Below are positions 1-64,000 of a DNA stretch of 64,000 nucleotides, piece after piece. A program made the position numbers and the translations under genes. Under the pieces are notes generated by a model, which saw nothing but the letters and a program-made list of their open reading frames with translations, was not told the origin of the DNA and did no database searches. How positions within the stretch are numbered: the first letter of the stretch is position 1; each line of letters opens with the position of its first letter. Source of the stretch: Tubulanus polymorphus (lineage: Eukaryota > Animalia > Nemertea); the NCBI RefSeq assembly GCF_964204645.1, contig NC_134029.1, forward strand, positions 5,580,001 through 5,644,000. The letters run 5' to 3'.

Positions 1-3000
1 AGTACATTGAATTATTTACGTAGGCGTTTTTATTTACAGATCAATCGCGATCATGATGACGTGTTCGAATTAGAATCTGTATTGAAAAATAGATAAACCT
101 ATGGGAACTACAATACAGAGTACACTAGCCACCGCTGACACCCCCTGCGGCACACCCTCGATGTCTCAGCGATATGCCATGTTACGAGTAACTACGTAAA
201 AAGAGTTCCCTTTACGCGATACAGTAACAATAACTATGATAGTATGATTGAAATTGTGACTTCAACCATAGACTCAAAAACGAAGGGACGTGAAACGAAA
301 ACGCCGGCTTTTTCGTTTTAGAGCCCATGCTTCAATCAATCATTTATTTACCAGTTTTGTAACATGATTGCGGTCGTAAGTATGGTATCTTTCGAATAGT
401 TATAGGACTAAAGAGTGCTTAGCCTGTGTGTATTCGAATGGGTCATGGGTCACGAGTTCGACTTTTGGGACACGCGCCTTTCTCTCTCTCGTAAGAGTCT
501 CCGAATTTTCGAACCTACGACACGCTGATGGTGCGTAGGATCTATTCGATCGTCATTTGCATAACAAAGCAATTGCGAGCGTTGGACGTCGGGAAGAAAA
601 AGTTAACTTTATAGTTTAGTACCTGCCATAATTCCTATTCGTTACGTCGTTATCTATGTACTGTTAACTTGAGGTTGTTTTTATCTTGAAATTGGGATTT
701 TCCCTGTTATTTATTTGATTGGTAGATCTATTTTGATTGTAATTTGGTGTCCCTTTCAAACCCACCACACCTGCCGGGAGCGAAACAGGGGATTTGATTT
801 TGAAATCGGAAGAAGTACAGATACAAACTTGAGTTTATCGGCGGTCAAAATTACAGACATTTTTGTTTAAATCGAAATACATAATTGGAAATTCAGGATA
901 ACTTCAGGTTATAACCGCACCCGGCAATCTTAGGGCTTAATACTAGCTGGTCCAACTAAAAGGTGTTGGCCATGTAAAGCAGAAGATGAAAAATGGAAGG
1001 CTAATTTTCTTGTGATAAATGGTCATTGGATAAAATTTGGATAAAATTTATATGGAGGATTTGTGGGCTTTTATTATCAAAAGCAAACTCATTTGAAACA
1101 ACGCATGCGTCAATGGTAGGCCGTTCGTAGAGTAACAAAATCATAATTCGCTTTTCGTGTGGTCATTTTTCTCACAGGCAATTGACTTTGATAATCAGTC
1201 TTGGAATCTTTAAGGAATGGCTTAAATCTTTAGGCAAATGTATGATTTTTTCATGGCCTTGTTGGCCGTGATGTGACTGCATATATAAATCACTGATCAA
1301 TAACAATGTCACTAAGGATACCCGGCATCGGGGATGGAAAGGGACCGAACGCACAATTTATGAAAGCCATGTGTCGAGAAAACCTGTCGTTTTATCATCC
1401 CACCAGTTATAATTGATAGATATCTTCGAAATTTGACATCTATTGGTTTTTTATTTCTATAGCGTGTTGTGTGAATCCTAGAAGCAGGTGACGATAGGAT
1501 GATATTGTTGATAGATTTGAGTGGAGACGTCTGCAAACAGGGCAGCTGCTTAAACCTAGATGTCTGGCTTCAAGCCGCGGAAACGCTGATAGATGCTGAT
1601 GTTCCACAATGGGAACACTTTTTTCGCTCGTCAAGACACGACCTTTGACAGAAAAATCGACGTTTTGAGCACGCGTTATGATCTCACCAAACGCTCGTTC
1701 CACGTGGCTGTTTCTGCTTTTACGAACTTTGCCTATCCCTATCGAGCTCGCATACATCGAATTGTTGTGTAATTTTTAATGTATTTGTTCCAACGGTGGG
1801 CCAAAAGTTGCCCTGAACACAACAGGGAGGCGTTTAACGCGCTCGTAAATGGCCCACACGTGTTTTGGTGGGTGCAAGAAAGGCTGTAATGTAGATATGT
1901 TGCAGTCACGACGGACCATCTGCCCCAAAAACAACGAGTTAATTGTTCTTTGTGATTCACAATTGTTGGTTTTCTTTACATAAGGCACAAAGAACCTTTT
2001 CACGTTTAAAGTATATTTCAAACCAGGCTGGCTCATTTACATAAATTATAAGGCTATGCGGACTCGAGCAAGCAGCTTTCCGTAGCTACCATTGTGTCAT
2101 TTACTCCCCGCGAATCTCGGAAATAGCGCAAATATTGCGCAAAGTGCGTCAACGCGTCGGAAACCGGTGAGAAACTGATCTTAGACAGTCCGCAACGGCA
2201 TCAAAAACCGCGCGTAAGTGCGCTTCAAATACCGGCGGGAAAAACTTTTCAATCGAACAAAAGAGCATTCGTCTGCGTGTCGCAGCGACTTCTAGCGGCT
2301 AAACAATAGCTGCCTTTCACCGAAAAAAGAACTGCACACAAAACAGCATAAACGACATTACCACTGTACTTAATGCACTTTTACTCCTGTTAACTCACAT
2401 TCATCATGTTTAACCAATTAATTTGCATAATTCACGCAATTTCACTATTTATACTTTCGAACTAATATATTTATCGATTATATTGTATCGTTTGCGCGCG
2501 CGTGTATAAAAGAAGGAACGATTCGTTTTTAGAGTGCCCTGAGCTCGGTGTCCAGTTCTGACTTCAATTAACTAAATATGCTTCGTAATAATTAAGTCAA
2601 GATACATGAATATTTACCGAATAATTAAGTGAAGGTTGAAATAATTGTAGGCGTTATTCGGGTGTGTAACATGAAAGCATCCCAGTTAAAAGGAAATTAG
2701 CTCGAGCAACAGGTCGCCATGGACTGGTTGCACGCTATCTCATATCTTTTAAAACGCCGATTCACTTATCGATAGTGTCATCAAGCAGAAACCATGATTC
2801 ATTTCTATATGAATGTAGACACAGTTATATATATAGTCGTGGAAAAAAATCAAATAAAAATCTTCTCTCACATCTAGCGTTTCGTCCGTACAGTTTTCGT
2901 TCTGCTATATAGACGAGGTGATTCTCACTCTTATTAAACGGTCATCGAAGACAATCCCATTTACCGGTAGACATCGTGTACGTTTTCCTATCAAATCTTC

Positions 3001-6000
3001 TTTTGTAATTCAAATCAGTTCCAGCGCTTTTTGCAATTATGTTTTAAATTCCCCATTCGCACAGATTCGTTCATGATCATAGTATACATTAAATCGTGCT
3101 GGTATGTTCCATTCGAGATCAAATCCAAATGCCATTGTTATTCTGATTACAAAGTACCTGGTATCGTATTAAATGACATTTGCTGACATGCAATATAATT
3201 GAAAACTGATGCAACTTAATTATTCTGTATTATTTGAAATATTAAATACGTCACATGATGCACCACACCAAGTTAACATGTATCATTAATGTAAATAAGA
3301 AAGGTGCGTCTTTGCACGACTAAACTGACGCCTTCGGCTGCCGAATGCCGGGCTTTATGCGCACGCATCAGATGGATTCCAGCACCTGTAACATTGAATA
3401 AATACGGGGATTATAATTATGCATTACCATCAATAAAAATTATCGGTTTTCGAATCTGAACGGGATATTCGGTTATTCGAGGTTTAGTTGTATACATGTG
3501 ATATACTATATCGGTTTGCCGCGTTTCAGCTGCGCTTCAGATGAAGATACAACAGAATTTATCATTTAGTTTTCCCCGACGTTTGTTTGCGGCCTTCCGA
3601 GTTAAGTGGCGTTTTCAAATAACCTGTTAAAACATCCGATTCAATAACGCCTTTTCTCTGTATGTGGGCTTGATTTAGTTAGTAACTTCAATAACCTTAA
3701 TCAAACACACTCGTTTAAAGTCACTCAAATGTATAGTCAACATGTATTTGCAATACAAAGCAGAATGTCTAATCAGCTTTTTTGATGATTTTGTTATCCA
3801 CATGTGTACGTGATGTGGTTGCTCGTGGTCGAAACAGCATGAACACAGTCGAAAGCCCTTGAGATTGTCCGATCACACAAGGATATCACAAGAAAATGAA
3901 TTTAAATAGTCATACATTTTATCATTGTTGTATAGTACGTGTTATCAATATGCCTAACCTTGGAGAAATCAGACTGGTTACTCCAATACCTTACCGGAGA
4001 CCTTACTGTCGATTTCGGGGTTTTGCAACGGATAACTGCCTGTTCAAGACGTAAATGCCGCGAGGGCGGTTCGAAGTGGGACCGGAATCGAGGTCAGAAA
4101 TTAATCCAAAAAGAAATGATGTGAAAACATTAATAGTAAACTGGGAAAGGATCACAATGAATAATTGGATTGCGATTAAGCTGCTCAATGGCAGTTTCGG
4201 ACAATTAGATCGCCGCTCTGGAACTTCATCAAATTACAAAAGACATGTGTTAATCCGGCCAAGGAACAGTTATCATTAACGGGTTATCGGAGGATATTGA
4301 AGTCGCGCTGTGCAAACATTCGTCGACGTTCCGATGTTTTCTTGTCGATAACGACCGAAAGGATTAGCGACAGTGAATATACGACTCATGTCTCACGAGC
4401 CACGGGTAATAACGTTGATTTTTTATGGCACCTAGCGTGTGGCGTTTGATATTTTATGGAGTCTTTCCACGCGCCACACGTCGACGTGTCCAGTTTTATC
4501 CGACGATTGTGTTTATTCCGTCATTAAAAACCATATTGACGAATTAATGTCCAGTCGGTCGGACGGTCATTAAGCTGTATTCTGAATCTAGGCCTGCAGA
4601 TAATCCCATTGTTTGGTCACAGAAAGACGGCAATAGCGCGACCTCGTCCAATGTTGTGTGTCCTGTAATTAGAATATTTTAGCCTCATTTATTAGGATGA
4701 TTATAAATAAGATAAACACAAGGCGCTGCCCGGTGTCCGTTCCATTGTACGACGTGGCGTCCGGATGCAATTACCCAGGCAACCGCTCGCATACAACTAT
4801 CCTATCGAAATAGCCATGACCATATAAGGTTGAGGACAATATCAAAAGGCATCCTTGTCCACTTCATGAAATAAAAAAGTCGGTATCACCAAATGGTTAG
4901 GTTCGGTTTTATGGTCAGTGCGGTCATGACGTTTACTCTTTTGTTCTATGGTTTATTCTACCCCCGGAGCTCGTACCAACAAAATCCAAAATACGATAAT
5001 TGTTTCCATTGTTTCATCGTGGCTTAACGCTGTATTGGCTGTTATTTTGTTATCCTTCTTTAATAACCTTTTGAACTGGTTGACGCTAAAAGCGTTTCCT
5101 GGACGCCGTCTTTAAAAACACACGTGCGCCAACTTCAAGCGGCTTTTGCGCTGTTCTTCTACGCCGGTGCACAATATAACACGGACCTGGTCGTAGCCAC
5201 CGGCTAATTGTAAAAAGCGGATAAAATGACACACTTGTATCGATTAAGACGGTGAGACGGCGTTCAGAAATTTCGCAGCAGCTCAATCGAATAATTGATA
5301 ATTAAAGAAAGCTCAGCTCGTTCTCTAAGTGTGGGTATGGCGCCAGTTCTGTTCAGAAAGATAATCTACACTTCTTGCTTTCCCGTCAATTTTACGTATT
5401 TTTCGTAAATGTATTACAATCAAAGGTTGTAATACATTTGAAAAAAACACGCTCTAACAATATACTACGATTTATTCATTGGGTAATGAGAAAAAAAAAG
5501 ATTTTCGATGATGGAGGTTTTGTTACGACGTATACGGATGTTGATTGGTGGTGCGAATGAGTAGCTTCGGCGTGATGACAAGGTGGCGATCCCCCGCTGC
5601 GAACGGGACCCATTGTACACGCATGGCCGGTCCAGTCTGGTTTAATCAAACCAATTCTTCCGAAAACAACCAGTTTTAAGCGTCAGACTTCAAAAAGTCA
5701 GTTCCAGGCGTTTTCGTAAAACTGTCTCTAGCGACATCGATACGACCCGTCAACATAGCTAGCTATAAGCCGTTCAAAACACATTGTTATTTTTCCACAA
5801 AAAAATCGCGTTTGTCATGGTCATTGGTAACAAAACATTCAAAATGACTTAAGGTTGTGTGCGCGGAATGGGTTATGTTACAACAATGATATCTGTATGA
5901 GCTCAATAGAATTGTCTCAGATTCTTCAGGTTATCCAAAGAGCTTCGTGTTTGTTCATTCCTTTTTTTATACAATCATCAACGTCATTTCATTGTGTATA

Positions 6001-6264
6001 CGACGAACATACGTCAGGACAAACTGAGATTCAAATTGACGAGTTAAGATCAGCTTTTGTACGAGTTGATGGTACTTCGGGACATTAAACATTCTCTTTC
6101 GTTTTATTTGTAGAAATCGCAATCAAACTCCAATTGAAAGTGACTCCTCTTTTTATAGTTACTATCCCGTTTTGTCGATTGCATGGTTGAGAATACTTCT
6201 CTTTGTGTAATCGAAATGTAAATATACACGCGAATTAACTCGTAACAATTTTTCCATTGACAAT

Positions 6265-6441
<177 letters not shown>

Positions 6442-7649
6442 GCCAACTAACACAATCTGGTCGATGAAAAGTAACCCCTATTTATATACATGAAAACCCT
6501 ACAACGAGGAAGAGCGTGTTGATTAAGTTTTCATTATTTTTTGCTCTTCTGCCCAAGTGATAATTTCTAAACATCTATAGACGACCATCCTTCAAAGCCT
6601 ACTTCTACTTGGAAAAAATCAGTTTAAAATGGGTCATTTTCGTTGGAAATCATCTGTGTCACTAACCGAAATATCCACGAGTTATTGAACTTGTTAAAGA
6701 GTTTGTTTTGTCAGGTTCCCCGGAGAATATCATAATATTCACTTGGTACCGGCAAGTCAGTATTGAATTCTGGCGTCGATGTTGGGCTTTAAAAACGACG
6801 GAAACATAAAAACCGGATATACGAAAGCATGTACACACAATATTTCGCTATTCATATAAATAATTTATTAACAAAGACAAAAAATAAGTTATATAACAGT
6901 TTATGTACAGGTGTATATTGTTATTAAAATATATGAATATACTTCTTGCTGCCACCCGATGCATATTTATGAGCAACTTTGTAATATAGGGGTACAGAAG
7001 GCCTCTTTAGATGTTATCATCGTAATTTGGCTTGAAAGCGCGTCCCCGAAAATAACCAGTATATACATAGATAGCTTTATTTACTCGGGACACTCTGAAC
7101 GATGAAAAAACCAAACTGGCGATTGTAAGCGTGAATGGATACTGCGACTCAAACGATTCAATATCATGTATATTAGAATGTGATACAGAGGAATTACCGT
7201 TTTTGAACATAAGGCATGGACCGTCACGTATGATGAAGGTTTTCTTCATTGCATCTATGATTATAAACTTCATAATCTGAGGCCTGTCGTTAGATTTCAT
7301 AGAGTTTAGTTGGGTCCTGAATTGCGCATATTTGACTTACTACTACACAAAACCGGCATTAAAGATTTGTACCGATATGTGGAACTTCGATGGTCCGACC
7401 GTAAAGTATCATCTCGATTTTCAAAAACTAGATATCATTAGTTAGGCACAATCAATTCAACATTTTTTTTTTCATTTTCAAATGACTTTAACATCAATTG
7501 AGCTCGGGGGGGGGGGGTATTGAAGGCACACGTGACAGGGCATCGACTCTTATTGATTACCTAATGATTCATAACAAGATCTTTTGTATCAATAAAAAAA
7601 CCGCCTCCGTTTTGTATTTACATATACAGGATAAATTTTTAGAAGATTA

Positions 7650-7655
7650 TTTATT
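7650..7655 (-). promoter_or_regulatory. Candidate Gsx polyadenylation signal (AATAAA)
   Basis: tttatt on + (AATAAA on -) about 420 nt past the Gsx stop; alternatives at about 7077 and 6864. Confidence 0.35.
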
Positions 7656-8076
7656 TTACCACTGTGTAGAGTTTATGAGCAAATTCCAAGTGATTGCATA
7701 GTTAACTTCGAGTTGTCGGTTCGATGGCAGCTGCTTAAAGTTACGTAGGATTTATGCATGAAATCTGTGCAAACATCATCCGATTGAATGATGAAAACAA
7801 TATATATCTATATAGATTGATAAAAGGATATCATTACTTCGCGATATAGTTTTACAAACTGATATGAAATGTTGAAATGCTTTGATAATCGAATTAAGAT
7901 GTTCGTTTAACGATGAAGGCAAAGTGTAAAACACCGATTTAAGACGGACGGTTTCTTCTTATATAAGCATACACGATTCATTTGCTACAAACAACAAATT
8001 TCATCCTACACAATATGCTCCAAGATTCGTCGTTTGCATGATAGTTTGATATTGTTACTGAGGTCGATGTTTTTTT

Positions 8077-8573
8077 CTATTTTTGGGTCGTGTCTGCTAC
8101 GGCGTTCGTCTGTTGGTGAAACACCGACGCCGTCGAGGCAACTTCGATGACGTTATCGCGGTCGCTAAGCAGTGAATGTTCATCGTCGGAAGTATCTCTC
8201 ATTTCTGCTTCATTGTCCGAGAAATAAATACTGTCCTTCGTCGATACTGAACTCTTCTCGTCCGAACTACAGCCGTGATGCCCGAACGAATTTTTCTTCT
8301 CATGTCTCGAGTTGCACGTGCGCAAACAACGACATTTTCGCTGACCCTCAGTGGCGTCTTCTTTCTTGTATTTTACGCGTCGATTCTGGAACCAGATTTT
8401 CACTTGCTTTTCGGATAAGTTCAGATACGTGGCGATCTCTATACGGCGCAGGCGAGACAGGTACATGTTACTGGCGAATTCTCGCTCGAGCTCCAAAAGC
8501 TGGGTACTGGTAAAAGCCGTGCGGATCCGCTTGCTGCTGTGTAAATCGTCGGGACTGACACTTCTATTGTTAC
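8077..8573 (-). CDS. Gsx: Gsx (GS homeobox / ind) exon 2, containing the homeodomain
   Basis: Homeodomain [58 protein letters not shown] is diagnostic of the Gsx/Gsh/Ind family. Acceptor (minus) cctatag|GT at 8574/8573 is phase 1 and joins exon 1 in frame. Stop TAG at 8079-8077. Confidence 0.96.
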
Positions 8574-10058
8574 CTATAGGAATACAAGAGTGGAGAACTA
8601 TAACAAATATCGTCAACAATCATCGAAAAGTTCAATATTTCTAATTATGTAACTTTCGAATTTGTTTGATTTGCAATTCAATTTAGGATTTCAAACAGCG
8701 TATACGATGTTTGTACTTTGCAATGGTTAGCCCACGTGGCATAAAATTAACTAAAGAATATGCAGTTTATTTATTTCCTTATTCAACGACCCGGTTATGC
8801 TTGCAGGTGTACAAACTTAATAATGAATACTTTATTTTACGCACGAGATCTAAGCAAACTTTTGAAATTATTCATTATCGACTCGGCGGTGTACGCATCG
8901 AATTAATGAATATAAATTCCGGTTTCAGCATCGATTTACACTGTGTAATTAAAAGTCAACCACGATTTGATACGGGCGCCGACATTATTCATGCATATTT
9001 TGAAATTAAAATTCATAAGCTATCTAATATAGATATCACTTATCAGTAAAAGGGATTATCATTTTTTTATTGTAGTCGTTTTGCATCGATTGATTCTGCG
9101 TATTTTCAGCAAGCTGTCTTAATATCAAACGTTTACAGTTGACCTTTTATGAATTCAAAATACAAAAATACAAATGCTAAATTGATAGGACTTTAAGCGG
9201 AATAAAATTTAGAATACAGAATTATGTAATGTGAGATAACTTATTTGGTAAAAAATCTTAAGAATCGGTAATCTTATCGCGAAATTGATTAAAATGGTGC
9301 CGTGAAATATTTTCAAATGTACATATGCATTCGAACGTCGAAAGTTTGCAGCAATGTGAAATTTTTTCCACCAAAAATTATTTGGCTTTATCAAATCACT
9401 CATGTTTTACTTAATATGTCATTTTGTTCAAGAACCACCGCGCGCTGGTTTTTTATTCGACTCCGAATGCGGCGCATACGAAATACGAAATCGTTATTTC
9501 AATTGAGGAATTGAGGGGTTAGCGATGAGCAACCCGTGGCTACAATGCGTGCAACGCGTGGCATGACACAACAGGGCGCTTAGCGTGTTTATGAATTCAT
9601 GTTGTCCCCGAGTCGTAACATCTGAATATCATCCCAATTAATTCAATTAATAAAATCTTCACACGTCACCTTAATGAGCGCGATGTATGTTTTTAATCGA
9701 GCGTAATATTGCCGAACCCGAATCAATCCGAATCTCTTTCTATTTTTCTTTGAAATTGATTTTTGTCCGAATTACGCGTGTGTTATACGGATATCAGTAG
9801 GGAACATTGTAATTTTTCCTCCAACAAGCAGCAGGGGTAAAAATCCCAATAGCGAAAATATTGCTGAATAATTGAAGATTAAAAATGTTCGGCCTTCTGT
9901 TCGGGATTCATCATGCGATCATTTTGGCACTAAATCTTTTTCGCAGCATTTGCCAGTAAAAAAATGCTACTAATTCTCTGCCTTTTTTACTCAAAAGTAG
10001 GTTTGTAACGAATGAATAAATGGTCGCCATGAAGTATTTAAGATTCAAATTGACTTAC

Positions 10059-10494
10059 CGATGCTTGGATAACGTATTCTGTTGGAATCATGAGCAAGTC
10101 GGTAAGGCGTCGGTCTGTCCAACGGCGGGCTGATGTTGCTGGCAGTTGGTCGAGGCATTCCTAACGACGGACGAGGAGCTGCCCGAAACGCTGATGGTAG
10201 AACATGAGACGACATGACGCTATTGGCCGCAATACTGCTTACCGGTTTTATCAGCGGTAGAGCCGAGGTCATCGGGATCATACCGGCAGGGGTTCTCACA
10301 CACAGGGGGCAGCACATACCGAACATGTCCGCGGGATGGGACCCAGCGCGCGGTATACAATGAAACGAATGACCAGGCAGTCCGTGCATGGCTGGATGGT
10401 CAACGTGTCCAATATGTCCGTTATTCAACGACGGGGAATCGAGTCCATTGGCTTTCTTCACTATCAACGAGTCCACCAAAAATGAGCGAGACAT
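10059..10494 (-). CDS. Gsx: Gsx exon 1 (N-terminal SNAG-like motif, CCPLC motif)
   Basis: Starts MSRSFLVDSLI (Gsx/SNAG-type N-terminus) and contains CCPLC, similar to the CxCPLC of Gsh proteins. Donor G|gtaagt at 10059/10058. Exons of 436 + 497 nt give 310 aa plus stop. Confidence 0.93.
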
Positions 10495-10680
10495 TTCTAT
10501 AAAGTTATTCCACTGACTTCTCACCCAAATATAAAAGGTATCCGAAGGAACAGATTTAGATTAAGTTCGTAATTGGATAAATCCTCTTATGATACGTGGT
10601 GTATTTTTCTTCGCTCGTGCCGCGATGTCGCGCATGCGGTTCCAAACGACAGTTTGATGCGAGTCCACTCAAATCATGGC

Positions 10681-10687
10681 TTTTATA
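10681..10687 (-). promoter_or_regulatory. Candidate Gsx TATA box
   Basis: Minus strand reads ccaTATAAAAgcc about 190 nt upstream of the ATG; a CCAAT motif lies at about 10854. Confidence 0.45.
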
Positions 10688-13600
10688 TGGCGAGCTATTG
10701 TCCCGATCGAGTCGACGAGCTGGATTCCGAATATCACGCATCAATCAATGGAAATTTAATAATGCTGACGAATCTCATCATTATAATAAAAAGCTTAGTG
10801 CAAATAAAGGCGACGCTTCAAGCATAAATACGACACGCAAGTGAAGCATTTTACCAATCAAAATTCTGCAATGTTTTGTTGAGCACGCGGCGGTCGTGCG
10901 AACGGGGCGGGGTCGGCTGGGACGTCCATCGATTCGGAGGGTTTTATTGGTCCGCAAACTGTACGCAGAAAACGCCTTTAAACTAGAAACAATTTTCATC
11001 TATCGATTAATAAATGATATAACAAAAATAAGTTGTATACATAGATTTATCGTTGATTATCGATTGATAACACTTAAAGATCTGCACGGACGACTGAAAA
11101 ATCTTTTTTTTTTTGATATGTATAGCAAATATTGGGCCAGTTTGTTTTTTTTGCTCATGAGAAATAAAACCTATTGTTGGAATGAGTATTTTGGTAAATT
11201 TCTGTCTTACAATCGTCCAATCCTGATCAACAACAAAGATTAACCAATAATACTGGGTAGACAAAATGTATATTGAATTGTATTGAGTCGATGTGAGTCA
11301 AGGCTATGTAGTTCAAGGTAAAAAGTACAAAATCCGATTTTCCCACAAAGGGAGCATCAATGTTCATTTGAATTCGACTTTTTATGTTTTTATATTTTTA
11401 AACGCTTTATCGTATGTCATTTTCGAAAATCTAGTTGCTCTTTGTAACATCTCGTTCAATCTGCATGCCGCCATATTTTTTTCGTGATATTACGCCTGAG
11501 CGCGCGAACAATGCGCTGGTCTCGACAATGCGATGTGGAAGCCGTTCCACCAAAACAGGTGCACGCTCGAATTATACATAAAACGTGTTTACTCACTTGC
11601 ATCCATATAATAACTGCAATGCGTAATTAATTTTAAAAATGTAAAAAAAACAAGATGACTCTTCATTTGTGTCGGCCTAATTTGTGGTTTCAAGTGAAGT
11701 TAATTTGTTCACAGCTGGTCAATGTTTATCGTATGCATTATTCACAAAAAGCGCCATGTATTCATTTCATTTTAGCTATAACGTTAAACTAAGCCACTTT
11801 TACGCGCGTTTTGATAAACGTCAATCGTTTGTAGACCCAGATGACGCCAACAATGATATTATGTAGCCTTTTTGTCTATTCAAACGGTTTCATTTAATGA
11901 AAATATTCATGTCAATATTATTACGATATGGTAATGATTTATATGAATTTCTTTTTAAATGTAGGTGATATATTCCATCATAAGGGTCTGTGAAACCCAT
12001 GTTGACGAGGCCAATTATCGCTGATAATAAAAAAAGATTAAAAAAGAGGATTATCAGATGTGGAGGGTGCCTTTTCTCTTGTTAGTAATCCCAGCTTCAT
12101 ATTCAAATGTGACACACTTAAAACCAGCTAACTTAGGTTATATTGATAAATGCATTCCTGTTAGTCAACGTAAGGGCATTTTATTATTAGATACATTAAT
12201 CAGATTCTTGTGAAATACATGCTTATTGTGAAATAGAGACGAAGCCTCTTGAATGAAGCATAGAAACATGTAATTCACAAATACGGGAATTAGTGGAAGA
12301 CGTTTCGAATGCTCAGTTTTCGTCCTCGGTAACTCGAGTTTCTAGTCATTTTCCGTTTACAAATCCATCTCAATTTAATTGGACTTAATGGATTCTGACA
12401 ATAGTCGGATAGAACGGTCCGTGTGAACTATGAGGCGACGCGGAACACGAGTAAATACTTATTAACGTTTAATACAATCACTGCAGGCTATTGTTTATAT
12501 CGTCCGAACAACGTTTAATAAGGAGTTTCGCTGAAACCGGACACTCAACAGTGTGGGCTAACAATAGCGCCCTGGAGTCCCCCATTCAATTTTGTGTTGG
12601 CTTTCACACCTGTCCAATGTATGTCCCGTGTTTCTTATTTACGGAGATACCCGAACGGGAAAGTATTTATCATGTATTGTGCGTATGATTAGAATAGATA
12701 TGTTTACAGTCTTGCACGTTTTGTTGCCACACAGATTCATCATCTTCGGCGCCAATCCAGGGACCACTGTCGAAAGTGGCAGAACTTAAAAAGGGCATTA
12801 GCCAGAACAAACGAGGTGGTATCATTTTTGACAATTGACTGCTTCGAGATGTAGTACTGCATATTGAGATACAGTTCCCAGGTATTAAAGACGAGATCCT
12901 GAATGTTGTGCATTTTTGTTGAAAATCATCTGCCTCGTCTTGTAAAAATTTGTCCTACTTTTGATGGAGACGACTAAATGCGTCTTTTTTACTTTGGGGA
13001 TGAAAAAGGGCACGAGATTTTCGCGAACGGTAGCACGAGCTTACCGTCTGAATCCGCGCCTCTACACAACAAACGTGATATTACCTTTTCTATTGCTTGT
13101 ATATTTGAAAAAAATATATATTTGAAAAAAAGTGGCGCCGTACATGTCTGAATTCTGGAATTTTGGAAGTTGAAATAGAGGAAAAGTTGAAATTAGGAAG
13201 ATCCTCTAATCTACAGTGTGATGCCATCGATGTTGTCTACAGAATTTGGGATCGAAACCGCGGCATTATGCGTAGATTTTTTCATCTCAATACAGTCTTT
13301 AATCGACAAATATGTCAACCGCACGGCGACCGCAAACTTGAAACTGAATTTACAGTAATTAAATAGCACTTATCTCTCATTTCGACAATACAGCGTACTT
13401 ATGATACTTAAAAAAGTATGAAAACAGACGCGGAAGCGCGACCATGTATGATTCGTATCTCGTGGATCGTACGCAGTCGCGCGCCTGTCACATCATCGAG
13501 GAGTCACATGGCGGCAAGCTGCACGTACTTGATCCAACCAAAGAGTGCCGATACTTATTAGATAGACCGCTACACGGCGACCACAGAACACGCGACAGTT

Positions 13601-13779
13601 ACAATTCGAACACAAAAATCTATATAACTCAAAATGAACGTATATTATGATGACCAGTAATTGAAAAAAATAGATCTAATTTACATATATTTGAATATGA
13701 TACTTCACGCGTAAACTCGAATGTTTCGATCGTTTTTCCTAAATTCAAGATTTAATTAAATGTCTAGTTAAACACGTTT

Positions 13780-15100
13780 CGCCGAGTGCTTGTGGTAATG
13801 TTTGCACTTTTTCGAAGTTTATTTAGACTATGAGTTCAAGAACCAGGTGATATGCGTGAAACAGTATTATTTGATAATCAAGGCCTTGGGACATGGCATA
13901 CGTGCTTCCCATCCAATTGCAGATCATCACAACCATGTCATTTGAAGCTATATGTGTTTAAAAATCTATACTTGTATTAATTCTAAATTACTATTTGAAC
14001 ACAACATATAATGACTGGAAGACTGGTAATAATCAAAGTTTTTTGAGTTAACAAGCAAGAACCCACAGTTGATATTAAAAAGTTTATAGTTTGACAGTTT
14101 CGGAGATTGAGAAACCATCCGCTGGAGATTGGCGCCAATGATCCACAAACCAATATAGTCGATTAGCAACTGGCACCACGAGATATTTGTGGAACTGACA
14201 TGTTTGAAATTCGAGTATTTTGGTGGATTCGGTTAATTGGAGGCATTTTATTTCTATTTCTGTCTAGGTTTTACGGCTATTCATTCACACTGCATCCGCT
14301 GACAAAGGCGATGAATTTGCCGCACGCACATGACCAATTTCATCTGGTCCAGTCTGGCTTGTTGTACGCTGACCAGGGGTATTTGATCACGTTCTAAAGA
14401 GTCTCTATCTTGACCTGACAATTGCTACAATGTTATAAAGTAGAATAAAAAAGAATAAAAAGCACGCTTCGTCCATGTTCCGTTCATTGTAAGCAGCTAG
14501 GGTCAGTTCACTGGTCAGTTTTTAAGTTATGGTCTCGCACATTGTAACTACCATCAGCTCCCGACGCGTGCGTCTCAAACAACAAGTAAATGGAGCTAAT
14601 ATAAACTGACGAGAAAGCCTGAGACATTCCCCATTTCTTAACCCTGAATTACTGTCGGATTGTGTTTTGTGTCCAATTATGATGAATACAAGTTTCATCC
14701 ATGCGCGCTTAATCTTGTACTGTCGGCACGTGTGCATGCCCGGTCACGTGATATTCAAGCAGACGAGACGGTGATACTTGTCACCAAATAAGCGGCCAAC
14801 AATTTCACGCAAGAATAAACGATGAAGATCAACGGATAATAATCACATTTTGAAACAGCAGACTGCGATTGTGAATGCTGGAAAAACAATTTGTAAACGA
14901 GTTCTCCGCAGCGCGCGCTGGGCGGATGTCCGTCCCACGCAAGCGAGCGGTCAGCCGATCCATGGCTCACCTGCCGAGAGGTCCGGCACGGACGCGGACA
15001 AAGACACAAGCTACAACCACTGCGATAGAGCTGGCGGACATTCAGTTAGTTTTTCGCGAAAAACGATAACTATGGGTTACCCAGTTTTTGTTTCCGCTTG
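13780..15100 (-). pseudogene. Decayed intronless rhodopsin-class GPCR (putative)
   Basis: Frameshifted minus-strand fragments in TM1-TM7 order: LGN..LSF (~15085), SASVPDL (~14990), GTDIR..YKLFF, LAAYLVTSITV (14799-14767), KRAWMKLVFIII (~14700), YLVVPV..WIIGANLQR (~14185-14120), FLLV..LIITSLPVII (~14060-14005), WFLN/HSLN (~13845-13821). Many stops and frameshifts. Confidence 0.45.
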
Positions 15101-18100
15101 GACATTCGACGCACAAAGAAGCGTTGCTGACCGCCTGTAGAATGACCATATGCTGAAGAACCAATTAGGCGAATACGGCTAGAGGGAACGACAAATTGGG
15201 ACATTTCATTTAGGATGAAAATCGTATGAATGTTCCTAAATGAAACATGCCCCGTACAAAAATAGTGTCGCGAACAACGGTATGGCGTGTTTGCTTTAGA
15301 CGGTAAGCAAATTTACGCACATCACACCTGAGGCACAGCCATTTATGTTGATTTAAAAACAACTTTTCTTTTTTTTACAAAGCAACATAAACTGCATTAA
15401 CGAAGTCTAATTTGTCTAGTATTTTTCACTTTGCCAAAGCCAACCATACTGAGTAGGCGTTCTACCTGTGGATTCGGAGGATATGGCTGGAAGCGATCCT
15501 CTAAATGAAATAAAGGGATTCGAAAAAACCACACCGAGCCAGATCTGTCCATATGTGACGGGCTAAAGCAACCTACAATTAAACGCAACAAGATGAAAGG
15601 GCTAAAAACTTCGCAATGGGAACAATACATCCATATGTTTTCTCATTAACAACCTTATGATCTTAATTTTCTATACGAGCGCGTTTGTTCATCTCTCTTC
15701 AAATTAGAGGTGACGATGTGATCTGTTGAAGTATAGTGCGAACGATAATAGGCATTTTGCCATGTTCTATTTGCATTTAAGCAGCGATTATTAGCCGAGA
15801 TTACGCACACGGTTAAATGCGTCGACTAAAAAATCGTCCATCCAATTGACTAATATGGATTTTGTCATTTAACATCCGGGTGGCTGCCTAGTTCGAACAA
15901 GGCCATCTGCTCGGAGCTCGACGATCAAAGGACATCGAGCAAAAACTGGTAATTAACAAAACACTTTTCAATGGACTGTTTTTGCTGCGTCGTAAAATTG
16001 AATTAAATCAAACGACGATTCATTTTCATCATCGGGTTTCAGACGCGGAAGACAGATGTCGCTACCTTCTCCATATCGTGTTATTATCGGACCTGCTAAT
16101 AAAATGTAGCGGCTAGATAACATCTACAAACGACGCGCGAACCGTAATTTATTTACCCACGTCCTGGCGTCAAATAGCTGCGAGGACTATCAGATTATCA
16201 TCAAATGAAATGCCACAGATTAGCGCGTTTCTTAAGCTCCGAATTCTTCTTAAATCTTACCTTTTAATTACCAAGCAGAAGTATACACTAACAAGATCAC
16301 CCGATCCCCTCCCCTTATCGGGGAGATGCATGAACAGGAACGAACAACAACTCGTGATTTTTAAGATTCTAACACGTTCGGATTTCGGTTCCAATTAAGC
16401 TCCTTAATCGCTGGAAATGGGTATCATTGTTTGATGCCCAGTCGTCAAGGGCCCTGTTATTCATTTGACTTAACGCGACGTTGAAAATACCAGGAAAAAA
16501 ATTTATCAATTTGTGGGCAAATGATTACGACACGACGCCCTATTATTAGCTAATTCACGTTTCGTAAGATTTTGTGAGATGAAGCGAAATGTTGGGCGGC
16601 AGAATCGCAAGTTTTGTCAATCAAGTCGGCTTTCACGAGTTGTCAACGTGGCGTTTAGGTTCTTGGAAATCATTCGGGGGTTGTCGGTAGTTGATGTGGC
16701 CAACAAAACTTCGGAAAACTGCCCACCGCCATTTTTATGGTGGCGAATTGCCAATTAAAAATAAGATAAGGAAAAATGATTTACGAAGTGGTGAACATTT
16801 CTAACTATTCCTGTCTGTTGTTAAAAGCTCCTTATATGGACTGTTGATCATCAGTTGGTTTGGGCTCACCCGGTAAGTACGTAGTCAATGTTGTGGGAAT
16901 TTTTTCCGGTTTCAATCCAAATCTCGAATAAAGATTCTGTAAAACGAAACAGATTCATGTCCTATTTAGACTGGAAGGAACGTGTATTATATTCCAAACC
17001 ACCACCTGCAGGTCAGGACATTCTATAATAAGTAATTGAATTTAGTTTTACAGCTAATAATAAAGAATAAAAATATGAAATTTCATGATAAATAATATAG
17101 CATTGAATGTGATCTATTGAATTGTATGCAATATTTGATCACCGGCTTCATAATTGCCACACATAAAACAATCGTTTCCATCCGACTGATAGAAAACTCA
17201 ATTCATAGCCTGTTTACAATACATCAGCATTTTATTATTAATTTTAGATAAACGTGACGCTATGTTTGCAGGCTGCCCAGGTGATGAAAGGTCCATTGTG
17301 TTCTATACATGGAGCCTATATATCAACGCTACAAAATTACCTTTGAAAAAATGCTAGCCATGCACCTTATCTCATATCATAAATATTTTCCGAAGAAATT
17401 CTTTTATCTCGTTTCGGTTACATCTCAAAAGCAACTTTCATGAACATTAAACTAGTAAGAAAGATTGGTAATACGCTTGGGTCTGTACCCAGTGACACCT
17501 ACTAACACAGCTTCAAGTAATTGTGGATTCGAGGAATTGGGGTTCGAACCTGAATAATGGTCGATCGACATCCAAAGAAGAGATTTTATATGAGGTGGTC
17601 CTGTCATGATGATCGCGAAGTATCGCAGTCTAAGAATATTTTGTTTCCTATATTTTCTCCTTAAATCTCTGTATGTATTACAAACCTGTTCCATTCTTGT
17701 GAATGCGGAAAATAGTGTCATTGGGACAAAGGGATCGTCTTGAGGTGGTCAAGATGGGCACGAGTCAGCAGCATTTAAATATAAAATTGTTATATACAAC
17801 GATACATAGCGCTCGTCGTCTTTTCTCCAGGAGATATAAGGCATATAACAATTCGAGATCTCTTTGAAAAGGTCTGTTAGGAACATTATGAAATTAATAA
17901 CTCGACAAGTGCTATTTCAATTAGTTGGTTAGTTGTAGCATATATCTAGCAATGGGTATTTTCGCTTGTGAGGTGTGTCATGTTCTACGTTCACCATTAT
18001 TTTATGATGCTTTCATATTGAAAATTGTTTCCCAGGGAGTATCTCGGCGTACGCACGTCGGCGCCATTGAGAATGGAGACCGGTAGAGGATAAACCTATA

Positions 18101-21100
18101 TGTTGTCGTTCAACAAAAACTACTCGTGGGAATCTCATCTTATTCATGTGACATATACAATAAAGAATAGGACAACTCTAGCACGTGAATATTTATCACG
18201 AGCGATATATGTAGTTGTATAGATTTATGGAATTGTCTTCGGTGACGACGTGGGTTTCCCACCGGGAGCGATGTCTTGTCGTCCCAACTTGTGTATTCGG
18301 TAATTGCCGTCATTGTTCCCGTCGAACGAACACCAGAAACCCGCCCAATTGCTCACTTCCGGTAGTTTCACCAGTTTTATTTCCTAGGACAAGGCAACGT
18401 AATTGTCATTTTTTGTCAACGGTTGGATAGGTCTAAATTCTCTGTTGACGTTTTATGTTATGCACGCAATTCGTAACCCCGTACAATGAAATAGAATTAT
18501 CACAAATTCAATAATCTCATTCGACCAATCATCCGACTCAATCTATAGGCCCTCCCAGAACTAAATCCCTCTTTCATTCGCGGCAGGTGTGTCGAGTTTG
18601 TAAGGGACGCATAATTCAATAAGAATCAAAATATAACCAATCAATCAAATCGATAGAGGAAAAGTATCCCTTATATATGTCGAAGTAAAATACATAGGAT
18701 CAATCCCTCCCTGTGAATCGAGGAGAGTTCCCTCGATAATATTATGAAAAACCGGTCAATCCTAATGCACCTACATTTTACTCCAGGTCAGGGTTCCGAT
18801 GCGAACGAATAACTACTTTGGCCTTGTTTCAAATAAAGGACTCGTGTCGCGGTCTCTTGTCTTCGTCACCTATAGTTCACTATAGAAATATGTTTTATGC
18901 GGCGCGTGCGTGAGCGCGTGTAACGCGCGCGGATGAATACAAGTATCTCATATTGATAACGCTAGACGGCGCTTGCGGTCGAATGAAATCCTGTAAAACG
19001 TGCCGAAACTATTTAGCCCGTTTTTAACAAATCAATCCTACCGTGGGAATCGTACTGTAGAAGCATTTAATGAAACCAATGATTCATATTTTCACACAAC
19101 TGATAAAAGAATATTCCTTTTTATCGTCTGCACTTGTACTTCCGATCGAACTCCTGAAAAAAGAGTTAATCTTTTATTGCGCACAACTGAATTTAATGGA
19201 AGGAATAAAGGACAAATAGTTACCACGTTAACAAAGTGTCCGTCTAACAAATGCCATTCGATATTGCCCTGTCGCTATAAAGTGTCGGTGAAATTTACTT
19301 TATAATCTGTTTGCTTCCATATCACACCTATTCTAATATTCAAAATGTGAACACAATGAGATGTCAAATCGAATACATTTCAGATGAAAATAAATGGAAA
19401 ATCAGGAAAAAACGATTTCACATTAATGACGATTATTATTAGTCTGAGTTAGAACTCCCGCCTTCGTAGAAATCTTCGCTAAATATCGCATTTTTCACTT
19501 AATGCCCGAACAAAACGACGATTCAATGGCCGATATGTGTATAATGACGATCTTGTGAAAGTTTATTGTTGAATACGAGCCAGGAGTCGAGACACACCTG
19601 TCGACTCGGAACTTCGAAGCTAGACCCCCGACTTACAATACGAGATCTCACACAGTTTATCAATCTGTTGACAGAACATTAATTTCACGGACACGACGAT
19701 AATTCTTGGTCGCTTATTAAGAATAAGGTTTTTTTCAAGGAAGTCCCCATGAACATATTTCACACGCATCCCAAGTGGCTGAGAACATGCCCAATTATTA
19801 TTAAAAAGAAAACATCGATTTTTCTGACGAAGATTCGGGGAGAATTGAATTTCGAGGGTTTTGTGCCAATTGCTGGAATGAAAATTGAAAATTTCAACCA
19901 AAGAAAACAAACGTTTTGATAATGCTGTGCCATCCATCATTTGAGGTTTCAATATTTAAGGACTTTGCGTTAAGACATTCATTTTTACTTTTCAACCCGG
20001 GATAGCAGACTCTTTGGGAAAGCCCGGGATCCACAAAAATATGAAAGAAATTACATTGCAACCAAAGATTTTCAAGGAAATATGCGATTTATATTTCATA
20101 TATCGAAATTCTTGCAAGGAAATCATTATTTACAAGATGAAACCCTATCGTACGATTCGTAGAACCGAAATCAAGCTTCTTAGTGGAGACCAATCAGTTG
20201 ATTCCCAGGAGATTCCGAGGAGTTCGTGATTCTACCAATATAGCACGCCTGGCGGGAATTTTCGTACAATAGCGATTTTGCGTTTAGTGTCAGATTTCGA
20301 CAACACGTAGGCGTGGCAGCACCATACAATGTGAGAAATTCTGTAAGAAATTTCGATTTGGAGAAACCCGGGCCTGATAAATAGCGAGCAATCATCACTG
20401 GCCTAATCTTACAACATTCCTATGAAAAATGAGATCAAACCGACGCAGAAACTGAGAAACTTGATACAATTTACATCTAAATCTTTATATTGTATACATA
20501 TTTGTATTTTAGCGGCAATATGGATGATCCTTGCTCATTAAAAAAAAAACATCGTAAGAATCAAATGTTCAGAATCAAATATCCCATTACATGAAGCATT
20601 TTGTATCATCATTATTCTATGTCTAATGAAATGAAAGAATTGAAGAATCTTCGAAATTGTAACATCTAAATAAAATCACATCGACGTTTATTCATGAAGA
20701 AAACGACCGTAAGACATAAGTACAACGCGTTACATCGTTACAATAATCAAAATGATTATCAATCAAAATGATTATCAATGCGCTTATCTAGATCATAAGA
20801 AGTACCAACGTACAACAGATGAGCTGGACAGTGGTAAACTCTCAGGCTGGACGACACACCCGTGTCCTTAGAAAATTTAATTCAAATTTCCCACATGAAC
20901 ACGAGCGCATGTTCACCCGAATGTTGATAATCATAGGGCAGTAAGCGTCGGCATTCGTTTGATGTGGCCGCTAGTCTGGCGCTATACTGATAAGACTGTT
21001 TAACGCTTTGAAGTAGTGAAGCAATGATCGCAACGTATATACAGTTAAAATTAATGACCCTCTATTTCACGGGATATTAATATATATGACAACGCGTTGG

Positions 21101-21663
21101 CTATAGTTGATATTATATGTGAGGATGCGTTGTAAACAGGCGATATATAGAGTACATTGAGTCGAGTTCATGAAATCGGCCACACCTTTTGTAGCATATG
21201 TCGGAGTGCAAAGAATAAGAGCTTTCGAAGAGAAAATTGTGCTGTATTTAAGATACTTGGTCAGAACGGGTTTTCACGCGTTTACGAGACATTTCCCTCT
21301 AATAGACGCGAATAGACATTATTCCTCTCTTTTCATTTTCGAAATGGTTTTAAGTTGAAAGAAATAAAGTCTATAGTTTTCATCAAAAGTATAAGATTGG
21401 AACTACCCGATATCCCACTATACAGAACTGCCTCAAGTATAGAACATCCTGTTGTTGCGATAGGAACGAACGATAAATCGTAGTAAAACTGACAGGAAAC
21501 AAAAACACGTGTAAAACTTTGTAAAAATACTTTAGAAAAATTGTGATCTTCGAAAAGTTGAATAGGTCATTTAGCGACGACAGAGGGAGGGACTCGCATT
21601 ACGTCACGCAGCCATGACGCGCCACTATTGGTCGTTGAACACAACGCGGCCTACATCGACCGG

Positions 21664-21683
21664 AGATCAAAGGGTAGCCGCCA
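21664..21683 (+). promoter_or_regulatory. TCF/LEF HMG site plus adjacent helper site (candidate Wnt response element) upstream of Cdx
   Basis: AGATCAAAGG (reverse complement CCTTTGATCT) at 21664-21673, followed 3 nt later by GCCGCCA at 21677-21683; about 250 nt upstream of the Cdx ATG. Confidence 0.6.
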
Positions 21684-21923
21684 TCATTAAAAGAGCAATA
21701 ACTCTAAATTATGGCAGTTTGTCAAATATCGCTTTGTAGATAGCCGAGCTATGACTTTGTGTAAGTTGATTGATGGGTAATATAGAAAGGACACGCAACT
21801 AGTTAACTATAACCGAGTTCAACGGGTACGCAGCGGCAAACCGAGCTCTCTTTACAGAGGGCATCAGAGCAAGCGACCATTACGTGTTCAGTACTTCAGG
21901 CGAACGGCAGTTTCGATGTGAGG

Positions 21924-22680
21924 ATGGTTTCAGTTCAATTTGAGCCTCATTTGACCATGTTACCCGGACATCATCATCACCATCATCATCCGCAAAACTC
22001 TTGGAGCTGCGCGCCACCGAATCCGTTCTGTTATCCGCAGCCGCAATCGACAACTACTCAGTACAATCAGGACTTATCCGGACAATATCATCACCACCAT
22101 CACCATCTTCAGCATCATCTATCCACGGCTACAGTCACATCACCTTACGGTATCGGCAACGAGAATTTGGCATACGGCAATCAGCAGCATTCTCCGTGGC
22201 CCGGTCTTTACCCAACGGCATCGGCGACCAGTACGCGCAATATTGACTGGGCACCGCCATTCGCGACAACAAACACACCGAATCAGTTACCGGCGGGCAG
22301 TACTAGTTCTCATCTTCCTCAAGGCGGTATTAATACGATCAGTAATCATCATCACCATCATCATTTACCTCTTCATCAACAAACTCACCACCATGAAGAC
22401 GTCAAGCCACTCTCGCCGTCATCTCAGCAGATTCCGACACAAGCATCGGTCACAGCGGTTCCTTCCCATCACCATCATCACCAAGCAGCCATGGGTATGT
22501 TATCTACTCGACCGATGGGTGTACCACATCGTAGCGATACTTCAGGCGGAGGCGGTCTGGTCTCAACGTCTGCGGGACCTACGTCCTCCAGACAGCAACA
22601 ACAACTATCGCCAAGTAAATCAGAAACGTCCGAATATTCGGAATGGCTGAAGAGCGAAAATCAACAAGAAACTAAAAAAT
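21924..22680 (+). CDS. Cdx: Cdx/caudal exon 1 (His/Gln/Ser-rich N-terminus, hexapeptide-like YSEWLK)
   Basis: ATG at 21924 (MVSVQFEPH...); long ORF with several poly-His tracts; EW motif shortly before the donor T|gtaagt at 22680/22681 (phase 1), in frame with the homeodomain exon. Confidence 0.85.
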
Positions 22681-25423
22681 GTAAGTATTCGATCAGCAAA
22701 AACCGAAAATCCTATCTCATCTTAATATCAATCGTTCTTGGAAATGCATATAACCTTATCAAGTTATCTAAATGGAATTGAACAACTAAAGACCAAAATG
22801 TTGATCAAAATCTCCATGATTTCACTTCAAACAGGGAGTCTTCACGATTCTTCACGTTATTATCTGAAACATTTCAGTTTTTGAAACAATGAAATGATAA
22901 ATGCGAATTTCATAGTGAAAGCGTGCACGAATGGTTTCAAAACATGAATTTAGATGATATGTATCAAGAGCCATGTATCTTTTCTAGTTGTCGTGTCTTT
23001 CAAATAATTATTTGAGCACTGTTTATAAAATCTAAACAAATCAAGAAATTGATGAGTGAGCTCATTACAATTAACGCAGTCACAAAATAAATTCTGGAGC
23101 AGGAACAAAATTTATGAATATTTCTTCTCCAGTGTTGTCAAGCGTTTTAGATTATTATTCCAACAGCGCATGTTTATATTACACTGATGTAAAGCGCACT
23201 GATTAAAATTTGTAGGAGTTCGCTATATAATTATGTTATTATTATAATTATGATAATGATAATTTATCATCAATAAATCCTACAAAAATGGCCCCTAAAA
23301 TCACTGGGCCAAATTGTCTTATGAATTTAAAATTATGCGCATTTCTCCGAAGAATTTGGATAGATTGGTCATATACATTTATATCTTATCAATATTATTC
23401 GGCAAATATCTAATTCTACAATTTAATATGCCCGCCCGTGTTGCGTGATTTTGCAACGCTATTCAATACGGATTCACAGCAGGTATGCAATTGAAACTAA
23501 TAGGATAACAATCAAACCACATTTAATAAACTCTATTTGAATACGAAGAATTTTACTAGATATAAGTGGTGACCGGTAAACAATCAAATGACAATCTTTA
23601 AACGGTTGTATTCCACGACGATTAGCTAATTCCTGTTGATATATTTTCCCAGGCTATATAGCCAGTCTATTTAATCTTGTACCCCGATTCGTCGGTATAT
23701 TTACGGAAGATAATCGGATTAAAGAAGTTAATTTGAAGGATCGATGTGTCTAGACACCGCTGTGACATGTTTTCGATGCGGGCAAAATGTTCGAAATAGT
23801 ATTATTCCGCAAGAATTGACGCAAATTGGCTTAATTCGTGTATTGTCTTATTGGACGTATTAAACGAGCTTAATTGCATATCCATATTAATCCTATTTCA
23901 CGATTGCAAAGTACTAGTAATTTTGTATACGATTTATTTCAGAATAATCCGTAAAAATCTGTCGAAATTTAAGAAATTCTATATATCATATTCCAAACAT
24001 TTTGTATCAATGTGCAATGCTTAAGAATTTGAATATTTTGCATAAGACGTTGTATGACAAAATATATATAAAAAAGTCGATAGTGTTGATTTTAAAAATA
24101 TCATGATTTACTACATAATTTTGTATATGTTTTCTCGCCGAGCTTTTTAAACATATCGTACAAAATGAATCACGTATAATTATTGATATTCTTTTTTGGA
24201 AATGTGTAAAAAAGAAACGAAAACGATAATCGGGCATCCTACGAATTGATTGTCCATGCAGTCGGCGATTTGTGTCCAGAAAATAAAAGAACTTTTGTTA
24301 AATTTCTCGGTATAGCGCCTAATCGTTAGTCATATTCTCAACTTCGCTTTAAATTATTACTAACTATTCTCGGTAGGAACTATTTAAAATCAAAAGAGAT
24401 CGTAGGCGCTCTAATCAAAGAGACTATTCTCTTTTTATGGAGTTGAGACGTCACGGAATTCCTATCAATTTCGCATTTAATCTTTCGAAATGGTCTGGTT
24501 TTCGGAGAAACCCCACAAAAGACAGGAAGCAGCGTTTTAGAATACATATATGTATAATGATGGTAGCTAAAAGTTTAATATTTTCAAAGAATTGAAAAAA
24601 ACCTACATGAATTTAGGAGTTTATTAGAAATGATGTTTGTTCGTATGGTCCTAATCAGTAGCAGGACAACTTAAAAAACTGAATAATGAAAAATTGACAC
24701 CAGGGTTCTGGCTTTCCGCTTCATCACGGTCGTGCTTGTAATCTATGCATTTTCGTCGTGTATATATTATAGTGTATCAAATCGTATTAATTAATGACAC
24801 TTCAAGGCGTGAAAATCACTCCCAACATAAATCACGTTATACCTTATCATTATATAACGATATATGATGACTGATTTCATATTCCACTGTCGAAGGTAAA
24901 GTCGAGCAATTGTTTACTGGTTTATAAACTCGAATATTTTATTAGGGGCTCTATACGGTGTGATTTACAATCAGCCGTTTAATGACTTATGAATATCAGT
25001 TTCGATTATTTTATGGACTCGACAATACAGCAATAATGTGCCTGTCTCATGCTCAAACCGACTTCATATAATAATAATAATCATAATATGTACATCATAA
25101 ATTAATTTATATATGAAAGGTGTATAATTTACGTTGTTTATTGCATCACAAACTGAAGCCGCGCTACGCCACGATCTACACGTTACCAAACCCGTGGATT
25201 TTAGTCATTACAATTTCATTATTCACAAAAAAATGAGAAATATCAACTTTGATTCACGGTTAAGATAGAAACCTAGGGGATTTTCTCTGTATAGATTGAA
25301 GATCATTCCGAAAAAAGGGCATTTTTAGATCAAAAGTTAGATATCTTCACAAAACAGCCTTATTTTCATTATTCTCAATGGTGTTTAAAATCAGGCTTTC
25401 TAAAATTCCAAGTGAATATTTAC

Positions 25424-25717
25424 TGTATTTCATTTGTAAACGCATTAAGAACGCATTAATTATAATGAAATTAGAATTCAGATTGAGAAGCTCCTTCGGC
25501 TCTTTTAGGGTTTCTAGCATATGTAACCTTGAAGGACAATAATTGAATTTTCTAAGCAAAAAATATATTCTGTATTTCATTAGCAAACGCATTAAGAACG
25601 CATTAATTATAATTAAATTGGAATTCAGATTGAGGAGCTCCTTCGGCTCTTTTAGGGTTTCTAGCATATGTGACCTTGAAGCACAATAATTGAATTTTCT
25701 AAGCACAAAATATATTC
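25424..25717. repeat. Tandem duplication, 2 x 147 bp, in the Cdx intron
   Basis: Units 25424-25570 and 25571-25717 are near-identical (tgtatttcat...aatatattc); explains the internally repeated ORF 25347-25706. Confidence 0.93.
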
Positions 25718-28599
25718 ACCCGGGATGGATTGGGGGTAACAAAGGAAGTCTTATCAGAAGAACTTAGAATAGCCACATTAAATTCGCGTCGCCAACGCAT
25801 AAACATTGACAACGTCTTCAATTCAATTCCATAGTTGATACCTACATTAGATAACATATGGATTTCTGCGTATCTACGCGATATTTATCTAGATTAGACA
25901 AATACGCGTAAATCCGCAATACGATTTATACGAGGATATGCGAGAATCTTGTATTTGTGCCCCTGATGATTTTTTAATTGCTGGCAAACTCTAGTCGGAT
26001 GCGGGTGTAATTAGTCTCGACGAGGCGCTACTCAGTCAAAGCCGTGTAAAATATTATTTGAAAAGAGTTCTATTTCATCTTCGAAAATAAAGTAGGCAAT
26101 CTGCCTCGGGGGCTGGGGGGTCGATATATCGATTTGACGGTTAGAAACCTGGCAATGAGGTGCGAGTTTGTGATCTCCAAATGGCCGCCGAGGTCCTAAT
26201 GATGTTTTAATGATGGTATCGTTGGGTATCTAATGTGCCATATTACATCATAAGACATTGACTCCTCGCCACTTGGCGACTAGCCCTCTCGCCTTCCGAT
26301 TATCTAATACCAGTCATTTCAAGTCGATTAAACTGTTTAGATAAATAGTATTTTACTTGCAATATTTCATTCGCCAACTCAAATGAAATTTCCCACATTG
26401 TATATACCATTTGTATTTTCATAGTTTTGGCTATTTTACTGTCAGATCTTCGCAGGTCGATTTTAAGTTAAGTTTCTTGTGTTTTTATTGCTATTTAGTT
26501 TGTTTATACGATTTGTATATAAATGGTGATTTTAGGGACTGTATCGAGTGGGTTATAGTGTAGTGACGTGCACTGTTTAACCCTCGTGTCGGCGATCTTC
26601 AAAGGATCCGAATAGTAATGGCCGAATGCCGACCAGACATTTGTCATCCAGGAGTCAGGGCATCTGTTACTGGCTTTCTATTCGCTTCAGCGCCAATCAT
26701 CATTATCTTATATACATATGATACATGTTACCATTAATAACAGTTTTGGTCGGCGGATTTCTGCATTGAATTACGTACTAATATGTAATACACGAATTTC
26801 AACCACATATGTCGATATAAATATAATTAGTATCGGACATCATTCAGTCAATTTTTGAGATACGAGTCACTTTGGCGCAAAAACTACAGTTTAGACCATA
26901 TCTAAAACTTCGCCGATAGCGATTTTCATCGCGCTATGGCCGATACGTGAAAAGTGCCGAATTGTAAGGAGAATTGTCCCGTTAAATGTCAAAAGAATGA
27001 CGGTGGATTGACGGCGGACAAAAGACGTTGGGTGATTTACACGATTCCTGTTCAACGGATCTGCAGAAAATAATAACAACACGAAGCATATACGTCGTCG
27101 TCGTCGTCGTCGGGGGTTGATAGTATACAAAAGATTCGAGAGATTCTTATAGACACGGACGGACGAAATTGCCGGTTGTTTTAGTTTTAGCTCGTAAAAT
27201 CTGCACCGGGCGAACCCGCAGCATTTGCGCGAAACATAGCCACCAATATCTGATCTGATTGGAGAACGCGTTTATTACTGGCCTCGAGTCTGCTGTTGTT
27301 ACTGACAGTAGTGTACTTTATCGCGCAGTCAAACGTATTCGAGGAAATGAGTTTGAGAGAATATTTTTGCCATAAATCGTTTTTTTCGGGGACGCTAAGG
27401 TCGCCCTCTCGATCATAGGGATGTAAAACCTAGAAAAGAAACCCCAATGAAACGCGTGGAAATCGAAATTGTTTATAAGAAATCACTGTATTCGTGGTAG
27501 ATACGAATAGAGATGATCCAGATCTAGTCATGAAAATTAAACGTTGAATTGGCACGAAGTTTCGGTCACCATAGATTAAGTACAGCTCAATATTTTACAT
27601 AGAACCGCTTCAATTAACCTAGATATACTGCTTTAATAACTGATGATTAATGACCACTCAACTCATTAATATCTCCATTCATTTGGATTCATCCCTATCT
27701 GTAGTACAAAGGTTCGCCCGCACCACGCTAACCCTGACCGTGTTCAATTGTTATGGACCCCAACGAATATTGGGTGTGAGGCAAACGCATTCACCTTCTA
27801 CTTCATATCAAGAAAGCTTACAATTTTCTATTCGTTTTTGGCTCGGTTTATGTATGGAAAAGTATTTATGAAGAATATTGTTCCAAGCTGTACCCGTGCT
27901 GCATGGTAACGAGGGCTATTGGGCCAGGGTCCAGTTGCTCTGTGAAATAGCCGTTGGGACTAAGCATAAGTCAACCATGGTCTTATAGCGCTGTACAATA
28001 ATTAACATGGTCAAAAGTCACGTTTGACCGTATAGATAGATCATCCAATTAAACTTCAATTGAATGCTACAATATTCTATGAAACTGTTACAATTTGTTT
28101 ACTCAGGCCGGCATGGGTCGTTTTAATTAAGCCTGAATTCGCAACAATATCCGTTCGACTGGTATTGTACAACCGTACCTAATTGCTCTGTGTCAACTAA
28201 AGTGGATTCCGATCATAAAGACCAGAGGAAGTCAGAGTCCACATACCACAAACAAACATCGCGCCAAGCTTATTAGTGAACCACCGGTGCGAGACCGATT
28301 AAGACTCTAGGACAATTCGCGACTGGCCACAACGAGACCAACAACAACAACGACGGTCACAATATTGTCCAATGGTCGTTAACACGACCGGAGTTACATT
28401 GTTGACGGTGGACATTAAAATGACCATCCATCATTTTGGCTGTTTGCATTGATTGAAGTGACCGCTCGCGACAATAGTTCACGCAGTAACGCTGATTATC
28501 CACTCGATGATCAAACGCTATCCGACATTCGAGAATCATCGGCAGTTTTCGTATATTTTCGTTAACCTAATTACTAAATCATTTTTCTTCTAATTTCAG

Positions 28600-29090
28600 G
28601 GAAAACCAGAACGAAAGAAAAGTATAGAGTAGTTTATACGGATAGACAACGTCTAGAACTCGAGAAAGAGTTTCATTTTAATCGATATATAACATTGAAC
28701 AGGAAAGCCGAAATATCCAAATCGTTAGATCTCACCGAGCGACAAGTAAAAATCTGGTTTCAAAACCGGAGAGCGAAAGAGCGAAAAGATAACAAACGCC
28801 GGATGGAAAAAGATATGACCAGCCCATCTTCGACGAAATCCGGCCCGGAAGATGAGAAAAATAGCCCGAATAGTCCGCAAACCGAAGCGCACTCTGCGCA
28901 TGCGCAGGCGTATCGCCTGAAAACGGAACTGGCCTATGACCACGTTATCGCTGGTCAGCAGCAGACTACCTATTCAGAAATGGACTCGATACCGCATTCT
29001 AATAACCGAACGGGACATACTCAACTGATGCGTGATAGAACCAAAGATAATCTAGGTTTACCAATAAAAACAGAATATCACCTCCAATAG
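28600..29090 (+). CDS. Cdx: Cdx/caudal exon 2, containing the homeodomain
   Basis: Acceptor tttttcttctaatttcag|GG; encodes [74 protein letters not shown] and QNRRAKERK are Cdx-diagnostic. Stop TAG at 29088-29090. Confidence 0.95.
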
Positions 29091-30583
29091 CAATATGTAT
29101 ACATACATTTTGAAAGACAATCATCTTGATGTGATAACACATTAATGTAAGATTTGAATAAGGCGCGTTAATGCCTTTAAGAATTGTAAGTGCCTTCAGC
29201 GCATGTACTGCCATGGACGTTTACACGACTGTTTCGGCCAAAAACTCTATAGGATTCGAACCTCGAATTCTCAATACCGCAGGTTCGATCATTGGACGAA
29301 AAGACTGTACCAATATGTAAACATATAATATATTTCGCGCACGACTTTCAATTAGATACATATATTTGATCTCAGAGACAAAATATTTTCAAACTATACA
29401 TAATTCTACCTCAGACCATATCGTGTTTTATCTGCAAGGTTTCAATATCACACGTGTTTCAGTAGATTTTGACTGAAGATGTTGACGATTTGAAAATAAG
29501 ATATAGTTTATTTTGATCTTAATATCTCAGGGAAATGAAGGTCATACCTTCAGGCTGTGGCTTCAGACATAAAAACGATAGCAGTCTTCTCCGTTTTCGT
29601 ATCCAGTCATGGATTTTTCCCATCAGTTTATCGGCTAAAAAGTTTTTTTCTGGTTGGATAATGTTTGGGCGTTCTGTATTTTTCACGTGTACGATATTCA
29701 CATGTATCCGACCTAGAGTCCACGATCTGATATATATGTAGAATTAGTGAATATCTCAGTTTTAAGGAGAAAGGAAAGAAGCAACCAAATCAATATAAAT
29801 CGTTTTTTTAGCCATTCGACCCGGTGGGAGAACCTTCTGTGGAGTTATCCCTCAATAATACTGTATTTAGATGTACCATTATCGTAAATATATAGAATAG
29901 TTTATCAATGTACCAAATATGACAATCAATCATTCAAGTGATTCGTGATCTCTCATTTTATATGTTTGGAAAAATGTTTTCTAAATGTATTTTTCAGTTT
30001 AGGAAATTTGTATATATTATGATATGAATAAGAATGCTACATTATATGGATATGAAATACGCTATATCATGTTAAAGCAAATTTAAGAAGCGGTATAGGG
30101 TAAATTTGATATTTTTCACTCGAAAAGCGAGTATTTTCCACGAAGTTACTCGTCTCTGACTCACACTCGCACACACACGCACGACTCGCGGGGTCGGTCA
30201 GTCGGTATTCTCATTATACACTCAATATCCCTGAGTCGGTCGTAAAATAACAGTTTGCCCGGTAGTAAATTCATCGTAAAAAACGTTTTTGCGATTGTTC
30301 GCTTCGATATACTATAAGCAGTAAACAAACCCTTATTTTCTATTCTGTGGTCGATCGATATTTGTGGTGACTATTTTTGAGAACTGCGGTTAAAATGTTT
30401 TCATATCACGATAACGTCACAAATAGAGGTATCATTCACCTGCCAAAATCATATATTCCATGAATTACCGTGTATATATAAATATATATATATATATGTA
30501 TTTTTAGTATAGCAATACCTACTATGTACATATTATAGATGACTAAATTGTATATAAAATTACATTTTGTTGATGTAAAACTG

Positions 30584-30602
30584 AATAAAACAAAGAAATA
30601 AA
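30584..30602 (+). promoter_or_regulatory. Candidate Cdx polyadenylation signals (2 x AATAAA)
   Basis: AATAAA at 30584 and 30597 followed by a T/GT-rich tract; implies a 3' UTR of about 1.5 kb. Confidence 0.5.
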
Positions 30603-31606
30603 AAAGTTAATGAATTCGTAATTTTTCTGCGTTTTTTTTCGTCGACGAATGATATTCTGCACTCTAGAAACATAGCATATATATGATAGTTTTCTCATCA
30701 AAGTACACGGATTCCCAATATATAATGGTTGAAGAAAATAACGACCTTTCACACACATATTGAATTTATGTCTTCAATAAGCACGCATAGCCATCAATAC
30801 TTGTAACAGGTTTCGCGAAGAACAAAGATACCGGTGGTGCAAAGGTCGTATAAGCGCAGCAAATAGCATCTATCGTCGCCTGCAGGCCCGTATTTGGGGG
30901 AGGGGGTTCGAGGGTCCGATGCCGGTCGTTAGAAAATTTGAGCATCGATTTCAAAAGATTCACTCATTGGTAACACTTTTTCATTTGTTTTTGTTCAAAA
31001 TATGCACACGATTCCACATTTTTACTTGATTTGAGGCCAGTTTGTCGAAAAAAGGAAAAATTCCACTCTAAATGCTAGATGTTGTGAAATTGCTCCTTTT
31101 GGTATCTATGTTATTGAATAGAATTATATCGGCCCGGCGTATTAGACCTCTTAACAGTCCCGCTTTCAAAGTTCTATGAAAACCTGCGTAATATGATAAT
31201 CATTCGATCATAATTCTATATGAATGATTATTTCAGATTTTACAATTTCTTTCACCACCAGATACGAAATAAAACGACGGTTTATGATTTTTTCATCCTT
31301 GCGTCCGGGCCTTGCGTCAGATAACCGAAACACTGTTGAATATTGACTTGCGCGGCATAGAAAGAGACGACTGTTACACTATTGCGCGTACGTCCCATGT
31401 ATAAAGTGATACCGGTACATAGGAATTTTACTCGAATATGCAAAGTCTACAGTAGAATTTGTTTTATAACGTATTCAATGATTGCCGAAACATTTGAAAT
31501 CCATAATAAGTTCTGGGATTCGAACCAAGGCATCGGTGAACGGTAGAGGACGCCACATGACTATCACTAGTAATTAATCGTTCCGGAGTTTGCCATAACC
31601 CCAAAC

Positions 31607-31615
31607 CCGGAAGTA
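31607..31615 (+). promoter_or_regulatory. ETS-type site (CCGGAAGT) in the probable BLTP1 promoter
   Basis: CCCGGAAGT is typical of housekeeping-gene promoters. An acceptor at 32273/32274 upstream of the ATG implies a non-coding first exon in this area. Confidence 0.35.
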
Positions 31616-32369
31616 AATGAAAACTCGGTTTTATTGAAAAAAAGGTGCATATCGTATCGTCTAGGCCTGTCGTTTTCTGAAAATTGGAAAATAAGCGCTC
31701 CGTGATATTTATTTTAATTCGGTATGTTGGACAGGGGTACAACTGAAGCATCAGAACAAACCAACTCCTGTCCCATCAAATTGACATCGATCTCGATCTC
31801 ATTCAATTCAAAAATTCTACCAGTACCACCATCCCATAAGGGCCATAATGATCCATATCTATCAATCAACAACAAATGGGCCAGGGACCAGGCCGCAAAT
31901 CAAAGATCTACTAAAGTATCCTCACACACTGACTGGCGCTCATCACATCTGCATGCAAACTAAGGCATACATAAACTGATCCCCCTGGTCCTGAGAAGCT
32001 TTTCACTTCTAAGGTCGGTTCTTGACTTAGCCTATTTTATTACTAGAATATGATTTATAGGCCATGTTGTAGGCTTGGATACTGGGGGAGAGCTTTGGTT
32101 TTGTTATCTGTGTCTGTATTTCATCTACTGAGCTTCATTAATAGGCCTATAATGTGTTAATTTTGTTGAAACTTCTTTTTGACTTGAAGATGACCTCATA
32201 GCCTAACCAAGGAACGGGGTCGAAATTCAAAAATTGTCTGGACAAAATTTAGCTATTGTTTTATTATTTTCAGGGCCCACATTGGTGGAGACTTCGCACG
32301 ATGGGTGTACTTAAATCGCTCACTGAAATATGTGCATTCATGACCAACCATGATAGTGTGATTCTATAG

Positions 32370-32374
<5 letters not shown>

Positions 32375-32400
<26 letters not shown>
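32375..32400. repeat. (AT)13 microsatellite 4 nt upstream of the BLTP1 ATG
   Basis: Direct reading: ...acaa(at)13aaatATGGCA. Confidence 0.9.
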
Positions 32401-32404
<4 letters not shown>

Positions 32405-32405
<1 letters not shown>

Positions 32406-35400
32406 TGGCAGGCAAGATGCTGTTAGCTCGCAATGGTTCAATATTTGACAAAATACAGGAGGAGTTACCAGGATCGACGGTCTATTGGATGCTGATAGCG
32501 TTGGTCGTATCAATGGGATGGGTCGTTTACATCACCTACTACAACAGTAGAATCCTCGGTCTTATTCTTACAGCTCTTCTCAATAAATTCATGAAGAATT
32601 ATGGACATTTTCAATTCGGTAATTATATTCGTCTTTATGATGTTTATTTATTAGGAATCGGCCCTGCAGGTATGAGTTAAGAGTTAGAGTTTTTGAATTT
32701 GTAAACTTAGTATTATTTAAACCCTAGCTTATTAAACCAAGAATTAACAAACTGATCGTCATAGTCACGCGTAAGAATTTACTCTTAGAATCAAAACTAG
32801 TTGTTTTATTTAAAACTAGTCAAAAGACGGACTCGTATTCTGTATGTGAAACTAGTCAAAAGACGGACTCGTATTCTGTATGTGATGAATGTTTTCTCTG
32901 TTTCAGGGTCATTTTCATTTTCCGTTCTGTCTGGTAAAATCATGTTCCGTGATGTACATTACATTACCGAGGACTATTCGATCAAAGTTATGGATGGTTG
33001 GATAATATTCCGATGGTGGCGACCTTACATCTATAAAGAAGACGGAGCTGGTAGGAATAATGAAGAGCCAAATTTCTAAGAAACTCCTACATCAATCAAT
33101 TGAATTTCTTCATATACCTATTACCATATTCCTGGTATAGGCCGGTTTTATCTAATCCAATTTGGATCCTTTCTCAAGTATTCTCCACAAGATGTTTAAA
33201 ACTCCTGTCATTTTTACATCCACCCCTCTGAAAATCAGCAACTGTTCAACTGTGCTGTTCTTGTACAAGAGTAGATGCCAATGTTTGATCATTGCTTCAT
33301 ACCCGCTACGTGCATGAGTCGATGTGAAAGAAGGCATCGAATAACACCAAAAATAAGCTTTTTTGTTTTAACTCCCATCCAGAAGCATAGCATAATGGCA
33401 TCCACATTGTCACATTTAAGGATGAATGTATTATCTTTTTAAGGCCCCAGTAGCTTTATATCTGTAAATTTTTCTAAATTTCAAGCCATATTTGGATAAA
33501 TAAAACCAGCGCATATCGTTTCTACAGCTATTTTCTGTCCTAAACAATTAAACTTTTGGTATCGGTCCGTTCAATGTTTTCTATACTGCAAAGAAGAAAA
33601 CTTTTGTTACTTAAACGTCTTGATAGCGTCCTTTCCCCTATTATTTAATTTCAGATATGTCACATTCAGAAACTCGATTGTCGATTTTGTTCGACGGGTT
33701 TGAAATACACGTGTACAACCGATCAGAGTCGTACGCGAAGATCGAACGATTATTCGGATTGGATCAGTTAATGACGCCTCAGAAAGAACAGCGTGAAGAT
33801 TCCGAAGTCTCTGAAGAAAGCAACGGTAGCACAAAATCAGGGAATAGAAGGTTCGTAGACTATGTTAGCTCGAAATTAGCCCCAAGCTCACTTTTAACAG
33901 CAACCATTACTTTACATTACTCCCAAGAATAGTTTCACTTACGGTAACGTAAGTCTGAAAAGCTGAGTTAGTGAGTGAAGACCTTGTTATTTTTTATGAT
34001 TTCATTTAATCAACTAAATTTTCGTGGGACCCTGGAAACAAAGTAAAATTTGTTTGTTATTGGCCATTCTTAACTATTGAAGAAGCAGCTAAAAAATGTT
34101 TTGCTCACTCTATGTGTTCCTTATGAAAAGGAAGGCATATGAAACTACTGAGGTTTTACTGAGTGTCTTATGTATTTCTGATATTATTTGTTCTTATCTA
34201 AAATTTACTTTTTGACGTGCGATTGATGAATTATTTCCCACTTGTTTTTGCATAACTTTTGTATATAGAACCATAACGACAGAAACTCCAGCTGCTAAAG
34301 GTTACAGATGGAGAGATTTGGTGCCTGTCATTAAAGTTGACATTACTGCTGTAAGTCCTCGAACGTCGTTTGAGTATTCGACTTAACTTGAACATAAACA
34401 GTAAACAGTGTTTACAATCGATTTCAGGGTCGTCTCGTGTTTGGAAATTTCCTCCTGCCGACGACTCTGTGTATAAGTTTTGCCGATGCTCACATGATGT
34501 ACACGACTAAACCGGCGTCAACTCCGTTCGATTTGTTCATGCATTACGTCGAGTGTAATGCCGAGAACCTGCGCGTCATGTTGGTGCCGAGTCCTAAATT
34601 TCAGGGCGTTGCTGACGAGTAAGTTTTGCAGTTGTCGCATTTGTTGACGTTCTCAAATTCTGTTAACTTCATATTTCATTCATAAGTTGAGATTTTCATT
34701 CGGTATATTGATTAAGTTGTTTCTGTTTATAGGCCTCCGCGGTATATGGGTCAAGGTTTCGTGGTGCTACAGTCTCAGGATGTCGTAATATTTTACAGAC
34801 AAGATGAACCGGGTTCGTATAGGCTGAAATCAAAATTACACAATTAAACTCCACCAGCAATCTCTAAACGTACTTCTCGTTAAATAGGTATCGTACCTCA
34901 TGAGCCTGAAAGCTTGCAACTGGTTGATGGCGATGTGGTAGTTCGACCAACCTTTCCACATTGGGGGATGGACATACGCTGCGGAAAAGGCACCGATATA
35001 AGCTATGGTCCGTGGGTTGATAAACAAAGGTAACGATGATTTATTTACTGATTCATAGAAATCTTATTCTGTAACGTGGATGAATTTTGATTTGATGATG
35101 TGTCCTGTCTTCGTAGGGAATATCTGTGGAAGTTTTTCTTCCCAGCCGATTACCAACAAATGGATCCGACAAAAATTCCCGAGCCCGGTGAAACTCGAAT
35201 ATTCAAGTCGTTCGAATTCAGCCTGAATCTACTGTCTCAAGGAACGATCGATATACTATTCACCAAAAACAAGGTACTTTTTCATTCAGTGCACTCTCAG
35301 TGTGTTCACATTGCCAGCCAATCAGGAACTTTGGCATACCCGTTGCGCAAGTAATATTGAACAGTAAATAAGAAGGATCAGTTATGAGATAATTGGTATT

Positions 35401-38400
35401 GGGCATTGATGGCAGAACCGGAACAATGAGATATCTCATAGTCAGCAGGGAACTGGTCTGACCCTTCTTATGTATTTAATCCAATGTCGAATATCTCTTG
35501 TATTTTTGTACAGGAGACACAAGCAATACACATGACAACATCTGCTGGTTCGCACGTCGAAGTCACCGTGCCGTGGTTGATTACCGAAACTGGTTTCACT
35601 AGTCATATATTCGGGCAGTTACTATACGTAGATGCGACGACAAGTCTACCGTATCGATCGCTGATTGACAGCGAAATACTGGAGGTAAAAAATCGGCAAA
35701 GAGCTGTTATATTCTGAGGGTTTCCTGGTTATAGCCTTGTAAGCAATGGAATAGGAAGAATGTGTGAATATACACGTACTGTACAAATATTATGTCCTGT
35801 ATACGATACAGTACATCCTGGGTAAACTTCCTCAACGCTTGATGAAAAAACCCATAATTACAAAGTAAAAACTAATTGAAGATTGATTTGTTATTGTGGG
35901 TTTTTCTTTGATTGAATTAAACAGTCATTTGTCTATGGAAGGCTTCTCATTGCTGTGCAGCCACATTGCTCCAGGCTATTAAAATAGGTGCAATTTGTCC
36001 CTGCTGTACTATTATATATAGATATTGAAGATTCATATTATATGCATTCTGTTTTTGAATGGATATGTATTATTGCAAGAAGTTACCGTACATAATGTTA
36101 TGCTGTTCCTATAGTTGGTAAATTTTGGGATGTTTTGTTTTGTTTGCTTGCAGTTTGATATCAATATCACCTACCCTTTACTGTGGAATGACTATCAAAA
36201 CTGGCAATGCGAATTCACAGCATGCAGGTCTTCAGTTTGTCTCATTTATGAACATAAACACTTTATTATGAGTAAGTAGATTGTAATCGATTGGGAATCG
36301 TATTACACAATACACTTTACTAAAAGTACATCTACAAATGTTTCAAATAGTCATCTATCTTTTTCACTTACTTGTGTCATGGGGGTTATTGTTACTGCAT
36401 TTTGATGATTAGATTTTCACTGCTACATTTACTAAATGTATTTCTATCAATTTTTGTAAAATCCCTTGGAAGGCTTTAGTAAGTTTTAAGGGAAAAGTTA
36501 CTGTAAACCAGCCTACTATTTGTACTATTTGAGAGTTAGTAGTTTCTGCACCTTTGAAGTTCTTGAAAGCTATCAAAATTTTAGTAAACTATATGCAGAC
36601 GGTATATTTTATGATTGTATTAGGTTTGTTTGATGATTGGGGCGGCAAAACGAAACAAGATATCTACCACTTTGTGCCTTACACGATGCATTTCAATCTG
36701 CTGATTAAAGAATTTGAATTGATCACCGTCGCGAACGAATTCAACTGGATCGATTGTTCGTCGCAACACGAAGAAAATGGTAAAAAACTTCTAAACTCTG
36801 ACCGATAAATTCACCAGCTGGAGCCAGTCGGTCAAAAGTTGGTTAAAGATAACCGGCGGATAAAAACTGATTATTTGTTTATGATTTATTTTACAGCTCA
36901 TATTGCAATTTGCGCAGATACGTTTGAACTGTCTCTACTGCTTCCATTTACCGACTACCTTCCTCCAAAAGTGCCCGTAAAATTCTTCATCAGGGTAAGC
37001 ATGTGCATATCTACATTATACAAAGCGAATTTTGAACAGTTAATAGTTACTCGCACGTGACCAATATTCTCTTACAGGCCGAGAGCGCCGAGGCTTTGAT
37101 TTATTTGCCTCAAACGAACACTAGCCGACACATATTGATGGCTCTGGCGCAGAATATGAAGTTAGTCGACCGCGATGGAAATGTCGTCGATCAGCCGTTC
37201 TCTGACGACCGACGTTGGAGAAACAAAACCAGTGAAATCAGGTAACACGATAGACCGATCACTGGAAATACCTTTCTCCATGAATTAGAATATATCAGAG
37301 GAACTGTTTCGTTGAAATTGTCATCGAAAAAGCGATCAGTTCAATGGCTAATTCAGAAAGTAATGAATGAATTTCGTTGTATAGCCACAATATGCAAAGA
37401 TATGAATTATCTGATGATAGATTTGAGATTCATAGAAGAAGTTACCAAATACAAATGTATAATGATCATTGAGACAATGAAGAACCCGCAGCGAGACCAG
37501 TAATGATAACGATTTTGAATTTTAAGCCACGGCTGGATTCCGGTGTGGACTACGCCTATCGTCGCCATCGGTATCAATTATAGCTACCACCCCTCTCCGA
37601 TAATCGAAGAACCCACGCCGATATATCGCGATTTCGATGACATCACCACTCCCGAACGCGAAGATCAACTGTTGATACCTCTAAAACCGGCGAAGGAGCG
37701 TCCACCTCCCGTGTCTCAAATACCCGACAACTTCGACCCGACCACATTAGAAGCCGATGTGATAAAACTGGATTTGGAAGTCGGACCTTCTACGGTTATA
37801 GCATATGGAACCTTAGTCTGCATGTTTCTACATTTAAAGGCAAGTTCTATCTGTAAAAATTTATTAGAATATTTCTTTAGAGAGTGGAAGAAAACAAAGC
37901 TTTAAGCTATTGTTCTTCCTCATGCTTGTCTCACTAATCCAAGGCCCAGCTGCACAGTCATTAGTAATAAGCTATAGAACTAAGATGGTCTAAGAAATTG
38001 ATTGATCAACTGACCCAAGCGTTCATGGGTGTTTGTGGATTTCTTCATGGTCAATGGTGCATGCCCCATTGGAGAAAGAAAGCCTAAATTCATTAAGATT
38101 CCTCAGTGGTGCTTAGTGTTTTGAGATATGTTATTATCCCTATAATATCATCGAGGTAAAATTTGATGACCGTCTCTGTATTTGGTTGTTTTAGGAGGAT
38201 TATTTCGGTGAACACCAGAAGTTTACCCCATTCGACGAAGCTCCATCGGGGCTCGACAAACGTTCTGATAAAGAGTCTCATGACAAAGAGGCGAAAAAAT
38301 TCGATGCCAGACACTATCGGCCGTTAGAGGTCAATGGTAATATTACAATACATGACATACAAGGACATCTAGTCAAGGTGCTTGAAACCGCTCTATTCTG

Positions 38401-41400
38401 ATCTTTGAATGAATTAATTACCAGAGTTCGTGCTTATTTTATGCAATTATGATATTGTTTTCAGAACTGCGGTGCTGATGATACCCCTTGCCCGACGATC
38501 TATCTCGAGAGATTGGGATTCGAGATTGATAAGCGATATTACGAAACGAAGCTTCAAGTGCTTCTTTCTCCATTGATCGTGCATGTAAAGGACTATCTCG
38601 AGGTACGTTCTCTTCCACTGGCTATTATTCACGTAATGATTCCGTCCATTCTTATGTTTAAACGATCATTATTCCAGAGACCTGAAAGTCAGAATCATTT
38701 GAACGAGGGATATTTGGCATTATCCGGACTACAGGTCAGAGGCCATGCGATGTTCTCGCACGAAGGTCTTCCCCTTGACTCGGAGACTATAGAGTATGGT
38801 TGGCTGATTGAAGTCATAGTTGGAGACATTGTCGGCAAACTGACTTCATCACAGGTCAGTTCAATGTGTCATACATATGTATATTCATAGCAGAATATTA
38901 TAGAAGAAAACTATGTATCGGTTTACAAGTCTAATTCAGTCTTTGATAACTTAACATAGAGTTTTAGAAGCTCTCAGATGTAACTATACCCCTACTGTAA
39001 AAGGTCTAGAAGACTAGAATATTGAATTTGCAAATGCTTATTAAACTGTCCTATATTGCTGCACTATGTAAGAACATCAATTAACATTATCATTGTTTCT
39101 AAGAATTTGACTACAATCCGTTTGGAGTCTAATAATATAGCGTGAAGAAAGAATACTGTTTTACATAAAATGAGTTTTATTTGTTTCTCATTCGTTTTCT
39201 CATAGTTACTCGACGTCGCGCAGTGTCTGCAGATGTTCGTATTTCTCGTCGAAGACATCGAGAATCAACTGCAGAATCCGATATCGTATAAACTGTGTCA
39301 GCATATGATCCCTCAGCCCGAGTGTAATAAACTGCCCGAGTACAGCGTCGAGTGTCCGACCGTCGACGAATTGAAATATCGTTTGACTCGAGTTTCCGTT
39401 GATAATATCGATGTCTGTTTGGTAGAAGCCGGATCATCGCTTTGTTTACAGGTACCGGTATATTTTACGAAATCAAACCTTTGGACTAGAAACTATTTTG
39501 CTCTTCCCGATTAAGGCGTCTTCCATTTCGATTATAAGGCTGAAATAAAATGATACCTTGTTTCTCCTAATCCGCTGGGTCACTTTTGTAAACTGCAATA
39601 AGATTTGTAATCAGTTCATTTGTATAGCTGCCGGCTTGCTTGATCATCATTTAAAAGAATGTAATGTACAGGGTAGATAGGCGGCCGACGGGGTCAACTT
39701 TCAAGCTCATCAGAAATGAGAAACAAGGTGTGAATTTTTTTAGCCTATTCTATCTGCGACTGTGTTCTTGTTCCCCCGTGTAATCCCCTGGTGAGAGAAT
39801 GCTTTTCTTCGTCATTCCCTGAGTCAGATATCGACGGTTTATCGAATCTGAGTCAATAAACAATTTTTTGATGGTAAAATGTTTCACCCGTTATTTGATA
39901 TATAGATTTGTGTTTTTCAATTGCATTTGATTATTTCAGATTTATCCGATAAGGCTATCAATGTGTAATCTTCACGGAACGAACAACAAGGCAGGAATCA
40001 CAGCTCTGATCCAAAACATATTTCTACGCCAGTTCATCATGTCGACGGCCTACGATTCCGAGCAGCCTGAATCGTGGCTGGAATCCGGAGGTCTGTGCTT
40101 GGGACCGATCAACGTAGATTCCGCGATGGCCCTCCCGTCGCCGGAATATCACAAAAACCAAGACCAATTTCTGAAACTGCACGACCAAAAATCGCATCGA
40201 TTGTTCTTCCTCTGGCCGCCGGACTTATCGAAAATGCAGGCGGCCGTAATCGGGAAATGCGGTTGCCTCGGAGGGTGTAAATTCTTTGGCAACAATACGA
40301 ACGGTTTGCGGTTTTTCCAGCCGAGTAAAAACGACGCGTACGAAGGCACGAATACGGCCGTTTTTCGAATACAGCCGGCCGGCGTCGATTTAGGCTTCGG
40401 GCAGAGTTTATTGAACAAGAATCAGCTCGTATTTGACGTGGGGAGTTACTACGAAGCCGGAACGCCGGAATCGAAAAGTTTTAACTTCACTCGCGGATAT
40501 ATGAGTCGCGTTAGTCCGGCCACGCCTACGACCAATACGTCGTTAATGGAGGAACTAGCGTACCTGGCTAAACGACAAACGTCTATCACGGAGACTGCTG
40601 GTAGCGACAGCTCGACGATTCGCTCCGAGCGATCGTCTCGCGTTTCCGACGACTTGTTCAACCGATCGAAAGGTTCGACGTTAGATTCGGAGGCGACGTT
40701 AGTCGATCAGGACAACGCCGAAACGGGCAGCATGAAAGATTTCATCCCGCTCGAAGAGACGATGCCCGATGTTTACGACACGAACAGTCCGACGTCAAGT
40801 AGCGACAACGTGGCGGTGAGCAGCGCGAGCAGCATTCCCGAATTACCGGTCACGTGGAGTAATCGAACGTCGCGTAAGAGCATCGACGTGCCTCCCAGTT
40901 ACGACCGACCAGCGACCGTACACGTCAGCGGACCGTACAGTCAACAGAGTTCGCCGACCCCGATGCATAAACTCGATTCGGTGTCGTCGCTCAGCACGCA
41001 ATACAGTTCGGCGCAATCTATGCAAGTCGTTGCGCGATCTGCGTCGAGGCAATCGATACAGCAAACGAGTCCGAGCATGTCGCACGCGGCGCATTCGCTT
41101 CTTAGTCGCGTCGGATCGACGGAATCGTACGCGGAAAGCGACCGGTTCTACTCCGCCGAAGAGGAACTAGGCACGCCGACGCCGCTGTCCGACTCGGAGA
41201 GTATGAAAGCGTTGATTCGTCAACAGTCGACGTCGACGATTGAAGAGGAAGAACAGGATTACGTTCTGACGAAACTCGCCGAGACGAGTTACTCGACGAC
41301 GACTTCCGAAACGTCGATGAACACGGCCGTGTTGGACACGACTCCGACCAACTCGGATTTATCGCTGAATAAATCTCCGTATCGGCGACAGTCGTCGGTT

Positions 41401-44400
41401 CATCGTCAAATGTCGCGTAAACAAAGCATCGGCGGTTTCTCGATGGATTCGGTGTCGACGACTTCGTTCATGTCGGCGATGTCGTCTCAGGAGGATCTGA
41501 CGCTCGTCGATTTGCACTGTCAGATCAACCAGCCGATCACGCAGTCGCCGATACTGATGTCGTGCTATTCGGCGCACCTGACACAGGCGCAGGTGAAATT
41601 CTGGCGCACGAAACAACTGATGACCGAACAGCTTCCGCGGCCGTCGTTCACGAAAGTCGACCCGAACAATCAGCGCTCGTACGCGCCCGGCGTTATACCG
41701 TTGTTCAGTAACGTGCGCAACGGGTTCACGTGCGGCCAGATGGTCGTAAAACGCGACGTGCCGGAGTTTCCCGATTTGAGTACGCCGGTTAGCGACATCG
41801 TGTCGGAACCGTGGGATCACAAACCAGATATCGATGATGTGCAAATTCCACCAGGTAATAATAATGATGATACCGTCAAACCAGCTTAATTCAGATCGGT
41901 TTAATCCGGCTATTGATCTTTTTTCCGCGTATTAGGTCATGTGTATTTCTTGTTTTAGATGTTGCCGTTAGTGCGGAGGACAACGTGTCTAAAACTACAG
42001 CCGTTGTTAAATTATCCGGGTCGATCGACGCTCTTCTGACGCCATTGATGTTAGAATCGCTTCAAAGGTAAGTAGACCCCAGACTTTTAGAAAATTATAA
42101 TTATTTGAAGCAAAATATTAGAATTAGTACCTTAAGTACGGTATTGGTTCCATAAAAAAAGTTCAGAAAAGTTTTGAATTGTAAGCTTCTTGGCAAAGTG
42201 AATATTCAAATGCAACTCATTTGAGTTGAAATTCAATGTTGAGTCGAAATATTGAATTTTTACTTCATTTTTGGATGTTCAGATATATAGAAGCAGCTAG
42301 TCAGGCTTTGACTAATGCGCATCCGAGCGCAATACTCGACAAACTTCATATCATGAGCTCGAGTCAAGTTCAAGTTCAGCACAAACTCAAAAAAGAGAAG
42401 TACATCAAAGATTCACAAAATGAGACCGAAGACAAAGAACAAGAAGGCGATCAGACTTCACGCTTGCAAGTGATGTTTTCGCTATCAAAGGTAACGATTG
42501 CTAACATTGTCCATACTAGCAGAGATTTCCTTAGGAGCCTTAGAATCTAGTAAACCACCTGGGGCCAGTTGCTCAAAAGTTGGTAAGAGTTAAGCAGTGG
42601 ATAGTTGACATAGTGACAATTGAAAGTTCATTGTTACTATGGTATTTATTCACTGGTTACCTTTAACCAACTTCGGAGGAATTGGCCCAGTTAAGTACTG
42701 AAAACGGTCGGAGTTCTATGGAATGATATAATACACAACTAAGAATGAAACTGCAATATAAATACAACCATACAACCAATACAATGCTGCACGATATATA
42801 TTTGCAACAAACATAATGTGGATCAGGAACTGGGTTTTAAAGATAATCGTACCGGGTGACATCTATCAATTTCGATTTCATTTTAGATCAATATCTGCGT
42901 CCTGCAATCATCTATAGTTGAGGAAGTTATCAGTTTTTCTGCGTTGGACAATATTAAAGATCTGACATGCGTGTCGGTGCTGGCGTTCTGCTTCGATTCG
43001 ATCACGTGTCAGGTTTTGATCAACAATCGATCGTCGAAAGCTCTGGAATCGCCGGAGAGCACTCCGATAGACTCACACGGTATTTTTTGCATCCATCATT
43101 CAAAGAGTTGATTGAGTTAGTCACAGAGTGATATGCTGCAAAACTTTCATGACTAAAACAGTATCTAAATAGTTGTTATTGGATTGAAATTAACTTTCAT
43201 GATTTGTTGAGTGGTTTGGTTTTCATTTCAGGCGCTGGAAAGAAAGCAAGCACTCGCCTCGACGCTGACCAAGAAAAACCCGAAACTCAAACCGAAGAGA
43301 TGGTCGGAAATCTTCATCTTAAACGTATACATTGTCAACTGAGACGTTTGACAAAAAATTCGAACTTTTCGTCAGACGTGATTCTGACGGCGATCCCGGA
43401 ACATCGGTCGAAAGTTCTATTTACGTTCGATTGTCAGGATATGGCGCAAACGCCGACCCCGACTCACAACATGCGGTCTGATTTCCCCGATATATCGCAG
43501 TCGGGTGTCATTATTTTCGAGTGCGGTCTCGAAGATATCGATTTGAAGGCGGCGAAACGCAGCGGTTACCCGGACCCGGTCGCTGAAGAGTGCGAGAAAA
43601 AGAAATCTGAAGTGCTCGAAGAAATAGCGTCGGCGCAAATGAAACAAAAACTCAGCGAGGCCAAAACGGCGAAAGAGAAGGAAGATAGCGCCACCAATGC
43701 TCAACAAGCAGCGCCTCCTACATCCTCGACGAGTCCGTATCCTTCATCTTCAGGTGCGGAGGATGTTCACGTTCAAATCGAAAAAGATGACGAAAAAGAA
43801 GCCAGTGCTAAGAGTGAGGAATGTGAAGGCTCTGTGAAGTGAGTGCTTACTATAATGAGTTAATACTATAATGATCTGATAAATCTGTAAGTCATAGAGA
43901 ATGATGTCCCTACCATAGTCGAAAATATGCATAACTTATTTCTAATTCAATCCTTTCAGTGCTGACTAATACCCGAAAGTGCTGGAAATAATTTAAAAAT
44001 TTGCTGTATTAGTTACTGATATTTAACTGTGTTCTGACATCTTTCATAAGCGGTAAAAACTAATTACATTACATTGCGATGCGGTGTACCAGCAATGTCC
44101 ATGACTGATTTATACATCGCTCTGCAGTGTAGATGCACTGAAAGGTTTAAAATATTCATTTTCTGATAGAAAATTCTCTATTTCTAACTAAAAATACTCG
44201 TTTCAGGTCACGCATTTCTATTCCGTCTGCTGAAGTCAACTGTGATAGTGATACGGATACACTTACCGATGAAGGATTGAAAGGCGATGCTTCCAGTTGC
44301 GTTCTAGAATTCAAGATGGCTTGGTTTAACTTTGCTTCACCGCCGAGAATGCCGAATAAACGCAAAGTCGATTTCACGAGGTATGAAACAATGGAGGCCA

Positions 44401-47400
44401 TGATTCCGAAATTCTCACTGGATATAATATGAAATATCATTCAAGCTCTGTATCTTTATCTTATCAATAGGTTAGATTGGAATTTACTGAGCACGGTGAC
44501 GCCGGCTTTGAACGCGTGGATGAACCCCTCGGACAGGTTGATGGTCGCGCTTAAGAATTTGATGGCCGCAAATTCGCAGCGCGTTACGGCAGTGCTCGCA
44601 TGCATGATGACGGAAGCTCTAGAAATGCAAGGAATCCACATGCCTGTGCGGGTGAGATTTGTCTAGAAACTATTCTTCATTCACCAGCGCGATTTTTGCC
44701 ATGTTCTTCCGATTTGTAATCAGATTACCTTTGGCCCAGTAGGCTATTGATTCTTATATCACTTTCATCATTCACTTTTCTGTTTATTTCTGAAGTATTT
44801 TTTCATGAAACTGGTCTCTGGAAGAACAATCTTATCGATATTTTGATGAATTTTAAGTGAATTTCATTAATGTGAATTACTTGTTTGTATTACAGAGTCG
44901 ATACAACAAGACGACGCCTTTCTCAAAAGCCTTACAGTTAGACCCGTCGTGTCAACTGTTCACGGTGCTCAGGCGGTACCTCGTAAAAACTGATCTATCC
45001 ACGATCGAGGCATCCGTACACGAAGATACGATGCCTCAACTGGTAACGCTACAGAAAGGAATCATGGCCTTGACTCGTCAGTGGAAGAACGTGCTGTACA
45101 TGCCCACCCAGGGAAACTTCAAAGCGAAACGCGGCCTCGGCTATACGGTTCATTTCGCAATTCCAGATGGTGACTCGGGAGAAGAAGACGACAACGTGTC
45201 GGATAATTTCGAAGTCATCGACGAGAAAGCGTCGTTGATTCATATGAAAGAACTGCCGCTTAGTTCATCCATGCACAGCTTGACGGAGCCACCCGCACCG
45301 CGGCCCAAACCATTGATTCGTCAGAACTCGGCCCCGAATCTGAACGAAGGGAAGAACACACCGGCGAGTCAGAAAACGACGCCGAGTAAAAAGATCCGCA
45401 GTAGTATCCCGACGGTGGCCGATTCTCCGGCTCCGGGAATCGCGACGACCTCGCAACACGGCATGCTGTCACCGCTCGCGCGCATGCAGCGTAACGAGAG
45501 CAACATGAGTTTCGTGTCGGCGGCCAGCGTTCCGAACCTGACGACGCCGACGGCGGAAGGAACTCCGTCGCGACAGAATCTCGCGAAGAACCTCGCCAAG
45601 TTGGACGGTAAGAAAGACGACGACGATTTGTACCGGTGGATGGTTAAACAGCAAGAATATACTCAGCGAAAAATGGCGTCGAAAGCGTCGATAAATCCCT
45701 CGATCGGACAAGAGTCGACAATGCAAACAATATTGAGTCAATACAGTCACGACGAAAGCAGGGACGTTTTCTTTCCGAAATATGCGATGGCAGCCTTACC
45801 TCTGGCTGATGCTCAGGTTGGTACAAGCTCCCTCTCATCAACCTCATCGGTCTGCCATATAGGCCCTAGTGCGCATTTGTGAAGTGATTTCCAATTGCAA
45901 TGGTTATATGGTGCATATGTGCGCTATAAATTTCAAGTGCTTATATCACTATTTACTGAATTGAGTTATCTAAGATGTAGAAATGTTGATCATATACCGG
46001 GTACCGGTAATACCTTGGTTTTTTTTGGTTACAGGTATTGTTCAAGCCGTTGCTTGAAAGCATTGGTTTGCACATAAAAGGAATCAAATCATCGCCGTTG
46101 ATGAAGAATTTCGGCGGTCACCTATCTTTACAAGGCATTCTTCACAGCCTGAAAATTGACATCGTCGATTCGGATTTCAATTCGTTGAAGAAGAGTAAAA
46201 GTAAAAACAAAGGACGCCCGAAGGTTAGTGACGGTTTGTTATTGATGTTTCCTGAATGAAATACTGCTTCGATCGTCATCAGGTCATCTCTTCATCTTTA
46301 CGATTGCAGGTACCTAAGATACAAATCGACGCCAGTTTGGATGCCCCTGCATTCTTGTGCGAAAATTTCACGGTCGATATGAGCATGAAAGACATTATTG
46401 ACTTCGAGAAGGACGAAGAAGAACATAAAAGTATGAATAATTGCATTATCATGATATCAATAAGCTCACAAAGAACTGATGATTTATGCAGTGTGAGAGG
46501 TTAGCCCGTTTTGTGCAGGTCATTGGTTCGAACCCCATACATTACTACAGTTTCTGGGGCAAGACAGTATTGCCTCTTCCCATCAATAGAAAAAATGAGT
46601 ATCTGGTCTGATTGGTAATTCCTTGGGCTAGTAGTAGCTGGGATATTACTTCTCCCCAGAGAGAGATCATTCGTACACAGTCAGTAATATAAGTCTAAGG
46701 GTAATAATACTGGAATGGAGTATTACAGTGAAAAAGGCGCTATGCAAATTTTCTAAGATTATTTTCATGATATCATTAGCGGCCGCCACTGACCTGGAAA
46801 ACTCAGGGAATCAGAAAAATCTAGAAAAAATCAGGAAAACTCTGAAAAATTTTGTTAAAACCCGGAAAACCTGGAATTTGGGTGATACTACAGAGGACGT
46901 GTCTGTTTATCAGTACATGATTTTAATAATGAATGAATTGTAATATTTTAAGCCTAGAAATTTCTGATTCACCTGGGGAATTTTGTGTTATCACATGGAC
47001 TCAGGAGATTTATAAATGGGCGGAAAGTGGCCACCCTGAATAAGTTCACGAAGAACAGATAGATTATTTCAGGATTAACTATTATGTTCTTATTCATGCG
47101 TATTTGTAGCTGGAATGAGCAGTCGATTCGCATTCGCGATGGACGATTTGGAAGCTAAACCGACGACGACGCAGGTCGTGTTCAGCGTAAACGTTTACTC
47201 GATATCGCAACACGTCAACATGTCTCTACTGCGACTCGTTCATCAGTTCGTCACGATGATCGACAATGTGAAAGAAACGCGAATCGAACTGCGACACAAT
47301 CGCACCGACTCCGACACGAGCACGTTCCGCGGACATCGTAAACAGGGCTCGAAGAGTTCGTCGACCGGCACCGAGTCGCAGAGTTTAAAGAGCGATACGG

Positions 47401-50400
47401 CAAAAACACCATCCATGAATCCCACTGCAGGTATAATGATCCTCTTCATTAAATGATTATTTTCACTTTAATGAGGTTTTAGTGATTCATCCCCTCATGA
47501 GACCTTCAGGAAATACTCAATGGTGATTTTGCCTCACTGGTAAAGGTTTAACCAGTTGTGAGCTAAAAGGGATAGTTAATTTGGGGTTGATACCTGGCGG
47601 GAATTTAGGCAGTTTTGAATTGAAGGTATTCCAGTTTTAGAATAGCGATTCTAGATTACAAACTCTCTACCATGGCCTTCAATTTTTGGTCGAAATCCGT
47701 GCCAGAAGAGAATTCCGGATTCAGTAGAGACCAATCAAAACCTGCTTTGAGCTTAGATTTCAGTATTTCAGTTTACCTAGGCTTGCCTGCGGTTTCGAAG
47801 CATTTCTAGAGAATCGTGTATTTTATGATATTTTCAGGTACGAGTCCTCGAGTTGAGCGTTCGGTCGCCGCGTCTTCGCAGTCGAAACCAGCGCGTCCCA
47901 CTCTACCGAAAGATCTACCGCTCTCCAGTCGCCCGGAGCAATCGATCGCGACGCCGATGAAACGTTCTCCGAAAAGATTCTCATTTCGCAAGAAATGGGA
48001 ATCGGTTGGCGCTTCCGTGAAGCATCATCAGCTGCATCACCATCATCATCAAGCTCACAGCGCGTCTCAACCGAGCACGTGTTCACCCCTACTAACCGAA
48101 GCGGTCACCGTCGATATCATGAACGACACGTCGTCGCCGGCGCTCGCCGAAAAAACCATCGTCGACGAAATCAAAGAGATCACTCCGAAATGCTGGCGAA
48201 CGTTGTACCACCTCGTTGAACTGTACTCGACGATGCCCGAAACTAAAACGGTCATACGTAAACCGAGCATGCCGAAATTGCCGGCGATCTCCGAGGAGCC
48301 GGAGAAAGTGACGACCGGTTCGGTGGCCGCGTCGTCGTCGAAGACGTCCACGCTTCCGAAAGATCATAAATCGATGATCGACGAAATGGAGATGGGCGAA
48401 CGCAAACCGTCGACTCCGCCGATTTATCTTCGACAGACGGGATCCGTACCGAAAATCGGCACGTTTACTCAGAGTAAGTTTGGATGAAATCGTCGTCATT
48501 TACCGGCAGCTATTTCAGACGCTTATACCCACTCATCCTCACTGCCCTTCAGTCAAATGATTCTTCTGTGGTTTCAGGCCAGTTAAACCCCTTAAGGGTT
48601 CCAATTTATAATTGCACGAAAACCATTATATTCACTTCCCACCTATGGTTTTATTGAACGTGGATATGAAAATTAAAACTTTACAATAAACTTTTCAATT
48701 TCATCATTGCGGATGGAGCGTTCCAAATGTGGCTACGTTAATCAAACCAAAGCAAACTGAAAAAATGTTTGAATTGTTTGTTTCAATTTTGTATTTTCAG
48801 CGATATTCATCGGCGATCGAATACCGTTAGTCGTATTCGGCACGTGTAAAGTTCGTAGGACGCACATATCGGCGGCGCTGAGCGGTCTGAAACTGGAAGC
48901 TGAAGTTTCGAATATTCACTCGAGCGCCACTCATAAAGAGAAGATTAAAGGAGTGTCGAAAAGAAAATCATGCGAGTCGTCTGCTACCGCTTATGTTGGT
49001 CATACGATGATCGTGTTATTAGAGGGAACACCGCCAAATATGCAGTAAGTATTTAACTAGTGACTACTCAAAAAAGCAAGTCAAAAATATAAGTGGCCAC
49101 CCTGTTGAGTCTTTGATTCAAAGCAAGGGGAGGTGATTGAGTTGATTGAGTGAATCCAAATATTCACTTGTCAGATTACAGAGGGTACTTGAAATGGTGA
49201 TCTAAGGGGCCTTCATGCTTTTTTCAACACCCCCTCCAAATTCTATAAGCATTAAGGAGAAGTTGTTGATTTTTTTCCTCCCCATCCTCCCTTATTTTAT
49301 TTTTTTCTTTCTACCTGTGGAGTTAAATTTCACAATTATGGAACTGAAACTGTGTCCTAAGTAGTAATAAACATTGTCTTATGATTTTTCAACTACAGGA
49401 CGGTTGTAACTGTGAACATAACGAAATCAATGGCTGTCTATACATCCGTGATGAAGCGAGGCAAAGAGCATAATACGTGTTTTATAAATATCGGTAAAAT
49501 CGACGTAGATATACCGCATCACCCGATCGTACTTCACGGAATGGTCACTCGCAGTTCAAAACGTCTCTCGTCAACGTTGCAAGAGTTTATTCGACATCCT
49601 CCTCACAGACAGAGGTAACATTTAACCCTTCATTGCAAACTTCTACCACAAATCTGTGTTGTTTACCACAAATTAATTTCATCTCAAACTTCTTTGTTTT
49701 ATAGAGCTATGGATGTTACGGACACTTCACTTCCACTGTCATCGATGATGCAGGAAGTTGAAGAACCGAAAATAACTCGCCCGAAACTGCTCGTCAGCGA
49801 TAAAGCGAAGCCGTTGTCGATACATTTCAAAGCGATCTTGCAGGGTCTTACAATCGGAGCTTCACTGCTGCCCTCGCTCAGAGCTCAATACAGGGTAAGA
49901 GTAAGGACAGGTTCATATTTTAAGCCAAGGCCACATTTTAGATTTAGCAGTTCCATGATTTGTCCTCATGAACCAAGCCCAGGTGATCTGATATAGAAAT
50001 TTTGAATGAGGTAGTCTGTGTGCTAATCATGACAATGCCCGCTTGATTGAGAATTAATTACATAAGATCTCAAGATTTACTCATCTAACATGCTCTGATT
50101 AATCATTTTCAGATTGCTGAAGTCACTTCATCAGGTTTGACCGGAAAGAAAGCTAAATTCACATTGGATTTTACCTCACATACGCTGAGTTTCAACTCAA
50201 AGGTATAAACTGATGTACTGGGTATAAAACTTGATGAGTCATGAGTCAGTTCATCAGAAAGTTATTCTTTTTTAACGCTACTAAATTCAGCTGGCTGATT
50301 TTCTGTTGCCTCTTGACGCATGACGGTGACCATTTCAGATCTAATGAATTCTCATTCATTTTGAAGCGTTTTGCATCTACATTACATATACAGTACATTG

Positions 50401-53400
50401 ACTATTATAAAGACATTGTCAAATAACCATAACAGCGTAAACACAATAAATCTCATTTTCAAATGAGTAGGTAAATTTATTTGAAACATACATTTTCGGG
50501 TACATTCCCCTCATCAGGTACATAGGTGATGAGGGTCCCAGAAAACATTCGTTTTGAAAATTAGTTTACTTGCTCATTTGGAAATTAGATTTGTTGTGTT
50601 TAATGGTTTAATAGTTATTCATCTACCTCAACTCTCTACCGAAGATTAATTGTCAAAAAACATTATGAATTACAAGATCATCTTTGCGTAGGTGTTTATT
50701 GTTTTGCTAGAATTATTAGTCATTTTCGAGACCGCAGATCCGAATTGCATTATTTTCATAGATTCAAAAATTCCTAGAATCAGACAATATCTTTGCATGC
50801 ATGCATTTGATGTACAGAGCATCATTTTCATTATAATTTAGCCTCCCCATTTTATCATTTCTAACCGTAACTTCAAGAAAGCTGTATTTTTGCCCCTTTT
50901 CTGCGTTGCTATTATTTTTATCATGAACTCGTGTTTATTTTTGTTTGCCAGACTGATGTATTTTATAAGACTAGCAGACGATCTAGTCAGGTATTGTTGA
51001 AAACTATTGTCTAATAACCCGTTAATTCCTGGGTTTATCTCTCAAACCCCACCTATCCTTGCTTACCATTTCCCCGTCAAAAATCAGTACACATGCACAG
51101 ACACGTATGATAGTCATGTCGATTTCGAATTGGACTCTGGTAAGTGAGGATATGCATCCTCTGCGTTTGTGAAACAATAACTGATCACTATTCTATTAAC
51201 TTTACGCGTACGCAAGGAGAAATTTTACGGTTTCTTCCTAATACAGCTTGGTAGCCCCTCATCACCCCGGCATTGCATTACCATGTACGTGATCATTGTA
51301 CGTCGCTTAATATCTGCTTCGATATCATGCGCCATGTATGAAAATCTTAACGCGTTGACAATTTAAGCAAATTCGTAGAATGAATGCGTCGGTTCGACAC
51401 CAGAATCATCCATGGCTGGCTTGCCTAGCTTACGTAGGTAGTATTCTACCCCAATGAAAAATGAACCCGAAGTACAGTTCATTGTCACCAGAACTGCCTA
51501 CATTTCTTCATATACGTACGCGATGAAGATTTCCGTAACACTTTTGATTAATGCGCATGTGTTGTTTCGATTGGTGCACTGAATTGTGTTTTCATTTTCG
51601 CTTTTAGTTTTCGATGTGTTTCTGTGTATGTGTGTGAAGATTTGTGTTTCATAATGAATTGTAGTTACTGATTGTTGTCATTACCCGTCAATATACCTTC
51701 ATTGACGATATGTTTTTATGCCGCCGATAACCTTGAGTTTTTGGGGTCGTTTTTGCTTCTCGATTTTCGCTCGATAAATTTACTAACCCTAATTTCTACG
51801 CGGTTTAGGTATCGACTCCGGAGGCTCATTTGCCTTCATCCGCTAGTATCGACCTGCCACCTATCCACCTGTCCGCGCACTACCGATTGCAGTCGACAGA
51901 AAGCACTAAGTACACGGATAGTTTGTCGGAGGGTTTGATTTTACGCGAAGGCAATTTCTTCGATGCTGTAGCCGAGGTCGGATCGTTCGAACACAGTTTA
52001 ACAACAGACCTGCTCAATCATCTGGTCTTCGTACAAAAAGTATTCATGAAGGTAATAGCCTACCTATGTTTAGATTTATTGTTTTCTCGATAGATGTTTT
52101 TGTCGCTCTGCCACTCAATATATAAACGTTCTCTTTCTGAATTGTAGGAAGTGAATGAAGTTGTACAGAAAGTATCGGGTGGCGATCAACCGGTACCGAT
52201 CTGGAATGATGAAGGAAAACGCGTCAATCGCGATTCCCCGAAACCAGTTCTTTATTCACTTCACTTCCGATTCAAAGTGGGTGAACCTTCTTCGAGACCA
52301 AATGCAGATTTAGCTATCGTATCACCGTTAAAAACCTGATGTTACTACGCGATTTGTTTTCGTTTGCAGGGTATTCAAATCACGGCGACCACGCCCACTT
52401 CGAGTGCTGTACGATTAGAAACCGGAGTGATTGAATTAGATCTGTCAAACAGAGTTCAAACAGCCAGCAATCGCAGGCACACCAATTCGAATACTTTAAG
52501 AAGTAAGATTTCTAGATATCTAATATTGCTGTTCCCGATCGCTTATTTCTTATTTCATACAAATTTTATGTTTAATGAATGTTGTTTATATTTATATCTG
52601 TTATAGACAGCCATCTGAAATTGTTCGGTAAGGCTCAGGTTGATTTGAATCTGGCTCTTGGACAGTTGATTAAGGTATATTTATTAGCAGCATTTCCCTG
52701 TGAAAGAACTATACTGTTTATTCATCTTTCCTATTTGTCTCAATAGAATCCCTTGTTTGAAGAGGCTGAAGCGGAATTCAATATCATGGCTTTCTTCAAG
52801 ACAAGAATCGGATTGCGCAATGCTCTGCAGGTAAAGAATCGATATCTACAGCGAGTTGTATATTTTGTGTATGTGGACTTAATATACTGAAATCTGTGAA
52901 TTACTTTTGCAGGATGAAATGATTCCTGAGACAGCTGAAGATCAAGAAGCTTTATTAATTACTCTACATCGACCGATTATATTAGTGCAGCCTCATGCAT
53001 TCGATAAAGGTAGGAAATATCTTATCTCAGCGGTGAGATTGACAAATGTGAAGAAAATGTGAACAATTTCTATGAGTTGAAATTTCTCTAAAAACTAGTG
53101 TGAAAAACGGTGTACAATTTCATGAAATTTTGTGTGCAGAATATTTTCATTTGCTTCTCTGCAGAATGTGCTTTCTGTTCTGCCTTATGTATGCATACAT
53201 ATGTGCATGTATCATGTGCTCCTCCGCCTACTGTTTTGGAACTTAAGTCGGTTATTTTTATAGACCACAATGCCTATTTGCTTCGCGTCATCACAGCACT
53301 GTTTTGCCACTGTAAGAGTTAAAACTAAAGTTTCAAGCTGTTTCTCGCAATAAATTCTGTAATGAAAAATAAATTTTTCTGAAAATATGAATTAGAAGAA

Positions 53401-56400
53401 TCTAGGGTTTTTAAAGTGGACTGAAAAAAATGGCAAAAGTATGAAATGAAAAAAATTCTGTTACCTCATCCCCTGTTATCTTCATAAACCTTATTCGCTG
53501 TTTAATTCCGATGACAATTCTTGAATTTCGCTAAATTTTCAGCCGTGCTTGTTTGGTTGAACTACAAAAATGCATACGACTACTGGAACGAACAGAGACT
53601 CGCATTGAACCACGAGGTACAGACGGCCACGCAGGAAGTCATCAGTAAACTACCGTTCGGTCATAGCTCCTCAGCGACGAGTCCGATTCACTCGGAACCG
53701 TCGCCGCCGGGTGAACAACCGTCTGCTACTGCGGCTGCCTTGGGAACGCTATTTCTACAACTGACGGTCGAAGACCTGGGAATATGTTTGCCTCTGAGTT
53801 CATTTAGCGTAAGTAAATATGACATTGCTTTCCTCTAAATTATTTACCCATTCAGATTCACGTCTAGTATTGCACAGACAAATCTGTTCGTGAAAAGGTA
53901 TCCTCACTTGCCAGGGTTTGGGTGTCATGCATGGGCTTCAGCAGGAGGCAAAAATGCTGTTTAAGGGCAGGAAGAAAAAGTTTAGAATATTTCTGTTATT
54001 CTTTTAGATTTATTATTTTCCTACACAGTCATAGAACTGTTTAGAGAGGGGTTTTATGAAAAATTCTTGGTATTTGTATTTATTAAGATGTGTTGTTTAT
54101 TTTAGGGTATGGTACCGTCTTCAGCTAAGATGGTTGACCACGAACACATGGACCCCGGTGAAGCGTTAGTTCTTACATTAGCAAGTACTCAGATTTCTGC
54201 TTGTTCGTGCGGTTCACTTGTCAGCAAAGGCCGATTCACTGGTATATCTCAACAGCGATAAGCGATTCTTGAGTTCATTCTCAAATTCATGAAATTACGG
54301 TTTTGATTTTCTGTTTTTTAGATTTTTGTATTCGATTCGCGGAAGATTTCGAAACGACCTGGGATGACTGGAAGCCGGACGTCGGTCAAACGATGATCAT
54401 GAACGCAGCTCGAGTTCCCGAAGGAACGTATGAAGTTTGCTCACGGACCACTAGTAAACAAATAAGCGGTAAGGCACTTACAACATTCATGAATTTGATT
54501 AAATTACTAGGAACCAATTGAACACTATCTTGTAAATCCATAACAAAAACAAAGTAAAAACTCATTTTCTAATGAGTGAATAAATTTATCATTGCAAACA
54601 TTTACGGGAGCTTCATTTCCTCTCATCAGGCATAGTGCTAGTGATTAAATTTGTTATGCACTGGTATTTATAGGAAATATGCCTAAAACTTATCACAAAC
54701 TTTCTTACAATACCTTGTACTTGTTACAATGCTATCTTTTTCCAACAGAAAATGGAAATGGTGCCAGTAATGCGAAATGGATATTAAACATTCTGTGGCA
54801 TATGAAGGGTATCGACGTACATCTTGATCAGAACATCGGCGTGCGTCTGAATCTACTCTTCAATACGCTGACAACGTTGGCCTGGGATCCGGAAAATGCT
54901 GATGTCGAGGAGACCGAGTACGGTCCACCGGAAAAGGTAAGAATTAATGCTCTAACACCTTGCCCACACCGCTCCAGTACCTAATATCCTGGAGACAAAC
55001 CAGGGTGGCCACTAACCTGGAAATCAGGGGATTTTCTTTTTCTTTAATTAAAAAAGTCAGGGAATTTTGTAAAAGAGCTAAAAAGGTGATAGAAAAATAT
55101 TATGAAGTTGCTATATCGCACATAATAAACAGTTTCTATTTCTTACGTAGTTGACTGTTAATTGATTGGATTCTTAGTAGGTCAAGTCAGAGAAAACAAC
55201 GCACATGTCACGGAATAATCTGAGAAAAAGCAAGTCAATTAAAAGAAAGTGGCCACCTGCAAACGCTTTTAAGCTGTACCCTCACTGTGCATCTCGGAGA
55301 CAAACACTCGTACTACTCATCCAACGCAATCCCTATCCTTTATCAATTCGACATATTTTCAGACGGAATCACACGGCAGAAAATCCACGATTCACGGTGA
55401 ATCGTTGCCCGGATTCGTGTACGACACGAGGCTCGATTATAAAACGCGAGCGAGACTCATACAGAAAGAAATGGACGAACAAGCTCGAGTTGTAGAAGAT
55501 TTAAAGTAAGTCGAAAAATTGAATTTGCTTTTCTAAAGAATTCAGAAAATCGAGGGTTTCTTCAATGTCGGTGTTTCCCGTTTTATAGACAACTCGGCGC
55601 GAGCAACTCAACAATCGAAACAGAAACGAGGAAACTTCACGAATTGGAAAATGCGGTATTCCACGATTTCAGACGCGATGTCATCAAAAAGTTTCAGAAG
55701 TCTAGAGACAAGGTAAATATTTCATATCCTTAATCCTTATCTGGAAATGACTGGGCTGAATGTTTGAACGAATCTTATTGTCTTTGTTTTTCAAGGCTAC
55801 TGCTCTGAAAGATAAACTGGGCCTCGGATACAAACCGGCCTCTCACTATAGATCGAGGTCTATCGGTCACCCCGGTCAAGTGGCCTCGATTAAACGCAAA
55901 GAGAGGTATGTACTATGATGGTATCCTGGTTATTCAGCATGCGTCATCAATTAACACTTGGTTTTTTAAGTATTTTCCAACAGTTTTTATTCACGTTCCA
56001 TTCAGGGCTCTCTAGGAAGAGATGTTTTTACTCTGACCAGTTACAACGCCAATGATATCTTAATTACACGTACATGTAAAATTCATTTCGAAAATTCATT
56101 TGCATTTTTCATTGTTCCTCTTTGTACATGTATATTACAGTTATTTGCTTGGTAGTCTTAACTACTGCATATGTTCTATCACGACGCCCTGTCCATTGTC
56201 TTGTCATTGATCTGCTCTTCCTTGGCACTGTCATTTGCAAACATGCACTGCTGTTTTTGAGCTTCGCAGAACTCGTTCATCTCGAGTCACTTGTGCTGAT
56301 TTCACATTCTCACAAACAAATTTCATCGGCTACCATGTAAATCAGATGATATAATGGCAACTGCTGCATTGCCGTATTGATTCGTTAAAATGTAGATTGC

Positions 56401-59400
56401 ATGCGTTCAAAGATATCCTCGTTTTGCTGGTGGCTCTTCGTGTCTTGCTTCAATTATTGCTTACACATAGTTCAGAATGGTTTTTGTCTCCTCTGAACTC
56501 GCCGTTCACTCATTTTGAACTGTGTTCTGCACCACACTGTTTCAGATTACGTCTCCTGTCGGCTGACGTTGACTTTTTGTGGTAGGTGGCGTGTGTGACC
56601 GTAGTTAGTTAAGAACAGCCCACTATGTTACCTTCCTAGTCTAATGTTGTTTTGTAGTTTCAGACAGTATACAATACTCATTTGACTACACTAAGAAATT
56701 ATCTTGTGTAGTCAAATAAGTACATACCGTGGCTCATCTTCATATTTAGTGACTGGTTATTCCTAGCGAGCTGTCTCCTTGTTGCTACAATTCTAGTTCC
56801 TCAATCTGGAATCAAAATCGAATACCAGTTTCACAATACTAATATTCATAAAAGTCATAGTCAAATTATGAAGCCCCAGTGAAAAGTTTCGAACGAAAAG
56901 ATTACTTCATACAATTATTTTGTGTTATGGAAGATTTTTTATCACAATTTGATGATACTAGCCCCAGTTTAACGAGATATGAAGATGTGTTATCTATCTC
57001 TACGTATTGATCTAATTCAATTGCTTTGCTATTTTATTTTCATCCTTTCGTTGCTGCCGTATCTCATTTTACAGATTAGTTCGGAATCGCTTTATTTCCG
57101 TTCAGCATTATCCTACTTACACCGTTGACAGGTACACTATCCCCGGGTTTATTAAACACCTTTTATTTAGAGAGAATATTCTTTGAAAATATGGCTGCGT
57201 TCACGATTGTTAAAACAATAACTGTTTATTTTCTGAAGCTTGATTATTAACAGTAGTTTTGTATGATAAACTTAGGCAGCCATCTTTTCAAGAGCAAATT
57301 CCACGTAACAAACTTGCAAACTTGCATTGGTGACTGGATATACTTATCGTAACATGAATTCTATTATCGTATTATCCTATAACCTTAACTTGAACCTGAA
57401 CTGCTCACACCTCTATCATATCATATATTCATTTACGCATCTAAAACTTGTTGATTTTCATGCATTTTTGAAATCGATTGCCTGCCGAATGAACGGTTTT
57501 GTGAATAAGTCCACAGTTTGCTCTCAGTACTACATGAATCTCCATGAAAGATTTTAAGCACTATTCACGAATTATGAAATAATGCTAAATCTGTCCAATT
57601 TTCAAAGCATCAGTTTCTAGATTTGTATTTGCTCTATGAATGGTTTCTTAAGATATTTCATCTGAAATTCGATGCATTTCTGTTATTTATCGTTTATTTT
57701 TTTGTTTTATCCCTTTAACCACGGATGTTGATTATTGCGTTGTATGTATTGTTTCATGTTTAGACGTATGACCATCGATTATGGTATCAGGTAATGATTA
57801 AACGACATCACCACCACACTTCTATAAGAACATACCAATATGAAACAATCAGAACATATGTATATAAAGATAAATATACACTATTTTATATATACCGGTA
57901 TATATATGTATACATACCAGGATCTAGTCCCACAGTTGTGAGTTAGAGTTAACTCCCAGTTAAAATTAGTTCATTTTCAAAGAGTTAACTGAGAGTCAAA
58001 TCTAAACTCAGAACTGTGGACCTGGTCCCAGCCTATCATAATCCAGATAATGCTGTTTGAATTGCTCGAATTTTATATCCACGAAAAGTGGATAAATCTT
58101 TGAGCAGTATCGCACGGCTTTGGTATACATCCTCAGTCGCGGGGGGACTTGAATTTGACGGCATCGAGACTCTCAATCAATTGATTTATCTGTAATTGAT
58201 ACCAATTTACGGCAGGTTACGAGTTCAATTTTAGTTCTATAATCGATCTAATGACTTGCGGCCATTTTTCGATTTTGCTCAAGACTAGGGCCCAGTTTCT
58301 GGTTTCGGTAGAGTCTTCATGTTGATCAGGTTTTTCGTAACCTCGCGAATGAGGATGACAGAACAGCGGTATCGTGATCCGTGATGATTTCTGCGACGGA
58401 ACGGACTCGTACGGAAATCAAATGGATCTCGATATCGACTGGAGGACATTGAGGTGCATGACGGGCAAAATCTATAGTCCGGTTAATCGGCTTTCACAAC
58501 AATTCATCTTGGTTTCCATAGCAATGGATGTGGTTGTGAAGCGTTCTATTCTGTATAAGAGGTGATTACGTCTTTCTGAAAATGTTTTTCGATTATGTTT
58601 TCTCCGGCTTACCATTTCCTGTTTTTGAGAGCAAATTTGTGGTTAGCATTTGATGCGGTGATGTGAGTCGCTATCATTGTACCAAACACGCCTGAATAGT
58701 ACGGGACCAATAATATTTGGTAGGCCTATTGTGTGTATGTTCTTTTAGAATTATCGGAAAAACATTTTTTGTTAACTGAATATCTTTATTTGAGAAATAA
58801 TTCTACTTTACTCCACGTCAAGGTGAAATACCGACCTACACAGTATGATAAACACCCCCTGATGATTTACACGATGCATGTTTGTATGATCAACACTGAA
58901 CAATTTATTTATCAAGAAATTGCACATTTTCTACCGTATCTTTAAGGAGTGGATCCAAGAACGTTAAGACTCAAATATAAAGCTCCAGTGGTAAAATCCT
59001 ACCTAGAAATATCTCTGAATTACTAAATTTCTGAAACAATCCCACTTGGTGGAGAGTTTTTGGTAAACGTTCCATTTTCTAACTTCCGAGACCTTAAAAA
59101 CGTACCTTTCTTCCGCCCATGTCTTACGTTCCTTACCCAGGCTAAAGGGTTTGCTCTGATACAGGGCCTTCCATTGTTTGAAAATTTGGGATTAGTATCC
59201 GCAAAAGCAATTATTGTAGATTGTCGATACAATCAGTACAGATTCGTTCAGGCAGAAGTCAGTGTTTGGGATATTGTTTTCATGGTTGTATTTTTGTCTA
59301 TGTACAGTAAACTTTTTAATTGTTAAGTCGTCATCAGATAAGCCGCTTCATTACTCAAGTCATCACTACTTTTGAGACCCAATTTATGTATTTCCAATTC

Positions 59401-62400
59401 AATTGTTGTCGCAATGATCATTTTGATAAGTTGTTGAATCGTTGTAAGCGCGTTTGACTGTTTTGAGTTGTTTTTTTTATTAGATGATTGCACGTTGACT
59501 GTGTACCTCGGCCCCTTGTGCTTTAATTTCGAGAGTAAAATACGTGTTTTTTGTTGTAAATCAATCATTACTAATCTGTTGTTTATAGGATATTCCTTTC
59601 CAGATTCAGTAATATCAAGATTCGTTTTGTACAATTACGGTAGTTTAATCATTCAATACACGCAAATACTTACAGCATTTTGCATGTTTAATGTCAATGA
59701 CTATCGTTACAAATACCCAGTTTGTAAAAATGTGTGAACACATCAACTGCTGAAGATCAGATCAGATTCTATTGTTGCCACTTGGCAGTCGCAGTGTGTT
59801 GTTGGAAACAAGCCCTGGTCCAATCCTATCTCTGAATTTAATTGACAAATTCTGAATACAATTATATTTTCCATTCAGTACATTGCTAGTCACTAGATAT
59901 CCGAGTTGAACCAGGGCAAACTGGACAGCTGATCTTGGCAGTAAACTTGTATGAGAAACCTTGAATACTCTGCGTATTTTGAGTTCATTTGTGAACTACT
60001 GACAGAAGGGTACATACTGTAATCATATATCATAGAACCTCTCTCCTCTACAGCCATATCGAACCCGAACGCCTGGCCACCTATCAGGAAGAGACTGAAC
60101 TAGATGTACCTCATCACGCTTCGTTCCCACATCGGGCTATGTCGATCGATGTCGGCCAGCCACAACGGGTATCGTTTCAGTTAACCGTTGATGAAGAGTA
60201 AGTCAAGCGGACCCTATCTTTGTCATGTTTTTCCCTAGTCGCTTTAATTCAATGAATGGACTTTGTTTAAACGCGATAGATTTAGAGAATTTACTGTTGT
60301 AATGCACAGAACCTGTAGAGACACGAGATGCACTCTTTTTATTTGATTTTGATGAATATTTCAGAAAGTATAATTTCTTGGAATGTATTAGTGATATTTT
60401 GGAATGTACCGTAGTTGAATTTTTTTTGTATCGAATTATAGGAAAGTGAGAACTTCCCGTCCTTCATGTTCGCTCGGACCAGTTGCATGGTTGAGACTAG
60501 GATTTAAGACCAGTCGTATCTTGGTTCTATAGAGGTCGTGCACAGAAGCCACATGTATTGTTCATATGCTCATATTGTGTGTCAAATGACCATCAATGAT
60601 GACTTAGCCACTTGCGCCTCACGGTGAATATAACATATGACATCATAATCTCTATAGCAAATTAAACAACTTCAGAAAATTTTCTAAACTTACACTCCAA
60701 CTATGCAACTGCGTCCCGTAATTGGGTTAAATTTTTTGCGTCGATGTATAAGTACGTCAGATGGATTTTCTATTTTCCTTGTTGCGATGGAGAACCATCA
60801 GCGAAAACAAGGATATACCAATGAATGTTGTTCGCTATTATTGTGTGAAAATTCTGCTGCTTTAATGACTGAACAACTGCATCTTGAAAGATTGTCTTAT
60901 TAATGGATTTATGTTGCTGGAAACTAAGAAATCGAGGGTTTGAAATGTATGAAAATTATGTCGATTGTGAAAACAAAACTGTTGGTCTTCGTATTTCCAT
61001 GGCTGTTGATGTGCTGATAATTTTCTTTTGTTGTGTGGAATGTAATTGAGGTGAAATGTGTTTTTGAAGATCGTTTATTAATACAGTATGTTTGAAAAAA
61101 TGTGAAATGAAATAACTTTTTAATCAGTTAATTTTACATAATTCATACGCATGCTAAAATCATTATTTTCGTAAATTACAATTTTAATCCTCTCTTTATT
61201 GTATGATGAAATAATTGAGTTTGTTCTCCAACTGTTGATTATCCAGGGAAGCAGAAAATGCTGAGGTGGCTTCAACGATGGACGACGTAAATCTAGCCGA
61301 TCAGAATTCGCTCTCGGAATCGCGTTTGAATCGAAAGCGTCTGTCACTGCAGGATATACTGGCATCGAGTACAGAAAGTGAATCGGAGGATGAAATAGAC
61401 GATGAATATATCAAACGCCTGACAAGGTTAGATATTAATATTCAGGGGCCAGTTGCACAGTCGTGACTTAAGTCAAAAAGTGGTCTTAAATCTTAAGACT
61501 GGTCTTAAGTTGTTAGATTGGCTATAGAACTTAGTTGGTCTTAGACTGGTCTTAAGTCTAAGCCATGACTATGCAACAGGCCCCTGAACTATAATTGGGA
61601 GCAAAAGCATAATAAGCCTATACCATACACTAGGCTTGAAGTGTAAATTTGGGAAGAAGCAAGTCGAATTTAAGTGGCCAGCCTGGTTTACAAAAAAGTA
61701 TTTGAAGATTCAGTTTCCATGTGTTAATTGCAGGAAAAAAGCGAATGATGCGCCACCAAAATCACCGGACGGTTTAAGCAGTGGTAGCGGCGGCTCCGTT
61801 TCGCAGAAAACGATTCTCTCCACTGAACCGAGCGTCGATTTCGAACTGGATGTGAAAATCAAAGTCGAAAGCGGCAGTTGCATTTTACATCCGATGAAAG
61901 TCGCGAAGATCGAAGACGACACCGCGACGCTGAGTTCGACGTTATCGTCGGCTAAACGAATGAATCGTCGAGATCATCATCACTCGGGCGGCGACTACAC
62001 GGTGAACGGCTCGCCGACGGCGAAACGCCGAGCGAAACGAAGCGGCGAATTCTCAAGCGCGAACACGAATTCGACGAGTAAATTACGCGGACAATCGCAA
62101 CCAGAGGGCAGCGCTACGATCAAAGATACAGTATTTTATTTACCGGGAGTTGATGTGAAGGTAGGAGATTTCGTAATCGTGGTCTCAGTAATGTAACAAT
62201 ATATTCGTTGTGTGATGATAATCACAATAATAACGAAAAAATAATGTAAAGTCCGAAAATGTGTCCTTGATCTAGTGGTTTATTTGATGTTTTGACTATG
62301 TTCTGATAGTCAGTATTCCTGAAGATGACACATTTTCGGACTTTTCTATTTCTTTTTTTATTTGGGATTCTCTACAAATTAGTTTGGTCTGTGGATGATT

Positions 62401-63562
62401 GTTGTATGTATGATTAAGAAAACGTCTTATTCTGTATTCGATAGATTAACTATAATTCTAAGACGGAAGGTGTGACCCCGACCAGTCAGTCTCAGTCTAG
62501 CGGACAGAATTCCGTATTTGAAGATCCGAAGGACGCAAACCACACTAACAAACGTATCGCGGTGAAGAAAGCTAACTTACACGCTTGGCTGTCACTACAG
62601 AAATTACCAGAGGTAATTCAATATTGTTTATCTTATAGCTTAGTAGGTAAGTCAGACGAATCTGAATGCACTTCACTGTATTTACTTCATAGCCGGTTGG
62701 GTGGCTACGGCTTATGAGTAATTATGCTTTACTTGAGCGTCATGATTTAATTTTAAGGAAATGATTATTCAACCGAGTCTCCTAGACTTCCTCGAGCAGG
62801 CTCTAGAACCGATCGAAATGCCTCAACAAGTCGCTCAGAAAACTGGAGACAGATGTAAGTACCTATGGGGACACGTCTAGATTTTACTGTTGAACAGGTG
62901 AACTGAAACACGTCAGATGATTCATTCATAATTGATTTTCTCATTCTAGCTGTGATCGGCGATATTATGAACGTCGACCTGGAAGCCTCTAGTACGTCTT
63001 TATCATCGGGAGCGTACGCGACATCGTTCCCCGTTGATGTGGTCGTTTATATCAGCGTTCAACCGTCGTCGATTCGTTTCAACTGTTTGCCCGTATCGAA
63101 GGTCGAATGTTTGCTGTGTCTTCCGTCGCTCGATTTGGTATTCTCGACTAAACGCGTCGACATCGAGGCAAACACGCTCTCCGACGGGACGCCACCGTCA
63201 AAAGCAAAAGGTAGTTTGAAACTTGAGCAAAGTTATGGCGATTATCTGTATGCTGCGTCTTGATTAATTCTAGGGCTAGTTTTGTAGACTTGTATTATCT
63301 TTAACCTGGGGGTTAACTCAATTAAAAATGAATTCAGTTAGCCCCCGGGTTAAAGTTAATACTGGTCTATAAAACCGGACCCAGCCCTGATTATTAAGGT
63401 TCGGAAATTCACAAAATCATGAATATATTTGAATCAGAACTCCCTTCTTCAGCTTGTGTTCCTACCTTTTCTATATCGCATACCATATCACCTTATCTGT
63501 GTCCCGTTATTTAAAATTGTTCTAATTAATCACTTATTTTACTTCAGATGATTTCTTCAATG
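32405..63562 (+). CDS. BLTP1: Bridge-like lipid transfer protein family member 1 (KIAA1109/Tweek), multi-exon, 3'-partial
   Basis: N-terminal TM segment plus YITYYNSRILGLILT..GSFSFSVLSGKIMFRDVHYITEDYSI..FRWW, and later motifs (CGKGTDISYGPW, GLQVRGHAMFS, FEHSLTTDLLNHLVFVQKVFMKEVNEV, VLVWLNYKNAYDYWNEQR, SVDFELDVKI, FPVDVVVY), match KIAA1109/BLTP1. Deduced exons: 32405-32618, 32907-33050, 33655-33850, 34269-34350, 34428-34618, 34733-34812, 34888-35029, 35117-35273, 35514-35684, 36154-36271, 36624-36779, 36897-36994, 37078-37241, 37527-37839, 38195-38377, 38465-38602, 38678-38854, 39206-39451, 39940-41854, 41959-42067, 42283-42490, 42887-43079, 43232-43838, 44207-44380, 44471-44651, 44896-45816, 46035-46223, 46310-46430, 47110-47430, 47838-48473, 48801-49044, 49399-49614, 49705-49894, 50113-50202, 51809-52051, 52148-52276, 52370-52502, 52607-52674, 52747-52830, 52913-53009, 53543-53808, 54106-54241, 54322-54468, 54749-54936, 55363-55505, 55589-55712, 55796-55905, 60054-60197, 61247-61426, 61734-62160, 62445-62612, 62758-62854, 62950-63210, (63548-63562). 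No stop reached in the window. Confidence 0.93.
32813..32884. repeat. Tandem duplication, 2 x 36 bp, in a BLTP1 intron
   Basis: aaactagtcaaaagacggactcgtattctgtatgtg repeated exactly twice. Confidence 0.95.
39940..41854 (+). CDS. BLTP1: BLTP1 largest internal exon (about 1.9 kb; Ser/Thr-rich low-complexity region)
   Basis: Acceptor ttatttcag|AT, donor CAG|gtaata. Corresponds to the 642-aa ORF, with FLKLHDQKSHRLFFLWP..CGCLGGCKFFG followed by an S/T-rich segment. Confidence 0.9.
42559..42690. mobile_element. Fold-back/MITE-like element (about 130 bp imperfect palindrome)
   Basis: ctggggccagttgctcaaaagttggt...accaacttcggaggaattggcccag; the arms are complementary along most of the length. Partial relative at about 36818-36865. 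Confidence 0.7.
46488..46750 (+). mobile_element. Degenerate tRNA-derived SINE (putative)
   Basis: B-box GGTTCGAACCC at 46525-46535, followed by ..ctggggcaagacag..ttgcctct..aaatgagtatc and a 3' aaaggcgct. This resembles the central domains of widespread metazoan SINEs. Confidence 0.4.
46778..47038. mobile_element. Non-autonomous DNA transposon relic, CAGGGTGGCCACT-terminus family
   Basis: Right end aaagtggccaccctg; degenerate left end gcggccgccactgacctggaaa; similar to the copy at 55001-55259. Confidence 0.55.
50425..50608. mobile_element. Fold-back element (about 180 bp imperfect palindrome)
   Basis: taaacacaataaatctcattttcaaatgagtaggtaaa pairs with tttacttgctcatttggaaattagatttgttgtgttta. 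A half copy occurs at about 54560-54635. Confidence 0.65.
55001..55259. mobile_element. MITE with TIRs cagggtggccact...agtggccacctg and a 5-bp flanking direct repeat caaac
   Basis: TIRs read directly; caaac lies immediately before 55001 and immediately after 55259. A lone end is also present at about 49092-49104. Confidence 0.7.
57918..58031. mobile_element. Fold-back/MITE-like element (about 115 bp palindrome)
   Basis: caggatctagtcccacagttgtgagttagagttaactc pairs with gagtcaaatctaaactcagaactgtggacctggtcccag. Confidence 0.7.
61441..61588. mobile_element. MITE-like element with about 30-bp imperfect TIRs and internal ggtcttaa repeats
   Basis: ttcaggggccagttgcacagtcgtgactta...taagccatgactatgcaacaggcccctgaa. 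Partial relatives at about 37943-37995, 60476-60545, 63895-63975 and possibly 27926-27995. Confidence 0.75.
62248..62344. repeat. 18-bp perfect inverted repeat with a 61-nt spacer
   Basis: aaagtccgaaaatgtgtc (62248-62265) / gacacattttcggacttt (62327-62344). Confidence 0.8.
63270..63384. mobile_element. Fold-back/MITE-like element (about 115 bp palindrome)
   Basis: ctagggctagttttgtagacttgtattatctttaacctgggggttaact pairs with agttagcccccgggttaaagttaatactggtctataaaaccggacccag. Confidence 0.7.
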
Positions 63563-64000
63563 GTAAGATTACCATCTATTATGTTAAAAGCTAATATTTC
63601 ATCGTTTCATTAAAAAAAAAAGAAACTATGGTTTTAGGCTGGTTATATGCGTACATAATAAGATAGGTTATATATCGATGTGTGGTTTGGGATATAATGT
63701 TGTTAACCATTTGTTTAACGTATTCACTGGCTTAATTAACCGTCATCTGGTCGAAAGTAATAACTCCTGTATTTTATTTTTAACCAAAAATGCGCAAATG
63801 AGGGGTGCTACAAGATAAAAAAAACCCTACCATCCATACACTCCATTTAGATGAACTCGCTTCATTTTATTTTGGTACAGCGATTTGACTGATAGACCCA
63901 CAGATGTACAGTTGAGTTCTAAGTTTAAAAGTGGTCTTAAATCTTAAGGGCTGGTCTTAAGTTGGCTATAGAATCAAGCTTACAATCGCTGCGCAAACAT

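What the first reader, a model, noticed from the sequence alone, without database searches (positions are those of the whole stretch)
8077..29090. Rearranged ParaHox cluster: Gsx and Cdx head-to-head with no Xlox between them
Seen: Gsx (minus, ATG 10494) and Cdx (plus, ATG 21924) are divergently transcribed 11.4 kb apart. I found no third WFQNRR homeobox and no Xlox FPWMK-type exon anywhere in the window. Established: the canonical cluster (amphioxus, vertebrates) is Gsx>Xlox><Cdx, with the anterior-neural Gsx and posterior Cdx at opposite ends and their 3' ends facing inward. Inference: either Cdx moved to the 5' side of Gsx (a permuted Xlox-Gsx-Cdx order, with Xlox possibly left of this window), or Xlox left or was lost. 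Either way, genes with opposite axial expression domains now share one upstream interval, which raises questions about enhancer sharing, insulation and colinearity.
Basis: partly seen in the sequence, partly recalled or inferred. Interest (0 to 1): 0.85.

Follow-up and report, generated by a model that had tools for sequence, protein, structure and literature searches.

The report
Back-to-back Gsx–Cdx pair in ribbon worm
In the ribbon worm Tubulanus polymorphus two body-patterning genes, Gsx and Cdx, sit back to back 11.4 kb apart with their usual middle partner Xlox absent between them; this is likely a second case of the Xlox-less pair already reported in another ribbon worm, though its orientation would need at least one more rearrangement.

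Summary
Observation confirmed. Gsx (minus, ATG 10494) and Cdx (plus, ATG 21924) are intact two-exon genes whose best solved relatives are GSX2 and CDX1/2. They are the only homeoboxes in the window, and no gene was found in the 11,429 bp between them. Reads from a second sample cover all 30 bins with no joint, so misassembly is unlikely. The spliced Gsx is an NCBI protein of the nemertean Tubulanus polymorphus. That makes the core finding largely known: two papers, citing Luo et al. 2018, state that the nemertean Notospermus lacks Xlox, and one adds that Gsx and Cdx form an incomplete cluster. What I could not find in print is the divergent orientation. Deleting Xlox from Gsx>Xlox><Cdx gives converging genes, so a transposition, a tandem duplication with reciprocal loss, or two inversions is also needed (inference). 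Luo's figure could not be read. Genome-wide absence of Xlox could not be tested (inconclusive). Enhancer sharing is untested; ParaHox rearrangement is common in lophotrochozoans. Interest modest.

The parts
10059..10494 (-). Gsx coding exon 1 (ATG 10494, N-terminal MSRSFLVDS motif, phase-1 GT donor)
   Evidence: 14 relatives among cluster representatives, best other 49% over the whole exon
8077..8573 (-). Gsx coding exon 2: uninterrupted homeobox (about 8532-8353), cysteine-rich tail, stop
   Evidence: Pfam Homeodomain E 2.4e-22; best solved relative GSX2, 113 bits against PDX1 80; junction as in P0006
10495..21923 (.). 11,429 bp interval holding both 5' ends; no homeobox, no Pfam-matching frame, no Rfam family; one short dispersed repeat at about 12913-12956; TATA-like box at 10687 (minus) upstream of Gsx
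21924..22680 (+). Cdx coding exon 1 (His-rich; ends in a degenerate hexapeptide-like YSEWLK; phase-1 GT donor)
   Evidence: no homologue found for it alone; link to exon 2 inferred from splice signals
28600..29090 (+). Cdx coding exon 2: [13 protein letters not shown] arm, uninterrupted homeobox (about 28617-28796), stop
   Evidence: Pfam Homeodomain E 2.1e-20; six best solved relatives are CDX1/CDX2, 97-104 bits, against Antp 74 and PDX1 62
1..8076 (.). 8 kb downstream of Gsx without a recognisable gene; the side on which a permuted cluster would place Xlox, beyond the window
32405..64000 (+). BLTP1 (KIAA1109-type lipid transfer protein), multi-exon neighbour 3.3 kb downstream of Cdx; closes the cluster on this side
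   Evidence: Pfam BLTP1_N, _M and _C in 6 of 6 frames tested there

Best explanation
This is a real two-gene ParaHox remnant in the nemertean Tubulanus polymorphus: intact Gsx and Cdx point away from each other across 11.4 kb without a detectable gene, and Xlox was likely lost from the genome early in Nemertea. Shown: identity, structure, orientation and spacing of the two genes, and no Xlox in these 64 kb. Inferred: (1) Xlox loss is shared with Notospermus; (2) the orientation needs more than that loss, most simply one polarity-keeping move that put Cdx on the 5' side of Gsx (transposition, or tandem duplication of the cluster with reciprocal loss), since no single inversion of Gsx>Xlox><Cdx gives diverging Gsx and Cdx; (3) the interval is then the two genes' own upstream regions joined, each gene keeping its own promoter and likely its own enhancers, Gsx for neural tissue and Cdx for the posterior end and hindgut as in relatives.
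For: Gene calls: 11, 13, 14, 79. No third homeobox: 2, 59. No intervening gene: 62, 66. Contiguity: run X4 (other sample and study than the best holder X1) has depth in 30 of 30 bins over 7600-25400 and no joint is listed in any of 4 runs; one X1 contig spans 11116-25400 with no other letter. Species: P0006, 100% identical, is named LOC141905475 [Tubulanus polymorphus]. [quoted passage not shown] 2018. Canonical orientation: PMC3710244 (passages). Posterior cdx expression in the nemertean Lineus ruber: PMC4584431 (passages).
Against: Genome-wide absence of Xlox was not shown: no genome is held and the read-based probe caught only 4 other homeobox loci. The published loss rests on one draft genome of another nemertean class, read here only through citing papers. 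The 8 kb left of Gsx hold no other gene, so Xlox could lie just beyond the window; Gsx-Xlox gaps of 31-47 kb are normal. The orientation of the lophotrochozoan ancestor is not fixed by any text I could read, so the number of events is a minimum from the deuterostome layout. No expression data for either gene in this species were obtained.
Confidence: 0.68

Rival explanations
1. Xlox is kept in this palaeonemertean, left of the window (permuted order Xlox-Gsx-Cdx, all polarity as after one transposition of Cdx) or elsewhere in the genome; the loss reported for Notospermus would then be narrower or a gap in a draft.
For: A single move of Cdx to the 5' side of Gsx predicts exactly <Xlox <Gsx Cdx>, with Xlox beyond the Gsx 3' end; only 8 kb of that side are visible and they hold no other gene; Gsx-Xlox gaps elsewhere are 31-47 kb. 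Xlox is present in annelids, molluscs, brachiopods and phoronids.
Against: Two papers state Xlox is missing in Notospermus or in nemerteans; none of the 10 paper searches listed a report of a nemertean Xlox, though such a report could sit unseen in a text or supplement.
Confidence: 0.22
2. The two genes are kept together by shared regulation: enhancers or a boundary in the 11.4 kb interval act on both promoters, and this constraint has held the pair since early Nemertea.
For: The interval is tight, without a detected gene and poor in repeats, tighter than the clusters read about (87-107 kb in sea star and acorn worm); linkage without Xlox is also reported in Notospermus, whereas a rotifer without Xlox has the two genes 4.4 Mb apart.
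Against: Start codons are 11.4 kb apart, each with its own upstream region; the whole window is compact and repeat-poor; CpG o/e of the interval (1.31) is close to that of BLTP1 (1.22); no conserved non-coding match in 80 Gsx-type loci of other animals (these are short and distant, so weak). Linkage may be inertia in a slowly rearranging genome (recalled for nemerteans).
Confidence: 0.2
3. The layout is an assembly artefact: a false join inside 10.5-21.9 kb.
For: No listed contig spans the whole stretch; X1 breaks at 11115; loose ends exist at 12913-12956 and, in single contigs, at 10506, 13662 and 14079; 102 further loose-end rows were not shown; X4 reads are 150 nt at about 8-fold depth.
Against: The X1 break is one base at the end of a T run that 7 X4 reads cover away from their ends; the 12913-12956 ends mark a 40-nt dispersed repeat inside the unbroken X1 contig; 10506 and 14079 are bridged by X3 record 18 and X2 record 11; no joint in 4 runs; no N in the window.
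Confidence: 0.03

Closest known systems
Incomplete Gsx-Cdx ParaHox cluster of the nemertean Notospermus geniculatus (Luo et al. 2018, seen only as cited in PMC13161344 and PMC10675955)
   Same: Same phylum; Gsx and Cdx linked, Xlox missing between them.
   Different: Here a palaeonemertean with a chromosome-scale record; spacing 11.4 kb and divergent orientation shown. Orientation and spacing in Notospermus could not be read, so it may be the same or not.
Intact ParaHox cluster (amphioxus, sea star Patiria miniata, acorn worm Ptychodera flava, vertebrates; PMC3710244, PMC3698058)
   Same: Orthologous Gsx and Cdx, on opposite strands, no intervening gene.
   Different: There Xlox lies in the middle, Gsx and Xlox share a strand and the cluster spans 87-107 kb; here there is no Xlox, the 5' ends face each other and the pair spans 21 kb.
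Rearranged lophotrochozoan ParaHox loci (Platynereis Gsx-Xlox pair on opposite strands, PMC2723086; Capitella Xlox-Cdx pair, PMC2603591; loosened mollusc clusters, PMC7566022, PMC8848322, PMC4759782)
   Same: Two-gene remnants and changed orientation are common in this clade.
   Different: Those pairs include Xlox. 'Head-to-head' is used loosely in this literature (PMC3698058 uses it for the canonical Xlox-Cdx pair), so the Platynereis pair is not a sure precedent for diverging promoters; figures were not visible.
Gsx and Cdx without Xlox in the rotifer Brachionus manjavacas (PMC13161344)
   Same: Xlox absent, the two genes on one scaffold on opposite strands.
   Different: 4.425 Mb apart with many genes between; no cluster.

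Membership tests
Gsx (Gsh/Ind) orthology group | Gsx-type homeodomain | tested here: met
   Best solved relative GSX2, E 2.2e-32, 113 bits against PDX1 80; named hits of the profile search are mostly Gsx/GS homeobox
Gsx (Gsh/Ind) orthology group | Cysteine-rich stretch after the homeodomain (protostome Gsx, per PMC13161344) and N-terminal MSRSF-type motif | tested here: met
   KCRCLRTC follows the homeodomain; motif at ATG 10494, shared by 69 of 87 fetched homeodomain proteins over 240 aa
Cdx (Caudal) orthology group | Cdx-type homeodomain with KTRT..KYRVVYT arm | tested here: met
   Six best solved relatives are CDX1/CDX2, 97-104 bits; Antp 74, PDX1 62. No tree was built.
Cdx (Caudal) orthology group | Hexapeptide (W-containing) motif upstream of the homeodomain | tested here: inconclusive
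   Only a degenerate YSEWLK at the end of exon 1; exon link not confirmed by a transcript
Intact three-gene ParaHox cluster | Xlox between Gsx and Cdx | tested here: not met
Intact three-gene ParaHox cluster | Gsx pointing into the cluster and Cdx pointing back (3' ends inward) | tested here: not met
   5' ends face each other against the layout in PMC3710244
Intact three-gene ParaHox cluster | No intervening non-homeobox gene | tested here: met
   0 of 81 frames reach a Pfam cut-off; no Rfam match in 1-33000; short exons or lncRNA cannot be excluded
Nemertean two-gene Gsx-Cdx remnant (Notospermus type) | Nemertean genome with Gsx and Cdx adjacent | tested here: met
   Species name; adjacency
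Nemertean two-gene Gsx-Cdx remnant (Notospermus type) | Xlox absent from the whole genome | tested here: inconclusive
   No genome held; laying runs at 80% on the Gsx homeobox caught 4 other homeobox loci, none Xlox-like, far too few to count as a screen
Nemertean two-gene Gsx-Cdx remnant (Notospermus type) | Same orientation and neighbours as in Notospermus | not testable with these tools
   Luo et al. 2018 not held; no eukaryote genomes searchable; 0 of 80 metagenome Gsx-type loci held a second homeobox gene
Bidirectional promoter pair | Transcription starts within about 1 kb (recalled definition) | tested here: not met
   Start codons 11,430 bp apart; starts not mapped, but a TATA-like box lies about 190 bp upstream of the Gsx ATG

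The most novel reading that the evidence does not exclude
The ParaHox cluster was circularly permuted in the nemertean stem (Cdx moved behind the Gsx promoter by tandem duplication and reciprocal loss), and the back-to-back Gsx-Cdx pair has been held together ever since by regulation in the 11.4 kb interval, with Xlox either lost or still sitting left of Gsx in a never-described Xlox-Gsx-Cdx order. That would give a compact natural test of whether ParaHox linkage depends on Xlox and on gene order.
Probability: 0.25. Interest if true: 0.62.

Novelty: new member of a known kind. Interest (0 to 1): 0.36.

Why it matters
It extends the Gsx-Cdx pair without a middle Xlox from one draft heteronemertean genome to a palaeonemertean, which would date the change to the base of the phylum if Xlox proves absent genome-wide. 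The divergent orientation shows that the pair is not a plain deletion product of the textbook cluster. If other nemerteans share it, the 11.4 kb interval is a small, tractable place to ask what keeps ParaHox genes linked; if they do not, it is one more case of ParaHox reshuffling in lophotrochozoans.

Tried and rejected
Whole-genome search for Xlox: no genome held. Read-based substitute: runs laid at 80% likeness on the Gsx homeobox caught 3 other X1 contigs and one further locus in X4 reads; decoded by hand from the variant and loose-end tables they look like Hox3, a posterior Hox, a PRD-class box with an intron and NK1 (class labels recalled); none Xlox-like, but only about 2 Hox-type loci of the roughly 11 expected (recalled) were caught, so the test is inconclusive. 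Expression: no RNA holder listed; X5 and X6 laid 0 contigs on the Gsx homeobox; no evidence either way. Gene order in relatives: 80 metagenome loci with a Gsx-type homeobox (best 80 of 85), mostly under 10 kb; 0 of 80 held a second homeobox gene and none matched non-coding window DNA. Cdx exon 1 alone found no relative at 138-441 aa. ESM Atlas gave no usable hit for a BLTP1 piece. Cluster look-up for names could not be made. CpG o/e does not separate the interval from BLTP1; a crude recalled CTCF-like pattern had 0 matches in the first 33 kb, which says little. Rfam: 0 matches in 1-33000 at E 0.1. Earlier scan findings: 4 look-ups, nothing returned. Rejected: misassembly; plus-strand gene not Cdx; hidden or decayed Xlox homeobox between the genes (profile was Gsx-based, which scores PDX1-type boxes well, but an old, heavily decayed remnant could be missed); bidirectional promoter. 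Luo et al. 2018 and Wang et al. 2017 were not held; their figures and supplements bear directly on whether the orientation is already in print.
Full report
Observation. A six-frame scan of the window finds WFQNRR twice, at 8394 (minus) and 28755 (plus), and no FPWM/YPWM-type hexapeptide exon. The minus-strand gene runs from ATG 10494 through a GT donor after 10059 and an AG acceptor before 8573 to TAG at 8077 (310 aa); the plus-strand gene from ATG 21924 through a donor after 22680 and an acceptor before 28600 to TAG at 29090 (415 aa if joined directly) (exon ends read from the context strings). Both second exons carry a Pfam homeodomain. Against solved structures the first is closest to GSX2 (113 bits; PDX1 80) and the second to CDX1/CDX2 (six best hits, 97-104 bits; Antp 74; PDX1 62). 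The start codons are 11,430 bp apart and point away from each other.

No Xlox in the window. A profile from 120 Gsx-type homeodomains, run over six frames with stops read through, scores only these two boxes (next unrelated hit E 0.15); tblastn with 40 of the 120 gives E 0.26 at best between the genes. Of 81 stop-to-stop frames of 58 aa or more in 1-8000 and 10560-21812, none reaches a Pfam cut-off (one chance-level hit); Rfam finds nothing in 1-33000. To the right, BLTP1 begins at about 32405 and fills the rest of the window (6 of 6 frames tested match BLTP1 families). To the left only 8 kb are visible and hold no recognisable gene.

Contiguity. Nine runs of one species label were listed; three hold the stretch. 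Laid on 7600-25400 at 90% likeness: X1, possibly the assembly's source, gives contigs 7600-11114 and 11116-25400; the one-base break is at the end of a T run, where 7 X4 reads lie away from their ends (6 read another letter). X4, raw Illumina reads from another sample and study (about 12% of the run, 1028 reads laid), has depth in 30 of 30 bins, roughly 4- to 10-fold outside one repeat bin. No joint is listed in any of the 4 runs. Well-supported loose ends cluster at 12913-12956, a 40-nt dispersed repeat inside the unbroken X1 contig. Single-contig loose ends at 10506 and 14079 are bridged by other contigs of the same sample; the one at 13662 is not bridged by a listed X2/X3 piece but lies inside the X1 contig; 102 loose-end rows were not shown. 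No single record spans the whole stretch. Misassembly is unlikely, not formally closed.

The animal. A stored protein identical to the spliced Gsx (P0006) is named by NCBI as LOC141905475 of Tubulanus polymorphus on a 24.9 Mb record. That Tubulanus is a palaeonemertean and Notospermus a heteronemertean is recalled, not from a call.

What is in print. [quoted passage not shown] 2018)'. PMC10675955 (passages) also lists Xlox as missing in Notospermus. Both lean on one paper, which is not held, so orientation and spacing there are unseen. The canonical layout, Gsx and Xlox on one strand and Cdx reversed, is in PMC3710244 (passages) and PMC3698058 (passages); that the 3' ends of Xlox and Cdx face each other is recalled from the human locus. 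Lophotrochozoan loci are often broken or reoriented: Platynereis (PMC2723086, passages and section 8), Capitella (PMC2603591, passage), molluscs (PMC7566022, PMC8848322, PMC4759782; passages; supplement hits and Table S7, which give order but no strand). 'Head-to-head' is used for the canonical Xlox-Cdx pair in PMC3698058, so the word does not fix polarity in these texts. Passages of PMC8149454, PMC10379933, PMC11310086, PMC7305137 and PMC13125763 added context only (other rearranged clusters; Xlox also absent in xenacoelomorphs). Ten searches listed no paper on the ParaHox locus of Tubulanus (12 papers listed that name the species with 'genome', seen as listings only) and none describing diverging Gsx and Cdx; figures, most subscription papers and bioRxiv supplements are not covered.

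How it most likely came about (inference). From Gsx> Xlox> <Cdx, deleting Xlox leaves converging genes. None of the single inversions (Gsx, Cdx, Gsx+Xlox, Xlox+Cdx) makes Gsx and Cdx diverge. Two inversions do, and so does one move that keeps polarity: Cdx placed on the 5' side of Gsx, by transposition or by tandem duplication of the cluster with reciprocal loss. The latter predicts <Xlox <Gsx Cdx>, with Xlox, if kept, left of this window. Given the published loss in Notospermus I put genome-wide loss at about 0.7 and retention at about 0.2. My attempt to test it with reads was too insensitive: 4 other homeobox loci caught, none Xlox-like.

How it most likely works (inference). Two transcription-factor genes with separate promoters; the interval is the sum of their upstream regions. 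Cdx is expressed at the posterior end and in posterior endoderm of the nemertean Lineus ruber (PMC4584431, passages); Gsx is mainly neural across animals. No expression or chromatin data exist here. The interval is tight and repeat-poor, which fits regulatory DNA, but CpG o/e is not distinctive (1.31 against 1.22 in BLTP1) and 80 Gsx-type loci from metagenomes gave no second homeobox and no non-coding match. Enhancer sharing remains possible and untested.

Verdict. Real, correctly described, and mostly explained by a known feature of nemertean genomes. The new elements are a second nemertean class and the measured divergent layout, which may already be drawn in a figure I could not see. New member of a known kind; interest 0.36.

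Noticed in passing
window 10494-10216 (minus): The NCBI model P0006 (LOC141905475, 'uncharacterized') starts at internal Met 94 and omits the conserved N-terminal MSRSFLVDS motif; ATG 10494 is likely the true start (motif in 69 of 87 fetched full-length relatives).
   Followed up: yes
window 22680/28600: Joining the two Cdx exons puts Trp where Cdx proteins usually have Gly before KTRT, the hexapeptide is degenerate (YSEWLK), and no database protein of 138-441 aa matched exon 1; a small extra exon or a different annotation is possible.
   Followed up: partly
window 32405-64000 (plus): BLTP1/KIAA1109-type bridge-like lipid transfer protein gene directly downstream of Cdx, not one of the ParaHox neighbours named in the papers read (CHIC, PRHOXNB, Flt1, Lamc1/3, Btk, Rad50); includes a 1.96 kb Ser-rich exon at 39931-41889. 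Usable as a synteny marker.
   Followed up: partly
window 12913-12956: About 40-nt dispersed repeat inside the Gsx-Cdx interval with many diverged copies elsewhere in the genome (depth about 140 in X4, 15 X1 contigs).
   Followed up: no
window 6267-6435; 25415-25717; 32813-32885: (AT)84 microsatellite downstream of Gsx; two 147-nt tandem copies in the Cdx intron; an exact 36-nt duplication in BLTP1 intron 1.
   Followed up: no
window 8586-8574 and about 8598 (minus): A second in-frame AG acceptor 24 nt upstream of the annotated Gsx exon 2 acceptor would add 8 residues; use unknown.
   Followed up: no
whole window: CpG is not depleted anywhere (o/e 0.87-1.76 in 2 kb bins), even across the BLTP1 gene body, suggesting little methylation-driven decay; X4 depth implies a genome of very roughly 250 Mb.
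   Followed up: no
L001:465-725: A 1.3 kb metagenome contig encodes a Gsx homeodomain identical to the window's, 82% over 87 aa including the cysteine-rich tail (73% DNA identity); the closest outside relative found, too short for gene order.
   Followed up: partly
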